From a virus (taxonomy: Duplodnaviria > Heunggongvirae > Uroviricota > Caudoviricetes), in IMG/VR virus record IMGVR_UViG_3300047666_001531: DNA of 64,000 bases, one strand, 5' to 3'. The notes beneath the pieces were generated by a model. The model made no database searches and was not told the origin of the DNA. It was given only the letters and a program-made list of their open reading frames with translations. Shown here in pieces: positions 1 through 64,000 of this stretch (position 1 is its first letter; each line of letters opens with the position of its first letter). Both the position numbers and the translations under genes were made by a program.

Positions 1-141
1 TTAACAGATGCAATCGTAGACAATTACCTGTCGTAAAACTATCAATTTTGCCCTGTGAGTTATGTCTTGCGGGGCAAAAGATAAAAACCAAGCGAATCCA
101 ATCCTGTAATTACCCTTTATTAAACGCCCACAAACAAGAAT

Positions 142-177
142 AAATGATTGACAAACAGTGTTGGTTAGTGGATAATA
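142..177 (+). promoter_or_regulatory. class-A promoter: AAATGATTGACAAA, 17 nt spacer, GATAAT
   Basis: TTGACA at 148-153, 17 nt spacer, GATAAT at 171-176. ATG at 206 is preceded by cacaaggaa SD. Confidence 0.55.
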
Positions 178-205
178 TACCTATTGAAACACACAAGGAA
201 CACTT

Positions 206-616
206 ATGAAAAAGATTACTTATATCACTCTTTTGTACAAAACAGGCGCATCTACTGATAGTAAATTAGTGCCATTGTCTGGCGAATTTACAGAGTCTCT
301 TTTTGATCGTGCTAACAAAGCACTTCAAGAAGGTGATATGGATATGATGTTTGTTCCTTGTGAATTAGGTTTGGATAATCCAGCCGACAAAGTTATCTCT
401 GAATTTGGTTATGATGATGATGTGGATTTCGCTGGCGTTTATATCGAAGAGTTGTTTTACGCCGACTTTGATTTCGATGATTTCAAAAGCCGCATTGAGA
501 CCAGTGAAAATCAAAGCGTTGAACCAAAGTATACCGTAGAAGGGTTCGTTGAAGCACTTGAAGGCGCAATGTACTCAGAAGAAGTTGAAACCAACCGTTT
601 AAAGAGCTTAGGGTAA
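206..616 (+). CDS. hypothetical protein, 136 aa, highly acidic
   Basis: ATG with AAGGAA SD, downstream of class-A promoter. D/E-rich. No family recognised. Confidence 0.5.
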   Translation: MKKITYITLLYKTGASTDSKLVPLSGEFTESLFDRANKALQEGDMDMMFVPCELGLDNPADKVISEFGYDDDVDFAGVYIEELFYADFDFDDFKSRIETSENQSVEPKYTVEGFVEALEGAMYSEEVETNRLKSLG

Positions 617-620
617 TATC

Positions 621-893
621 ATGGAACATTTAGGACACGTTTTTAGTAGCGCCATGCCAGAAATAGAATCTGTTAATGGATTGCCGTTGGCAGACATTGC
701 TTTCGAGCAGATTGGCGATGGTAAAGATTTTAGTGATGAAGATTTCGCTGAGATATTTTATACTAAATTGCAGTCGGTAAAGGAATCGCAAATCATTGTA
801 AATACTGATTTGTCTCACATGTTCCCTGTAGGCGTTTCTACTAAGGAATACCTGATCAATTCTTTCGAGCAGTTTTTTGGTCAATACATCTAA
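621..893 (+). CDS. hypothetical protein, 90 aa
   Basis: ATG 4 nt after the upstream stop, operonic with 206..616. Confidence 0.45.
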   Translation: MEHLGHVFSSAMPEIESVNGLPLADIAFEQIGDGKDFSDEDFAEIFYTKLQSVKESQIIVNTDLSHMFPVGVSTKEYLINSFEQFFGQYI

Positions 894-905
894 GAGGTAA
901 CAGCA

Positions 906-1271
906 ATGGATAACACTGAAACAAAAACACCAGAGTTATCGGCCGACGCCTGGTTGTTTGTTGAAAATACCCCTAAAGGAAAAGATTTTGCATTCTCTGC
1001 TTCTCGCACGGGAAGTCATGGTGAAGATGGTGTTGTCGAATATAACCATGATGGGATAACCTTTTACCGATACCAGTCCATTGAGGACTTTGCAAGGCAT
1101 CAGTTAGATGGTGATAGTTCCGTAAAACACGAAGAGTCATACGTTGTTGGTGAAAGAGATGATAACGGACAGATAGTGTTTTTCGATAAAGTTTATTCTG
1201 AAGATGAACTAGATCTGGAAGACGATGGTGACGCGGTTTATACGCTTTACAGAAAAGCAAATAATGATTGA
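906..1271 (+). CDS. hypothetical acidic protein, 121 aa
   Basis: SD gaggtaa upstream of ATG. Its TGA stop (1269-1271) lies inside the TTGACA of the next promoter. Confidence 0.5.
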   Translation: MDNTETKTPELSADAWLFVENTPKGKDFAFSASRTGSHGEDGVVEYNHDGITFYRYQSIEDFARHQLDGDSSVKHEESYVVGERDDNGQIVFFDKVYSEDELDLEDDGDAVYTLYRKANND

Positions 1272-1296
1272 CAAAATAATTTAAAATGATAAACTG
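1262..1296 (+). promoter_or_regulatory. class-A promoter
   Basis: aataATGATTGACAAAa, then TG-a-TAAACT at 1287-1295 with a 16 nt spacer. Confidence 0.6.
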
Positions 1297-1332
1297 TATT
1301 TAATCAATAAGATATTAAATCTGGAGTTCCCA

Positions 1333-2643
1333 ATGACGGGCAAAATGAAATCTAAAAATTACATGGGTGTTTTGGTGGTTAACCATTATCTCGCCGAAAA
1401 GCCCGTCGATTGTGTTGGTTCACAACTTCCATCTCCATCTATTACTGAAGTTGCTATGTACAGCGCTTCGCGCAACACTGACACAGGTGAGGTTGTTCGT
1501 GGTGAACTTATTTCTAAGGTTCGCATGTCAGATTTACAGTTTGGTACCATGATCGGAAACCCTAACTCTGGTGAAGGACAATTGGTGACGATTGAATCTC
1601 TATCTCGTTTCAATGTACTCCCAATAGATAAAAATGAAGATCCCGCCGAAGATGAGCTTAAATTTGAAATGAGCAATCTATTAAAAGGTGGTGGCCATGG
1701 CCAAGTTTCCCGTTTCTTTGATGAAATGTTAGAACGCGGTGAAACAATAATTAATCGCGGTCGAATGACAAAGACTGATGAAACTGAGATCAACAAATAC
1801 TTGGGTATGTTGTCAACATACGTAAAAATTTCAGAAGATTATTCCTTGAACAGCATTAATAAAATTGCTGCTAAACGAGTTAATGAAGCAAAAAGCAGTA
1901 TCCATAACACGATCCGAAATGCTTATCGTATTGGCGGCGAACCGATTAAAGCAATTGAAAGTCATGTGGAAGGCTCAGACGCACTACCTTCACTTGGTGC
2001 CGCTGGATTTATGTCGGCAAACCTTGGTGGCAACACTAGTATGAAGCTTTTTGATGATATTAATATGACCCACAGCGTGGTATCTATTAGTTTAAGTAGC
2101 GCCGTTTTAAGACCTCCTTGCGACATTATTAACGAGCCGACTTACCGAAAGGAAATGTCTCTTGTTGATGTGCATATGTCACCAGAGCAATACGCTCGTT
2201 TTGTCAGAGCGGACAAAATGGAGGTGCCTTGCACCATCACACGCTTGTACGCCGACACAATAGATGATTTTGATAGCGAGGACTCTCGTGACGTTAAATT
2301 CGAAAGCTCGGTTGGTAAAGACGAATTGTACAGTATTTACTTGGATAAGGTTGCTGACATATCGAAACGTATGGATGCTGGTGACTTTAAAGGCAAGACC
2401 GGCATGCGAGAGTTCGTTAGCATGCTAAAAGCGGCTCAAACTGCTTATGAGGAGCATTTAGCTGGCAGTGGTGATAAAAAGACCCAAGCAGTAAGTGATG
2501 TGTTTGACTTTCACCAAAAGGAAGTCGTTTCATTTTTCCAAGAAGAAGTGAAGGCATTACCTGAAGGCTCTAGAAAGCAAATCATGAAGCCTTTAGAGGG
2601 AATAATTCCGAAGGTTAATCTGCTAAAAAATACCGAACAATAA
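1333..2643 (+). CDS. hypothetical protein, 436 aa
   Basis: Long ORF with tggag SD, followed by a hairpin plus T9 terminator. Confidence 0.55.
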   Translation: MTGKMKSKNYMGVLVVNHYLAEKPVDCVGSQLPSPSITEVAMYSASRNTDTGEVVRGELISKVRMSDLQFGTMIGNPNSGEGQLVTIESLSRFNVLPIDKNEDPAEDELKFEMSNLLKGGGHGQVSRFFDEMLERGETIINRGRMTKTDETEINKYLGMLSTYVKISEDYSLNSINKIAAKRVNEAKSSIHNTIRNAYRIGGEPIKAIESHVEGSDALPSLGAAGFMSANLGGNTSMKLFDDINMTHSVVSISLSSAVLRPPCDIINEPTYRKEMSLVDVHMSPEQYARFVRADKMEVPCTITRLYADTIDDFDSEDSRDVKFESSVGKDELYSIYLDKVADISKRMDAGDFKGKTGMREFVSMLKAAQTAYEEHLAGSGDKKTQAVSDVFDFHQKEVVSFFQEEVKALPEGSRKQIMKPLEGIIPKVNLLKNTEQ

Positions 2644-2666
2644 TTTAACGGCGCATTAAGCGCGAC

Positions 2667-2706
2667 AAAAAGGGGTTGAGCGTTTTGCTTAGCCCCTTTT
2701 TTTTTG
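2667..2706. terminator. rho-independent terminator-like hairpin (aaaaaggggttgagc..gcttagcccc, then T9)
   Basis: GC stem flanked by an A-run and a T-run directly after the 2643 stop. Confidence 0.6.
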
Positions 2707-2833
2707 TGCGAACAATTGGGGTTAGCATGATATCAAGCGCTTAATTTGTGATAAGTTTATTGCCAAATAGATAGCTTTGCTTAATGGATTAGCATAGATA
2801 GACTAAATAATGTAAAGGATTACAGCGTTTATT

Positions 2834-3157
2834 ATGATTGATAGAACCCCACCTTCATTGGTTTTTCCGCATGAGTCGAATTTAACTCGTCAGGAAAGGG
2901 CAATAGCAAATGCGATTAAAGCACGCCTTGATGCCTGCATGAAACACGTAGGTGAAAGGGTGACAATAAAGGGCGAACCATACCTGGTGTTTAAGATAGC
3001 AAGCGTTAAGGTTCCTAACTGCGGGATCCCAGCGTTTACGCTCATTGTTGATAAAGACGATCCGTATTACAGGAGAGGGAGGTTTCGCCTGTTAAAGATG
3101 AAGGCTAAGGGCATTCTTTCTGGGGTTGTTCATGAAGCTCAATTGAATTTCATTTAG
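2834..3157 (+). CDS. hypothetical protein, 107 aa
   Basis: ORF only, weak SD. Confidence 0.35.
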   Translation: MIDRTPPSLVFPHESNLTRQERAIANAIKARLDACMKHVGERVTIKGEPYLVFKIASVKVPNCGIPAFTLIVDKDDPYYRRGRFRLLKMKAKGILSGVVHEAQLNFI

Positions 3158-3375
3158 ACTTGATAATTAAATACCAATGGTTTAATGTAAGTGTCAAGGG
3201 GCGTGCTTCGTCCTTTGAGGTTCACAAAAATCTAATGAGAAAGCAAGCAAGAATTTGTGTTGGTAAGGTCAATGTGGGATTTGAACCGTCATAAAAAGCT
3301 TTACCTGTACCACTTAGTAATTGCGGAAGCGACTGTCGAAAGGCAGTCGCTTTTCTCTTTAATTTACCATTGAAA

Positions 3376-3900
3376 TTAATTTTTAGACTGCAATACCAAA
3401 TACATTTCTTCCACTTTAAGTCTATGCTCTTCAGTTTGAGGAGCACCACCAAAGTTTTTCTGCAAGAAATATTTGACCTTGTCTGCCTGAGTGACAGGTT
3501 TACTGTCGTTTGATAATAACTCGTTTGATGTTAATCGCGTTTTCTTGAAATTTCTTTGATCTGGCATTTCCATTTCACTAAAAAACAGTGGTTGGCCATT
3601 CTCAGGCTTGTAAGGGATTTTATCCTCGCAGAACATGATCAGTGTGGTTATCCGTTGTTTACCATCAACCATTTCACAGTATCGTTCAGGATCTTTTGGG
3701 TTTAATGCCACAGCAACACTGTCGATAGGTTGATTTTCGAATATAGATTTAAGTAGTGCTTGCTGATGTTCTTCTTCCCACACATAAGGTCGCTGGTACT
3801 CCGCATCTAAAAACAGCTCGCCGTCTTTATGTAGATTAAGGAAGTATCCGAGTGTCGTTGCTGTTGAACGAACGCGTAATCTTGATTCAAATAAACTCAT
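3376..3900 (-). CDS. DUF262 / ParB-like (GmrSD N-terminal type) domain protein, 174 aa
   Basis: Contains YQRPYVW and DGKQRITTL, the two signature blocks of the DUF262 ParB/Srx-fold NTP-binding domain. No HNH/DUF1524 half is present. Confidence 0.5.
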   Translation of the reverse strand: MSLFESRLRVRSTATTLGYFLNLHKDGELFLDAEYQRPYVWEEEHQQALLKSIFENQPIDSVAVALNPKDPERYCEMVDGKQRITTLIMFCEDKIPYKPENGQPLFFSEMEMPDQRNFKKTRLTSNELLSNDSKPVTQADKVKYFLQKNFGGAPQTEEHRLKVEEMYLVLQSKN

Positions 3901-3922
3901 ATGATGCTCTTTTTAAAAAATT

Positions 3923-3941
3923 ATGACTTACTGTAAGTCAT
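3923..3941. promoter_or_regulatory. 19-bp perfect palindrome ATGACTTAC-T-GTAAGTCAT in the 5' region of 3376..3900
   Basis: The sequence equals its own reverse complement except at the central base. It lies 23 nt upstream of the minus-strand ATG. Confidence 0.5.
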
Positions 3942-3959
3942 CCTTCGTCAAAAGTAAAT

Positions 3960-3994
3960 AAAAGATTGACAAATTTATCATAATGAATATAATT
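3960..3994 (+). promoter_or_regulatory. class-A promoter (TTGACA, 16 nt spacer, TATAAT)
   Basis: aaaaGATTGACAAAtttatcataatgaaTATAAT. Confidence 0.65.
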
Positions 3995-4029
3995 AATACT
4001 GTAAATCACACACACAAGGAATACACAAA

Positions 4030-4473
4030 ATGAATACAGCAACAGCAGAAATTAACACTATTACTCCATCTGGCACAAAACTTTTCAAAGTAAGTGATGA
4101 AAAGACTACGGAAGAGGCTTTGTTTATAGGGGTTCAACTTGAGTTCCCTAAGGTTTTCTCGACCACTTTAGAGGTTCACTTGGCGTTTGTGGATACTTAT
4201 TTCGATGAGATGGGTGCGAGTGGGCATTATTGGTTAATGGGTGAGAAGTTTAAAGATGTGGTTGTTCGCGAGCTTGGTTATTCGCAAATGAATATGTCGA
4301 AAGAAGCTATCAAGGCATCGACCCAGTTTCACTCAGACAAAACCGTTGTTCAAATGATATTAAGAATGACTAATCCAGAGAGTACAGAAGAAGAATGCGG
4401 TTATGTTGAGTCAGAGCTAAAAGAGTATATGACGGCTGGTTACATCTCGAACTTTCAGCAGTTCTGTTTATAG
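4030..4473 (+). CDS. hypothetical protein, 147 aa
   Basis: ATG with cacacacaAGGAAtacacaaa leader. Flanked by inverted class-A promoter copies. Confidence 0.5.
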   Translation: MNTATAEINTITPSGTKLFKVSDEKTTEEALFIGVQLEFPKVFSTTLEVHLAFVDTYFDEMGASGHYWLMGEKFKDVVVRELGYSQMNMSKEAIKASTQFHSDKTVVQMILRMTNPESTEEECGYVESELKEYMTAGYISNFQQFCL

Positions 4474-4540
4474 TTAACTGTTGGTAGGCGCTTTAAGCTA
4501 TTAGAGCAAGCTATGTGTTTATTGATTATGGCTGGCAGAT

Positions 4541-4568
4541 TATAATGATAAATTTGTCAATCTTTTTT
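4541..4568 (-). repeat. inverted, 6-bp-deleted copy of the 3960 class-A module
   Basis: Minus strand reads AAAAGATTGACAAATTTATCATTATAAT, which is the 3960 sequence minus AATGAA. The -35/-10 spacer is therefore only 10 nt. Confidence 0.5.
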
Positions 4569-4569
4569 G

Positions 4570-4598
4570 TTGACATGTAGCTTTTTTATATTTACTAT
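4570..4598 (+). promoter_or_regulatory. sigma70-like promoter (TTGACA, 17 nt spacer, TACTAT)
   Basis: Hexamers at 4570-4575 and 4593-4598, upstream of 4628. Confidence 0.45.
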
Positions 4599-4627
4599 AT
4601 TGTTATCTAAACTAAATAAGGAATAAC

Positions 4628-6025
4628 ATGAAAAGAACACTAAAAACCACTTTGCTTATTGTCGCTATGGCGTTCAGTTTCACATCAGCGTCGAAAGATT
4701 TTGAAGAAAAAATTCTGGGTCTGCCAGATGAGTTAAAATCACCACGATTAACCGCTGAGCACCATGGTGATTTTAAGTTATCGACTGTCGCTAAACGATT
4801 GCAGAATTCATCATCAAAAACTCTTATGACGAACAAGCTTAAGCCCTTGATTGAAATTGACACGTTTTTAAAATTAAAAACCGACCCTACCCCTACCGAC
4901 TCCAAGTTTATTAAATATATGAGTTTGGTTGAAAGATATGGTCAAGCTAATGGTTTTGAGAAAAAGCGTGTAATGAAAGAAATCGAAGCATTTGCCACTG
5001 AAATACCTGAGCAAGATGTGTCGCCTTTGGCGGGTAAGACATTTTTGGTTAAGGCGGGTGATGTTGAGTATTCAGCTCCGTTTGATTTTGACAATATGAG
5101 TAAAGCAGTTCAAATGTTGAATGCTTCGTGTCGTTCGCTTGGCCTATGGAGTGATTCAGGGCTAAATGGTAATGAACGCTTGCAAAAAATGATTAATCGA
5201 AATATTGCGCTAGTGCATGGTGAATATGGGCTGAAACAATCATATGGCGGAAAAAAACGTAATTGCTTTGTAGAGCTGGTGTTTGACAATGAAGGGCTTG
5301 CAGAAAAGGTTGAAGAGGTCACTCATAGTGGTAATTTAACGCTATTTATTGAATTTGAAGTAGCTGGTAGCGTGATCGACGAACATATGATTGCGGTGGC
5401 ACGAAATCTTATAGTGACCGAATCCGAGGTTATCAAGGGTAAAGGTAGAGGTAGTGTTCAATATAACTATCTGACACATTATGCAGAGCCTAAATCTGTT
5501 TCTGAAAAACTCAATGCTAATATGTTTGTGGAAAACAATGCACTTTCCACATTAAATGCTAGTGATGTGCCTGTTGACGAAAAAACAATTGGTGCTTGGA
5601 ATGCTGAGTGGAACAGTGATACGGCTGTATTTCCGTTGCACGGGAAAGACCTGAGTATTTTGGATGATTCAGATTTTTTTATTAGAAAAACTGATAACAC
5701 CAGTTTTATGATCATGTCTTATACTGGTGATTGGGAGCACGGCGCAATTGGTAAATACGAAATTGATAAGTCGGGTAAATTTGCCTTGTTAACCCAGCTA
5801 TATAGCACGGGATATAGCTTGCCTGAACGTTTACTTGTTTTTGCTAATTTTTATGACAACAAAGTGTCCGAAGCTTTATTGTACGGCTTTGATTCTCGGT
5901 TGCAGATAAGAGCAAACAAGCCTTATAAAATGGATTCGTGGGAAAACATCGCGGCAGAATTAGGGTACACCGAGGGAGCGTTAAAGCCATATGTTAACTC
6001 CCTTCCCACCGCAGCATTGAAGTAG
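4628..6025 (+). CDS. secreted hypothetical protein, 465 aa
   Basis: N-terminal signal peptide MKRTLKTTLLIVAMAFSFTSA. AAGGAATAAcATG start. Terminator follows. Confidence 0.6.
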   Translation: MKRTLKTTLLIVAMAFSFTSASKDFEEKILGLPDELKSPRLTAEHHGDFKLSTVAKRLQNSSSKTLMTNKLKPLIEIDTFLKLKTDPTPTDSKFIKYMSLVERYGQANGFEKKRVMKEIEAFATEIPEQDVSPLAGKTFLVKAGDVEYSAPFDFDNMSKAVQMLNASCRSLGLWSDSGLNGNERLQKMINRNIALVHGEYGLKQSYGGKKRNCFVELVFDNEGLAEKVEEVTHSGNLTLFIEFEVAGSVIDEHMIAVARNLIVTESEVIKGKGRGSVQYNYLTHYAEPKSVSEKLNANMFVENNALSTLNASDVPVDEKTIGAWNAEWNSDTAVFPLHGKDLSILDDSDFFIRKTDNTSFMIMSYTGDWEHGAIGKYEIDKSGKFALLTQLYSTGYSLPERLLVFANFYDNKVSEALLYGFDSRLQIRANKPYKMDSWENIAAELGYTEGALKPYVNSLPTAALK

Positions 6026-6040
6026 AAGCATACTTTAACA

Positions 6041-6068
6041 ACCCCACTGCAACGTGGGGGTGTTTTTT
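6041..6068 (+). terminator. rho-independent terminator (ccccac..gtgggg, then T6)
   Basis: Hairpin plus T-run after the 6025 stop. Confidence 0.6.
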
Positions 6069-6136
6069 ATATAGTTTTTTAATCTGCTCTGACTATGATT
6101 AGAGAGTTAGTGCGAGTTTAGCTTAAAGGAAATACA

Positions 6137-7318
6137 ATGAAATTTAATCCATACACCCCAAAAGGTGGAGACCTACCTGTTAAATACTATAGTGTTGATG
6201 TGCCTGATGTTTCGATTGGTAAAAAGAAAGGTGTAGGCTTGTGCGTCATTGCACCTGATGAGTTTACCGCAACCCGAGTTAACAAAGAGTTGCTTTCGCA
6301 TGGTATAGACTTAAGTGAGCTTTCGTTGACGGGACTCTTACCTATATTGTCAGGTGCGGGTTTGATTGAACGACCTACTCGCCACAGTAGAGGTTATAAT
6401 CCTCGCAGTTACCCCAATAAAGGTAGTAGAGGAGGGAGCTTTCGTGGTGGTTTTAGCGAGAACCTGATCCCTAAAACATCGAGTGATCTTATTGTGGAGG
6501 CGCAGTCGCTTGATATCAGCACAGCACCATTTAAGGTATCATCGCAAAAGAATTTAGCGGTGGTTGTTTCAAGTAACGAGCCGAATATTTTGGTAAACCT
6601 TTTGCGTCAAAGTAAACTGGTGCATGTAAATGCGGCGCACTTGGATGTGGCGGATATTGTGGTCACCAACATGAAAACGGGTGATACATTATTTATTGAA
6701 CGCAAAACAGTTCAAGACATGTACCAAAGCGTAATGAACGGCGCACATTCGCACGATCAGAGTGAAAGAATGTTTGACGCAGTGCAACAGCTTAAGTTGG
6801 AAGGCAAGCGAGCGCGTGCCATATGGATAGTAGAAGCCCAGCAAAATGGTAAGCATTTATTGGATAATGCGTTGCCGAAGATCCAGAATATGAGTGGGCT
6901 GGTAAATTACTTTGATATGGTGAATGAACAATCGGTTCATCAGTCTTATAGTGTGGAACATACTGCGTACTTAGTGTGTAAGTACGCACAGGGATTCATG
7001 GAGCAATGTTTACCTTATCGTGTTGAAACGAATAACCCGAAAGTGCATCGCTCAGGCAAGGAACGTATCGCTGCTAAAGTCGTTGACGGTGTGCGAGCTT
7101 CCGGTGAAGTGGGCGTTAAACGTCATACGGCAAGGGATATCACCAATATGCTGAGCTACGTCCCGTCTATTACGACGAAGGTAGCCAAAAACTTGGCCAA
7201 CACTGGCAAGACGTTCTCAGAAGTCACTTTAATGACTATCGAAGAGCTTGAAGCAATAGATGGTGTTGGTAAGAAGTCCGCCCAGAAAATATTTGACGAC
7301 TTTAACGCTAAACTCTAA
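6137..7318 (+). CDS. ERCC4/XPF-Mus81-type nuclease domain protein with C-terminal HhH, 393 aa
   Basis: GDTLFIERKTVQDMYQSVMNG matches the GDxn-ERKxxxD core of ERCC4 nucleases. C-terminus IEELEAIDGVGKKSAQKIF is a helix-hairpin-helix. N-terminus is RGG-rich. Confidence 0.5.
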   Translation: MKFNPYTPKGGDLPVKYYSVDVPDVSIGKKKGVGLCVIAPDEFTATRVNKELLSHGIDLSELSLTGLLPILSGAGLIERPTRHSRGYNPRSYPNKGSRGGSFRGGFSENLIPKTSSDLIVEAQSLDISTAPFKVSSQKNLAVVVSSNEPNILVNLLRQSKLVHVNAAHLDVADIVVTNMKTGDTLFIERKTVQDMYQSVMNGAHSHDQSERMFDAVQQLKLEGKRARAIWIVEAQQNGKHLLDNALPKIQNMSGLVNYFDMVNEQSVHQSYSVEHTAYLVCKYAQGFMEQCLPYRVETNNPKVHRSGKERIAAKVVDGVRASGEVGVKRHTARDITNMLSYVPSITTKVAKNLANTGKTFSEVTLMTIEELEAIDGVGKKSAQKIFDDFNAKL

Positions 7319-7343
7319 TTTTTCAATATAACGATAAAGACCA

Positions 7344-7376
7344 AATGCCTCGCATGTTTATGTGGGGCATTTTTGT
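7344..7376 (+). terminator. possible terminator hairpin plus T-run
   Basis: atgcc..ggcat stem followed by ttttgtttg. Confidence 0.35.
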
Positions 7377-7389
7377 TTGTAAAATTCAA

Positions 7390-7425
7390 AAAAAGCTTGC
7401 TTTAACTCTTCATTATGATAAAGTT
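7390..7425 (+). promoter_or_regulatory. degenerate class-A-like promoter (TTGCTT, 16 nt spacer, TG-a-TAAAGT)
   Basis: cttcattatgataaagt shares the class-A -10 half. It sits 185 nt upstream of 7610. Confidence 0.35.
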
Positions 7426-7609
7426 AACTTGTGTTGAGTACAACCTATGTTGATAAACCTTAACGAAGGACAGCAACCTACTTCGGTCACGCAATAATGC
7501 GACGGTAAACAGCTTAAGAAAACATTTCTTACTAACATCACTATTGCTAACGATTGGCGATAGAGGTAACGACCGAAACTTCTAACTAAAGCCGAATTGG
7601 AGCAGTATT

Positions 7610-8227
7610 ATGTTATACGTAAACTCAACAGAACAATTAAACGACCTTGCCGTTAAACTTAAAAAAAACCTCAAATCGCCGTTAACTCGTATCAAGTCAG
7701 CTATCGTTAAAGCTGAGGGTTTTTCGCATATAAGCGCCTTTAAAGCAGCTTTAGCCGCAGATACAAACACCGTATCTAACTTTACTGTTTCTGCCTCGGA
7801 TTTGTCTGTTATTGATGATGTCCGTTTGTGGCTAGAATCGAATGTAGATATGGGTACGGAGATATGCTTCGACAACGACGGCAAAGTAGATTCAACAGCG
7901 GCGCTCCCTGTATTCGAAAGATTGGTTGGTAACATCGAACCTTTAGGGTGCAAAAAGAAGGTTAAAGAGAATCAAGCGTGGATCGACGATATGATTGAAA
8001 ACTCAGCGCTACTTGCTGAGCGTAACAAGCATGAATATGGTTATGAAACGGATGATGCTTTTTTTGAAGCAACAGAAGATGCGGTGACTGATGGTGCACA
8101 AGCTATAGCGAAGCATTCGCAGCTTGCTGAAGCTCTAGCTTTGTTAGAGGCTTCTGGGTTGAGCGATATATCAGATAAGCTTAAATGCCTTACTGAAGAC
8201 GCAATCGTATTTTCAGAATTAATTTAA
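7610..8227 (+). CDS. hypothetical acidic protein, 205 aa
   Basis: ttggag SD, then ATG. Confidence 0.5.
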   Translation: MLYVNSTEQLNDLAVKLKKNLKSPLTRIKSAIVKAEGFSHISAFKAALAADTNTVSNFTVSASDLSVIDDVRLWLESNVDMGTEICFDNDGKVDSTAALPVFERLVGNIEPLGCKKKVKENQAWIDDMIENSALLAERNKHEYGYETDDAFFEATEDAVTDGAQAIAKHSQLAEALALLEASGLSDISDKLKCLTEDAIVFSELI

Positions 8228-8243
8228 TCAAATAAAAAATATA

Positions 8244-8268
8244 GGTGGGCATTACGCTCACCTTTTTG
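8244..8268 (+). terminator. hairpin plus T-run between 8227 and 8276
   Basis: ggtgggc attac gctcacc ttttt. Confidence 0.4.
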
Positions 8269-8275
8269 AGGTTTT

Positions 8276-8770
8276 ATGAAAACATCTAAACTTAAACTGC
8301 TTTTTCTAGACATTGACGGCGTATTAAACCAAGAAGGCTCAGATGCTCCTGAGGACACTTTAAGGCTTAAAGGTGGCTTGGTAAACAAACACTGCGTTAG
8401 TGCCCTTAATGAGCTGATTGATGCTACAGGTGCTAAAATTGTTATTTTCTCTACATGGAGAAGACAAGGAGTGCCATGCAATACTCTTTTAGAGGGTAGC
8501 GGTGTCATTGGTGAGGTGATAGGCGAAACACCTAGGCTTGGCCAATATTGCTTCAGAGGAAATGAGATTTGGGCTTATATTGACCAGAATCTAGATTTGT
8601 TAGGTGTCTCTAGTGCTCACGACTTCAATCAGTACCTTATACTGGATGACAGTGACGATATTTTGTATTGGCAGAGAAATAATTTTTATCGAACCGAGAG
8701 TAATACTGGCTTAACAAGTAATGGGGCGTACCGAGCAGCAAGGCAACTTAATGGCTTTATTAATATCTAA
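8276..8770 (+). CDS. HAD-superfamily phosphatase-like protein, 164 aa
   Basis: N-terminal LLFLDIDGVLN (HAD motif I, DxDG[VT]), FSTW (motif II) and LDDSDD (motif IV). Confidence 0.5.
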   Translation: MKTSKLKLLFLDIDGVLNQEGSDAPEDTLRLKGGLVNKHCVSALNELIDATGAKIVIFSTWRRQGVPCNTLLEGSGVIGEVIGETPRLGQYCFRGNEIWAYIDQNLDLLGVSSAHDFNQYLILDDSDDILYWQRNNFYRTESNTGLTSNGAYRAARQLNGFINI

Positions 8771-8837
8771 AGCACAAAAACACCGCTTTGAATAGCAATA
8801 AACGGCATATTTTGAAAATAAATCAAAAAAAGTTGTA

Positions 8838-8894
8838 AAAATGATTGACAACGCCTCAAAAATGATTAACAATAGAACTCAATATGATAATAAA
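8838..8894 (+). promoter_or_regulatory. class-A promoter with tandemly duplicated -35 module
   Basis: aaaATGATTGACAAcgcctcaaaaATGATTAACAAtagaactcaataTGaTAATAA. Only the second copy has correct 16 nt spacing. Confidence 0.5.
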
Positions 8895-9036
8895 AACAAA
8901 AAGAAAAATTATTAATGAAAAGTAAATGACGGTTTTAAAACACACACACATGATGAGATTTTTAAATAGAAGCAGGGTGCATATCGTACCTTCAGTGTGA
9001 AATTAAATGAGCGATGAATTCGCTTAAGGAAAACCG

Positions 9037-9681
9037 ATGAAAAACAAACGTACAGAATTTATTGAAGCAATGTTAATTACCAAAGGCAAAGTAACTGCCG
9101 AAGACATTGCAGAAAACTTTGCAATGAAGGCACCATCAGCGTTGGTGGATATCTTTGGATACTTAAAAAAGCACCCTACCTTAGTTGACAAAAGCCGTGG
9201 CGAAAACTTTTTAGTTCGAATCGGCGATAATGTCGGTGAGTTTGAAATGACTAAAAAGCGAGCAAAAGAGTTGCTTGCAGCCTTCGAAGTGGTTCGCAAT
9301 AACCAGGACAGCCATGATCGTTTAACTATCCGTTACGCTTACATTGAAGCTGTTTTAATCAAGTACAACAAGTTAGGTCGTGATGAAATTGCACGAGCAT
9401 TTGAGTTGGCTGGAGCTGCTGCGACCCGAACGATGCAAGGTTACGTAGAGTTGGCACCAGAAAATATTGATATGCATGGTCGTCGATACCATGTAAAAGG
9501 CGAAAAATTTAAGCCTAAGTATTTAAATGTTGAACGTAAAGACGAAGAAAAGTCTGCGCAAAAGCTAATCTCAGCGTTAGAAACTATTGTTGGTAAACAC
9601 ATTTTAGACCCAACACAGTCAAAGATGTGGAGAAAAGAACGTGGTAAAGAAGAGAAGCCTGGACGCACTTACCGTCGATAA
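9037..9681 (+). CDS. hypothetical basic protein, 214 aa
   Basis: aagga SD. Lys/Arg-rich C-terminus. Terminator follows. Confidence 0.5.
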   Translation: MKNKRTEFIEAMLITKGKVTAEDIAENFAMKAPSALVDIFGYLKKHPTLVDKSRGENFLVRIGDNVGEFEMTKKRAKELLAAFEVVRNNQDSHDRLTIRYAYIEAVLIKYNKLGRDEIARAFELAGAAATRTMQGYVELAPENIDMHGRRYHVKGEKFKPKYLNVERKDEEKSAQKLISALETIVGKHILDPTQSKMWRKERGKEEKPGRTYRR

Positions 9682-9702
9682 TCACAACTTAACCCACCCC
9701 AG

Positions 9703-9731
9703 AAGGCAGATATAAAATCTGCCTTTTTGTT
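9703..9731 (+). terminator. rho-independent terminator (aaggcagat..atctgcctt, then T5)
   Basis: Perfect 9-bp stem plus T-run. Confidence 0.6.
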
Positions 9732-9754
9732 TACGCTATACTGTGAGAGAAGTA

Positions 9755-10012
9755 ATGGTCAAATTCAAAGATAATTCAGAAGGGATTTTCTTGGTTATTT
9801 CTAAAAGCAAAAACTCAGAAAGTCCACCAAAACTTGCAAAAGCAATAGAGCAGATATTCTTCTGCCCTGAAGAGGCGTTTAAAGCGTGTGACAGTGTTAA
9901 TAATGAACTTGACCCTAGTGGAAAGGTTAAGTTCTTCAATGTATTTGAAGTGATGGCATCGATTAGGAACCAATGGGATTCATTAGAGGAGTATGAGAAA
10001 GCCTCCTCTTAG
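9755..10012 (+). CDS. hypothetical protein, 85 aa
   Basis: In-frame ATG with gagag SD. The ORF track's 9743 start is a GTG. Confidence 0.4.
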   Translation: MVKFKDNSEGIFLVISKSKNSESPPKLAKAIEQIFFCPEEAFKACDSVNNELDPSGKVKFFNVFEVMASIRNQWDSLEEYEKASS

Positions 10013-10114
10013 ACCCTTGGTTTTTTAACTCTCGTTTGTCGAGAAATAATCCCGAACAAGGCAAGAGCAAGTAATGCGAAGGTTTGTGGCTCAGGTACGG
10101 CAACAGGCGTGCAA

Positions 10115-10729
10115 TTAGATTGGCATTCTGATGTTGTTCCACCAAAAAAACGTGAGATGTGAAAGCCCCTTGTTGTTTGGTGTTACCCAAGAACCAGTAG
10201 TAACTGTCTTAGCTAAGTTAAGGCAGTCAAGTGTATATGTTTCTGGGCTACACGCCGCGTTTGCTTCGTCATTATCATCTACTATCCAAAATAGATTAAA
10301 TCCATTGCCAACCTTGGCAGTCCAAAACCGTATACCTGGGTAGCCTCCGGTGTATGACCAAGAACCCGATTTGTTGTCTTCACTTAGTTTAGTACCATCC
10401 CCGAAACCCCAGTCACTTGAGTCTATGTGTGCTGAGTATTTACTGCTTTCTGTATAATCTGGATTTGATGAGCTGTTAGTATCAAATTTTGCAATAACAT
10501 CGGCCAAGTACACCTTATCGACCCCGAACTCACCGATAGCCACTTTACAAGTATCAAAGCTTTTGTTGCCAGGGTCTTGGAAGTACGCGTTGTTACAATC
10601 ATTGTCGCCGTTAAAGTGATGGGTTATAACCCTTTCAGTTGACGTCATGGTAGCAAAACTGGGTGTCGCAGCAAAAAGAGCTAGTGTTGCTACAATGACT
10701 TTGATGTTTTTTGTGGTATTTGTTTTCAT
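10115..10729 (-). CDS. secreted hypothetical protein, 204 aa
   Basis: Start refined to MKTNTT... with gaggt SD. Signal peptide IVATLALFAATPSFA. Confidence 0.5.
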   Translation of the reverse strand: MKTNTTKNIKVIVATLALFAATPSFATMTSTERVITHHFNGDNDCNNAYFQDPGNKSFDTCKVAIGEFGVDKVYLADVIAKFDTNSSSNPDYTESSKYSAHIDSSDWGFGDGTKLSEDNKSGSWSYTGGYPGIRFWTAKVGNGFNLFWIVDDNDEANAACSPETYTLDCLNLAKTVTTGSWVTPNNKGLSHLTFFWWNNIRMPI

Positions 10730-10890
10730 GTTTACCTCACTTCTACAACTAAAGCGCATTAAAATAGGTGTGCGCAAGTGTTTTACTTGTTGCAGTCGTT
10801 ATGTTTATCTTCGATTTTATCATATTGTAATAAATATTGAGCATACAAAAAAAACCCTAACAATTAGAGGCTTTTGGATGTTCAATGTTT

Positions 10891-11880
10891 TTAGCGGGAC
10901 ATTCGCGGAGATTGTACCTCTTGTTCATTTTCCACTTTAGGTGCAGCGTGGATATCTAGCATTCTGGCGTAGCGCTCTTCGAAGTTTGGTTGAAAACTAG
11001 GTAGACGCTCTACAAGTCCATGTTCGTCACGTATTTCAACAAGGAATGCGTCATAAGGCTGAGGGGAAACTGTGATGTCGAATTTTTTGTCGAGGGTTTC
11101 CGTTAATTCTTGTTTAACGTTAGCCGCCGTTCGAACTACAGGTTCTTCAATTGCTATTTGCTCTGTTAACGACACATCTTTAGCGTCGAATTTCTGCCAG
11201 ACTTTAGGAAACTCTGCTTGGAACTGTTGAGCGGCTTCAAGCACATCATTAGTCAACACTGGGTAGTCTGCGTCCGCATCTTGTGTGATTTTGATTGTGA
11301 TTCTTTGCTCGTGTTGATTATGGCTAACTTCATCAACAGACAGTGTTTCGCTTGTGACATCAAGATTGATTGAGTCTATTGTTGCACGAGAGATGTCAAT
11401 TAGCTGATCTGTATCCATAACATTTCTCACCTTAAGCGAGAGATAAACTGCATCATTAAGTGCAGAAAGCATCTTGCCTTTAATGACTCCTAGCGTTTGG
11501 TGCTCAGGCGTATCGGACAGTGCGGTACCAGATATTTCGACCTGTTCCAAGTAACCGTGCTCTTTATTGTAACCCTCAGGTTTTACGGTGATTACTGGCG
11601 GGACATCTATGTCGTAAGAGAAAACATATTTTGGGTTTGCCACCGTATATTCCACTCCGTCATCAATGCCGCGACGAAACTGCTGGTATTCTTCAGCAAT
11701 GATAACACCGGTAACAACTCTTTTATCACCTTCGATCATTTCAAATTGAGGAAGTTCTTTTTCTTTGTCGTAACCGATAGGGTTGTCTCGGTCATAGCTA
11801 TGTATTACGACTTGGTTGTCTTTCATTTCATAAGCCATCGTCCATACTGAATCAATCAGTCTCTTAGTTGCATATTGCAT
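10891..11880 (-). CDS. hypothetical acidic protein, 329 aa
   Basis: Start refined to MQYATKRL with gagga SD. Confidence 0.5.
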   Translation of the reverse strand: MQYATKRLIDSVWTMAYEMKDNQVVIHSYDRDNPIGYDKEKELPQFEMIEGDKRVVTGVIIAEEYQQFRRGIDDGVEYTVANPKYVFSYDIDVPPVITVKPEGYNKEHGYLEQVEISGTALSDTPEHQTLGVIKGKMLSALNDAVYLSLKVRNVMDTDQLIDISRATIDSINLDVTSETLSVDEVSHNQHEQRITIKITQDADADYPVLTNDVLEAAQQFQAEFPKVWQKFDAKDVSLTEQIAIEEPVVRTAANVKQELTETLDKKFDITVSPQPYDAFLVEIRDEHGLVERLPSFQPNFEERYARMLDIHAAPKVENEQEVQSPRMSR

Positions 11881-12121
11881 TGTAGTTCCTCGGAAATTGA
11901 ATTTGTTGTCTAAACTTATTTTATCACAGCAACACCACAAAAAACATTTAAGATGTTCAAAATGATAAATTTAATTGATTTCAATTGCGCAATATTGTTT
12001 AGCTAAAATGGTGATGATTATTATTCACTATAGAGCAAAATGATAAAAGTGCTTAATAGACGGCCTGATATTGTTGCTTTGTGCTAGGTTTTGATGATAA
12101 AAAGCCCGAATTGGAAGAAGC

Positions 12122-13291
12122 ATGGAAGCCTCAGCATCAAAAGTATTGTTACTTTGTTTTATCGCCGCGTTATTTAGCCCGATAGGAGTAGATATTTACA
12201 TAGCGTTAATCCCCGAGATTTCTAATGTATACAAGGAAAATGCTGAGTATGGGTTAAGCACTTTCATTTTAGGTATGGGTTTTGGGACGTTATTGGCTGG
12301 TGCATTATACGATCACCTGGGTGGAAGAAAGACCCTAATAATCAGCACATCGATATTACTTGCTTTTATTTGTCTGATGATAGTGATTGATTCATTTGCG
12401 GCTTTGATGATTAATAGGTTTTTCCAAGGCGTAGCTGTTTCTGGTGTTTCATTGAGTGCAATGTCTATCATCAAAGATAACTTGCCTCAAGATCAGGTTG
12501 GTTCAACATATGGCAAGATAAATGGTGTAATGAACTTGATACCGGCTGTCTTCCCGCCTGTTAGCGTGCTTCTTTTAAGTGTTACGGGTGCATGGCAGTC
12601 TGTATTTGTGTTGTTTGCGGCAATTACGTTCTCACTGTTGCTTTTTACATATAGTGCTTTTACGCCCACATCGCTATCTTGGAAGCAGACTGATCACGAC
12701 GGGTTTAAAGATGCCTTTAAGTTGTCCGGTTTTAGCTCACACTTCAAAAACAGCATGTTCAGAAATCATTTCTCCTTACCGGTCACCTCATTGGCCATTA
12801 TCTTTATGATGTGCACGTTTTTACCAACACTATTGGTGGAAACATACGGCTGGTCTATCAATGAATTCTCAATGTACTTTGGTTTTAATGGTTTGCTTAT
12901 GTTTTTGACGGGGTCATTTTTAGGGAAGCTATTTGTTCGTTACGGCGCTGATTCCGTTTTGCGTCTTGGGTTATATTTAGCACTAATATCGGCATTCATA
13001 TTGGTTACGTGTAACCCGTCAAGCGCTTTTGGAGTGTTGGCGGGAATATCGATGTATTGTGTGTCTTTTATTTTTATCATCGCGTCATCTCACGCATTAG
13101 CACTTAGCGACACTGTTGAAGGGGTTGGTAAGGCCAATTCAATCATCAGTATGTCGCAAATGTTTTTAGGTGCTGCGTTGAGTGCGTTAAGCGTGATGTT
13201 TGTCGGCGCGTCTATGGTTTACATTTTTAGTTTTTTTGTTTTTTTATTGGTGTTGCAAGGTGTCTTGTTTACATGGAGGTTTTGGAAGTGA
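12122..13291 (+). CDS. MFS-type transporter, 389 aa, about 12 TM
   Basis: Repeated hydrophobic helices. GxLaDrxGrkxxl-like motif (LYDHLGGRKTLII) between TM2 and TM3, typical of the major facilitator superfamily. Confidence 0.65.
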   Translation: MEASASKVLLLCFIAALFSPIGVDIYIALIPEISNVYKENAEYGLSTFILGMGFGTLLAGALYDHLGGRKTLIISTSILLAFICLMIVIDSFAALMINRFFQGVAVSGVSLSAMSIIKDNLPQDQVGSTYGKINGVMNLIPAVFPPVSVLLLSVTGAWQSVFVLFAAITFSLLLFTYSAFTPTSLSWKQTDHDGFKDAFKLSGFSSHFKNSMFRNHFSLPVTSLAIIFMMCTFLPTLLVETYGWSINEFSMYFGFNGLLMFLTGSFLGKLFVRYGADSVLRLGLYLALISAFILVTCNPSSAFGVLAGISMYCVSFIFIIASSHALALSDTVEGVGKANSIISMSQMFLGAALSALSVMFVGASMVYIFSFFVFLLVLQGVLFTWRFWK

Positions 13292-13403
13292 TTTCTTTTG
13301 ATAGAGTGGCGGAAGTTTCCCATTTGGTGTTAAGACTTCTGAGGATAAATTACGATTAGTTGAAAGTTTATATAATCTTGGGGATATAGAGCCGTCCAAA
13401 GTA

Positions 13404-14033
13404 ATGACGGATATTTACCCAGAACGCCTGAGAAAAAGTGGTTACACAAATATTGGCAGAATAAATAAGGCACTTAACCTCCGGCATAAGGCTTTTGATG
13501 AAAACAATAGTCAAGAATACCATGTCGATGGGATATTTAGGCCAACAGGTGACTTGAATACTGTTGTGATGGCATGCGAACAACAAGCGATCAGTGGGGG
13601 AGAAACAAAGCTATTTAATTGTTCCGCCGCAGTGAAACAGGTAAGAGCTACTTGGCCAGAATTGGTTGAACTTCTTTATGACCCACGCTCTATGCGCAGA
13701 GTGTCAGATTACGAAGGCAACCAAAGAGAGAGCACTGCCCCTATCTTAATGTTTGATGAAACTTATAAAAGAGAGGTTGTTAATTTTTCAGTAGATACCA
13801 CAGTAGATTGGAAATACAGCTCAAATTTGATACCTGGTTTATCTAAGGTAACCGACATCCTCAGAAAAATGACATTGGGTGATAATGAGTATACGCTGTC
13901 ATTTTTACTGAAGACCGGTGACGTGTTAATGCTAGATAACGGGCTTCTCGCTCACGGCAGAAATGCTTTTGTTGATTCGATACCCCACCCAAGAACGATG
14001 GTCAGGGGTAAGTATAAAATGATGCCTTCTTGA
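13404..14033 (+). CDS. possible Fe(II)/2-oxoglutarate dioxygenase (TauD/TfdA-like), 209 aa
   Basis: EYHVDG (HxD) and a distal LAHGRNAF (His/Arg) resemble the metal and 2OG-binding residues. Weak. Confidence 0.35.
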   Translation: MTDIYPERLRKSGYTNIGRINKALNLRHKAFDENNSQEYHVDGIFRPTGDLNTVVMACEQQAISGGETKLFNCSAAVKQVRATWPELVELLYDPRSMRRVSDYEGNQRESTAPILMFDETYKREVVNFSVDTTVDWKYSSNLIPGLSKVTDILRKMTLGDNEYTLSFLLKTGDVLMLDNGLLAHGRNAFVDSIPHPRTMVRGKYKMMPS

Positions 14034-14046
14034 TTGGCGCTTCATC

Positions 14047-14643
14047 TTAAAATGCTTGGATTATCCCAAAGCTAATGCTCAAAACAGTTGCAGTTAGTGT
14101 AGTAGCGCTGACTGTGTAGGCTGTGAACGATCGTCTAATAGATTTAATGCAGAGGTACACTGCAATAGCATAGACAACTCCATAGAAAACCCAGTCTGAT
14201 GCTCTTGTAGGGGATATACCGTATTGTTCATGAATGAAGTAAAATCCACCCGCAACAGCCACAAAACACAAGGTGTAATAATGACCATATCTATGCCATT
14301 CACTTAACTCAGGAGTGCTCTGGTCTTCTTCTGAGTTTTCTAACAGGTTGTGCCGCACAAACGCTACCATGAAGCAAGAGATAGCATAGCCAGATGCGAT
14401 CATAGTGCCGTAAAAAGCCAGAGGTGATATTGCATATATTTTGAGGACGTCGTGGATTAAATAGGAAAAGGCTATTATTAACAAAGATGACACCAACATG
14501 AGAGGGAAGAACCAAAAAAGTCCACCCATAAATAGGTATACCGCCCAATCGTTGTTCCAGTTAGCCAAGAACAAAAAAATAGCAATAAATCCGACTACAG
14601 CTCCTAGGTCGGGGTCTCTTCGAATAATTATGGCTTCGAGCAT
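14047..14643 (-). CDS. integral membrane protein, 198 aa
   Basis: Five to six hydrophobic helices. ATG with aggtgag SD. Class-A promoter upstream. Confidence 0.5.
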   Translation of the reverse strand: MLEAIIIRRDPDLGAVVGFIAIFLFLANWNNDWAVYLFMGGLFWFFPLMLVSSLLIIAFSYLIHDVLKIYAISPLAFYGTMIASGYAISCFMVAFVRHNLLENSEEDQSTPELSEWHRYGHYYTLCFVAVAGGFYFIHEQYGISPTRASDWVFYGVVYAIAVYLCIKSIRRSFTAYTVSATTLTATVLSISFGIIQAF

Positions 14644-14678
14644 AAAACTCACCTGTTACAAATAGAAAACAATAGTTA

Positions 14679-14714
14679 AACTCTATCATAATGAAATGAA
14701 ATGTCAATCATTTT
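14679..14714 (-). promoter_or_regulatory. class-A promoter (minus strand)
   Basis: Reverse complement reads aaaaATGATTGACAtttcatttcattaTGaTAGAGT. Confidence 0.55.
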
Positions 14715-14728
14715 TGTTTGGTCTGATT

Positions 14729-14968
14729 TTATCTATAGTCAGATAAATTAATGATTTCTGCCTTTGTTGCTTTTACATAAAGCTCATTATCAATCAACCA
14801 ATCTTTACACGCCATTATTTCTATAATGCTTATCCGATTAACCAGTTTATTTGATAGTTTAAATCTGTAGTGGTGGAACAGAGGGTGTATAAGTTCACAA
14901 TCACCTAACTCGAACTTCCGAACCAACTCAATGGTGTTTTTGGTGGACTCTGATAGTTTCAATGTCAT
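14729..14968 (-). CDS. hypothetical protein, 79 aa
   Basis: agggg SD. Last gene of the minus-strand operon. Confidence 0.4.
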   Translation of the reverse strand: MTLKLSESTKNTIELVRKFELGDCELIHPLFHHYRFKLSNKLVNRISIIEIMACKDWLIDNELYVKATKAEIINLSDYR

Positions 14969-14993
14969 GATTTAATAGACCCCTTATAGGCAC

Positions 14994-16508
14994 TTATACT
15001 AGTCGAATTCTCTCATACCAGTAAGCCTTTTCAGATTTTGGTCTTTCCTCCGCAATAAACAACATTGACTTTTTATGTCCGAGTTCTGCCATTGCTAGGA
15101 TCACATGTGTGTTATCAACGCATCCTCCTGCGTCAACAGAGATGTTGAAAATGGTGTCAAAAAGAAAGTGGGTGTCAGAGTTTTCATTTACCATCATGTG
15201 GAGGTAATTAACAAAAAAACCTTTAAAGAGATTGTTGTTGTGATCATCTAATTCCCCACCCTCAAGAAAATCAAGAAGAATGCTTGAAAATTTTTCAAGA
15301 TCTTCTTCGTAGTATTTTGCTTTTAAAAATAAAGGCGCTAAACCACAATCTTTTGATTCATGAGCATCGAACACAAAAAAGTTCCATGCGTCGAACATTG
15401 ATATTAAATGTTTATCAGTAACTTCACCATCTGGGTGCTTCTCAACGAAGCTACTGAGCAAGTCAAAGTATTCTTGGGTAAAGCCTAGACCTTCTTGTTG
15501 TATCAATTCTATAGTGCTTAAGGAGAGTTTTTGCCCACCATCAAGTAACACCATATTGTCTTCGAGTATTTGGTTTATTAGATAGTAATCTTGATGGTTA
15601 TCTGCATCGTATTGCAGGCGTTGTTTCAGCAGGATCTCTAGAGAGAAAATCAATGTTTGGATATAAAGTCTTACGGTTTTATCTAATTCACTCTGCGCAT
15701 TACTTTTCTTTTGTTCTATAGCGGCAGAGAATAAGCTTAAAATATATTTTTTTGAACTGACGACTAGTTCAGGCACGCGCATTTCATCTTTGAAACCGAA
15801 ATGTATGGCATTACATAATGCACCGTCACGATGAAGCCACCCAGATGAACAACCAAAAATTTGGCTGTTCATAAAGCATGCTAACCAAATGGTGTTGCAC
15901 TCAAAACCGACAAGGTGGTTCATATAATAATTCCCAGCATTATAGAGCATTCGTTGTCGTTCGGTCACACCTGGCAATTCGTCTTGAGGTATTCTTTGGT
16001 TCGCTTCCATCTGCTCACTACATATCATATCGATAAACAGTGAATCCTCTCCACCTAAAAGAGCAGCCAATTCCTCTACGGTATCAACACAGCCAACAGG
16101 GTGATGTAAGCCAGTTATAGTTTTATTTAACACGTCTGCAATGAACGCTTGTTGTCGTTCATAGGTTACGTAATCTATAAGGTCGTTTAGGTGTTTAGGT
16201 GTGGTGTTAAGAATGTTTCGTGCTGAAAATATAGCTTTATGAATGTCATTGTCATTATAAGGCAGAATTCGTTGAGCAAGCTGGTGAAGTTCGGATGAGC
16301 TTACCGCCGGCTGAGTTTCTTGAAAGAGGAGGAAATCACCAGTTATATCACTTAAGTTTTCGATGTTAAGTAATTCACATAGATATTCAACGGCACCCTC
16401 TTTTTTGATTTGGGGGTGAATTTTCTGAATTCGGCTTAAGATAATATCAATATTACCAACGCTTAGAGCTGGGGCTTTGACCGTTATAGGTATAATGTTA
16501 GTTAACAA
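14994..16508 (-). CDS. hypothetical protein, 504 aa
   Basis: Long ORF with TTG start in the ORF track. No family recognised. Confidence 0.5.
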   Translation of the reverse strand: MLTNIIPITVKAPALSVGNIDIILSRIQKIHPQIKKEGAVEYLCELLNIENLSDITGDFLLFQETQPAVSSSELHQLAQRILPYNDNDIHKAIFSARNILNTTPKHLNDLIDYVTYERQQAFIADVLNKTITGLHHPVGCVDTVEELAALLGGEDSLFIDMICSEQMEANQRIPQDELPGVTERQRMLYNAGNYYMNHLVGFECNTIWLACFMNSQIFGCSSGWLHRDGALCNAIHFGFKDEMRVPELVVSSKKYILSLFSAAIEQKKSNAQSELDKTVRLYIQTLIFSLEILLKQRLQYDADNHQDYYLINQILEDNMVLLDGGQKLSLSTIELIQQEGLGFTQEYFDLLSSFVEKHPDGEVTDKHLISMFDAWNFFVFDAHESKDCGLAPLFLKAKYYEEDLEKFSSILLDFLEGGELDDHNNNLFKGFFVNYLHMMVNENSDTHFLFDTIFNISVDAGGCVDNTHVILAMAELGHKKSMLFIAEERPKSEKAYWYERIRLV

Positions 16509-16643
16509 TGCACTGTCTCTTTAATTGCTATGAAGCTTTGTGTATAAACACCACCACTAGATAGCTGAAATCCTGAATAAACATATTGCTTGTTTTTAGC
16601 TTTGATTGCAAACCCTTGGTTTGTTTTCGTGCTTTTGGCATGT

Positions 16644-16892
16644 TTATTCCGTTAGTGTAATATCTTTGTCGTTTGACACTTTAAGCATATTTTTGATGGT
16701 AATTTTCAATTCTGAATTTTCTTTTGCAATCGCAGATGCGTTAATTGCCTCAGAAAGAACAGTTAAACCATGAGATCTAACACCATATCTTGTGTTGCAT
16801 TCAGCACAAAAAGCATCTTCTCTTGTGTTATCTCTATCAGTGCACAATCCGCGTATCCTAAAAAGCTCTACGCTGCATTGTGGGCAGTCCAT
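16644..16892 (-). CDS. small zinc-ribbon protein, 82 aa
   Basis: CPQC...CAEC pair of CxxC motifs. aaggaattgat-ATG start. Confidence 0.45.
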   Translation of the reverse strand: MDCPQCSVELFRIRGLCTDRDNTREDAFCAECNTRYGVRSHGLTVLSEAINASAIAKENSELKITIKNMLKVSNDKDITLTE

Positions 16893-16920
16893 ATCAATTC
16901 CTTAACTAAAATTTAGTGCT

Positions 16921-17274
16921 TTATTGCTGCGGCAAAATTATATACGTGCCAACAGGGTAGTAGTCGTTTGCGCTCATTTCGGGGAACTTTAACGAGTTTA
17001 ATCGGGCAATTTCAAGCCAAAGGGTTTCGTCACCTAGTTCTCTTAATGCTATTCCGGCTAATGACTCTGCTGGCGATGTTTGATACTTTCTGTAGGCACC
17101 GGAGTTTTCTAAAACAGAAATTCTGGCATGTGCTTGAACAAGTTCATTATACACAGAATTGATTGAGCGTTTAATGGAGTTTAAGAAGTCAGGCGAGTAG
17201 ATGTCACCGTCACTCTCTGGGGCGCTAACTCCTAATTTACACGCGATTCTTCTAATAATTTCAAAGTTAGACAT
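16921..17274 (-). CDS. hypothetical protein, 117 aa
   Basis: caaggta SD. First gene after the minus-strand class-A promoter. Confidence 0.45.
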   Translation of the reverse strand: MSNFEIIRRIACKLGVSAPESDGDIYSPDFLNSIKRSINSVYNELVQAHARISVLENSGAYRKYQTSPAESLAGIALRELGDETLWLEIARLNSLKFPEMSANDYYPVGTYIILPQQ

Positions 17275-17318
17275 TGAGAGTATACCTTGTTGGGTTTATT
17301 GTGATTGATTCTGAGTAA

Positions 17319-17354
17319 CATATTATCATATTGAAATGTCTTGTCAATCGTTTA
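17319..17354 (-). promoter_or_regulatory. class-A promoter (minus strand)
   Basis: Reverse complement reads aaacGATTGACAAgacatttcaataTGaTAATAT. Confidence 0.55.
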
Positions 17355-17440
17355 ATACTATAATTTGCTGTTGTAAAAACGAATGCCGTGGCAGTGGTTG
17401 TGGCGTGTTTTATGGTGGTGATCAAAAGGACGTTCAAGCA

Positions 17441-17477
17441 AAAATGATTGACAAAATAGCGTATTTGCATTACAATT
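17441..17477 (+). promoter_or_regulatory. class-A promoter (TTGACA, 17 nt spacer, TACAAT)
   Basis: caaaaATGATTGACAAAatagcgtatttgcatTACAAT. Divergent from the 17319 copy. Confidence 0.55.
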
Positions 17478-17507
17478 GTTTTATTGAAAGTTGAAGAGAA
17501 TTATTAC

Positions 17508-17984
17508 ATGCACTTACTTACAAAATCAATCGCAGTAAAGAACAAGCACAATGAAACGGTTAGTCTTGACTTGGCGACAATGAAAACATTAGGGATGCGA
17601 ACCTTTAAGATTGGGGAGGCATCACCTACGTTTTTGGTGGCACCTAAGTTTCGTTATACAGTTAACGCGGGAACTCCTTCTGAATTTTACATTGACGAAA
17701 ACCAGTTAGCGAAAGCATTTACAGAATTGCCTAAGGCAAAGGTAGGTGAGCGTTACCGTGTACTACAAGATACTAAGAAGTTTTTCAAGATGGTTAACAG
17801 TAGCCCTGGTGTAGAGCCACTTAAAAAGGGTGAAGTTATTGTATGTGTGGATAACTTTATGTTTGTGGTAGATGGTAAAGAAGATAGTTTTACACATAAG
17901 TTTTCAGTTGATGAAACTGTTGATGGCTGTTATTACGGCTCACAGGTGTATTATAACCCTATGTATTACGCTTTGGTTGAGTAG
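17508..17984 (+). CDS. hypothetical protein, 158 aa
   Basis: First in-frame ATG with gaagaga SD. Confidence 0.45.
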   Translation: MHLLTKSIAVKNKHNETVSLDLATMKTLGMRTFKIGEASPTFLVAPKFRYTVNAGTPSEFYIDENQLAKAFTELPKAKVGERYRVLQDTKKFFKMVNSSPGVEPLKKGEVIVCVDNFMFVVDGKEDSFTHKFSVDETVDGCYYGSQVYYNPMYYALVE

Positions 17985-18053
17985 TTTTCTTAGTTTTGTA
18001 GTTTTGGTTTGAACTGTCTATTTGTCTAGGATGTTAAAACGCCTAAAAATCAG

Positions 18054-18091
18054 TAAAAATGATTGATAAAAAACCTCAATATGATACAGTG
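18054..18091 (+). promoter_or_regulatory. class-A promoter variant (TTGATA, 16 nt spacer, TG-a-TACAGT)
   Basis: aaaaATGATTGATAAAaaacctcaataTGaTACAGT. Confidence 0.5.
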
Positions 18092-18133
18092 GTGTTATAG
18101 CTACAAATCACCCATACACGCATAGGAATTATT

Positions 18134-18547
18134 ATGAAAAAAGTAAAAGAACAACATGAAAAGCTAATCAAGCAAGCCCCCTCTGCGACTAAAGGATCTG
18201 GCGGTGTTGACAGACCGTATATGACGGATGAAGAAATAAAGGTCTCTGTTGCCGATGGCGCTTATCAATGCGTTGTTGAAGCGCAGTCTGACGGCACAAT
18301 ATGTTGGGATATTACTGATTCGCGAGAGCGAGAGCCTATCCACAATGTAAAAAAAGGTGACCGTTTCTGGTGCTGGAACTTCAAAGCGCTAGACTGCGGG
18401 AGCTACACTCACGATTACGCAAATATGGCACCAACAAACGTCAAAATCAACACAGATGTGAAATTGAAATTAGTGTACGTTGCCGAGGACTGTCAAGACC
18501 CTGTTTTGTTTGAAGTAGAACTTGAAAAAAGTCCTAACGTGACGTGA
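18134..18547 (+). CDS. hypothetical protein, 137 aa
   Basis: ataggaattattATG start. Confidence 0.45.
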   Translation: MKKVKEQHEKLIKQAPSATKGSGGVDRPYMTDEEIKVSVADGAYQCVVEAQSDGTICWDITDSREREPIHNVKKGDRFWCWNFKALDCGSYTHDYANMAPTNVKINTDVKLKLVYVAEDCQDPVLFEVELEKSPNVT

Positions 18548-18554
18548 CCCAAAG

Positions 18555-18956
18555 ATGATCTATTACGAAAAGCCGGCAACCGGTTATAAAAGCCTATCTA
18601 AAAAGCAAGTAGGAGAGTTACAGGAAGTATTCTCCTGCGGTTGCTGTTGGATTTTAGCGATTACACTCCACAGAATGTTCGGCTATCCGATTTCTGCTGT
18701 GATTGATGAAGATGGTTGCCTGGAACACGCATGGGTTGTTAGAGCAGATGATGGTATGGAAATAGACATAATGGGTGCCAACAAAGTTTGTTGGGGAAAA
18801 CCAACGCACACTGGCATGTTAGAATCGGTATTTTTAAAGAGCTTTGGTTCTTCACCTAAACAAAGACTTTCTTTGAGTGACGAACAGTTCGAACACTGCA
18901 AACAAGTTGTGGTAGAGCACCTGATCCCAACCTACAACCTATTACATACAAGCTAA
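18555..18956 (+). CDS. hypothetical protein, 133 aa
   Basis: Starts 8 nt after the previous stop. Confidence 0.4.
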   Translation: MIYYEKPATGYKSLSKKQVGELQEVFSCGCCWILAITLHRMFGYPISAVIDEDGCLEHAWVVRADDGMEIDIMGANKVCWGKPTHTGMLESVFLKSFGSSPKQRLSLSDEQFEHCKQVVVEHLIPTYNLLHTS

Positions 18957-19014
18957 ATACTGAATGTTTGGCTAACGGGTGTGTCTTGATGTTTTTATTC
19001 ACCAATAGCGAAAA

Positions 19015-19050
19015 CAAATGATTGACAAGAATTATCATTATGATAAACTA
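19015..19050 (+). promoter_or_regulatory. class-A promoter
   Basis: acaaATGATTGACAAgaattatcattaTGaTAAACT. Confidence 0.6.
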
Positions 19051-19079
19051 TCATCATTAAAATAAAACACATACTCCAC

Positions 19080-19718
19080 ATGGGAACCATTAAGATGAAT
19101 GACTTAAAAAACCAACCGATATTAACCGCGTTTAATGTGCCTTTGTCTATGGTTGCAGCATCACTTATCCAAGAGGGTATGTTTCGTTGTGTTGATGGTG
19201 AGTATAGTGGTTTGCTCTCAAAATATAAGAGTGCATTGTCAGGCAAGGATTGTAATGCCACTTACGTGATGTACCCTAAAATAGGTATTGCCATTCATAC
19301 AGAAGGCAACTTTAATATTTATGTTCATAACGAACATAGAATGAAGGGTTTCGCCACTAAACTTGTGGAAGATTTTTACTTGCGATTTCCTGAAGTGATT
19401 GACCGAGAAATTTTTGTGGTTCAGGAGCCAACAGGCTCTATTGTGAATAAAGTTGTGAAAAAACACAGCAAATCCCAATCTTCCGATATGATGGATTTAA
19501 AAGCAAAAAAAAATGAATTACTTAAGCTGCTAAAAAATAAAAACATCAAAATGGACAGGTTTAGTTATCAGTACCTAGAAGACTCTACTGGTGAGTCTGT
19601 GGACTACTTGTTTAACTTTATTCAGTCTGGAAACTATACATCTTCAGCATGTGTAGAAGGAGATGTTAAGGATATTTTAGTTGGAAATGTGGGTGAACTC
19701 ACGACCAAAATTAACTAG
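19080..19718 (+). CDS. hypothetical protein, 212 aa (possible GNAT-like fold)
   Basis: HRMKGFATKLVEDF resembles the acetyl-CoA-binding R/Q-x-x-G-x-G/A loop. Weak. Confidence 0.35.
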   Translation: MGTIKMNDLKNQPILTAFNVPLSMVAASLIQEGMFRCVDGEYSGLLSKYKSALSGKDCNATYVMYPKIGIAIHTEGNFNIYVHNEHRMKGFATKLVEDFYLRFPEVIDREIFVVQEPTGSIVNKVVKKHSKSQSSDMMDLKAKKNELLKLLKNKNIKMDRFSYQYLEDSTGESVDYLFNFIQSGNYTSSACVEGDVKDILVGNVGELTTKIN

Positions 19719-19734
19719 ATAAGGAATAAAGGCA

Positions 19735-20058
19735 ATGATCTTCCAAGTAAAGAATTACCTAACCCCTGAATATTGGAATACTCTTTCACGAGAAGGTAAT
19801 GAATTTTATGTTGAGTTAGCAAAAAAATACATTGATCAGAAAAACTCTGACAAGCCAAAAGTTCTTATTCGTGGATTTATTCAGGAAAATGTTGATTTTG
19901 TAAACACAGAAAAAGGGATGGATGCTGAAGCTAGCGCAAAAGAAACTCAAAATTTCGTTTTAGAATTTCTTGCGGATTTATTTTCAGAGCAAGGCGTTAC
20001 TAAGGAAGAAATTGTCGATGTTTGGCATGATATTTTCTGGAGTGGCATTGACCATTAA
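19735..20058 (+). CDS. hypothetical protein, 107 aa
   Basis: taaggaataaaggcaATG start. Confidence 0.45.
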   Translation: MIFQVKNYLTPEYWNTLSREGNEFYVELAKKYIDQKNSDKPKVLIRGFIQENVDFVNTEKGMDAEASAKETQNFVLEFLADLFSEQGVTKEEIVDVWHDIFWSGIDH

Positions 20059-20118
20059 CTTGATGTGATTTAACCGGTAAAGGTGGCAGATAAACGAGTC
20101 TAATTAGGCGAAAAACTC

Positions 20119-20148
20119 TTGCTTTTAATCGTGTACACGAGTATAATA
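20119..20148 (+). promoter_or_regulatory. class-B promoter: TTGCTT, 17 nt spacer containing palindrome TCGTGTACACGA, TATAAT
   Basis: Perfect 12-bp palindrome at 20129-20140 between the hexamers. Confidence 0.55.
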
Positions 20149-20180
20149 AGTACATATTAAATAATCAAGAGAAACAGTTT

Positions 20181-20831
20181 ATGAACAACTCATTGCTAAA
20201 TTATATTGGTCGAATTTATATAGAGTTAAGTCGTGAAATCGAGCATAAAGAAGAGTACATAGATTTAGGTGGCATATATCTTGAGCACGATGGGAGAACT
20301 TTTTATCTTGATGTCGATAATTACACCATCTTAGGTACAGTAATAGAGTGCCGAATGGTGTATGACATAGCCGAACTAAAAGAAACATTTGAAGATTCAA
20401 AGTTTGATTTAACAAAAGAAGATTTACTGAGCAAAGACCTAAAGGCTGAAATATACATCACAGGTGAAAACTATCTCGGGAAAGAACTGGTACGTGTAAA
20501 TTCCATTAAATTATCGATAGAAAACATGGATAGACCTCAGCACATTGACTTGTGTTTAGATGGAACGGTAGAGGAATACCGTTTGCATAAGCATCTTCAT
20601 GATTTTGGTTTTGAAATTGAAGAAGATGAGGGTGTTGCACAGGTCTTTACCGATCTTGATTGTGAAGAAGATGCAGTTAAATTTGAAGAGTCATATGAAG
20701 ATAAGGAGTTGGTGCATTGTGATATAGCATTAGATGAACACGACATAACAGCCAAGGTCTATATGGAGTTGTCTGAACTTATAAAGTTAGATGAAAGTGA
20801 AGCATTACGTATAATACGAAAAGCTGCTTAA
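20181..20831 (+). CDS. hypothetical highly acidic protein, 216 aa
   Basis: D/E-rich throughout. Confidence 0.5.
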   Translation: MNNSLLNYIGRIYIELSREIEHKEEYIDLGGIYLEHDGRTFYLDVDNYTILGTVIECRMVYDIAELKETFEDSKFDLTKEDLLSKDLKAEIYITGENYLGKELVRVNSIKLSIENMDRPQHIDLCLDGTVEEYRLHKHLHDFGFEIEEDEGVAQVFTDLDCEEDAVKFEESYEDKELVHCDIALDEHDITAKVYMELSELIKLDESEALRIIRKAA

Positions 20832-20886
20832 ATAAAAATTTAAATTATTGAAAAAGCACCTCAACCTACAGAGGGGCAAGTAAGTC

Positions 20887-21198
20887 ATGGATGATCATTT
20901 TCAAATAGTAAAAGAGTCATTCCATGAGAATGACGGGCATCATTTCTTTGTTGATAACAAAGGAAAGCTAGTTGTTGCTGATCACAGTATTAACACCGAC
21001 TCCCCTTTGTCGCCTAAAAACGCCAATGATGGGGTTTTGTATGTTGATTTTAATCGTCCGTTGGAGAAGTCAGAGTACGGTTGTTATATGCCGCTAATAG
21101 ACAGCAAAGGCACTCTAACACGCACTATCGCATCTGTTGAAGATGCTCTTTTTGCGCAAGACCATATGCAAACAGTATTTACAGTGTCTAAAGATTAA
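20887..21198 (+). CDS. hypothetical protein, 103 aa
   Basis: gaggggcaagtaagtcATG start. Confidence 0.45.
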   Translation: MDDHFQIVKESFHENDGHHFFVDNKGKLVVADHSINTDSPLSPKNANDGVLYVDFNRPLEKSEYGCYMPLIDSKGTLTRTIASVEDALFAQDHMQTVFTVSKD

Positions 21199-21312
21199 TT
21201 AAGCACCTGGTGACTAAGTAGCGGCAACTAAGCACCTAATTAAAAGAATGCCCCTCTGAATTTGAGTGGTGTTCTTTTGCCATTTTTCTGATTAGATAGA
21301 TGGTAGTATATA

Positions 21313-21348
21313 AAAATGATTGACAAAATAGTTTATTGTGATAAAGTG
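21313..21348 (+). promoter_or_regulatory. class-A promoter
   Basis: aaaaATGATTGACAAAatagtttattgTGaTAAAGT. Confidence 0.6.
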
Positions 21349-21392
21349 TGTGTATTGAAGTTAATTGTACATTTTACATAGGAAAATTCTGT

Positions 21393-21827
21393 ATGACTGC
21401 CTCTTATCCATATGACATTGCAGCTCATCAAAGCCGAGTTGAAGACTTGCCAAAGCTACTATTAACTGCTATTCGCGAGGTAATGGAAGACACTTCATAC
21501 GGTAATGATGAAAGTGCTAAATTTGAAGCGTTATCGCCCAAGAAGGAAGGTATAGCCCTACGGTTGTGGGTAGATAACAAAGATAAGTCACTACGATGCG
21601 AAGAAGACGAATTTAGGTTTCACCTTTCCTACGTTAATGTTGACATAAAAAACCCATCATACACCCCTGAAGATTTTTCATGTTTTATCAATGATTCTAG
21701 CCAATCTTTTTTTGTGTCAAATGACTTTGATGAACTAGCGAAAGAGCTAAGTGATTGTCTTCCGGTGTTCGACAAGAAGTACAAAGCGTTAAGTGGATTA
21801 AAATCGACAGCTAAAGGTACTCCGTAA
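21393..21827 (+). CDS. hypothetical protein, 144 aa
   Basis: Refined to the ATG with aggaaa SD. Confidence 0.45.
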   Translation: MTASYPYDIAAHQSRVEDLPKLLLTAIREVMEDTSYGNDESAKFEALSPKKEGIALRLWVDNKDKSLRCEEDEFRFHLSYVNVDIKNPSYTPEDFSCFINDSSQSFFVSNDFDELAKELSDCLPVFDKKYKALSGLKSTAKGTP

Positions 21828-22072
21828 TGAAAGAGCTATTATCCAACCATTTTTTAACCGTTACACTTGAAGATAAGAGTGGTAAAAAAATTGATGTAGA
21901 TTTGCCACTTGAGCTTTTTGAAGATCGAATTAATGAACTTGTTGAAAGTGAAATTGATTGTAATGATCAAGTGTCAGACAAGGAAAGCAATAAACCTGTC
22001 GCATTAAAATTAACTGGTGGGATTGGTCGTGAAGTGCTGATTAACACAAAAGAAGGGGTTGTAGTGCAATGA
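21827..22072 (+). CDS. hypothetical protein, 81 aa
   Basis: TAATG start/stop overlap with the upstream gene. Confidence 0.4.
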   Translation: MKELLSNHFLTVTLEDKSGKKIDVDLPLELFEDRINELVESEIDCNDQVSDKESNKPVALKLTGGIGREVLINTKEGVVVQ

Positions 22073-22155
22073 GCATTACCAAGCCAAATACCACCAGCCC
22101 ACAAACATGAGAATTATTAAGTTTTGTTTCTTGCATTTTCGTCGGCATTTTAAAA

Positions 22156-22191
22156 TAAAAGATTGACAAAGTGGTTCATTGTGATAAAATT
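22156..22191 (+). promoter_or_regulatory. class-A promoter
   Basis: aaaaGATTGACAAAgtggttcattgTGaTAAAAT. Confidence 0.6.
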
Positions 22192-22232
22192 TGTATATTG
22201 GATCTAACGCACAATTTACAAAGGAAAGCACT

Positions 22233-22370
22233 ATGGCGACATTATTATGCAGAGAATGCGGTAACGAAATTCAAATTGATGACAACGGTATTTCAAACCA
22301 TCTTGATGATGGATTTATAGACCACGAGCAAGATGCTGATCATGTAGCCATTGCCGACGAATCTGAATAA
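22233..22370 (+). CDS. small protein, 45 aa, with CRECGN motif
   Basis: aaggaaagcactATG start. Absent from the ORF track, which has a 60 aa floor. Confidence 0.35.
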   Translation: MATLLCRECGNEIQIDDNGISNHLDDGFIDHEQDADHVAIADESE

Positions 22371-22632
22371 GGAAAACACTGTAATTTAATCCTCAATCAG
22401 TCAGCTGTATTATCACTCTGCAAATGAGACAGTAAGCATGTTTGACTTATCAGTAAAAACTATTACCATAAAGAACAGGAATGATGGTTCGCCCACATTG
22501 GATTTTCAACATCTTAGCGCACACTACCTGTTGAATACTGAAATACAAGAACATCACTCAACCTTAAACATGAATTGCTGGGACTGTTGATGTGTAAAGT
22601 GCGGATATGACAGTTTAATAGAAGGCGATATC

Positions 22633-24129
22633 ATGATCATATATACCAAGTCACACCTCAAAGAGGTGTGTTTGCATTTTACACCTAAATTACAAGAAAT
22701 TTTTGCACGTAACTTTAGTGCTCCCAATGTCAGAGAGTTAGTTGCAAGCCTTACTAGTTGCAATAGTTACGCACATCTCTGCGATTTGTTAAAGCGACAT
22801 CCAGTATCTATCGAGCATAATGAACGAAACAACAAACCGTTTGAATTGCTGTCAGCCAAGCATAAATTATCTGCAACAGACGAACAAAAAAGAAGCTTGC
22901 TATATCTTTGCTACTCACAACCTTTAGCGCTTCTTTACACGCCAAAGTGTGACTTCCCCGTGTCAGAGTATAGCAATAGCTATATGCCCCAATCACAGAG
23001 TCCTATTACTCAACTCAAAGAAAACGCCATTGAGTTTGTCAATTTATCTAAACCGCAAGAAAGCCCTAAGAATGAATATCCTGAGATGTACTTAGATTAT
23101 GATTGCGATATTGATGAAGCAATATCTGAATATATTTACGAGAACATAGATTTTGGTTTTTCATGGGAAGATGCTGAAAAGAAAGGGCTTAGTGAGGATG
23201 AGTGTGATGCTCTTTATAATAAGTGCGTCGAAAAATGGCATGTTGATAATAAAGACAAACTCGATGACATGAAGGTTTATGCTTTACAAAACACCGCATC
23301 TGATCGTTATTCTAGTCTTCTTTCTGAAGGTGGGATCGTTGAAAACTATGCTTTTAAACTTGCAGAACTCAATGGAAGTGAAGCCCTGAAAACAAAGTTG
23401 TTTGAACACTTCTCTAAGGACTGCGCTATTGTCTATTGGCGCACAATTCAACCTGATACTGAGTTTTTGAGTGAAGGGCGACACTTACAAGGTGCGTTTG
23501 TCGGCACGCAAATACTTTACCTTGGGATTTTAGATGACGCTAAATTCACCCCTATAGGCTCTGCAAGCGCATTGACGTTAAACTTTCAATATTCTGATGA
23601 AAACTCTCTATTTCATATATGCGATGCACATTCTGCTTGCATGAATGATGTATACAAGGAAATCCAAAAGCACATAACCGAACAAGGAAGCTCATGGTCT
23701 GAATTCATAGATGAAAAGTCAGAAAACTATGAGTCATGCATTACCCGACTTTGGAGCAAAAAGAACATTTTTGATGATGATCATGTTGATGCATTTATGG
23801 CACAACTATTTGTGACAAGTATTAGCCCTATGAAAGATGAGTTTATTGATGACTTTGAATTTATAGAAGCAACGGGCGCACCGGAGATCCATGAATCTTG
23901 CGTTGTGTTTACGGAGGTTTGTGGAGCAAGTCCTACGGGCGACTTTGTTAACATCATGAATTCGTACAATTTTGAAGAGCTTAGTGAAGAGGATCGCCCT
24001 ACCATGTCCGATGAAGAGTCGCTAGCACAGCAGAAACAACTACAATTCGCTGATTGTCTTGAAAAGGCTTTTAAGGATACCACGGTAGAAGTTGTTTCTT
24101 ATGATCCTTGGTCGCATCCCGTAAGCTAA
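22633..24129 (+). CDS. hypothetical acidic protein, 498 aa
   Basis: gaagg SD. No family recognised. Confidence 0.5.
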   Translation: MIIYTKSHLKEVCLHFTPKLQEIFARNFSAPNVRELVASLTSCNSYAHLCDLLKRHPVSIEHNERNNKPFELLSAKHKLSATDEQKRSLLYLCYSQPLALLYTPKCDFPVSEYSNSYMPQSQSPITQLKENAIEFVNLSKPQESPKNEYPEMYLDYDCDIDEAISEYIYENIDFGFSWEDAEKKGLSEDECDALYNKCVEKWHVDNKDKLDDMKVYALQNTASDRYSSLLSEGGIVENYAFKLAELNGSEALKTKLFEHFSKDCAIVYWRTIQPDTEFLSEGRHLQGAFVGTQILYLGILDDAKFTPIGSASALTLNFQYSDENSLFHICDAHSACMNDVYKEIQKHITEQGSSWSEFIDEKSENYESCITRLWSKKNIFDDDHVDAFMAQLFVTSISPMKDEFIDDFEFIEATGAPEIHESCVVFTEVCGASPTGDFVNIMNSYNFEELSEEDRPTMSDEESLAQQKQLQFADCLEKAFKDTTVEVVSYDPWSHPVS

Positions 24130-24290
24130 TCACTATAGAAAAAGTTGAATTAAGTAGTTCAGCTTTTTCTATCTGAAATTCACTCAGTATCACTAGAGAA
24201 CATTCCTCTGTCGTGAGGTTTTATGCGGTGTTGCTAATTTGTAGTATAAAATATATACTACATGGGAATAAGGCAACATTTGGGATTGAT

Positions 24291-25031
24291 ATGCGAGGAT
24301 ATAGACCGATAAAACGGCTGATCAGAGCGCAAAAAAAGGGCGAAGGTAAAGCCGAGGTTGCAACAAAGAAACAGTTTAAAAACATTCTTTGGCAATCTTC
24401 TCGTGGTTCGCTTGGCAGGAGAAATGTAGCGATAGTTTGGATGTTGTTCGGTAGTGGTTGCAGGATTAACGAAGTGGCAAAATTCAAGGTTTCTGATCTA
24501 ATCAGAGAAACCAATGAATTAAGAACTACTTTTGTTATCAAGGGTGGTTACACCAAAACAGGCAAGCCAAGAGCCGCTTATATTCTCTATAAGAGCCACC
24601 GCAGAGCGATTGAGGCGTGGATTGATGAACTTATAGAAGAAGGTGTAGGTCAATCTGGTGAAGAGTCTTATAGAGGCTTACGAAAAGATTATCCTTTATT
24701 TGCCATTACTAAAAAAGGTCGATATTGGCGCAAGATGGCATTTAGGGACAAAAAGTACAAAGATGCTGAAGGGAACATTAAAACCACAAAGGTTTGTGGC
24801 TCGTTACAAAATCTGATTAGTGAGCTATTTAAGAACGCTGGTTTACATGGCGGCTCATCACATTCAGGGCGAAGAACGCTTGCTACTTGGCTTGACCAAA
24901 AAGGGATTGAGCTTAAAACGATACAACTTATTTTGGGGCATGAAGATGCCAACATGACACTTGAATATATTGATCCCAATTTTGAACGTATACAAGCTGC
25001 TTTTGATAAAACATTAATCAATATTGATTAG
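24291..25031 (+). CDS. tyrosine recombinase, catalytic domain only, about 247 aa
   Basis: GCRINEV (Arg I), HSGRRTLAT (HxxR) and LGHEDANMTLEYI (His-II plus nucleophile Tyr). No N-terminal core-binding domain. Confidence 0.65.
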   Translation: MRGYRPIKRLIRAQKKGEGKAEVATKKQFKNILWQSSRGSLGRRNVAIVWMLFGSGCRINEVAKFKVSDLIRETNELRTTFVIKGGYTKTGKPRAAYILYKSHRRAIEAWIDELIEEGVGQSGEESYRGLRKDYPLFAITKKGRYWRKMAFRDKKYKDAEGNIKTTKVCGSLQNLISELFKNAGLHGGSSHSGRRTLATWLDQKGIELKTIQLILGHEDANMTLEYIDPNFERIQAAFDKTLINID

Positions 25032-25043
25032 AGGTAAATTAAA

Positions 25044-25259
25044 ATGACTGAGAAAAAAGAGAAACCTAACAAAGATCTTGAGTACAACAAGAAACGCATA
25101 CCTATCTTACGTGTTGAGGCTACAACGGCTGATAGCGAAGATGAAATTGAAGAAATGTTTCAGATGAAAGACCATGTTATTGAAAAATCAGGTTCGGCAA
25201 AACAAGGCATTATTGACATGTATAGGTTTGCCAAAAAGAACGGTTATTTTAATAAATAA
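25044..25259 (+). CDS. hypothetical protein, 71 aa
   Basis: gaggtaaattaaaATG start. Confidence 0.4.
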   Translation: MTEKKEKPNKDLEYNKKRIPILRVEATTADSEDEIEEMFQMKDHVIEKSGSAKQGIIDMYRFAKKNGYFNK

Positions 25260-25262
25260 TAA

Positions 25263-25291
25263 TTGACTTTCTCGTGTACACGAGTATAATG
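25263..25291 (+). promoter_or_regulatory. class-B promoter: TTGACT, 16 nt spacer containing palindrome CTCGTGTACACGAG, TATAAT
   Basis: 14-bp perfect palindrome at 25271-25284. Confidence 0.6.
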
Positions 25292-25337
25292 TTTGGTATA
25301 GAAATTAAACAAATTTAGTTAAACAAGGAATAAACAC

Positions 25338-25583
25338 ATGTCAGAAATAAACGATAAAGCGATTGAGTTTATTGCTAATAACTTATCGAACAAAGCAGCG
25401 CAAGAAGAAGGTTATGTAGGTGCTCCTAGATGGGGTTGCCTAAGAGAAGATCTAAAAGAGAAGTTTTTAGGTGAGGCAAAGTTGCTTGTTGCCGAATGGT
25501 ATAATGACGAAATGAAAGCTTTGTCAGCTAGAAAGCCCACCAGCGACTTACTAAAGAATGCGACTATTTTAACAAGGGAATAA
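25338..25583 (+). CDS. hypothetical protein, 81 aa
   Basis: caaggaataaacacATG start. Confidence 0.45.
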   Translation: MSEINDKAIEFIANNLSNKAAQEEGYVGAPRWGCLREDLKEKFLGEAKLLVAEWYNDEMKALSARKPTSDLLKNATILTRE

Positions 25584-25588
25584 ATATA

Positions 25589-25840
25589 ATGAAAAGAAAG
25601 ACAATATACGCAGTGTTAATTAGCACCCTTTTCCTATCCGCACTCCATTTCTTTTTGTCTTGCATATACCACTATGCAACATCGTCAAGCGATGTATCAG
25701 GGGTTTTCGATCTATTAACTTGGTCTTACCCATATCGAAGAGATGTAGCTATTGTTAACTTAATGATAGTTTTTTCTGGCATATCTGCCTCTGTGATTGG
25801 TTATATAGTCAGACTGCATGAAATGGCGACAGGTGAATAA
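25589..25840 (+). CDS. small membrane protein, 83 aa
   Basis: Two hydrophobic helices. aagggaataaatataATG start. Confidence 0.4.
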   Translation: MKRKTIYAVLISTLFLSALHFFLSCIYHYATSSSDVSGVFDLLTWSYPYRRDVAIVNLMIVFSGISASVIGYIVRLHEMATGE

Positions 25841-25844
25841 AAAG

Positions 25845-26042
25845 ATGGAAATTAAGAGCAATGAAATTCAACTTATAATGTCTAGTTTGCTTTTGCAAAA
25901 ACAAGCCCTGACCGAAGCTGGCGGAGCTGCACTCTCAAAAACAAAACTGTGCGATACTTTATTTGCAAAACTTGAAACTTTTTTGGGTGAGAGTAACGTC
26001 AAAATAACATCGGACTCTACCAATATTGCGACAAGGGAATAA
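25845..26042 (+). CDS. hypothetical protein, 65 aa
   Basis: Refined to the ATG with aggtgaataaaaag SD. Confidence 0.4.
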   Translation: MEIKSNEIQLIMSSLLLQKQALTEAGGAALSKTKLCDTLFAKLETFLGESNVKITSDSTNIATRE

Positions 26043-26046
26043 AGAA

Positions 26047-26427
26047 ATGTTAGCAGACGATCTAAGGAAAGCAATTTTCACCAACCTGAATCTTGTCAAA
26101 GAACTTTTACTTACTCATGGTGATTTGAAGGTAATTTCGTTTGTATCAGAAAAGATTAACGCTACCCCTTGTGATGTAGCAAAATTCAAAGAAGTTAACG
26201 TTAATAATGCCTCAACGAAGTTAAAGAAATTATTTGAACAAGGGTACTTAACTCGAAGTGAAAGTAAGTCATCTAGCGGTGGCATTGAGTTTATCTATTC
26301 GGTAGCCCATGTAATCAAGCCCAAATTGAATAAACCTTGCCCTATTTGCGAAAACGAAGAGTGCTTACCACGAGAAGATTGGTGCGGCTCATGCTGTACT
26401 GATTTTTATGAAAACGTACAAGGTTAA
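26047..26427 (+). CDS. hypothetical protein, 126 aa, with C-terminal Cys cluster
   Basis: CPICENEEC...CGSCC. acaagggaataaagaaATG start. Confidence 0.45.
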   Translation: MLADDLRKAIFTNLNLVKELLLTHGDLKVISFVSEKINATPCDVAKFKEVNVNNASTKLKKLFEQGYLTRSESKSSSGGIEFIYSVAHVIKPKLNKPCPICENEECLPREDWCGSCCTDFYENVQG

Positions 26428-26447
26428 TAAGAAAGGAATAAATAGCA

Positions 26448-26744
26448 ATGAACGACTTTATATTGAAGCACAAAATAACATTCGACAAACAATTCGCATA
26501 TTTGTATTTTTACTATCTGATAAGTTTCTTTTGCGCCGCTGCTATGCCTAAGACATTTTTCGGCTTTTTGGTTGTGGTGGCTTTGGTGTCTGTTCCTTTT
26601 TCTCTAATGCCCAAAGTTGTGAAAAATGCCGTCTTTGGAATTGGTGGTGGTACGCAAGAGGAATCTAAAAACGCAGCATTTAAAATGAAATGTTGCTGTC
26701 TATTCATGGGTGTATTAATAATTACTATGAAGGTAATGCTGTAG
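26448..26744 (+). CDS. small membrane protein, 98 aa
   Basis: aggaataaatagcaATG start. Hydrophobic. Confidence 0.4.
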   Translation: MNDFILKHKITFDKQFAYLYFYYLISFFCAAAMPKTFFGFLVVVALVSVPFSLMPKVVKNAVFGIGGGTQEESKNAAFKMKCCCLFMGVLIITMKVML

Positions 26745-26953
26745 TAGGGGATTGTGGATATAAAGGTGTTTTATTAAGTTTTTAGGACAGTAAGACATAA
26801 CTTGTAAACCTTCTGGCTGCGTATTTTGCTTTAAAACTATTGATAAAAGATTTCATCGTCTGGTTGATGGTTAACATCATTTAAAGCCAGCTAATTTAAA
26901 ACAAACGGCTCTGCCTAGTTAGGCTAATGAGCAGTAAATAGGTATAAGATATT

Positions 26954-27139
26954 ATGGCTGATTCAGTAAAAATATTAACTGGTGGTGCAGACGCAAAAGA
27001 GGTGTTAGGGTTGATTACTAATGATGTGCAATCCAACTATTACACTGACAAGACGGATTTGTTGCATAACGAAGAAGACGTTAAAGAGTGTGATGTTAGA
27101 CAGTTTAAAGTCACGGTGATTGTCGAGGAAATATTGTAA
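26954..27139 (+). CDS. hypothetical protein, 61 aa
   Basis: ORF with weak SD. Confidence 0.3.
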   Translation: MADSVKILTGGADAKEVLGLITNDVQSNYYTDKTDLLHNEEDVKECDVRQFKVTVIVEEIL

Positions 27140-27440
27140 TTTTTCATGAAAATCAGTCGTAATTTGTTTTTTAACCCCTCAAACATGAAACAATAAAACA
27201 TATATTTCGTTGACGATAGTTATCATTTTAACTATATTATCTGCGCTTTCTGCGCGTAAAACAAAAGCCAACAATGAACGTTATCATTTTAACACACGAA
27301 AACTTAGGGGTTTTATTTAGTAAAATATAATTACTGATAAAACATGAAAAATAAGATATTCAAATAATGTTCAGCAAATTAGATAACCCCTTGGTTTATT
27401 TTCTACTTTTTGTTGCGTAAGACTGTGTTGATTTAGAACA

Positions 27441-28013
27441 TTAATCAGCAGTAATAACTTTTTTAAATCTGTTCGGGAATGTAGGACCGTTTTCACTGCC
27501 TTTCAAGCAAATCATCGGTGATAAAAGGTTTTCATCATCGTATATGTCATCAATAACGTACTTTGAGTTAAGCTTGATATCCCAGCCTTCAGAACTTGAG
27601 TCTCCACCTTCCATATCATCAATACAAAGCACTTTATCACCAACTTGCAAAGCGTTGTCACTTGCGTCTAAAGCCTGTCTAGGTAAGTCTTTAGTGTTAA
27701 TGGTAGGTGGGGGTCTGTGAACGATTTTAGGTGTAGTGACCACTTCTTCATCGCCTTTAGCCCAATATTCGGTAATGTAAGCTTGTCCAGCGTTTTCGAC
27801 AAAGTCTTGATACACATCAGGTAGATTGTGTCCAAATTTTTTATCGTTTTCGTTGACCCATGTGAAGAATGCCCATGCAAAGGTAGCCTCTTCCATTGTT
27901 AGTGACTCTTCAAAGTACATGAGGTTGTCTTCGGGTGCGTAAGATCCGCTTGTTTTTACTGCGTCTCGAAACAATGTGATTAGCTTTTCTGATATTTTTT
28001 TTGGTAACGTCAT
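27441..28013 (-). CDS. hypothetical protein, 190 aa
   Basis: aaaggaaaagtcATG start. Class-A promoter upstream. Confidence 0.5.
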   Translation of the reverse strand: MTLPKKISEKLITLFRDAVKTSGSYAPEDNLMYFEESLTMEEATFAWAFFTWVNENDKKFGHNLPDVYQDFVENAGQAYITEYWAKGDEEVVTTPKIVHRPPPTINTKDLPRQALDASDNALQVGDKVLCIDDMEGGDSSSEGWDIKLNSKYVIDDIYDDENLLSPMICLKGSENGPTFPNRFKKVITAD

Positions 28014-28080
28014 GACTTTTCCTTTAAATAGGCTTTATTTTAAATTAGGTGGTCGTTAACTGCTCCACTAAACATAGATC

Positions 28081-28116
28081 TATTATAGCGAAATACCGCT
28101 ATTTGTCAATCATTTT
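28081..28116 (-). promoter_or_regulatory. class-A promoter (minus strand)
   Basis: Reverse complement reads aaaATGATTGACAAAtagcggtatttcgcTATAAT. Confidence 0.55.
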
Positions 28117-28172
28117 GCTGTAAGGAAGGTGTTTTAAAGGGGCAGTGTTCCCCTTCAACTTTCATAGCTGAT

Positions 28173-28664
28173 TTAAACAGATCCGTTGGTGACATGCTTT
28201 TCGAATACATCAACAGCAGTATCTGGCTTGGCATCACATATGAAGTTAGATTCTTTGAGTACGCTTCGGCCTGTTGGAGAGTAATAAAGCTTAAGCGTTC
28301 GATACCCTGTAATGAAATACTTTCCGGCTGGGTGTTTTTTGGCTAATGCCCCACCGATCCAGTAAGCATACTCAAGTGTACCGGCATTTATTTCGCTGTG
28401 CTTAACAATCTCTGATAGTCGTTGTCGAACGGTTGCCGCGAACTGCTCTTTCAAGAGGTTGTCAGCCTCCTTATCGCTAACGTGAGTGAACGAACCACTA
28501 AAACCCATGCCGTCACGCATTAACTCAAGTCTTTGCCTTAGTATGGTGACTTTTGCCCAAAAGCGCGTGTTGGGTTCCGGTTTGCCCATTTCAAGCAGTG
28601 AATTTATAGCATCCTCTAGCTTGGATATGTCTTTTGTTAAATTCAGTGGTGATGATTGATTCAT
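28173..28664 (-). CDS. hypothetical protein, 163 aa
   Basis: Refined to the ATG (MNQSS...) with aaagag SD. Confidence 0.45.
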   Translation of the reverse strand: MNQSSPLNLTKDISKLEDAINSLLEMGKPEPNTRFWAKVTILRQRLELMRDGMGFSGSFTHVSDKEADNLLKEQFAATVRQRLSEIVKHSEINAGTLEYAYWIGGALAKKHPAGKYFITGYRTLKLYYSPTGRSVLKESNFICDAKPDTAVDVFEKHVTNGSV

Positions 28665-28756
28665 GCTCAACTCTTTAAATTTACTGGTTTGTAGTAAAGT
28701 AATACATGTAAAATGTCAGTGTTGAAATTTTACATGCATAGCCGATGATTTTTAAT

Positions 28757-29401
28757 TTAAACGTACTGTGCGCTCATTTCTTGATGTCGATTGGCCATTG
28801 GATCAATCTTAACTGTAGTGAAACCTTCGGCACTTTCGGATGAGATGGTTTTGTCTTTAACTTCAGTTGTTAGCATTTGCAATAGACGTGTTTCGTTTGC
28901 GCCAAGTGTTGCGGTGTAATGAGCACGAAAACCACGACCAGAGCACACCATCCGTATTTCGCCTGTGCCTTCATTAATTTCAACAGGTGTAAGTGTTGTG
29001 AAATTTTTGTCACCGATGCGGATTTTTCCTTTTATCTTTTTACCAATCGCAATTTTATTGTCGCGCATAAGCGCTTTAAGAGATTGGCGGTTTACAGAGT
29101 ACTCAAGAATAGTCTCAACAGCATTTCGGCACCGGTAAATATCCATCCCGAACGGACCACCTTCAGAAGTCATGCCTTTCTTAAGGTATTCGGGTGTAAT
29201 AAAGTTGTCTTTAGGGAGTACGTCTTTCATTTCACCAATAATATATGCACTCATATCAGAGGTGTAAAAAATACCTTTTTGAAGCGCTTCAAAAACATGT
29301 TGCATTAGTCGAGCCTGGTCACGCGTTGGTGCTCCGTGGAAGTCTGTCATTGCAAATTGTGAGAATGGGTTGGTTTTGTGGCTAGATTGTAGTTGATACA
29401 T
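28757..29401 (-). CDS. hypothetical protein, 214 aa
   Basis: aaagaggcacactcATG start. Class-A promoter upstream. Confidence 0.5.
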   Translation of the reverse strand: MYQLQSSHKTNPFSQFAMTDFHGAPTRDQARLMQHVFEALQKGIFYTSDMSAYIIGEMKDVLPKDNFITPEYLKKGMTSEGGPFGMDIYRCRNAVETILEYSVNRQSLKALMRDNKIAIGKKIKGKIRIGDKNFTTLTPVEINEGTGEIRMVCSGRGFRAHYTATLGANETRLLQMLTTEVKDKTISSESAEGFTTVKIDPMANRHQEMSAQYV

Positions 29402-29430
29402 GAGTGTGCCTCTTTATTAAATATACAACA

Positions 29431-29466
29431 ACTTTATCATAATGAACTAAAATGTCAATCATTAAT
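29431..29466 (-). promoter_or_regulatory. class-A promoter (minus strand)
   Basis: Reverse complement reads ttaATGATTGACAttttagttcattaTGaTAAAGT. Confidence 0.55.
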
Positions 29467-29512
29467 TTCTTTATATGCAAAAACAAACATCGTGAAATGA
29501 TGAACAAAGGTG

Positions 29513-29542
29513 TTGCGAATATTATCATTTTGAAGTATATTA
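29513..29542 (+). promoter_or_regulatory. sigma70-like promoter (TTGCGA, 17 nt spacer, TATATT)
   Basis: Hexamers with ideal spacing upstream of 29626. Confidence 0.4.
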
Positions 29543-29625
29543 GGTTAATCAAATAAAAGCTTCAAGAGCCGGAACAATATTATCTGCGTGATAATATGTG
29601 TTCAAACTTAATCTTAAGGATAATT

Positions 29626-30318
29626 ATGTACATTAATTCAAAAAGCACCGCATTACCTATCATTTTGGCAATGACATCGTTTCAAGCGAAAGCTAACGAT
29701 GCATTAAAACCGGATTGGTTGACTAACCCCCCACCTTATTTACGAGCGGCTTTTGTCGAGAGTGGGGAAAATCTGGACTGGCTAAATTTCAAGTGGTGGA
29801 GGGGCGGAGAGGTTAACATGCCTGAAGCAATCACTGAGATGATTGATATATTGCACTTCTATCTATCTCATGAAATTATTGCACACGACGGTGAAGCAGA
29901 ATCAGCTACTCAGTATATTGCAAACCAATTCCATGATGTGTCGCCTGATGGCGGTTTCAGTTTTGATGGCAATTTTTATTCATATAAATCCTTAGATCTT
30001 CTTACTAAAGTTGAGTTGCTAGGTGGCCTTGCAACGGTACGTCGAACTGAGTGGGGCTTGTTTGCCTCGATCATGATGGATATGGGTGTTTCTTTTGACG
30101 CTCTATATCGTCTATACATTGGTAAGAACGCACTGGTTATGCTTCGCTCTAAGCACGGCTATAAGCAGGGCACTTACCTGAAGATTTGGGATGATGGGGA
30201 AGAGGATAACGCTCATCTTAATCGTTATATGGAGTCGCTTGAGCTTGACGCAAATTTGTTTGATAATATTTTTGGTTTAATGGAAGGTCATTACTTGAGC
30301 AAAGTGAAATTTGTTTAA
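29626..30318 (+). CDS. secreted hypothetical protein, 230 aa
   Basis: Refined start MYINSKSTALPIILAMTSFQAKA (signal peptide). aaggataattATG. Confidence 0.5.
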   Translation: MYINSKSTALPIILAMTSFQAKANDALKPDWLTNPPPYLRAAFVESGENLDWLNFKWWRGGEVNMPEAITEMIDILHFYLSHEIIAHDGEAESATQYIANQFHDVSPDGGFSFDGNFYSYKSLDLLTKVELLGGLATVRRTEWGLFASIMMDMGVSFDALYRLYIGKNALVMLRSKHGYKQGTYLKIWDDGEEDNAHLNRYMESLELDANLFDNIFGLMEGHYLSKVKFV

Positions 30319-30378
30319 TAACATTTCCTTCAAAGGGCAAGTTTGTCCTTGTCTTTTGAGTTGGATTTGATTTAAGCT

Positions 30379-30409
30379 ACGTAATATCGCCACGATGGTG
30401 ATATTACGT
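30379..30409. promoter_or_regulatory. inverted repeat ACGTAATATC, 11 nt spacer, GATATTACGT upstream of yqiJ
   Basis: 10-bp perfect inverted repeat 25 nt upstream of the yqiJ ATG. Confidence 0.45.
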
Positions 30410-30433
30410 GGCAAAGAAGCTAGGAAAACCTAT

Positions 30434-31054
30434 ATGTTCATTGAATTTTTAACCCACGAGGCGAATGCCCCGTATTTTTTCGCGCTATGCTTTTTAGTAC
30501 TGCTTTTCGCTTTTGAAATACTAGGTATGCTTATTGGTATGAGTGTAAGTCATGCGTGTGACAGTATCATTGATTTTGATGTTGATACCGACATGGGTGG
30601 TCATTTATCACTATTGGGGCTTGGTAAAGTGCCGTTGATTGTGTGGTTGACGTTTTTGATGGGCTTGTTTGTTATTTTTGGTTATGGCTTTAATGCGGTC
30701 ACCAATTCGATTGTTGGCTATACACCAATATGGATATCGATAGTGCCTGTTTCTATTGCCGCTTTTGTTTTTAATGGTGTTTTATGCCGTGCTTTTGCAA
30801 AGGTGTTCCCTAAGCTTGAGACAACGGCGGTAAGTACGGACACATTTAAGGGTAGAGTGGCTAGGTTAACGCTTGGTGATGCTACGTACACAGATTTTGC
30901 TATGGGTGTTGTGCAAGATGAACATGATCATACTCATAACATAAGAGTTCAAGCGATGGATGATGGCGTTGTCATCGAACAAGGTAATGAAGTCATTCTC
31001 GTTGAAAAAGTAAAGGATAGCACTATTTGGTTAGCTATCCCTTATGAAATATAA
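30434..31054 (+). CDS. yqiJ: YqiJ-like inner-membrane protein (NfeD-like partner of flotillin), 206 aa
   Basis: Refined start MFIEFLTHEANAPYFFALCFLVLL. Four TM N-terminal half plus soluble C-terminal beta domain. Immediately upstream of the flotillin gene, as in E. coli yqiJK. Confidence 0.5.
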   Translation: MFIEFLTHEANAPYFFALCFLVLLFAFEILGMLIGMSVSHACDSIIDFDVDTDMGGHLSLLGLGKVPLIVWLTFLMGLFVIFGYGFNAVTNSIVGYTPIWISIVPVSIAAFVFNGVLCRAFAKVFPKLETTAVSTDTFKGRVARLTLGDATYTDFAMGVVQDEHDHTHNIRVQAMDDGVVIEQGNEVILVEKVKDSTIWLAIPYEI

Positions 31055-31114
31055 GTCGCATTTTGCGCATATTTTTTTTAAATATTTAAACTATCTATTT
31101 TGGAGTAAGAGTTA

Positions 31115-32896
31115 ATGGAATTAAGTAATATTGTTGGTTATGCGGTCGCCGCAGGTGTCGTTTTAATTGTGCTTTTTATTGTTGGATTTTCTTTATCGAG
31201 AATGTATCGAAAATCGACCAAAGATACAGCGTTGGTTAAGACAGGTTTAGGTGGTGAAAAAGTCATCACAACTGGCGGATTTTTGCTGATACCTGGGTTT
31301 CAAGAATTAATGAAGGTCAACATGCGTACCTTGCGCATCCGTGTTGAGCGTAAAGAAAATGAGGGTCTGATCACGTTGGACTGTATGCGTGTGGACATAG
31401 CAAGTGATTTCTTTGTACGCGTAGCGTCAGATGATGAATCAATTAAAAAGGCCGCACAAGCACTAGGCGATCGTTTATCAGATCCAGATAAAGTAAAAGA
31501 GTTGATGGAGTCAAAGTTCGTTGGTGCCCTTCGTTCAGCAGCCGCATCAATGTCAATGGATGAGTTGCATAAAAACCGCCCTGAATTTGTTTTAGCGGTG
31601 CAAAAAGCAATCGCTGAAGAACTTGCCCAAAATGGTCTTGAGCTTGAGTCAGTTTCACTAACCAGCTTCGACCAAACTAAGCTAGATTTCTTTGATCCTG
31701 ACAATGCATTTGACGCCCAAGGTCGAGCGAAGCTTGCTGAAACTATTGAAGGTCGCAAGAAGCGCACTAACGAAGTTGAACAAGAAAACCGTATTGCCAT
31801 CGAGCAGCGCAATCTTGAAGCTGAAAAAGAGTCACTAGCGATCAAGCAGCAAAAACGTGAAGCTGAAATTTTGCAAGAGCAAGAAATTCAAGTTAAAGAA
31901 GCTGAGCAAAAAGCGTTAATTGCTGGCAAACGTGAAGAGCAAGAACAAAAAGAGCGTCAAGCTGAAATTTCGAAAAACCGAGCTATCGAATCGTCTGAAA
32001 TCGAAAAGAAATTGGCGTTAGATAAAATGAAAATTGAGCAAAATCGTGATTTGGAAGTTGCAGAGCAAGATCGCCAAATCATAATTGCACAAAAATCTGA
32101 GGCGGAAAGTGCCGCTCGTGCAAAAGCCGCAGAAGCGGAAAAAGATCGGGTTGAAAAAGAAGAGGCGGTAATCACTGCCGGAAAAGTAGCCGGCGCAGAA
32201 CGTCAGAAACAGATAGATGTTATCGATGCTCGCCGTAAAGCTGAACGTGAAGCTGTTGCCATTACTGTTGCTGCTGAAGCCTCGAAACAAGCGGCGCAAG
32301 ATGATGCTGAATCTAAGTTAATCGTTGCCAAAGCTGATGCTGATGCAATTCTGATGCGTGCAGACGCTGATGAGAAGAAATATGACGTTGATGCAGCTGG
32401 TCGTCGTAAGTTAAATGAAGCGGATAACGCCCTGAGTGCTGAACAAGTAGAGCTACGTCGTGCATTAGCTACGTTAGAAGCATTGCCACAAGTTATTGCG
32501 CAAGCGGTTGAGCCTCTTAAGAACATCGATGGTATCAAAATCTTGCAAGGTTATAACGGCACCAGCAATGTTGGTTCGGGTAATGATGGTAGTGGTGCTT
32601 CTGGCAACCCTATGTCACAGTTAACGAACGCTGCATTAGCATACAAAGCACAATCACCTGTAGTTACCGCCTTGCTTAGTGAGTTAGGTCTTGGTGGTTC
32701 GCTTGAAGAGCTTGTAGATGGCAAATCAATTGCAAGTTTGATGTCTAACGCGACCAATAGTGTTAAGTCAATCGCTGACAGCACACCAAAGGCTGATAAT
32801 GGTTCAGCTGATGTGAGTGACAATCCTGATTTTACGTCGGTTGAAAATTTCACAACAGCAGAAGCTGACGTTTCAGAACGAAACGCCGACAGCTAA
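31115..32896 (+). CDS. yqiK: flotillin-family SPFH/band-7 protein (YqiK-like), 593 aa
   Basis: N-terminal TM, SPFH domain (LVKTGLGGEKVITTGG...), then a long coiled-coil of EA/EQ/KR repeats typical of flotillins. Confidence 0.7.
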   Translation: MELSNIVGYAVAAGVVLIVLFIVGFSLSRMYRKSTKDTALVKTGLGGEKVITTGGFLLIPGFQELMKVNMRTLRIRVERKENEGLITLDCMRVDIASDFFVRVASDDESIKKAAQALGDRLSDPDKVKELMESKFVGALRSAAASMSMDELHKNRPEFVLAVQKAIAEELAQNGLELESVSLTSFDQTKLDFFDPDNAFDAQGRAKLAETIEGRKKRTNEVEQENRIAIEQRNLEAEKESLAIKQQKREAEILQEQEIQVKEAEQKALIAGKREEQEQKERQAEISKNRAIESSEIEKKLALDKMKIEQNRDLEVAEQDRQIIIAQKSEAESAARAKAAEAEKDRVEKEEAVITAGKVAGAERQKQIDVIDARRKAEREAVAITVAAEASKQAAQDDAESKLIVAKADADAILMRADADEKKYDVDAAGRRKLNEADNALSAEQVELRRALATLEALPQVIAQAVEPLKNIDGIKILQGYNGTSNVGSGNDGSGASGNPMSQLTNAALAYKAQSPVVTALLSELGLGGSLEELVDGKSIASLMSNATNSVKSIADSTPKADNGSADVSDNPDFTSVENFTTAEADVSERNADS

Positions 32897-32918
32897 GTGT
32901 TAGTGTAAACGTGATTAA

Positions 32919-32948
32919 GGGTGTTCATTGCGAACACCCTTTTTTTTG
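32919..32948 (+). terminator. rho-independent terminator (gggtgttc..gaacaccc, then T8)
   Basis: Perfect 8-bp stem plus T-run after the 32896 stop. Confidence 0.65.
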
Positions 32949-33011
32949 CTCTTTTTTTTTTGAGTTTTGGTTTGTGTTGGTGGTAGAAGATGTTTATTGG
33001 CAAAAGACAAC

Positions 33012-33047
33012 AAAACGATTGACAAAATTCTTTATTTTGATAAAGTG
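33012..33047 (+). promoter_or_regulatory. class-A promoter
   Basis: aaaacGATTGACAAAattctttatttTGaTAAAGT. Confidence 0.6.
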
Positions 33048-33070
33048 GTCTTATTGAAAGAGAGAAACTT

Positions 33071-33445
33071 ATGTCTGAAGAAAAACAGCAGTTAATTAAT
33101 AAAATTTTAAGTTTGGGTGGCAATAGTGTGACAATGCCATCGATTGAAGAAGATTTAGATGAGTTGCTTGTAAGAGGTCGTCTTAGTCAGTTTGACAGTA
33201 TTCGTATGATGGTCGGTAGGCCTTCTCAGTGTCATGAGAACTCGGCTTTGCTTTGGGACAAAAATCGCAATGCTGTTACTATAGTTACAGGTTATGCCTT
33301 GCATGGTGGTATGTGGTATCAACATACATGGTGTGAGAGAAAAGATGGTGTTTTGGTGGAAACAACCGCCGAAAGAGAAGCATACTTTGGTTTTGAATTA
33401 ACGCCCGAAGAATGTGAGAAGTTTTATTTTGATAATGCGTGGTAA
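33071..33445 (+). CDS. hypothetical protein, 124 aa
   Basis: gagagaaacttATG start. Confidence 0.45.
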   Translation: MSEEKQQLINKILSLGGNSVTMPSIEEDLDELLVRGRLSQFDSIRMMVGRPSQCHENSALLWDKNRNAVTIVTGYALHGGMWYQHTWCERKDGVLVETTAEREAYFGFELTPEECEKFYFDNAW

Positions 33446-33450
33446 AAAAT

Positions 33451-33963
33451 ATGAAAGTAGTTGCATTTAGTGATGCGTCTTATGATCGAAAAACTGGTGC
33501 TGGTGGCGTTGGTCTTTATTTTCAAAACAAAGAAGAAGATGATGCGTCTGTATCAATTCCGGTAACTGGAATGCTTGACTGTAACCATGGCGAGTTATTT
33601 GCGATCAGCGTGCTAATGACATCGCTTAGCAAAAACATGTCTCCTGAAGACCTAATTAGTGTGCATTTGACAGCTTACGTTGACAGTGATCATGCTGTGG
33701 ATTTGATCCAGGGTCGCCGTAAAGTGAAAGATGGTCGAGATCTAGAGTCCGTTACTCTTAAAAATGTGTTGTCTTTGATGGAGTCCTTTCAGTGTGTAGA
33801 GCTTGTTTGTCTAAAAGCGCATCGAGGTTTTAGTCCGCTTGGTATGGCGAATGAGCATTGTGATCGTTTGGCTAAAAAGGCTATGCGTAACCTTCGGGAT
33901 AACAATGTTAAAGCAGTTTCAGTTGCAGATTTTTTTGAAAAAGCTCATCCTAAGGCCGCTTAG
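33451..33963 (+). CDS. RNase H-fold protein (RNase HI-like), 170 aa
   Basis: AFSDASYD..GAGG (first Asp), NHGELFAI (Glu), YVDSDHAV (Asp) and HRGFSPLGMANEHCDRLAKKA, which parallels the RNase HI H-x-G...NE-x-AD-x-LA block. Confidence 0.5.
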   Translation: MKVVAFSDASYDRKTGAGGVGLYFQNKEEDDASVSIPVTGMLDCNHGELFAISVLMTSLSKNMSPEDLISVHLTAYVDSDHAVDLIQGRRKVKDGRDLESVTLKNVLSLMESFQCVELVCLKAHRGFSPLGMANEHCDRLAKKAMRNLRDNNVKAVSVADFFEKAHPKAA

Positions 33964-34068
33964 CTCAGTAAGATAAAACCGCATAAAACCGGCTTTAACC
34001 TATAAAAGTTAGTTTTATGTTGGCTTTAACCGATTTAAAGTGGTATTATTTCGTCGAGAGGTGAAATT

Positions 34069-34392
34069 ATGTCATTAGAGTTAATGTCAGATGAACAAGT
34101 GCTAGAGGCGCTTGGTGAAAAGTTTGAAGCGTTTAGATTAAGCAAAGGGCTTCGCGATCAGGATGTACGTGAAACTGGTGGTGTAAGTAAAGACGCTCTA
34201 CATAAATTTAAAAATCAGGGTGGTAATATCACGTTGATTAATTTTGTTAAAATTCTTCGGGGTTCTGGCGAGCTTTCTGCGCTTGAGCGATTGTTCAATG
34301 TCCCCCCTAGTCTCCCTAAAAAAGACAGTAAGAAGCCTGTAGCAAGGATCCGCAAGAAGAAGGTTAATAAGCCGATACGTTGGAAGGAGTAG
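34069..34392 (+). CDS. hipB: HipB-like XRE-family HTH antitoxin, 107 aa
   Basis: Small HTH protein immediately upstream of, and 6 nt from, hipA. ggctttaacc direct repeats in its promoter region. Confidence 0.55.
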   Translation: MSLELMSDEQVLEALGEKFEAFRLSKGLRDQDVRETGGVSKDALHKFKNQGGNITLINFVKILRGSGELSALERLFNVPPSLPKKDSKKPVARIRKKKVNKPIRWKE

Positions 34393-34398
34393 CAATAA

Positions 34399-35772
34399 AT
34401 GTCTCAAGTTATAGAAGTTAAATTGTGGGGTGTCACCGTTGGCCGCATGGGTTATGTGGATGACACTGGTGTTGCGTTATTTGAATACGACGAAGCATTT
34501 TTAGGCTCAGATGTATGTATTTCGCCAATCCACATGCCAACAAGCCAAGAACGTTTTCAATTCCCTGACATAAGTGAAAAAACCTTCCACGGTCTACCAG
34601 GTGTGTTTGCAGATTCTTTGCCTGATACATTTGGTAACCAGCTGATTGACTTGTACATGGCTGAAAAGGGCATTGCATCGAATGAAATCACCGCCCTTGA
34701 TCGACTGCTTTATATCGGCAATAGAGGCATGGGTGCTTTGGAGTACTCACCTTCAACAAAATTTGGTGAAGAAACGCCAACAGTAGCGTTAGATATCCAG
34801 ATGCTTTCAGAGTTAGCTTCTATGGTGGCATCTAAATCGAAAGAAAAAAGCGATAAAATTCTGCATTCAAAAGATGCGGCTACCGCGATCAAGTTACTAC
34901 GTATTGGTAGTAGTGCCGGCGGTGCACGTTCAAAAGCGTTGGTAAGTACGTCACCAAATGGTGAATTTCTTGATGGTACTTACGACCACGGTACGGATCA
35001 CAAGTACTGGTTGATGAAATTCGACAGTGAGGGTAATCGTGATCGTGATGGTTTCGATCCTAAAGGTATGACGAAGGTTGAGTATATCTACGGTGAGATT
35101 GCAAAAAACTTGGGGCTTGATGTGCCTAATTTTGATTATCACGAAGAAAACGGTGATTTTCATTTCATGATTGAACGTTTTGACCGGTTGAAAGGTGAAA
35201 ATAAGATGGACAAGGTGCATTATGCGTCTTGGTCTGGCCTTGAGCATGCTCACAGGGACACTACGGGTGCATATTCTTATGAACAGCTAATCTTGCTAGC
35301 AAGAAAGTTAAAATTGCCTCAGACGTCGATTGAGGAGCTTTATCGTCGAGCTGTTTTCAATGTAATTGGTCGCAATCAAGATGATCACACTAAGAACTTT
35401 GGCTTTTTAATGAATAAGTCTGGTGAGTGGAGTTTATCAAAAGCGTTTGACTTAACGTATTCTTATGATCCTCAAGGTCGTTGGACACGTGTTCATCAGA
35501 TAAAACTTAATGGCAAGCAAGATGATTTCACTTATGATGATTTGGCGAAGCTTGGGCGTCACTGTAACCTGTCTTTGCCTGCAATTAGAGAGATAGTTGC
35601 AAGAACGGTAGATGGCTTTAATGCTTTTGATGATCTGGCCAAAAAATTGGAAGTGACACCAGAGTTAAGAACGACAGTTATTCAAAATATGAGAACGAGC
35701 AGTATTGTTGTGCCTCAGCCTCAAAAACCTAGCAAAACTGTGGATGCACCCAGCTTTAAAAAAGGGCGTTGA
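34399..35772 (+). CDS. hipA: HipA-family serine/threonine kinase toxin, 457 aa
   Basis: N-terminal LWGVTVG...ALFEY module and catalytic block QDDHTKNFGFLM...AFDLTYS. Confidence 0.8.
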   Translation: MSQVIEVKLWGVTVGRMGYVDDTGVALFEYDEAFLGSDVCISPIHMPTSQERFQFPDISEKTFHGLPGVFADSLPDTFGNQLIDLYMAEKGIASNEITALDRLLYIGNRGMGALEYSPSTKFGEETPTVALDIQMLSELASMVASKSKEKSDKILHSKDAATAIKLLRIGSSAGGARSKALVSTSPNGEFLDGTYDHGTDHKYWLMKFDSEGNRDRDGFDPKGMTKVEYIYGEIAKNLGLDVPNFDYHEENGDFHFMIERFDRLKGENKMDKVHYASWSGLEHAHRDTTGAYSYEQLILLARKLKLPQTSIEELYRRAVFNVIGRNQDDHTKNFGFLMNKSGEWSLSKAFDLTYSYDPQGRWTRVHQIKLNGKQDDFTYDDLAKLGRHCNLSLPAIREIVARTVDGFNAFDDLAKKLEVTPELRTTVIQNMRTSSIVVPQPQKPSKTVDAPSFKKGR

Positions 35773-35784
35773 AATAATTTCTAG

Positions 35785-35798
35785 TCTGGTAAGACCAG
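35785..35798 (+). terminator. weak terminator hairpin (tctggt-aag-accaga) after hipA
   Basis: 6-bp stem followed by ttaattatt. Confidence 0.3.
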
Positions 35799-35852
35799 AT
35801 TAATTATTGTGCTAAAATGCGACATCATTTAATAAGGGAGTATAGAAGTGAT

Positions 35853-35978
35853 GTTGGTAAGTGTATTGTTATTTTTAGCGATGGGTTTGGTTGTTGGTTT
35901 TGTTTTTTTGCATAAATATCTAAAGGATGTTTTTTCTCAAATTGATATCCCGATGCACGGTGAAGATATTTTTTAATG
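35853..35978 (+). CDS. possible small TM peptide, 41 aa
   Basis: aagggagtatagaagtgATG start. MLVSVLLFLAMGLVVGFVFL hydrophobic helix. Confidence 0.25.
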
Positions 35979-36046
35979 GCATGTGCTATATTTCATTTTG
36001 ATAATATCGTTTAATTGAGCTAAACGACTAAATAACATTAAAAGGA

Positions 36047-36802
36047 ATGGGGTGTGGTATGTTTTTGTCTATAATGAAGTTTTTTTTCGACGTTAAAATA
36101 AAGCCTATGAATACTAAAGAAAGAAAAGTTTTGATAGAGCAGTTTTTCGAAGAGCAGGCTGAGTCACTTGGAGATAAGTGGCGATATCAGTCGGAAAAAT
36201 ATTATGTGGCGATTGACAGTTTAAGGGGTGATAATCCAATTGCGGATTACCCGACAGCTGAAGATTTTTTATTGTTGGTAAAAAACTCAAACCAAGATCA
36301 CCCAATGGTCAAGCTAGCATGGGAAGTTCTGAGTTATTTGCAGATAGATGCGGACTGCGAAATTAGTGACATTAAGCGAGTTTCTAAAGAGAGCTACCAG
36401 TATTTGTTTATGCAAAGAAAGCAAGTTGAGGAATACGTTGACAGCATGTTGATTGGAGGTTTTTGTGGACTTGTGACGGGTGCCAACAGTAAGGTTTCTA
36501 AAGTGGAGGTTGACAGTGTTTATGAAAAATCAAAAGCCCTTGAAACTCTGATATGTCATTTTCTTCGGGGCGGCATTGATACATCAACAATGAACGCATC
36601 AGAGCTGCAAAGCTATATGCATCAGGTTGGTGTTGCTCTGCACAATATCCCTCACAATATTGACAGTGGTGAGCCATTGAATTTAGAGCAGCTACAAAGT
36701 ATTGATGGTCTTGATCCTACATCTTCCTCAAAAGAGTGGGGAATGTTAGTTGAAAATGTAGCAAGTAAATTTGGCGATATACCACCTAAGGAACAAATGT
36801 GA
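36047..36802 (+). CDS. hypothetical protein, 251 aa
   Basis: aaaggaatggggtgtggtATG start. AT-rich block. Confidence 0.45.
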   Translation: MGCGMFLSIMKFFFDVKIKPMNTKERKVLIEQFFEEQAESLGDKWRYQSEKYYVAIDSLRGDNPIADYPTAEDFLLLVKNSNQDHPMVKLAWEVLSYLQIDADCEISDIKRVSKESYQYLFMQRKQVEEYVDSMLIGGFCGLVTGANSKVSKVEVDSVYEKSKALETLICHFLRGGIDTSTMNASELQSYMHQVGVALHNIPHNIDSGEPLNLEQLQSIDGLDPTSSSKEWGMLVENVASKFGDIPPKEQM

Positions 36803-37059
36803 TTAAAGATGAGAAGCCATACATAAGCCATAAAGGTGAAAGTTTTAGATGTTACTTGGCGGGATACTTAAACCCTGTTCAGCATAAATGGTCATTCGTA
36901 ATTGATGGTGTCGATAGTGACATAAAGCACAACGAAAAAATCGATTTTATGGGCATGACCCTAACGGTCTGTTTTTCTTTGAGAAGAGATGCAGTAACCA
37001 CAAAACCTTTTAATAATGTTACCGGCAAAGAAACTTACATTGAAGCTTGGTTGGTATAG
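36799..37059 (+). CDS. hypothetical protein, 86 aa
   Basis: ATGA overlap with the upstream gene. Confidence 0.4.
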   Translation: MIKDEKPYISHKGESFRCYLAGYLNPVQHKWSFVIDGVDSDIKHNEKIDFMGMTLTVCFSLRRDAVTTKPFNNVTGKETYIEAWLV

Positions 37060-37071
37060 AGGAGTATAAGC

Positions 37072-37608
37072 ATGTCAGACCGAATAAGTTCCATTCACCT
37101 TAAGCAATTCATTGGTAGGTTGATTGAGGATGAATCAACTAAGGCAGAAGTACTTAGCCTGGTTGATAAGTATATAGGTACTGTTCAATCAGACAAACGC
37201 GATCTGGTTGACGGTATTGAACAGCTTCTCAATTCACCTGAAGATGGAAGAGTAAATGCCAAAGACCTAGTTAATAGGTTTGGTAAAATGCCGGATATTG
37301 TTTTTTCTAACGCTAAAATTCTTAAGCAAGAAATGAATGCGATTGTAATAACAAATTTGGCGGACTTGAATTTACACCTCGGTATTCCGATACTCATGAA
37401 GGTATACAACAAAGGTGGGTATAGTGACAAGGGTACGAAAGCAATCGGTGAGTATCACGGCACCCTTGAAGTGATAGGAACAAAAATTTGCCTTAGAGAA
37501 AACACAGGAGAAGTTCGGTGGTTTGTTGATTCAAGTGTTTCAAGGTATAGTAAATATATAGAGCGCATTCAAATATATCCACAACAAGAAAATCCGAGTG
37601 ACGAATAA
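37072..37608 (+). CDS. hypothetical protein, 178 aa
   Basis: gaggagtataagcATG start. Confidence 0.45.
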   Translation: MSDRISSIHLKQFIGRLIEDESTKAEVLSLVDKYIGTVQSDKRDLVDGIEQLLNSPEDGRVNAKDLVNRFGKMPDIVFSNAKILKQEMNAIVITNLADLNLHLGIPILMKVYNKGGYSDKGTKAIGEYHGTLEVIGTKICLRENTGEVRWFVDSSVSRYSKYIERIQIYPQQENPSDE

Positions 37609-37698
37609 AGAGCCAGATTATTTGTGTAAGTGAACTTTCGCGTTGAGTTATCGACTTTTTCACTCTAAAGAAATCAATATAGAAAGGTTGAATTTTAT

Positions 37699-39738
37699 AT
37701 GAAGCTAATCATAGAAAAAAACAAATCAAGCTTAATAGAACTAGTCAGAAAAATAAAAAGTTACTGTAAAAACCTGTCTAAAGGTCAGGTGGAAGTGCTT
37801 CTCGCTAAAGAATGTAACTTTAGCTCATACGCTGAAATGGCTGATGCACACAGGGCTGATAACCGATCTTTTCTATTGCACAAAGACAGACATGCATTTA
37901 ATTTGGAATATAAAAATGATAATTCGGGTTTTGTTGCACGCTTTGTCACCAAACATGGGGATGTTATCAGTCAAATAATCATAGAGTCCATTGCTCGTGA
38001 TAAACCTATATCAATTATTGAACTTTTCGCCGAGTTCAAGCACCCATTAGATATAAGCGAACTTGAAAGCGATAAAGTTCTTTCTTATATACTTAATGAG
38101 TTTGTATATATCCCCTTTGATTCGCTACCTAAGCTTAAAGTTTCTGGAGAGCGCTATTTAAGAGGGGGTATTGAGGAGTCAATTAAAACATCTATCATAA
38201 CTTCTGAGATAACGAATGAAAATTTTGAGCTTTTTGTTTATACGGCAAGGGAAATTCTGAATAGAGATTATCATATTGATAAAAGAGTGCATGCACGTCT
38301 CATTTCTGTAGTGAAAAGCTTGGACGTCAGCGCCATTAAAGATATTATCAAAAACAGTAGCTTGAACTCTATGATCGCAGACATTGCGATCATCATAGAA
38401 GCTAAATCACATAGAGGTGCCTATTTTACCTCTGACTATACGACGATATACGACGAGGAAAACGCGCAAGCAACTACGCGTCAATTTATAGCGAATATTC
38501 ACCCTGTATTTTCATCCAATAATCGTGAAGATGTTATTAGCGCAATCAAGGCTGGGTTACAAGAGAGGTCACCTGACGTTGAACGCATAACCAATGATTT
38601 ATTGCGGTTGGGGGATGAAATCAGAAGTGAAAATACAACAACTGAAGATGTTGAGGAAGTATACAAAATTGCGTTCGACATAGGAAAAGCAATTGGGTTT
38701 AAGCACTTGTTGGACTTCCATCAGAAATATAAAAATTACAACAACTTCCCTCTTCAACCCCCTTACCAAAATAGGGTGCATGAGCTTATATCTCTAGAGG
38801 TCTTAGGTAACACGATATATCAAGGAGCAGACAAGTTTCTACATGAACACTTCTTTCATAACACCAACATATATAAAAACAGTATTTCAATTCCATTGTT
38901 GCAGTTAAAATCAACAGCGAAACAAGGGTTGTGGGACACGTATTTTAAGTTAATGTCCACGTTTAACATTTCGCCTGTAGATTTTTATTATTCACCTCAA
39001 AAAGAAAGAGAGATCACAACAAACAATATTACTAAGGTCATTGAAAATATTTCAGGTGAAACGTCTCAAAGTGCTATAAATAACCTAGTTTTGGTTTTAG
39101 CATCATATAACAACCAAGTGTCTCTAAAATCATTGGTGGAAAAGAAGTACATTAATTACTATCCATCTAATCTTAGCTACAACAAAGAAAGACTTGCTCC
39201 AAAGGCGCTAATGGATAAATACGATTATTTGAATGAAATAACCATGCCTACACTATATTTTCATAACTATTCACCCGCACTTAATAACTCACTCGATAAC
39301 TGTGCAATGTTAGAGATTGGTGTTATAACACATGATATTAAGAAAATTGATAAATCTAAGTTGGTAGAAGATTGTGGTTCGTCCATACACCCCCCCGAGC
39401 ACCTTAACAACCATGTTAAATACCTTCTTGGAGCACCAGGTCAAGACTCTAACTTTAATAGAATAGAGGTGTTCCTTGCGTTACATGAAGATAGCAGATT
39501 CAATGATGCAGTGCCTGGATGTGATGGCAACTATTTTTATTTATACTCAGCTAAAAATGAGACTATATTCGTTACCACTCATACCAGTATAGAGCGAATG
39601 TTTAGTATCGCAAAGAGTCATGAGTGTAAATCAGTTACATTTATCACTGAAAGCGATGATGAAAAATGGACATTGTGCTCCGTTGCCAGAGAAAAAGAGT
39701 ACAACTATTTTAAGCGCCAACATCAATTTGAGTATTAA
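37699..39738 (+). CDS. hypothetical protein, 679 aa
   Basis: Long AT-rich ORF with aaagg SD. No family recognised. Confidence 0.5.
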   Translation: MKLIIEKNKSSLIELVRKIKSYCKNLSKGQVEVLLAKECNFSSYAEMADAHRADNRSFLLHKDRHAFNLEYKNDNSGFVARFVTKHGDVISQIIIESIARDKPISIIELFAEFKHPLDISELESDKVLSYILNEFVYIPFDSLPKLKVSGERYLRGGIEESIKTSIITSEITNENFELFVYTAREILNRDYHIDKRVHARLISVVKSLDVSAIKDIIKNSSLNSMIADIAIIIEAKSHRGAYFTSDYTTIYDEENAQATTRQFIANIHPVFSSNNREDVISAIKAGLQERSPDVERITNDLLRLGDEIRSENTTTEDVEEVYKIAFDIGKAIGFKHLLDFHQKYKNYNNFPLQPPYQNRVHELISLEVLGNTIYQGADKFLHEHFFHNTNIYKNSISIPLLQLKSTAKQGLWDTYFKLMSTFNISPVDFYYSPQKEREITTNNITKVIENISGETSQSAINNLVLVLASYNNQVSLKSLVEKKYINYYPSNLSYNKERLAPKALMDKYDYLNEITMPTLYFHNYSPALNNSLDNCAMLEIGVITHDIKKIDKSKLVEDCGSSIHPPEHLNNHVKYLLGAPGQDSNFNRIEVFLALHEDSRFNDAVPGCDGNYFYLYSAKNETIFVTTHTSIERMFSIAKSHECKSVTFITESDDEKWTLCSVAREKEYNYFKRQHQFEY

Positions 39739-39876
39739 TGAGCATAATTCAATATTGGAGTAAATCCACAACCATTTGGGTTGTCTTGAGCCGTTGCAGA
39801 AGGAGAAAGGAAGATATTGGGTTATAATAAAAGCATCATCTATTCCCTGTGTATATAATGATTGTAGGAGGTTAAA

Positions 39877-40083
39877 GTGCCGTCAGAAGATAAAGAAGCG
39901 CTCGCTGAAAGGCTTGCGAAATTAATGGCTAAGATGGATTCGGTTAGAGAAACTTCTTTAGAAGCAGAATTAATGGTTCAGCGTGTATCGGGCGATTTGA
40001 TGCGCATGATGAACTCAGCGTTGCTCAATCTTTCTGATATTGAAAGTATAACAAACAAAATTAAGTCCCAAAGCAGTGACTAG
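39877..40083 (+). CDS. hypothetical protein, 68 aa (GTG start)
   Basis: Strong aggagg SD 7 nt upstream of GTG. TGtgTATATAAT promoter at about 39850. Confidence 0.4.
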   Translation: MPSEDKEALAERLAKLMAKMDSVRETSLEAELMVQRVSGDLMRMMNSALLNLSDIESITNKIKSQSSD

Positions 40084-40117
40084 TGTTCTTGCTATTATTT
40101 TCTATGTAGGTTGAATT

Positions 40118-40315
40118 ATGCAGCATCAATTCCAAGACAAAAGTTTTAAGCACAAGCCATCGAAGTGGTGGCAGATGGTTAACGTGGTAAGCTGTTTAGA
40201 TTTTACCGGTGGTTTAAGCGGCGGTGGAACTCTATACAAAGTGTATAGTTTAAGGCTGTGGAATTTTGAAGTTAAAAGATGGCCAATTGTGCAACATGGG
40301 TGTGATTTGGTTTAG
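40118..40315 (+). CDS. hypothetical protein, 65 aa
   Basis: ORF only, weak SD. Confidence 0.2.
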   Translation: MQHQFQDKSFKHKPSKWWQMVNVVSCLDFTGGLSGGGTLYKVYSLRLWNFEVKRWPIVQHGCDLV

Positions 40316-40344
40316 CGTTAAAATGAGGTTAGGATAAGTTTTGT

Positions 40345-40587
40345 ATGGATATAATATTAACCCTACTGTTTTTTATATGTATTTTTGTTGTTGGTTATCT
40401 TGTTAAATCTGGTTCGCCTAAAACTATTCACACGCTCAACAGTGCCAATAAAGCCATTAGAAGCCTAAAGGCTAGCTATCTTGCTTTCTTCGTTCGACCT
40501 TTAAGCCACAAGAGGGGTAAGTGGTTTTTGATTGGTCTGATGGGGATCTGTTACGTCAGCATAATAATCTACGTTTTCTCAAAATAA
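40345..40587 (+). CDS. small membrane protein, 80 aa
   Basis: Two hydrophobic helices. Confidence 0.35.
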   Translation: MDIILTLLFFICIFVVGYLVKSGSPKTIHTLNSANKAIRSLKASYLAFFVRPLSHKRGKWFLIGLMGICYVSIIIYVFSK

Positions 40588-40637
40588 TGATTGATTGAGA
40601 TTATCGTATTTCAATATAGAGAAGGCGTTTAATTATC

Positions 40638-40934
40638 ATGATGGACTTAAATTACTTGTTGATTAACAATAGCAATCAGCTATTGGGGTTTGATACAGTG
40701 CTAAAGGCTCAAGAGTATCTTGATGCTAACACCCACGAGTTCGAGCACAAAAAGGTGTTTCACCCTTGCTTGTTTGAAGATCTATATAGTGGTGTTTTAG
40801 CTGGTTGTGCCATGGCGGTAATGTTTAAAAATAAAAAATTCAAATTAAGGGCAGTTGGTAGTGTCGATTGGATAATAGAAGATCACTCAAATACTGACTT
40901 GTACTTTCAAAACAAAAAAACGATTGACAAATAA
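40638..40934 (+). CDS. hypothetical protein, 98 aa
   Basis: gagaaggcgtttaattatcATG start. Stop lies 3 nt after the TTGACA of the next promoter. Confidence 0.4.
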   Translation: MMDLNYLLINNSNQLLGFDTVLKAQEYLDANTHEFEHKKVFHPCLFEDLYSGVLAGCAMAVMFKNKKFKLRAVGSVDWIIEDHSNTDLYFQNKKTIDK

Positions 40935-40952
40935 TTTTAAAATGATAAAATA
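40917..40952 (+). promoter_or_regulatory. class-A promoter
   Basis: aaaacGATTGACAAAtaattttaaaaTGaTAAAAT. Confidence 0.6.
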
Positions 40953-41028
40953 GTTTCATGATGTGAGTTGCTTAGCACGATGCTTAGTGTGACCACGAAA
41001 AGATGTAAAACTACTTGGATGTTAGATC

Positions 41029-41808
41029 ATGAAAAAAATAATCACTGCGGCAGCTGTCGCGATCCTATCTTTAAGCTTTACCGCTAACGCATACCAAGCA
41101 GAATTTGAGTGTGCAGAGCTTACCATTGACAATATCAAGAGCATTTATGATGCTCGAACAGACATTTTAATAAAAAACCCATATATGGATGGTGTCTGTG
41201 CAGGAATAACCTTTTCAGATGATGATAAGGGCAAGTTCAATGAATATTACAAATCAATAGGTGTCCCTGATAAGTTTTTTACGGGGGTACAAGGTGATTT
41301 TCAACGTGCAGTGCATGCTAAAACTAAATCAGGCAGTGTATTTCAAAAGATAATTTACGTTGTCGATGGTGAACGCGCTGAAAAAGTAGCTGGTGGATTT
41401 GGGGAACGTAACGCTGGTAGAAAAAAGCGTGAAGAAATAATGTTCTACCACGAAGTGTCTCACCTGATCAAAGATTCGTTGGATAAAATGGATGTAGACA
41501 GCCGAGAGCTTGAAACGATGGCAGATATTAGCGCTTTGTATATTTACGCCCACGTGAACGGTTTAACGCAAGAGCAGTTCGAACGTGAGGTTTATCATCT
41601 TTTTAGAGATAGACAGAGCAGTGGTGAGAGAAAAGGCTATGGTTGGTATCACAAAGGCATTTGGTTGGCGTTTTTAAATGACGACAATAACTTTAAAAAT
41701 GTAGACATGAAAAGTCTGAGCGGCGTTTATGATTATATTTATGGATTAAGAAAGTTGGCTAATGATAAGCCTAAAGATATTGTTGGTATATTAGGTTCGT
41801 TTTTCTAA
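41029..41808 (+). CDS. secreted protein with HExxH motif (putative zincin), 259 aa
   Basis: Signal peptide MKKIITAAAVAILSLSFTANA. FYHEVSHL zinc-binding-like motif. Confidence 0.45.
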   Translation: MKKIITAAAVAILSLSFTANAYQAEFECAELTIDNIKSIYDARTDILIKNPYMDGVCAGITFSDDDKGKFNEYYKSIGVPDKFFTGVQGDFQRAVHAKTKSGSVFQKIIYVVDGERAEKVAGGFGERNAGRKKREEIMFYHEVSHLIKDSLDKMDVDSRELETMADISALYIYAHVNGLTQEQFEREVYHLFRDRQSSGERKGYGWYHKGIWLAFLNDDNNFKNVDMKSLSGVYDYIYGLRKLANDKPKDIVGILGSFF

Positions 41809-41895
41809 CAAGAAAATTGCTGCAAGTGTAAAAGCTAAATCTATTAAACCTGATCATACAGTCTTTGGTGGTCTGGACTAATTAATTTTGAATAT

Positions 41896-41928
41896 AAAAA
41901 AGGTGGCAATTAGCCACCTTTTTTGCTT
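41896..41928. terminator. bidirectional rho-independent terminator (A6-ggtggc-aatta-gccacc-T6)
   Basis: Lies between convergent genes 41029..41808 and 41942..42406. Confidence 0.65.
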
Positions 41929-41941
41929 TTTTTAAGTCGCG

Positions 41942-42406
41942 TTAGAAGTTAAAACGCGCACCAAGAGTAACGACATCTGTTGAGTCGAAATTTTCATACA
42001 TCACTTCAAGCTCCCAATCATTACTTAACTGGAAACTTGAGCCAACGCCCATACCAAATTCCCACTCGTTATGTCCATCAGATTTGATGTTAGCGTAAGC
42101 GGGTTGCACGAAAAATGATGCAACGTCGTTTGCTTGATAATCAACGCGAGTTGCGACAACCATATAACGGTCAATTTCAAATCCGCGATAATTTTTAACG
42201 CCAGTGCCGACACGAAGTTCTGGCATAACGCTCCAATTGCTGTGGTTATCGTCAAAGGTGTAGCCGGCATTGACTGTTACTGCGGCAAGTGACGGGTCTC
42301 CGTTTGATAAATGAGAGTAGCTAGTGCCCAGGTTCCAATCTGCCATTGCGCTTGTTGAAGCTAATGCAAGTGCAGTTACGGCAAGAGTACGTTTTAAAAA
42401 TTTCAT
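41942..42406 (-). CDS. small outer-membrane beta-barrel protein (OmpW/OmpX-like), 154 aa
   Basis: Signal peptide MKFLKRTLAVTALALASTSAMA. Alternating amphipathic strands. C-terminal ...GARFNF with terminal Phe. Confidence 0.6.
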   Translation of the reverse strand: MKFLKRTLAVTALALASTSAMADWNLGTSYSHLSNGDPSLAAVTVNAGYTFDDNHSNWSVMPELRVGTGVKNYRGFEIDRYMVVATRVDYQANDVASFFVQPAYANIKSDGHNEWEFGMGVGSSFQLSNDWELEVMYENFDSTDVVTLGARFNF

Positions 42407-42546
42407 GATATTCCCTTTTTTATAAAAGTGGCTTAATGCCTAGAAGATACTTGAGTTCCCTCAAGTTTTTTGAATGGTTAATATAGCATATAAAGCGGTA
42501 ACTTCAACAAAGCAAAGGTTTGTTTTGACAACTTTTGTTATTGAGG

Positions 42547-42762
42547 TTAAGCCGCTATTTTTAGTTCTGTAACATTGCTTATGCGTTCGACATTGATACA
42601 GCCTTTGTAGGCACTTGTGATCTTAACGGATTCGCCAGCAATGATATCGCTGTCAGTGTTTAAAAACCAAATACGATCAGCAATGACAATAGAATTGCCA
42701 AGCCCTGAATGCTTAGGCTTTGTGGTAATATCTTCTTTTATTTTAATGACCATACCGGCCAT
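42547..42762 (-). CDS. hypothetical protein, 71 aa
   Basis: ORF only. Confidence 0.25.
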   Translation of the reverse strand: MAGMVIKIKEDITTKPKHSGLGNSIVIADRIWFLNTDSDIIAGESVKITSAYKGCINVERISNVTELKIAA

Positions 42763-42932
42763 AGATTTGAAAAGCTCTTTTCTTCAATTTCTTTGTTTTT
42801 TGTTTTATATGCCGTTAATCCAATCAACGTAAATAATGCTACTAGTCCAATGTAAATCATATATAACTCCAAATTAATGTAGAGTTATTTTAGTCGAATT
42901 GCCTTTAAATTCAACTAAATCCACCTTATAGA

Positions 42933-42969
42933 TAAAAGATTGACAAAATTATCAAATTGAAATATTATG
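42933..42969 (+). promoter_or_regulatory. class-A promoter (TTGACA, 17 nt spacer, TATTAT)
   Basis: aaaaGATTGACAAAattatcaaattgaaaTATTAT. Confidence 0.55.
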
Positions 42970-42997
42970 AATGTATGAGTAAACAAGGCTTAAAAAG

Positions 42998-43732
42998 ATG
43001 AAACAAGAAGCAGATATAGTCGCAGCAATGATTGCAGCAAGTTATGAAGTTGTTAAAGAAAAATACCGTAGTTACGTGGATGAAAACTTCACAAGCTATG
43101 TTCACTCGCTTGACTTTGTTGCTGGCAGAGGACGTAGAACATCGCACAAAAAGCGCGGTACTAAGCATATAATCACCTATGGCGTAAAGGCAGTTGTCAG
43201 TAAGATGCAGAGTAAGCAAATTGCTTCCAGATGGTTGTCTGGCCGAGAGATTGTTGATATGGGCTTCTTTGGTGGTGAGTTGACGTTAAAGAACAGCTTG
43301 ATCCACACTATCATTCATGAGTATGCACATTACTTGCAAGTTCTGGAGGGTGGAAGAACCAAAAACAGCATTCATAATTGTTACTTTTATTCTGTCCTTC
43401 GTCGCCTTTACGATGATGGTTTGGCTGTAGAGTTATCGGCATATTTTGATAATGATCCGGTGTTAAAGGAATTGTGCTTTAAAGATGTTGTTAATAGTGA
43501 TATCGCCCCTAATGACAATACAGATATTTATAGTCCGCAGACTGTGAATAAGGGCGATGTAGTGATATTCGATGCTACGTTTAAAATGTTAGGTGTTGTT
43601 GAAGTCGAAGGGGCAGTTAAAAGGGCAAACACTAAAACTGTTTCGGTCAGTATAAAAAACCCTTTAGATAAATTTATGGCGCTTGATTATAGAGTGCCGT
43701 ATCACCTGATTAAAAACAAAAGTAAGAGATAA
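42998..43732 (+). CDS. SprT-like zinc metallopeptidase domain protein, 244 aa
   Basis: LIHTIIHEYAHYLQ HExxH block after a basic region, the SprT/WLM pattern. Confidence 0.5.
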   Translation: MKQEADIVAAMIAASYEVVKEKYRSYVDENFTSYVHSLDFVAGRGRRTSHKKRGTKHIITYGVKAVVSKMQSKQIASRWLSGREIVDMGFFGGELTLKNSLIHTIIHEYAHYLQVLEGGRTKNSIHNCYFYSVLRRLYDDGLAVELSAYFDNDPVLKELCFKDVVNSDIAPNDNTDIYSPQTVNKGDVVIFDATFKMLGVVEVEGAVKRANTKTVSVSIKNPLDKFMALDYRVPYHLIKNKSKR

Positions 43733-43765
43733 ATGATTGACAATAAGTATCATTATGATAATATG
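43730..43765 (+). promoter_or_regulatory. class-A promoter
   Basis: agaTAAATGATTGACAAtaagtatcattaTGaTAATAT. The upstream gene's TAA stop lies at its 5' edge. Confidence 0.6.
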
Positions 43766-43812
43766 TGTATGTATTATAAATTAACTCATAAACTACACAC
43801 ACAGGACTCATT

Positions 43813-45597
43813 ATGCCAAATACTAAAAACGCCGTTAAAGTTACTCAGGACGACTTTAAGGTAGATAAATCTATCATCCGACACTTGATATTCTCCCAAG
43901 CCGGAACACTCTCTAAAGCCTTACTCGAATTAATTATGAACTCGTTGGATGCCCATTGTGAAAGCATTAGCGTTGATTTTTCTGATGATATGCGTCGTGT
44001 TGTTGTAAAAGATAACGGCACAGGCTTTGAAAGTGTCGAATCTATCCAAAATTTGTTTGGTGTGTTTGGCTTTGATCACACTACTCAAGCCGAAATTGCT
44101 CGTGGCAGAAGCTACGGAAGATTTGGTCTTGGTCGAGCGCAATGTTTAGCATTTGGTTCGACTGTGTGGACGACTAATCAGTTTACGATGGAAGTCGATT
44201 TAAAAGGCAACAAGACTAATGATCTGCCTTACATCATCAAAGAACACGGCAAGAGCCTACACAAAGGTTGTATGATTGAGATCAATTTATACGATCACAT
44301 GTCTATTCACGATAAGCGTAGTTTAGGTTCAGAATTAAAACGCATGGCTAAATATGTTAAAGAAGATTTACGTATTGATGGCACTCGTGTAAATGAATCG
44401 ATTGACGAAGTAAAGTGGAGCGCCACTAACGATGATTTTCTGTTTTTGAAAGCGCAAAGTGAACGTGGCCTCGCGATTTACAACAAAGGCGTATTAGTCT
44501 GCACCTATGGCCATAGTAAATTTGGCGTATCAGGTGATTTAGTCTCAAGAGATAAAAACTTTGCAGTTAATATGGCGCGAAATGATGTGTTGGTTGCAGA
44601 ATGTGAGCTTTGGAAATCAATTCCTGCGTTTCTTAAACCTTTTTCTGAAAAAAAGGAAAGAAAAACACTTACCAATCAAGATCGCATTTACCTTATATCT
44701 CAAGTAATGCAAGGTGATTTAAGTTATGAAGCCATAAAAACAAAACGAATTTTCCAAAATGCAGATGGTAAATATTTTACATTAAAGCAGGTCTTTAACC
44801 ATGCAAATGGTAATATTACTATTGCTCCTGATCGCATGGTTCAATATAAAGGGATGGGTTTGCATCGCCGAAAAATTGCTTTTTGTTTCAGTTACGATTT
44901 TGCTGACAGTCATGGCTTTAAAAATATCGAAGAAATGTTTGACGAATTAAAAAAAGTGATTTCGATAACGGACTACAGTTTCGATTTTGCAAGATTCAAG
45001 GCAATAGATTTCGAAGAAGCCTCAAAAATGGTGGTCGATACGCATGATATTATTCCAGACTCCGAGTTGGGTGCGCTTGATAAAACTCGACTTAAAGCAA
45101 CTAAGTCAATGTATGAACTATTAAAGAAAAATTTTATTTCGGTTGAGTGTAACGCTGGAAGATTCGATATGAGCGCTTTTAAGGGCTATATGGAACGTGA
45201 GAGCGCTTTAAATGACAAGTATCATCGAAATATTTGTTTAGGTCGTTCAGAAGTTGCTAAAGCATGGACAGATGGTAGCCGTTATATTGCGATTGATATT
45301 GATGTTGTTAGAAAGTCGTTTGAATCAGGTTTGAATGGGTTGCTTAACCTTGTATCAATATTGGTGCATGAAATGTGTCATGATTCGCCTACAACGGGAA
45401 GTCATGACCATGATGCTGATTTTTATGAACGATATCATGATGTGATGATAGATGGTGATTTAAATGTGTTTTCTGTCGCCACACGTGGTTTAGAGTCTTA
45501 CATGGTAGAAAACAAAAAGAACAATCGTCCTCTTTCAAGTAGAGAAGTGCGAAATTTCTTTCCTGTGTTTGAGAAGATGATTAAGCAAGCCGTTTAA
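43813..45597 (+). CDS. GHKL-family ATPase fused to a C-terminal HExxH zincin-like region, 594 aa
   Basis: ELIMNSLDA (N-box), VKDNGTGF (G1) and GRFGLGRAQ (G2) define a Bergerat ATP-binding fold. C-terminus carries ILVHEMCHD plus HDHDADF. Confidence 0.55.
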   Translation: MPNTKNAVKVTQDDFKVDKSIIRHLIFSQAGTLSKALLELIMNSLDAHCESISVDFSDDMRRVVVKDNGTGFESVESIQNLFGVFGFDHTTQAEIARGRSYGRFGLGRAQCLAFGSTVWTTNQFTMEVDLKGNKTNDLPYIIKEHGKSLHKGCMIEINLYDHMSIHDKRSLGSELKRMAKYVKEDLRIDGTRVNESIDEVKWSATNDDFLFLKAQSERGLAIYNKGVLVCTYGHSKFGVSGDLVSRDKNFAVNMARNDVLVAECELWKSIPAFLKPFSEKKERKTLTNQDRIYLISQVMQGDLSYEAIKTKRIFQNADGKYFTLKQVFNHANGNITIAPDRMVQYKGMGLHRRKIAFCFSYDFADSHGFKNIEEMFDELKKVISITDYSFDFARFKAIDFEEASKMVVDTHDIIPDSELGALDKTRLKATKSMYELLKKNFISVECNAGRFDMSAFKGYMERESALNDKYHRNICLGRSEVAKAWTDGSRYIAIDIDVVRKSFESGLNGLLNLVSILVHEMCHDSPTTGSHDHDADFYERYHDVMIDGDLNVFSVATRGLESYMVENKKNNRPLSSREVRNFFPVFEKMIKQAV

Positions 45598-45614
45598 GTT
45601 AAAGTGGTAATCAA

Positions 45615-45639
45615 AGGTCAGTTTGTCTGGCCTTTTTTA
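45615..45639 (+). terminator. terminator hairpin plus T6 after 45597
   Basis: ggtcag..ctggcc stem then tttttt. Confidence 0.5.
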
Positions 45640-45643
45640 TGCA

Positions 45644-45670
45644 AAAAAAAAGCCGGTGAAAACACCGGCG
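45644..45670 (-). terminator. terminator for minus-strand 45764..46261 (gccggtg-aaaa-caccggc, then T9 on minus)
   Basis: Perfect 7-bp stem with an A9 run on the plus strand, equal to T9 on the minus strand. Confidence 0.6.
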
Positions 45671-45763
45671 AAAAGTAATCAGTAAACACACGTTACATTC
45701 TCATGTAGCACTAATATAATATCTCAAAATCATAATTATCCAACACCACCAGATAAAAATGTG

Positions 45764-46261
45764 TTATTTGCTAAATTTCATATGGGTGTTGTGAAAGGCA
45801 CCGTGATAACCGCGTTCAAAATGGATTGCGGCCATTGGAAAACCTAAGTCAAAACCTATATCTCGTCCAGAGCCTAATATCAGCTGTTCTCTAACGCCGG
45901 CAATATCTTTTTCAAGCTTCATTCGAGGGATGGAGCTGTATAATTTTGATAACGGGATCAGTAGCACTGTGTTCTGCGCAACAGAAAACGCCTTTTCCAT
46001 GACTTTGGTCAAATCTGACCAAGTAGGATTAGTAACAATCCAATCAACCTGTTCATTGAATTCGTAAAAATCACGTCCATCTTCAATTTCGCACCACAGT
46101 GTGCCTTTTGGCAATTCATTGTAAAACACACCAGAGCCTCGAAACGGTTCAAGTATCTTACCGGTAGGCTGAAAGTGCTTTATGATGGCTCGCGCTATTT
46201 CAGGCTTGGTATAGTGTACATCAGAGTAGTCAGTCATTGCAGAGGCAGTGGTCATAACCAT
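45764..46261 (-). CDS. putative SAM-dependent N6-adenine DNA methyltransferase-like protein, about 165 aa
   Basis: LEPFRGSGVF resembles the SAM-binding motif I. IVTNPTW resembles catalytic motif IV (D/N/S)PP(Y/F/W). Unusually short. Confidence 0.4.
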   Translation of the reverse strand: MVMTTASAMTDYSDVHYTKPEIARAIIKHFQPTGKILEPFRGSGVFYNELPKGTLWCEIEDGRDFYEFNEQVDWIVTNPTWSDLTKVMEKAFSVAQNTVLLIPLSKLYSSIPRMKLEKDIAGVREQLILGSGRDIGFDLGFPMAAIHFERGYHGAFHNTHMKFSK

Positions 46262-46262
46262 G

Positions 46263-46640
46263 TTATGTTGCCCCTGCAATACAAAGTGAATCGGTATTTA
46301 CCTGAGCGATATACTCAAGTTCCATTGTGGTGCCAGTATTGATTGTTTTTTGCTTTTGCAATTCACTAAACAGAATTTGACCGTTACAAAAAAAAGCTTG
46401 TAAGCCTGGTAGATGCATCAGTTCATTGGAATACCACTCAAACGGTGGCTGTCCACTCAAGTAGCGAGCAATTTGCTTAGGATCGTTACGCATTTGCTTT
46501 ATACGCAACATTTCATGTGCGTTGTCAAAAATTTCTATTGCTAAACGGTAAATTCCGGTGGCAGTGACATAGGCAAACTGCATATGTTCGTTTTGAAACT
46601 TGCACGCGAACAGTGCGCCAGAGGTTGTTTTTACACTCAT
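46263..46640 (-). CDS. hypothetical protein, 125 aa
   Basis: Overlaps the start of the downstream MTase-like gene, so operonic. Confidence 0.4.
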   Translation of the reverse strand: MSVKTTSGALFACKFQNEHMQFAYVTATGIYRLAIEIFDNAHEMLRIKQMRNDPKQIARYLSGQPPFEWYSNELMHLPGLQAFFCNGQILFSELQKQKTINTGTTMELEYIAQVNTDSLCIAGAT

Positions 46641-46719
46641 GGGTATAATCCTTTATATTTAAATTCCACAAGTTTATTTTAGCATGGTAGAGTGAGAATC
46701 CATCTAGCGAAAACCTAAA

Positions 46720-46756
46720 TAAAAGATTGACAAATTATCATAATGATGTCAATATG
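46720..46756 (+). promoter_or_regulatory. class-A promoter (-35 conserved, -10 uncertain)
   Basis: aaaaGATTGACAAAttatcataatgatgtcaatat. Contains an internal inverted repeat ATTGACA..TGTCAAT. Confidence 0.4.
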
Positions 46757-46816
46757 CATTTAATGATATGCAATATTAATGCATTAACAACTTTATATAA
46801 AATTAGGAAGTCGAAT

Positions 46817-48283
46817 ATGTTGAAATTAACAACCATTCTTGCAGTTACTTTATTAAGCGTTTCAGCTCTTGCTGAAAACGTGAGTATGTTTAACATTCAC
46901 TATAACGACTCATCCGGCACAGGAGTTCGCAGCACTGAACCCTTTACAACAAGTGAAGGTCGTGTGACCACTGTTGGAGAATACAGAAAAGAACTTATTG
47001 AACACACTACGCGTGCTGTTTCATTGCAGTTCAATCATGTTGTCCCTCATAAGCTTGTTCTTGATTTTAAAGCACCTAGCGGTTATGCAGCTTTGACTTC
47101 GGGACCCTCTTTTACTGAGTTTAGTGAATACGACCGTAAAGATAAATTCGGGTTTCTTGAAGTAGGGCGTTCTTATCCAAGCACGCTTGTTAGTGCGCTT
47201 AAATCGATTAAAAACTCTCACGATGAAGATGCGGTTGTTTCGTTTGCTGATAATGTCGATGATTTGCGTACCAATCGAGAACACGTATATCCTCCTATAG
47301 TTTATTCTGCCTACCACGAAATGATGCATGTACTAGGTTTTGTTGGTACAGACTGTTTGGGTAAGTGCATACCTGAGCCGACCAGTAAAAAAGGTCACAT
47401 TTCACCTTATCTTTATTATAATGATAATGGCACTGTAAAGGCTTTTGAGTCGCTTTCAATGACCAAGAAAACTCATGCTTACATGTCAACTGACAAACTG
47501 TGGTTTGGTGGTAGTGAGACGTCAAGAAACGCTGCTATGAAAGAGCTTTCAGCAGGTCATACTAATGGCTTTGTTTATATGTTTGCCACTCCTAGCGTTG
47601 AAACGGGTAGTGTAGATCCACAAGCGGGCAATCATTTTTCGTTTGAAGTTCAGCCGGCGCAGTTGATGCGTTCTTCACGTGCTAGCACTGTTGATATCGG
47701 CATGGCGGCTTATTTACTTTGTGATGCGGGTTGGTGTCAAAGAGGTGGTAAAGTTATTGAGCAGTCGGTAAAGGCTGTATTGAATGAAAATGCGAGCAGC
47801 GACACAGAATCGGTTATTGATATTACGGTAAGCGAAAACCTGAATGTTGGTGTAAAAGAGTTTGAGTTAACAATTATCCCTGATGCGGGGATGAATGTGA
47901 TAGAATTTCAAGATCCAGATGGTGTTTGCTCGGAGAGAAATGGTGGTTATTACTGTTTAGGTGGTCTGAACCCTTACGAGAAAATGAATGCAAGACTTAT
48001 TGTAACGCCATCAAATGAATATACTTTAAAGGGTGATTTGCGTTCTACCGGTTTTGATGTTGATCGTAACGGTTTTAATAACATTTTGGATGTTACATTG
48101 TCTAAAGCGGCAGCCCCACTACCTGTACAAACAGCACCTGTAACCAGTGCTCCTGCGAAAACTGAAAATGGTGGCGGCGGTAGCGGCGGTGGTTCGATGT
48201 CGTTTGTAATGTTGCCTTTATTGCTAGTTGCCTTAATAAGACGTAAGCACGTTGTTGGTAAAGCAGCTGCGGGATCTAAATAA
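46817..48283 (+). CDS. secreted zinc metalloprotease with GlyGly-CTERM sorting signal, 488 aa
   Basis: Signal peptide MLKLTTILAVTLLSVSALA. AYHEMMHVLGF HExxH motif. C-terminus GGGGSGGGSMSFVMLPLLLVALIRRK matches Gly-Gly, TM helix, basic tail of rhombosortase substrates. Confidence 0.6.
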   Translation: MLKLTTILAVTLLSVSALAENVSMFNIHYNDSSGTGVRSTEPFTTSEGRVTTVGEYRKELIEHTTRAVSLQFNHVVPHKLVLDFKAPSGYAALTSGPSFTEFSEYDRKDKFGFLEVGRSYPSTLVSALKSIKNSHDEDAVVSFADNVDDLRTNREHVYPPIVYSAYHEMMHVLGFVGTDCLGKCIPEPTSKKGHISPYLYYNDNGTVKAFESLSMTKKTHAYMSTDKLWFGGSETSRNAAMKELSAGHTNGFVYMFATPSVETGSVDPQAGNHFSFEVQPAQLMRSSRASTVDIGMAAYLLCDAGWCQRGGKVIEQSVKAVLNENASSDTESVIDITVSENLNVGVKEFELTIIPDAGMNVIEFQDPDGVCSERNGGYYCLGGLNPYEKMNARLIVTPSNEYTLKGDLRSTGFDVDRNGFNNILDVTLSKAAAPLPVQTAPVTSAPAKTENGGGGSGGGSMSFVMLPLLLVALIRRKHVVGKAAAGSK

Positions 48284-48284
48284 T

Positions 48285-48536
48285 ATGGCCACGAGAACGC
48301 TGAAAATAATGCATGTAGCAAAAACCAAGGATGAATGCCAAGAGCTTGTTGATAAAACAACAGAAGCGCTAAAGGCGCTTCACCAAGGTATAGTCGTAAA
48401 TCCTTTTGAAATGAGAGCAACAAGCGTCCCTGATTATCGATGTGATATTCATATTAGCAAGGTGAATGGTGTAGCTTGGAACAGTTACTACAAAGCGATA
48501 AATTCGGTTAAGGCTGTACCTTACGATTTTATATAG
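48285..48536 (+). CDS. hypothetical protein, 83 aa
   Basis: ATG directly after the upstream TAA. Confidence 0.35.
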   Translation: MATRTLKIMHVAKTKDECQELVDKTTEALKALHQGIVVNPFEMRATSVPDYRCDIHISKVNGVAWNSYYKAINSVKAVPYDFI

Positions 48537-48634
48537 ATTTTTTTTTGGAGTAGATGATGAAAGATGAAAAGGTCAAACTTAGCGGAAAATGCACAATCCA
48601 GGTTGATACTGGTAAGGGCACCGTTTAAATAATT

Positions 48635-48669
48635 CCAATATTATATCGTGTACATGAATATAATATTGG
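48635..48669 (+). promoter_or_regulatory. class-B-like promoter inside a 35-bp near-perfect palindrome CCAATATTATA-tcgtgtacatga-ATATAATATTGG
   Basis: -10 TATAAT at 48659-48664. Core TCGTGTACATGA is related to the class-B operator. Confidence 0.5.
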
Positions 48670-48705
48670 GTATATAAATCAAACAATATTAAGCAAGGAA
48701 TAAAT

Positions 48706-48891
48706 ATGCCAATACTCATTGCCTCATTATTTTCGGCAATAACAAGCCCATTTTTAATTGGATACTTGCTTTTGCTTAAATTTGATAATATCGGTAGCGA
48801 AACGCTTCTGTCAGGAGTTCCGTTTTTATTTCTGGCGTTGTTGGGATGGCTGAAAATTGTATCAATTTTGCCAAAGCGATTACGAAGATAG
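48706..48891 (+). CDS. small membrane protein, 61 aa
   Basis: agcaaggaataaatATG start. Confidence 0.4.
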   Translation: MPILIASLFSAITSPFLIGYLLLLKFDNIGSETLLSGVPFLFLALLGWLKIVSILPKRLRR

Positions 48892-48936
48892 CTGGCAAGC
48901 TATTGTGAAACATTAACGAGCAAGGAATAAATAAGC

Positions 48937-49809
48937 ATGTTTAATCGAGAGTGGATAATAAAGTATGCAGAGAAAGACTTTAATCCTGAAATTGTAAGTA
49001 TCAACAATATAGCGATAGATAATTTAATATTGCCAAAACTAAATATGGTAATAGATGATTTCACTTATGCTGCTCCTGATTGGGATATTTACAGTATTTC
49101 TAAACTTTGGTTCGTTTTCTGTTCGCAAGCCTTTCAATTTAAACATCTAGAAAATGATGGTGCCAAATCTAAAACGCATTATATGGGGATGACAGGATCA
49201 AACGCTGTCCTTTGCATGATTAAGGATTGCTGGCCGTTAGAAGATAAAATAAACAGAGAAAAATTGGACTTTATTTTAAAAACACTCCCTCTCTACGAGC
49301 AACGCTCATGTATATTGAGCGAGATTTTTAAAGACACTCTAAAGTTAGATGGATTTGTAAGTGAAATTATTGAGTCAGCCCGAAGCGGAATCGTAACTTG
49401 TCAATTAGCCAATAAACTAGCAAGTGAGTTTCCTTTATCTTTTGAAGATCCTTACTTAAAAAAAGCTCAATTAGCTATATCAACGATTGCTGGTTGTGTT
49501 CAGCATAAAGAAGGAGTATCCATAAAAGATGATTTAACGGCATTTGCAGATTACGAAGTACCACGAGTATTGCGTTCGCTAGGTGTTATTGAATATTCAG
49601 AAAACTTGATTTGTAAGTTGCGAAACGGTACACCTATTTTGAAAGACTCTACCGAAGAGTTAGCCATACGTGCAGCGACCATATTGGCTGTTGAGAAAAT
49701 GTCTAACAGTTCTGGTTACAGTGCCTCTCAGCTAGATAATTACTTATGGCAATATCAGAGAAACATTGGTCAAACTGAAGTTCATGTAACTGACACGACC
49801 TTCTATTAA
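48937..49809 (+). CDS. hypothetical protein, 290 aa
   Basis: gagcaaggaataaataagcATG start. Confidence 0.5.
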   Translation: MFNREWIIKYAEKDFNPEIVSINNIAIDNLILPKLNMVIDDFTYAAPDWDIYSISKLWFVFCSQAFQFKHLENDGAKSKTHYMGMTGSNAVLCMIKDCWPLEDKINREKLDFILKTLPLYEQRSCILSEIFKDTLKLDGFVSEIIESARSGIVTCQLANKLASEFPLSFEDPYLKKAQLAISTIAGCVQHKEGVSIKDDLTAFADYEVPRVLRSLGVIEYSENLICKLRNGTPILKDSTEELAIRAATILAVEKMSNSSGYSASQLDNYLWQYQRNIGQTEVHVTDTTFY

Positions 49810-49827
49810 TTTAACAGAGGTATAAAT

Positions 49828-50000
49828 ATGCGCAAGGCGAAGTGTCTTTCGAGTTTAAAAAAATAGTAAAAGCAAAATTTAGAGCAGCAAAATCAGAGCA
49901 AGACTTAGATAAGCTTTTAAACGATCTTCATGACGCAGTTTTGGAGGCAAAAAATAACCCAGACGGTCTTCGTGCCGCAGTTAAGATTCTTAAAAACTAA
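49828..50000 (+). pseudogene. small gene interrupted at an A7 tract (frameshift, or programmed -1 slip)
   Basis: Conserved cassette SD aacagaggtataaatATG. TAG after 12 codons at ttt-aaaaaaa-tag. The -1 frame then stays open for 45 codons to 50000. Confidence 0.3.
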
Positions 50001-50016
50001 TAAGGGAAGTAATAGA

Positions 50017-50592
50017 ATGTTAAGTGAAAACTACAAAAATGCTTTGAATGGTCTTAAAGCCCAAGCTAATGGTAATGTAACAGATTTATTCAAAGAATGT
50101 GAGACTGAAACTCAGCACATATATCGCATTATCATGACAGAAAACGTACCAGTTAATGTAATTGATGAAGCGATGCTTGAAAAGTTTCTTGCTGAAGAAG
50201 CGGAAGGGAAAGTTGACTATTCGAAACCTGTTGATCGTGATGGGTTGAAATACGTTGATTTGGAACAGGATGTTGAAATCTACCCTTGCGTCACACTAGG
50301 TGCAACTACTTTCCCGATTGAAGGACAAAAACATCTGTTATCTTCAATTGATGCAAAAGCTATGCTTGCTCAACTAAGTGGTATGGGGCGTTTAACTCTT
50401 ATTACAAATACAATGCAATCGTTGGCTGAGAGGTTAGATGGTACTCAGTTACAGACGGCATTTCCAAGTCTGAATGAAGTAAAAGCTTGTATTGATGACG
50501 GACTTATATTGCCTCCAGAATTTATTGTAAAAATAGAAGAGTGGAAATCGCTAAACTGCTCAGAAATAAATTTTGATTTTGTCGAGAAGTAA
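50017..50592 (+). CDS. hypothetical protein, 191 aa
   Basis: Refined to the ATG with taagggaagtaatagaATG. Confidence 0.5.
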   Translation: MLSENYKNALNGLKAQANGNVTDLFKECETETQHIYRIIMTENVPVNVIDEAMLEKFLAEEAEGKVDYSKPVDRDGLKYVDLEQDVEIYPCVTLGATTFPIEGQKHLLSSIDAKAMLAQLSGMGRLTLITNTMQSLAERLDGTQLQTAFPSLNEVKACIDDGLILPPEFIVKIEEWKSLNCSEINFDFVEK

Positions 50593-50620
50593 GCTTTGGA
50601 TGTGACGGAGGAATAAATTC

Positions 50621-50773
50621 ATGGATAATTTAAGATTGCGCATTAGCTGTAAAATAATTAGTTTTGGTATTAGATTGATGCCTAAAGATTGGCGAACCAA
50701 AAAACCTATTATCAATCTTATTGCTACCAACATGATTGATAATACACAAAAAGATGTGTCAGATAACAAGTAA
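50621..50773 (+). CDS. small protein, 50 aa
   Basis: gacggaggaataaattcATG start. Not in the ORF track. Confidence 0.3.
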   Translation: MDNLRLRISCKIISFGIRLMPKDWRTKKPIINLIATNMIDNTQKDVSDNK

Positions 50774-50782
50774 GGAATGAAT

Positions 50783-51373
50783 ATGCCTGAATTAAGAATC
50801 GAGCATTTATCGGATTTAGAGTCAGAATTAGAAAAATATATAGACCCCAAAAATATCTTTGGTTTTCGTAAATCATTTATAGAGTGGGTTGCGATTGCTT
50901 GGTCAAATGCTGGCTTTTACGATACGGAAATAAGAGATACCGGGTTTGACAGATCATCATTTCCTGTTGCTGGGAATGTAAAACTAAAAGAAAAAACGAA
51001 AAATTATTGCGATTTTATTAATGCTAACACTGGCAACTCCATGCCTACATTCAATAGCGGCTCAGGAATGAGGTGTGAAACATTTGAAGAAAAACTACAT
51101 GAGTTTTTTGGTGAGAAATGTTCACTGTTTGTAGACAAATACATAGACCGACTTTCGCTTACAGTTCCTAAAACGGGAGAGTTCTCACATTGTGATTCTG
51201 TAGCTGAAATAATTTGGGGTGATGAGATGGATGGGTGTGATGATATTATTATGCGGTTTGGCTGTTTAGGTCATGAAGTTTCTCCATATCTGTGTGAAAT
51301 GAATGGTTTTGATTCATATGCAATGGGCTTGTTTGGTAATTGTAAAATTGCAGATTTTAAAGCAAAAGAATAA
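50783..51373 (+). CDS. hypothetical Cys-rich protein, 196 aa
   Basis: aaggaatgaatATG start. Confidence 0.5.
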   Translation: MPELRIEHLSDLESELEKYIDPKNIFGFRKSFIEWVAIAWSNAGFYDTEIRDTGFDRSSFPVAGNVKLKEKTKNYCDFINANTGNSMPTFNSGSGMRCETFEEKLHEFFGEKCSLFVDKYIDRLSLTVPKTGEFSHCDSVAEIIWGDEMDGCDDIIMRFGCLGHEVSPYLCEMNGFDSYAMGLFGNCKIADFKAKE

Positions 51374-51389
51374 CAAGGGAATAAACACA

Positions 51390-51609
51390 ATGGCATTTGC
51401 AGACGTATTTAAGGGTTTTTGAAGGCAGCTATATTTCCACTCCATGCCCTAAGTGTAGTAAGCCTATGAGCGCCGAAGAAGCTTTCCATTATGATACTTG
51501 CGAACAATGCACCAACGAAGACTGGCATGAATTAAAAGCGTGGAAGTCAGGTGCAGAAAACAAAGATCTAGATGAAAAGTTCTCACCACCAAAGAAAGCC
51601 ATACACTAA
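51390..51609 (+). pseudogene. small Cys-rich gene with probable frameshift at a GGGTTTTT tract
   Basis: Canonical aacaagggaataaacacaATG start stops after 10 codons. The +1 frame, which the ORF track starts at TTG 51397, encodes a 70-aa CPKC..CEQC protein. Confidence 0.3.
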
Positions 51610-51625
51610 CAGAGGAATGGATATA

Positions 51626-52222
51626 ATGTCAGGGCACAAACAAAGATCTCAATTTGAATTAAAGAATAAGCAAACTATAGAGCGGTTTGGGCGAGACAAA
51701 TGCCTTGAAGTTTACGAGATGCCTGGTAAACACATTCCGTTAAAACCTGGGCAAATGTACGCTACTTGGCAGGAAAAGGTTTCAGCAGAACATGGTATTA
51801 GCGAAGACGAAGCAATGGACTTGTGGGCTGCGGGAAATAGCATTATTCAGGAAAAACAATTTGCTAGCAGTGAAGGTATCATCTCAAAAGTTGGAGAGGA
51901 TAAATGCAAGGAGATTTTTGCAGAGATGTTAAAAATAATGACCTCCGACTCTGATTGGCAGAAAACTATATCTGAAAAGTACAACATCGAACAATCTAAT
52001 GTCATCGATGTATTTTTGGCAGGCTCAAGTATTAGTATGAAAGAATCTGCTCCAAGTATTAATGAAACAATGAAGGAATATCACCAGAATAAACATAAAC
52101 TCCCTTCTTGCCCTAAAAAAGAGTGTAATGGAAAACTTCACATTACAGTTTCATTGTCTGAAGAGAACGATGGACTTTACCTCTGTGATAATTGTAGCTC
52201 TACCTTTCGGAAAAAGAAGTAG
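51626..52222 (+). CDS. hypothetical protein with C-terminal zinc ribbon, 198 aa
   Basis: aacagaggaatggatataATG start. CPKKEC...CDNC at the C-terminus. Confidence 0.5.
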   Translation: MSGHKQRSQFELKNKQTIERFGRDKCLEVYEMPGKHIPLKPGQMYATWQEKVSAEHGISEDEAMDLWAAGNSIIQEKQFASSEGIISKVGEDKCKEIFAEMLKIMTSDSDWQKTISEKYNIEQSNVIDVFLAGSSISMKESAPSINETMKEYHQNKHKLPSCPKKECNGKLHITVSLSEENDGLYLCDNCSSTFRKKK

Positions 52223-52249
52223 TTGTTGATAAAACTAACAGAGGAATGT

Positions 52250-52402
52250 ATGAAGCAGATTTTAGTTTGTATTGCAGGGCTTTTACTTTTTTGTGCATTG
52301 ATAGCCGTTGCAAATAATTCAATATGGGCAAGTAAGATATCTTGTATTGGATTTATCATAGCAATAAGCTCTATACTTCTTAAAAGACAACCAAGGAATT
52401 AA
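52250..52402 (+). CDS. small membrane protein, 50 aa
   Basis: aacagaggaatgtATG start. Two hydrophobic helices. TAATG overlap with the next gene. Confidence 0.3.
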   Translation: MKQILVCIAGLLLFCALIAVANNSIWASKISCIGFIIAISSILLKRQPRN

Positions 52403-53001
52403 TGGAAATGAAAAAAAAATTTACAATGAATCTTGGTACATCAGGCTTCTTTCTTGATGTATCTCTTGACGAGGTTGAGGAGAAGTTTATTTCGTCATTT
52501 CATGGGCAGTTCAGAAAAGAAGGCATAAACACAGTATATCCAAAATTGTACTGGCAGATCGTAAATGTGCCTGTTGGTATTAAACGAATTGGCAATATTG
52601 CTTTTGCCCTTGATGTAGACGGTTCAACAGAACCATTTACATCACTATATGATATTTCAAGAGGTGTTTATCGTGAACAAGTAGCCAAGGCTATGAAAGT
52701 AAGACCTAATGATACAAGTCACAACTTATTGGTATTAAATGGTCTAAATAGCGACAATGCTGAACCAATTGATGACAACGTTATTGCGCTAGCAATAAAG
52801 GAAATCGAAAGTGTTCAAAAATTAGATTCTGGTCTAACAGGGTATTTTACCGACACTGATGACCAAGAGAGCCAAAACTTTATTTCATGTTTAATCAAAG
52901 ATGGTTTTCAGAAGTTGAACTATGACGGTTTTGTTAGCCAAGAAGCTACTATGGTTTTTCGTCCGCAGGCTGCATTGCATGAATCAGTCATATGCAAATA
53001 A
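52402..53001 (+). CDS. hypothetical protein, 199 aa
   Basis: caaggaattaATG start. Confidence 0.5.
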   Translation: MEMKKKFTMNLGTSGFFLDVSLDEVEEKFISSFHGQFRKEGINTVYPKLYWQIVNVPVGIKRIGNIAFALDVDGSTEPFTSLYDISRGVYREQVAKAMKVRPNDTSHNLLVLNGLNSDNAEPIDDNVIALAIKEIESVQKLDSGLTGYFTDTDDQESQNFISCLIKDGFQKLNYDGFVSQEATMVFRPQAALHESVICK

Positions 53002-53262
53002 TGTAAATATAACAGCCAGCCCACGTCAAGATGGTGATGTTGAACCTGTTGTTAAAATTGAGTGCTCTCATTTGTCTCCTGCTCAAGCATCGGCAATTTT
53101 AAAAGTTATATACAACAAGTAAGAACGAAATAAAATATGAGCACATCAAAGAATTTTACGTCAAGCATTAAGCGGTTGGTTGAATACAAAAATTATGCCG
53201 TTGGCCATCCCCAGGTTGTTTGGGGGATTTAAGTAGCCTCTAGTGTATAAGTCCGATAGTTA

Positions 53263-53298
53263 TAAAAGATTGATATAATGTTTCATTGTGATAATATA
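53263..53298 (+). promoter_or_regulatory. class-A promoter variant (TTGATA)
   Basis: aaaaGATTGATAtaatgtttcattgTGaTAATAT. Confidence 0.5.
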
Positions 53299-53315
53299 AA
53301 ATAGGAATAGATATT

Positions 53316-53657
53316 GTGCCTGAAAAGTCTCCATTCTCAACTATGGATATAGTTAACGCGTATGAGTATACAAAGAGTGTATCGACTAAGTTTTTTAACG
53401 CCCTTAGAGAAAGTAGGCGGTTTGGATTTAGAATGTGTCAATACAAGATTGACGACCCTCTTGCTAAGGAAGTAAATGCGGTTATTTTTTGTTTGTCACT
53501 TTGTCATCGTGAAAACATTTTATTGAAAGTCAGTGTGGATAATGCTGAGTTCAGAAAGTCATTACAAGAAGCAATTTCAAAATCACAAACATTAAAAAAT
53601 GATGTCGAATTTTTACTATCGTACTCGCCCAATATTGATTGGAATGGTGGCGGTTAA
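53316..53657 (+). CDS. hypothetical protein, 113 aa (GTG start)
   Basis: aggaat SD 9 nt before GTG. Confidence 0.4.
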   Translation: MPEKSPFSTMDIVNAYEYTKSVSTKFFNALRESRRFGFRMCQYKIDDPLAKEVNAVIFCLSLCHRENILLKVSVDNAEFRKSLQEAISKSQTLKNDVEFLLSYSPNIDWNGGG

Positions 53658-53674
53658 GCAACAGAGGAATGGGT

Positions 53675-53878
53675 ATGAGTTACGCGAGAATTAGAACCAA
53701 TTTTATTAACATTAGCAGCACTAACAAGAGACATATATATTCTTATCAAAAATGGTCTCTTTTTAACGTTGCTGTTTCTGCGATCCTTTATTTTGTGGTT
53801 ATTCACTCTAGAGATGGCATAAATGCTATTCCTTACGAAAGTACCTTGCAGGAGATTGTAGGTTTACTATTTTTATAG
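53675..53878 (+). CDS. small membrane protein, 67 aa
   Basis: aacagaggaatgggtATG start. Confidence 0.35.
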   Translation: MSYARIRTNFINISSTNKRHIYSYQKWSLFNVAVSAILYFVVIHSRDGINAIPYESTLQEIVGLLFL

Positions 53879-53886
53879 GTACTGCG

Positions 53887-54222
53887 TTGTTTGTGGGTGG
53901 TCTTTTTCTACATGCACCCAAACAGATTTACTTACTGTCTGAATTTGGAAAGAAAACGTTCTTAGTGAACCCTACAGTATCCAATAATATTGCGAATTTC
54001 CTAGCTTGGTTTCTTCCTGTATCGGTTTTCGCAAGCAACACAAGTGTTTTCCTAAATATGACTTTTGCATACAAATTGTCGATGTTCGCTGTAGTGGCAA
54101 TTGTCGTGTTTGCAAGGGTACGGTCTAATTTTCATAGGTATGCTGCTTTTGAGCAATTTAAAATAGAGTACCCATACGGGTATTTCGAAAGACTTGATGA
54201 ACGCGAGCCTGTATTTAGGTAA
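53887..54222 (+). CDS. membrane protein, 111 aa (start uncertain, TTG or GTG)
   Basis: Three hydrophobic helices. No ATG or SD at the 5' end. Confidence 0.3.
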   Translation: MFVGGLFLHAPKQIYLLSEFGKKTFLVNPTVSNNIANFLAWFLPVSVFASNTSVFLNMTFAYKLSMFAVVAIVVFARVRSNFHRYAAFEQFKIEYPYGYFERLDEREPVFR

Positions 54223-54241
54223 CTTTTAGATAGGAATAAGT

Positions 54242-54460
54242 ATGGAATATACAATGTTGGAAATTATCTTAATGTCTACATCTACTAGCGTTTTGTTTTT
54301 ATGGGTTTTGATGGGTGTATGGACACGGAATGAGTATGAAAAGCTTTCATACAAAGATGGGAAATTAATCAGAGAGCTACCATCTGTCCCCTTCTTCTTG
54401 TTGATGGGTATGGTTGGACTTTACAAATTACAGAAAAACCCTGAAATTCAATTTAAATAG
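54242..54460 (+). CDS. small membrane protein, 72 aa
   Basis: gataggaataagtATG start. Confidence 0.4.
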   Translation: MEYTMLEIILMSTSTSVLFLWVLMGVWTRNEYEKLSYKDGKLIRELPSVPFFLLMGMVGLYKLQKNPEIQFK

Positions 54461-54571
54461 GATTGACAATGAAGGGTTCATTGTTGAGTTTAACAACAAT
54501 TATTAATATTGTTGTTTTTACTTATGGAATAGCTACTGCTTAATTTGTGGTTAACTAAAGGATAAAGTTAA

Positions 54572-54850
54572 ATGGACGCATCGCTCAATCTTCAAGAACA
54601 ATTAAAAAGAGATCCAATATTAATTGTTGTAGGCAAAGCAAACCCTTGCAATCGAAAGCTAATAAAAAAATATCAAGGTGGCCAAGTCACCGTTGTAAAT
54701 AGCTACACGAAGGGTGCTTTGGCTTTAAAGAAAATATGCAGTATTAGAAACATCAAACCTGTAATGAAACAATACTGTCTTGGTTTGATTAAGAAGGATT
54801 CGAACAACACTCTCCCAAGAAAAACGGAGTCGCTTTTAAGGACTGCTTGA
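54572..54850 (+). CDS. hypothetical protein, 92 aa
   Basis: ctaaaggataaagttaaATG start. Confidence 0.4.
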   Translation: MDASLNLQEQLKRDPILIVVGKANPCNRKLIKKYQGGQVTVVNSYTKGALALKKICSIRNIKPVMKQYCLGLIKKDSNNTLPRKTESLLRTA

Positions 54851-54888
54851 TTTCGGTTTGCTTAGGTGTGAATCACCACAAAAAAATA

Positions 54889-54924
54889 TGAAAGATTGAT
54901 TTAATCTTTCATTATGATAAAATG
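54889..54924 (+). promoter_or_regulatory. class-A promoter variant (TTGATT)
   Basis: aaaGATTGATTtaatctttcattaTGaTAAAAT. Confidence 0.5.
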
Positions 54925-55004
54925 GTTCCATTAAAATCAGTCCGCACCAGAATAACTAAGATAAATGTAAAAAAGAAGCCGTGATCACCGGAGGAGAAAG
55001 TTTC

Positions 55005-55409
55005 ATGAGTCCAGAATACGTAAAAAATTTCCCTAAAGGGGTGTTGAAAAAAATAAGAGAATGCCAGCCTAAATTAGATAGTTTTGTGCCTCTTGTTGTT
55101 GCTGAATATTCGACGTCAAATGAACATTCAATTGCCGACTGCAATGTGGCAGGGTGGTATAATGAATTTTTGCAAGAATCACTTTTAAAAAGCAGTGAGT
55201 CCGCTGTTATGGTTAAATTTTCCAATGAGTTGATGTTTAATCAGTTAAGATTAGGTGTTAAAAAAGGGGAGATTAAAAATTTAGGGCTAATGGTAAATGG
55301 TGAGATTTTTTACGTTGTGTTGCCGAATGGGAAGTCAATAGGGGGTGCGTTGCCCTGTAGTGATAAAATTTTGGGTGTATGGGATGAACAGCTGGTGGAA
55401 CTGATTTAG
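55005..55409 (+). CDS. hypothetical protein, 134 aa
   Basis: Refined to the ATG with ggaggag SD. Confidence 0.45.
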   Translation: MSPEYVKNFPKGVLKKIRECQPKLDSFVPLVVAEYSTSNEHSIADCNVAGWYNEFLQESLLKSSESAVMVKFSNELMFNQLRLGVKKGEIKNLGLMVNGEIFYVVLPNGKSIGGALPCSDKILGVWDEQLVELI

Positions 55410-55510
55410 TTAGCTTAAGCCTCAAGAAATAAAGTGTTAGTGATGTTTTTGGGGTGAATGTGTTGCTGCCCCTCAATTTTGATTGGATTTTGCACTTAGT
55501 AAGGAACAAG

Positions 55511-63844: not shown

Positions 63845-64000
63845 ATGTTGGTAAAAAAACTATCATTTAATAAAGATGTGCGCGTATTTTTTGTTGGTGA
63901 CATTCATGCTAGATACACGCTGCTAGTGCAGCAGCTTAAAGCAATAGGTTTTAGCCCAGAGAACGGTGACATACTAGTCTCTGTTGGCGATATTATTGAT
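63845..64000 (+). CDS. calcineurin-like metallophosphoesterase (Ser/Thr phosphatase or ApaH-like), N-terminal fragment, truncated by the window end
   Basis: VFFVGDIHARYT (GDxHG-type) and VSVGDIID (GDxxDRG-type) motifs. gaggtga SD. Confidence 0.5.
   Translation, partial: MLVKKLSFNKDVRVFFVGDIHARYTLLVQQLKAIGFSPENGDILVSVGDIID

Follow-up and report, generated by a model that had tools for sequence, protein, structure and literature searches.

A palindromic operator-promoter heads a mosaic array of small genes on a putative large mobile replicon

What kind of element carries some 15 small genes behind a single palindromic promoter, and what holds such genes together? This question is raised by positions 48635 to 54460 of a 64,000-nt stretch of DNA (hereafter, the window). 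On balance, and with modest confidence, we read the array as a single operon within a repressor-controlled regulon that spans several operons and consists of shuffled cargo genes; the replicon bearing it would be large and either mobile or accessory. A sequence-only reading of this DNA had described about 15 consecutive same-strand ORFs behind the promoter, and we indeed found one co-oriented unit of 15 tightly packed ORFs from 48706 to 54460 (Table 1), separated by -1 to 45 nt except at one gap of 83 nt. The uniform Shine-Dalgarno it reported was likewise confirmed. Specifically, counting array genes of 45 aa or more, 8 of 11 have AGGAAT 3-13 nt upstream of the start, relative to 8 of 90 window genes elsewhere (Fisher p = 8e-6). 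Of 30 AGGAAT copies on the plus strand of the window, the array holds 12; the enriched site is of the type RGGAATR, and longer copies, e.g., ACTAACAGAGGAATG, recur, with a perfect AAGGAATAAATATG preceding the g01 start. This uniformity appears to be a trait of the whole class of arrays headed by the same promoter, beyond 48706-54460 alone. The TAATG and ATGA-type junctions it described did not hold up, as the array has a single TAATG overlap, at 52400 (g09/g10). Its membrane and zinc-ribbon composition applies to about 6 of the 15 genes and fails for the rest, the largest being soluble (g04, g06, and g10 acidic; g08 near neutral, pI 6.3). Each membrane peptide it listed was recovered, with at least three TM segments for 53675 and 53887 combined, while its CxxC ribbons, conserved in homologs for 51397 and 51626, are missing from 50783 (g06), which has eight partly conserved Cys and zero CxxC. 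The candidate terminator is absent from the terminator-scan list, as its G-C pairs are too few.

Table 1. Window coordinates of the array and associated features.
Feature	Position	Strand	Description and basis
Pop, canonical	20128..20147	+	heads genes 20181-20831 and 20887-21198; profile E = 3.4e-11
Tyrosine recombinase (24213-25031) and 71-aa protein (25044-25259)	24213..25259	+	conserved module with Pop 25271
Pop, canonical	25271..25290	+	heads five-gene unit 25338-26744; profile E = 1.6e-11
Pop, diverged	48635..48669	+	heads array; core ATCGTGTACATGAATATAAT 48645-48664; -10 TATAAT 48659-48664
g01, 61 aa	48706..48891	+	two TM segments, basic C-terminus; putative coding, codon score -0.05
g02, 290 aa	48937..49809	+	Qng1/Q_salvage-type queuosine(-5'-phosphate) N-glycosylase; Pfam, PDB, catalytic residues
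g03, 52 aa	49842..50000	+	helical, basic, GTG start; codon score 0.31; protein called in 31 contigs
g04, 191 aa	50017..50592	+	acidic, pI 4.5; conserved ~115-aa C-terminal domain
g05, 50 aa	50621..50773	+	basic; putative coding from ribosome-binding site and codon score 0.16 only
g06, 196 aa	50783..51373	+	acidic, pI 4.8; family of ~200-aa proteins
g07, 70 aa	51397..51609	+	zinc ribbon CPKC-14-CEQC, TTG start; motif conserved in homologs
g08, 198 aa	51626..52222	+	C-terminal zinc ribbon CPKKEC-19-CDNC, conserved in homologs
g09, 50 aa	52250..52402	+	two TM segments; putative coding
g10, 199 aa	52402..53001	+	acidic, pI 4.9; homologs 70%, 44%, 44%; TAATG overlap with g09
g11, 47 aa	52979..53122	+	putative; overlaps 3' end of g10; codon score 0.23
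g12, 31 aa	53137..53232	+	doubtful; codon score -0.10; absent from protein collection
'P1'-type promoter	53268..53297	+	internal sigma-70, element-wide type GATTGATA-N-TGATAATAT; strong TTGATA-16-TGnTAATAT
g13, 113 aa	53316..53657	+	GTG start; ~12 homologs at 30-88%; codon score 0.16
g14, 184 aa when intact	53675..54222	+	multi-TM membrane protein; split ORFs 53675-53878 and 53887-54222
g15, 72 aa	54242..54460	+	membrane peptide, 1-2 TM; last array gene
Candidate terminator	54492..54521	+	AT-rich hairpin, 9-bp stem, short T run; weak, -6.1 kcal/mol, z = -2.8

Eight of the array genes are real, having homologs at 30-90% identity and conserved motifs, and seven mid-size ORFs each have homologs of their own (about 30-70%). 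The C-terminal domain of g04 follows the conserved pattern LI..TLQSL..R.DGT.L.TAFP...W...GA.E..DF, and the models of g04 and g06 have confident folds (pLDDT 94-96) with no match in the PDB. Homologs of g07, 69-74 aa long, retain its N-terminus and all four Cys, while g08 has a full-length homolog (P0074, 49%) and three that match its C-terminus (P0098, P0100, P0105). The ORFs at 53675 and 53887 are one gene (g14), split in the window by a T5 run at 53869 and intact in L003 with T6; conversely, L003 lacks one base of the g09 T-run at 52287, and the ORF is disrupted there. Further, a well-placed Shine-Dalgarno and ATG at 49828 lie in the -1 frame relative to g03, 5' of an A7 run, and a 10-codon uORF from a Shine-Dalgarno and ATG at 51390 overlaps g07 in another frame. 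The tiniest ORFs (48706, 50621, 52250, 52979, and 53137) are only putatively coding, their codon scores being weak to moderate; g11 is uncertain because it lacks a Shine-Dalgarno, and a homolog search with g01 returned g01 alone, making it an ORFan.

The array had been thought to hold no recognizable family, which g02 contradicts. This protein matches Pfam PF10343 (Q_salvage) at 2.4e-24 (86.8 bits, cutoff 25) and PDB 7u07/7uk3 DUF2419 at 1.5e-12, and it retains K175, L179, D205, D267, W271, and the C-terminal Y290, whose StQng1 counterparts are, in order, K199, I203, D231, D298, W302, and Y323. On these matches, g02 is clearly a Qng1/Q_salvage enzyme with all catalytic residues. Like the Qng1/DUF2419 queuosine-5'-phosphate glycosylase (PMC9881137), it keeps each named catalytic or base-recognizing residue, including the C-terminal Tyr; unlike that enzyme, it has 115 N-terminal residues that the Pfam match does not cover, and it sits in a putatively mobile cargo operon, with a 90% paralog in a second array. 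We found 67 homologs of g02, and the bacterium that carries it presumably makes queuosine de novo.

The promoter at the head of the array had been described as palindromic, and its palindrome is a perfect 12-nt inverted repeat (CCAATATTATAT and ATATAATATTGG, at 48635-48646 and 48658-48669, spacer 11 nt) that overlaps a TATAAT. It is a diverged copy of a palindromic operator-promoter, here termed Pop, whose sequence is TCGTGTACACGA-G-TATAAT and whose aligned copies hold a fixed -35/palindrome/-10 geometry. The window has three plus-strand copies (20128, 25271, and 48645), relative to 0.01 expected by chance. The unit at 25338-26744 had been proposed as kin to the array, and it does share the operator-promoter (25271) and the type of ribosome-binding site; the 5'UTRs behind the two Pop copies are also similar. 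Beyond the window, the exact Pop 19-mer has 52 matches in 43 marine metagenome stretches, of which about 51 are genuine and one, in L113, looks like chance; one 325-kb contig carries at least seven copies. The metagenome copies conserve the -35, an upstream AAATAA tract, and a 5'UTR with AAGGAAT at its end, and the units 3' of them are usually small-gene arrays (median 80 aa, up to 11-16 genes). No copy was found in 80 chromosomal dsbD loci. Because Pop heads at least two other operons in the window and dozens elsewhere, the array may be one member of a multi-operon regulon. The 48645 copy itself may be weak or defunct because its canonical CTTGCA -35 is missing and its operator has one mismatch; an nhmmer profile of 46 metagenome copies matched its core alone (E = 0.11). 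If it is defunct, transcription of the array could read in from upstream, where the immediate neighbors are a 518-aa HExxH protein and a 75-aa ORF.

The array had also been described as free of internal promoters; however, a 'P1'-type promoter at 53268-53297 would start a second transcription unit. This pattern has 19 matches in the window, about 17 of them judged real, at a density 12-fold higher than in Colwellia chromosomal DNA of equal GC, and a near-identical copy of the internal promoter lies at 54891-54923.

The origin of the array had been attributed to repeated duplication or recruitment, to be checked by comparing the small proteins all-vs-all, with unrelated random ORFs as the adverse outcome. 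Run with blastp (E < 0.01), this comparison revealed no paralogy among 437 window ORFs: the array proteins are mutually unrelated, yet eight of them are not random ORFs. Duplication is thus not borne out, each protein having its own family elsewhere, while recruitment fits the evidence. Specifically, Pop-headed arrays differ from one another at the level of single genes, and their homology breaks off at shared translation signals. In L092 and L093, a 90%-identical Qng1 gene lies inside a different array, likewise behind a Pop copy, and the homology block corresponds to 48923-49830, from one Shine-Dalgarno to the ATG of the next gene; in L137, a 66% homolog of g10 lies downstream of another Pop copy. 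Similarly, the recombinase/71-aa/Pop module recurs at about 80% nucleotide identity in several marine contigs, and its homology ends at 25290-25342, at the first gene of the array. Given that homology between arrays starts and stops at shared ribosome-binding sites, single genes appear to be swapped there. The arrays are mosaic at the sequence level, and recombination at the ribosome-binding sites may have made them so; such breakpoints could instead reflect lost selection outside the coding sequence.

The setting points to an accessory replicon. The DsbD of the window is 73% identical to that of Colwellia, and none of 40 proteins neighboring it matched the dsbD flanks in 80 related genomes. 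Pfam matches were obtained for only 8 of 49 further ORFs, and nearby genes include an integrase, HipA, TnpB, DarA_C, GmrSD_N, and orphan methylases. The two array genes with matches in annotated collections, g04 and g06, have homologs on large Vibrio, Shewanella, Photobacterium, and Acinetobacter plasmids. The ~85 kb examined showed no gene for replication, partition, or transfer and no oriT. An atypical stretch of chromosome could likewise account for contigs as long as 583 kb and for cargo genes such as DsbD, a TonB-dependent receptor, and an MFS transporter.

Taken together, we propose that the replicon, represented by at least about 0.4-0.6 Mb of contig, is a megaplasmid, chromid, or very large island of a marine Colwelliaceae (Colwellia-like) bacterium. 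The array would be transcribed from a sigma-70 promoter, starting near 48671, whose spacer holds a 12-bp palindrome, TCGTGTACA(C/T)GA, abutting the -10 TATAAT, a geometry suggestive of a dimeric-repressor operator occluding RNA polymerase. A single putative regulator would switch the Pop regulon, while the constitutive-looking, element-wide promoter at 53268 would re-initiate transcription for the last three genes. The near-identical strong ribosome-binding sites, (A)ACAGAGGAATAAAT-ATG, on each gene may impart uniformly high translation. The cargo would comprise unrelated proteins (a Qng1-type glycosylase, three acidic soluble, two zinc-ribbon, and several small membrane proteins) that probably act on the host cell upon derepression or new arrival of the element, in establishment, host takeover, or counter-defense; beyond Qng1 chemistry, these roles are putative. 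No repressor was found. The small proteins near Pop copies carry no recognizable DNA-binding domain, and KfrA_N was seen solely near a distant Qng1 homolog.

Alternatively, the array could serve early expression or host takeover in a very large (jumbo or mega) phage or prophage, with the palindrome as a phage repressor site and stereotyped strong promoters driving numerous tiny ORFans, much like the early and hyperplastic regions of T4. The ~17 near-identical TTGACA/extended -10 promoters in 64 kb, the 77 of 96 genes on one strand, and the nucleotide-metabolism genes found in the window and in sister loci (dUTPase_2, RNase H, NT5C, ribonucleotide reductase, thymidylate synthase, thymidylate kinase, SSB, and DNA methylases) are consistent with this, as is gene-by-gene mosaicism at regulatory sequences, like that of T4 PeSL cassettes (PMC2839356, PMC4122927). 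We nevertheless consider it unlikely: about 170 proteins compared with PHROGs gave no structural or packaging family, except for a weak 'baseplate' match (3e-6), and the exact Pop, with its 52 metagenome matches, is absent from 2.9 million IMG/VR contigs. Further, Qng1 and g06 have no tblastn match in 50,697 phage records, the g04 model matched no viral fold in BFVD, a DNA-level search gave no phage match, and tRNAs are absent, while g04 and g06 match plasmids. The TonB-dependent receptor, MFS transporter, DsbD, PEP-CTERM, and contigs of >0.5 Mb would be atypical of a phage.

It seems similarly doubtful that a conjugative plasmid or ICE carries the array as a leading-region-type island for anti-defense or establishment, with genes expressed first in the recipient and neutralizing restriction, CRISPR, or SOS. 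Oriented one way, with strong uniform ribosome-binding sites and uncharacterized small acidic proteins (pI 4.5, 4.8, and 4.9), the array resembles published leading regions, which hold anti-defense islands, are co-oriented and rich in uncharacterized genes (PMC11541004), and show translational adaptation (PMC13478746). The same element family has orphan C5-methylases, DUF4942, DarA_C, and SSB, and one of the large plasmids with g04 and g06 homologs is MOBH. However, the vicinity of the array showed no oriT, relaxase, or T4SS, searches for ArdA/B/C, KlcA, PsiB, and Acr families detected none, and no other known anti-defense or establishment gene was found in it. As single-stranded DNA, the palindromes fold weakly (-5 to -8 kcal/mol, z = -0.9 to -1.6) and their stems cannot present -35 and -10 together, so they are not Frpo-like.

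An integron-like platform, in which a tyrosine recombinase beside a promoter captures promoterless single-gene cassettes, is highly unlikely, even though the conserved recombinase/71-aa/Pop module precedes hypervariable arrays of single, unrelated, mostly promoterless genes, with homology stopping at the first cassette, and L092 is arranged alike, its recombinase-like gene being diverged. The genes abut with no attC-like imperfect palindrome, the sole repeated intergenic sequence being the non-palindromic ribosome-binding site; the recombinase is upstream and co-oriented rather than divergent; and the 15-gene array has no adjacent recombinase, as is the case for most metagenome Pop copies (3 integrases among 100 large ORFs). 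Finally, that the tract is AT-rich DNA, for the most part non-coding and with ORFs arising by chance, or else decaying pseudogenes, is extremely improbable and is rejected for the eight mid-size genes on their homologs, motifs, and folds: near-zero codon scores for g01, g09, and g12, the lack of a g01 homolog, two homopolymer-run frame problems (49828/49842 and 51390/51397), and the split at 53869 are set against a best codon score in its own frame for every ORF and 99.85-100% conservation of the region across independent metagenome assemblies.

The regulon proposed here has parallels among plasmids. In the kil-kor regulon of IncP-1 plasmids, KorA, KorB, and KorC operators lie in the kilA, kilC, kilE, and kfrA promoters, and there, as for C1 of the phage-plasmid P1, a short palindromic operator sits in or against the core promoters of many operons, several of which encode small uncharacterized proteins; without the repressor, an expression burst is expected. 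The Pop regulon is similar in having one palindromic operator, many operons, and small-protein cargo. It differs in that the operator sequence is unrelated, no homolog of Kor, C1, or another repressor was found, the replicon is far larger, and operator copies are much more numerous (at least seven per 325 kb). Integron cassette arrays likewise have a recombinase and promoter followed by variable promoterless single-gene cassettes, with the differences set out above. In T4-type phages, hyperplastic regions and PeSL cassettes are small ORFan arrays flanked by repeated regulatory sequence, and relatives differ by genes inserted, deleted, or replaced, with breakpoints in the repeats (PMC2839356, PMC4122927). 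The array shares the small ORFan genes, the intergenic repeats, and the apparent swaps at them; however, its repeat is a ribosome-binding site of ~15-20 nt only, rather than a promoter plus stem-loop, and its element shows no evidence of phage nature. Leading regions have in common with it the compact, co-oriented, uncharacterized small genes, a transmissible element, and signs of selection for efficient translation, but the array has no oriT context or Frpo-type single-strand promoter, and whereas leading-region islands are confined to one end, Pop-driven arrays are scattered over hundreds of kilobases.

A palindromic operator-promoter, which we call Pop, heads the array of small genes at 48706-54460 and recurs both within the window and across marine metagenomes. 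The inverted repeat that the sequence-only reading had placed at the head of the array is exact (CCAATATTATAT at 48635, its complement at 48658), and three sites in the window carry the Pop core, ATCGTGTACAYGARTATAAT (20128, 25271, and 48645; 0.01 copies expected by chance), always on the plus strand and just 5' of a gene. The kinship proposed between the array and the unit at 25338-26744 was borne out as well, as the copy at 25271 heads precisely that unit. Aligned copies have in common an AAATAA tract, a CTTGCA -35 element, a spacer with the perfect palindrome TCGTGTACACGA, and TATAAT. The 48645 copy has diverged, showing one operator mismatch, no canonical -35, and arms extended into a 12-nt palindrome; the Pop profile matches only its core, and its 5'UTR is homologous to that of the 25271 subfamily.

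Beyond the window, the exact Pop 19-mer was found 52 times in 43 marine metagenome contig stretches, from sources that include Tara, the North Sea, and sea ice; about 51 of these are genuine, and the match in one stretch (L113) looks like chance. At least seven copies lie on a single 325-kb contig and three on the stretch L092. The metagenomic copies have a uniform -35/operator/-10 geometry and a conserved 5'UTR that ends in AAGGAAT-N6-8-ATG, while the exact 19-mer was absent from IMG/VR and from 80 chromosomal control loci. Walking crudely downstream of the copies, we met arrays of up to 11-16 genes whose median size was 80 aa. Two other readings of the palindrome bear on its function. As a single-strand promoter of the Frpo/ssi type, it would have to fold, and the Pop hairpins in single-stranded DNA are short and weak (z = -0.9 to -1.6), and the -35 would pair with the -10; a protein operator is therefore likelier. 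A LexA/SOS box, whose pattern is CTGT-N8-ACAG, can be dismissed by inspection of the palindrome. No HTH or RHH domain was detected in the small proteins near Pop copies, and the 71-aa protein encoded at 25044-25259, conserved beside Pop, is a candidate for the cognate repressor. We found no relevant paper on the Pop operator sequence in the literature.

Between 48706 and 54460, every plausible gene lies on the plus strand, and the 15 ORFs counted are closely spaced.

Plus-strand ORFs of the array downstream of the Pop copy at 48645
ORF	Start	End	Strand	Length (aa)	Remark
g01	48706		+	61	
g02	48937	49809	+	290	
g03	49842		+	52	
g04	50017		+	191	
g05	50621		+	50	
g06	50783		+	196	
g07	51397		+	70	
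g08	51626		+	198	
g09	52250		+	50	
g10	52402		+	199	
g11	52979		+	47	
g12	53137		+	31	
g13	53316		+	113	
g14	53675	54222	+		Split in window
g15	54242		+	72	

The uniform Shine-Dalgarno sequence described earlier for these genes withstood a count against the rest of the window: AGGAAT lies 3-13 nt 5' of the start in 8 of the 11 array genes of at least 45 aa, versus 8 of 90 elsewhere (Fisher p = 8e-6), and longer matches, such as ACTAACAGAGGAATG, recur. Other parts of that description fared less well. The TAATG-type junctions come down to a single TAATG overlap, at 52400, and the array, said to have no internal promoters, contains a strong one at 53268-53297, in its sole long gap, with a near-twin at 54891-54923. 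As for the supposed mixture of membrane peptides and cysteine ribbons, hydropathy supports a membrane protein in g01, g09, g14, and g15, and cysteine spacing supports a zinc ribbon in g07 and g08 but not in g06.

What had been counted as separate membrane ORFs at g14 is one 184-aa membrane gene, split in the window by a T5 run at 53869 and intact, with T6, in a contig 99.85% identical to the window. Indels between these two assemblies are confined, within the array, to one-T changes in the T runs of two membrane-protein genes (window 52287 and 53869; 13350 and 14933 in the second contig, L003), such that g09 is intact in the window and broken in L003, and the converse holds for g14. These changes may represent on/off variation. 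Further, a Shine-Dalgarno sequence with ATG stands out of frame with the downstream ORF at both 49828 and 51390. The first (49828-49870) runs into an A7 run plus TAG, where A_AAA_AAA is a classic -1 slippery site; the second (51390-51422) opens a 10-codon uORF that ends at a T5 run and overlaps the TTG start of the zinc-ribbon gene g07. For g07, the downstream frame is the real one, since its TTG-started N-terminus, MQTYLRVFE, matches the MQKYAEVFE of a homologue. The out-of-frame starts could reflect uORF coupling, programmed frameshifting, or fixed indels. Just upstream of the array, 46727-48283 encodes a protein of 518 aa that looks secreted; it has an HExxH motif (YHEMMHVLGF), carries a Gly/Ser linker at its C-terminus together with a hydrophobic anchor, and matches no Pfam family.

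Repeated duplication had been suggested as a source of the array. An all-against-all blastp of 437 window ORFs gave no related pair at E < 0.01, and duplication is therefore not its origin. When seven mid-size proteins were concatenated and compared by HMMER with 1.84 billion representatives, each protein drew its own set of homologues (about 60 for g04, about 40 for g06, and about 5-12 each for g07, g08, g10, g13, and g17), at identities of 30-88%, and the alignments of array proteins with their homologues display family-specific motifs. Under a codon model trained on the window's long genes, every ORF scored best in its own frame, with scores near zero for the tiniest hydrophobic ones. Given these separate homologue sets, motifs, and codon scores, we take eight array genes to be real and mutually unrelated; the ORFs of 31-61 aa are unproven as genes, and g01 had no homologue but itself. 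Two cysteine pairs (four cysteines) of g07 are kept in four of the five homologues shown, the remaining one (P0158) having CHC for the first pair, and CPxxxC...CDxC of g08 is kept in P0074, P0098, P0100, and P0105; both are predicted zinc-ribbon proteins. Array proteins gave no significant match in PHROGs, PADLOC, or NCBIfam, ten small proteins gave none in a final Pfam scan at E up to 1, and no Rfam family was found within the window. The profile searches proposed for the small proteins placed none of g04, g06, g08, and g10 among PDB entries, by sequence or by profile. The array yields two well-folded protein families without structural relatives.

One gene plainly overturns the statement that no array product has a recognizable family. 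Specifically, g02 is a clear member of the Q_salvage/Qng1 (queuosine-5'-phosphate glycosylase) family, matching Pfam PF10343 at E = 2.4e-24 (86.8 bits against a gathering score of 25, covering residues 115-290) and DUF2419 chains in the PDB at 1.5e-12. In StQng1, the catalytic or base-recognizing residues are K199, I203, D231, D298, W302, and Y323 (PMC9881137). All residues so named by the structural study are kept in g02 (PMC9881137): the catalytic D231 (of the HhH motif) and K199 align with D205 (in AFADYEVP) and K175 (in KKAQL), the 7-deazaguanine pocket residues D298, W302, and I203 correspond to D267, W271, and L179, and the C-terminal tyrosine Y323 to Y290. The predicted reaction of g02 is the hydrolysis of queuosine-5'-monophosphate to queuine. 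Relatives were found neither in GTDB genomes nor in IMG/VR (pattern plus tblastn), and no homologue in phage records; homologues do occur on Azospira and Variovorax megaplasmids. This Qng1 is both mobile and duplicated.

The duplication of Qng1 also reveals how arrays differ from one another. In L092/L093, a paralogue 90% identical (10001-10873) sits inside a different 16-gene array, likewise behind a Pop copy (9099) and with the same acagaggaataaatATG signals. That locus is probably on the window's replicon, since both list the same longest contig, of 583,042 bp. DNA homology between the two is limited to 48923-49830, from the Qng1 Shine-Dalgarno sequence to the ATG of the next gene. A homologue of g10 (66%) lies behind a further Pop copy, more distant homologues of array genes occur in unrelated contexts, and the neighbors of four of these (P0002, P0003, P0070, and P0071) include no other array gene in common with the window. 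Single-gene homology blocks and scattered contexts indicate that genes move singly, a gene-level mosaicism whose breakpoints, in the few pairs that could be mapped, lie at shared regulatory sequence, the blocks ending at a Shine-Dalgarno/ATG or at Pop.

A recombinase module (24189-25342), comprising a tyrosine recombinase (272 aa), the 71-aa protein, and Pop, is kept across marine contigs. Over the recombinase, L121, L141, and L102 show about 80% nucleotide identity; for the 71-aa/Pop part, the figure is 69-75% in L106, L109, L143, and L120. Homology ends at 25290-25342, at the first gene of the array that follows. No domain could be recognized in the 71-aa protein, a candidate regulator. In the unit at 25338-26744, the fourth gene (26026-26427) encodes a dense C-terminal cysteine cluster, CPICENEECLPREDWCGSCC, and has a 34% homologue in L105. 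Elsewhere, window 30989-43732 is colinear with L128 at 37-73% amino acid identity (flotillin and the genes at 33071, 33439, 40345, and 42998); the site after flotillin holds Pop in L128 and a second type of promoter in the window.

This second promoter, the P1-type, is a stereotyped sigma-70 promoter; it has the motif aaaaaTGATTGACAAAAt..TTTCATTATGATAAAaT and is made up of an A-tract, GATTGACA, about 13 nt, and TGATAAAaT. It matched 19 times in the window, versus 2.2 expected, at a density 12-fold that of Colwellia chromosomal DNA at equal GC; about 17 of the 19 matches lie 30-100 nt upstream of a gene. Sites include 1266, 18061, 19020, 21318, 22161, 33017, 40922, 43735, 53268, 58995, and 61582 on the plus strand and 14683, 17323, and 29434 on the minus strand. 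Because this promoter is spread window-wide, uniform expression signals are a property of the whole element and not of the array alone. Its conserved spacer, TCATTATGA, is a small palindrome with a loose resemblance to a Fur box.

The nature of that element can be approached from its gene content. The DsbD encoded at 55992-57818 shares 73% identity with that of Colwellia and Cognaticolwellia, and for none of its 40 flanking proteins did 80 related genomes encode a relative at 10 kb or less from dsbD. One Pfam scan found a family for 8 of 49 ORFs; the Pfam-matched ORFs of the window (tyrosine recombinase, HipA, ERCC4 nuclease, dUTPase_2, RNase H, NT5C, cpYpsA, HAD_SAK_2, and GmrSD_N) are typical of mobile DNA, and a C5-methylase, TnpB, and DarA_C lie just upstream. 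About 30 metagenome assemblies contain identical DNA, the contigs being 147-583 kb long. Homologues of g04 are found on Vibrio plasmids and those of g06 on large plasmids of Vibrio breoganii (341 kb, MOBH), Shewanella, Photobacterium, and Acinetobacter, where they adjoin ParM, HipA, TnpB, and restriction-modification genes; 50,697 phage records held no g06 homologue. Capsid, portal, terminase, and tail families were all missing when about 170 proteins of the window and its sister loci were scanned against PHROGs, and the array DNA matched nothing in phage and plasmid collections (megablast, blastn). No replication, partition, or transfer gene was seen, and no oriT or relaxase was identified in the approximately 85 kb read. 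From the lack of synteny with related chromosomes, the plasmid homologues, and the mobile-element-type neighbors, we conclude that the window represents a putative large accessory or mobile replicon or island.

Other features accompany this picture. HipA lies beside g06 homologues on three plasmids; in the window, at 34069-35772, a 457-aa HipA kinase toxin follows a 107-aa ORF that is probably its HipB-like partner. A 594-aa HATPase_c_3 (MORC/Hsp90-like) protein is encoded at 43813-45597, without a PADLOC match. Within dsbD, 25 of the 31 alignment columns that differ between the window and L003, a 6-nt indel included, fall within 290 nt (56336-56621), which looks like a short recombination tract. 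The gene is recurrent cargo of the element family, with a 44% homologue in L127, which also has a Pop copy.

On its own, the array is an unremarkable accessory operon belonging to a mobile-type element; the added value lies in the dispersed operator-promoter and the class of shuffled arrays that it marks, for which we found no prior description. In the mechanism that we infer, many operons would be kept silent jointly by a dimeric repressor bound to the palindrome of the promoter spacer, such that derepression, or entry into a repressor-free cell, would lead to their strong transcription and translation. Common ribosome-binding sites would serve as exchange points, and the host would be the target of the products, examples being acidic proteins that inhibit or mimic, membrane peptides, and a Qng1 directed at queuosine-type nucleotides. 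On a more novel reading, which we advance as a doubtful proposal, Pop arrays make up a gene-cassette system, so far undescribed, in large marine gammaproteobacterial elements, where the conserved promoter-operator-5'UTR head and near-identical intergenic ribosome-binding sites of about 15-20 nt provide portable homology and one repressor silences all arrays, which then fire jointly. ORFan genes (new-fold acidic proteins, the mobile Qng1) would be swapped singly between arrays and replicons, and Qng1 may act on 7-deazaguanine nucleotides or DNA in inter-element conflict and not in tRNA salvage. The 19-nt Pop is a searchable handle to large, almost wholly uncharacterized elements of marine Alteromonadales and to the hypervariable arrays of small genes on them. 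Should one repressor govern the arrays, one experiment could be enough to turn on dozens of ORFan operons together, and if shared ribosome-binding sites are the exchange points, they offer a simple, recombinase-free route to cassette shuffling.

For the proposed regulon, we take the closest principles to be the kil-kor regulon of IncP plasmids and the C1 operators of P1. As in those systems, one operator lies inside the core promoters of several separate operons here, in the window, in L092, and in metagenomes. Other close principles are the PeSL-mediated shuffling of T4 (PMC2839356, PMC4122927) and plasmid leading-region islands (PMC11541004, PMC13478746). The T4 hyperplastic region with its PeSL cassettes resembles the arrays in having breakpoints in repeated regulatory sequence (here in few pairs only), but the array contains no phage genes and does not lie in a T4-type phage genome. 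A leading-region anti-defense island would have an oriT context, Frpo, and known anti-defense genes; no oriT was identified in the approximately 85 kb read, the Pop hairpins are not of the Frpo type, and anti-defense, SOS-inhibition, and SSB genes had no Pfam, NCBIfam, or PHROG match in the array, whereas SSB, DUF4942, and methylases are present elsewhere in the element family, outside it. An integron would account for cassettes beside a recombinase, but no attC imperfect palindromes occur, gaps are -1 to 45 nt, the only repeats are ribosome-binding sites and two promoter copies, no recombinase adjoins the 15-gene array, and that at 24213-25031 is co-oriented with its own array, not divergent. 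A Vibrio-type superintegron (attC/VCR) is ruled out by the lack of intergenic repeats. On the cassette-system reading, Pop arrays would be a functional, attC-less analogue of integrons or of T4 PeSLs.
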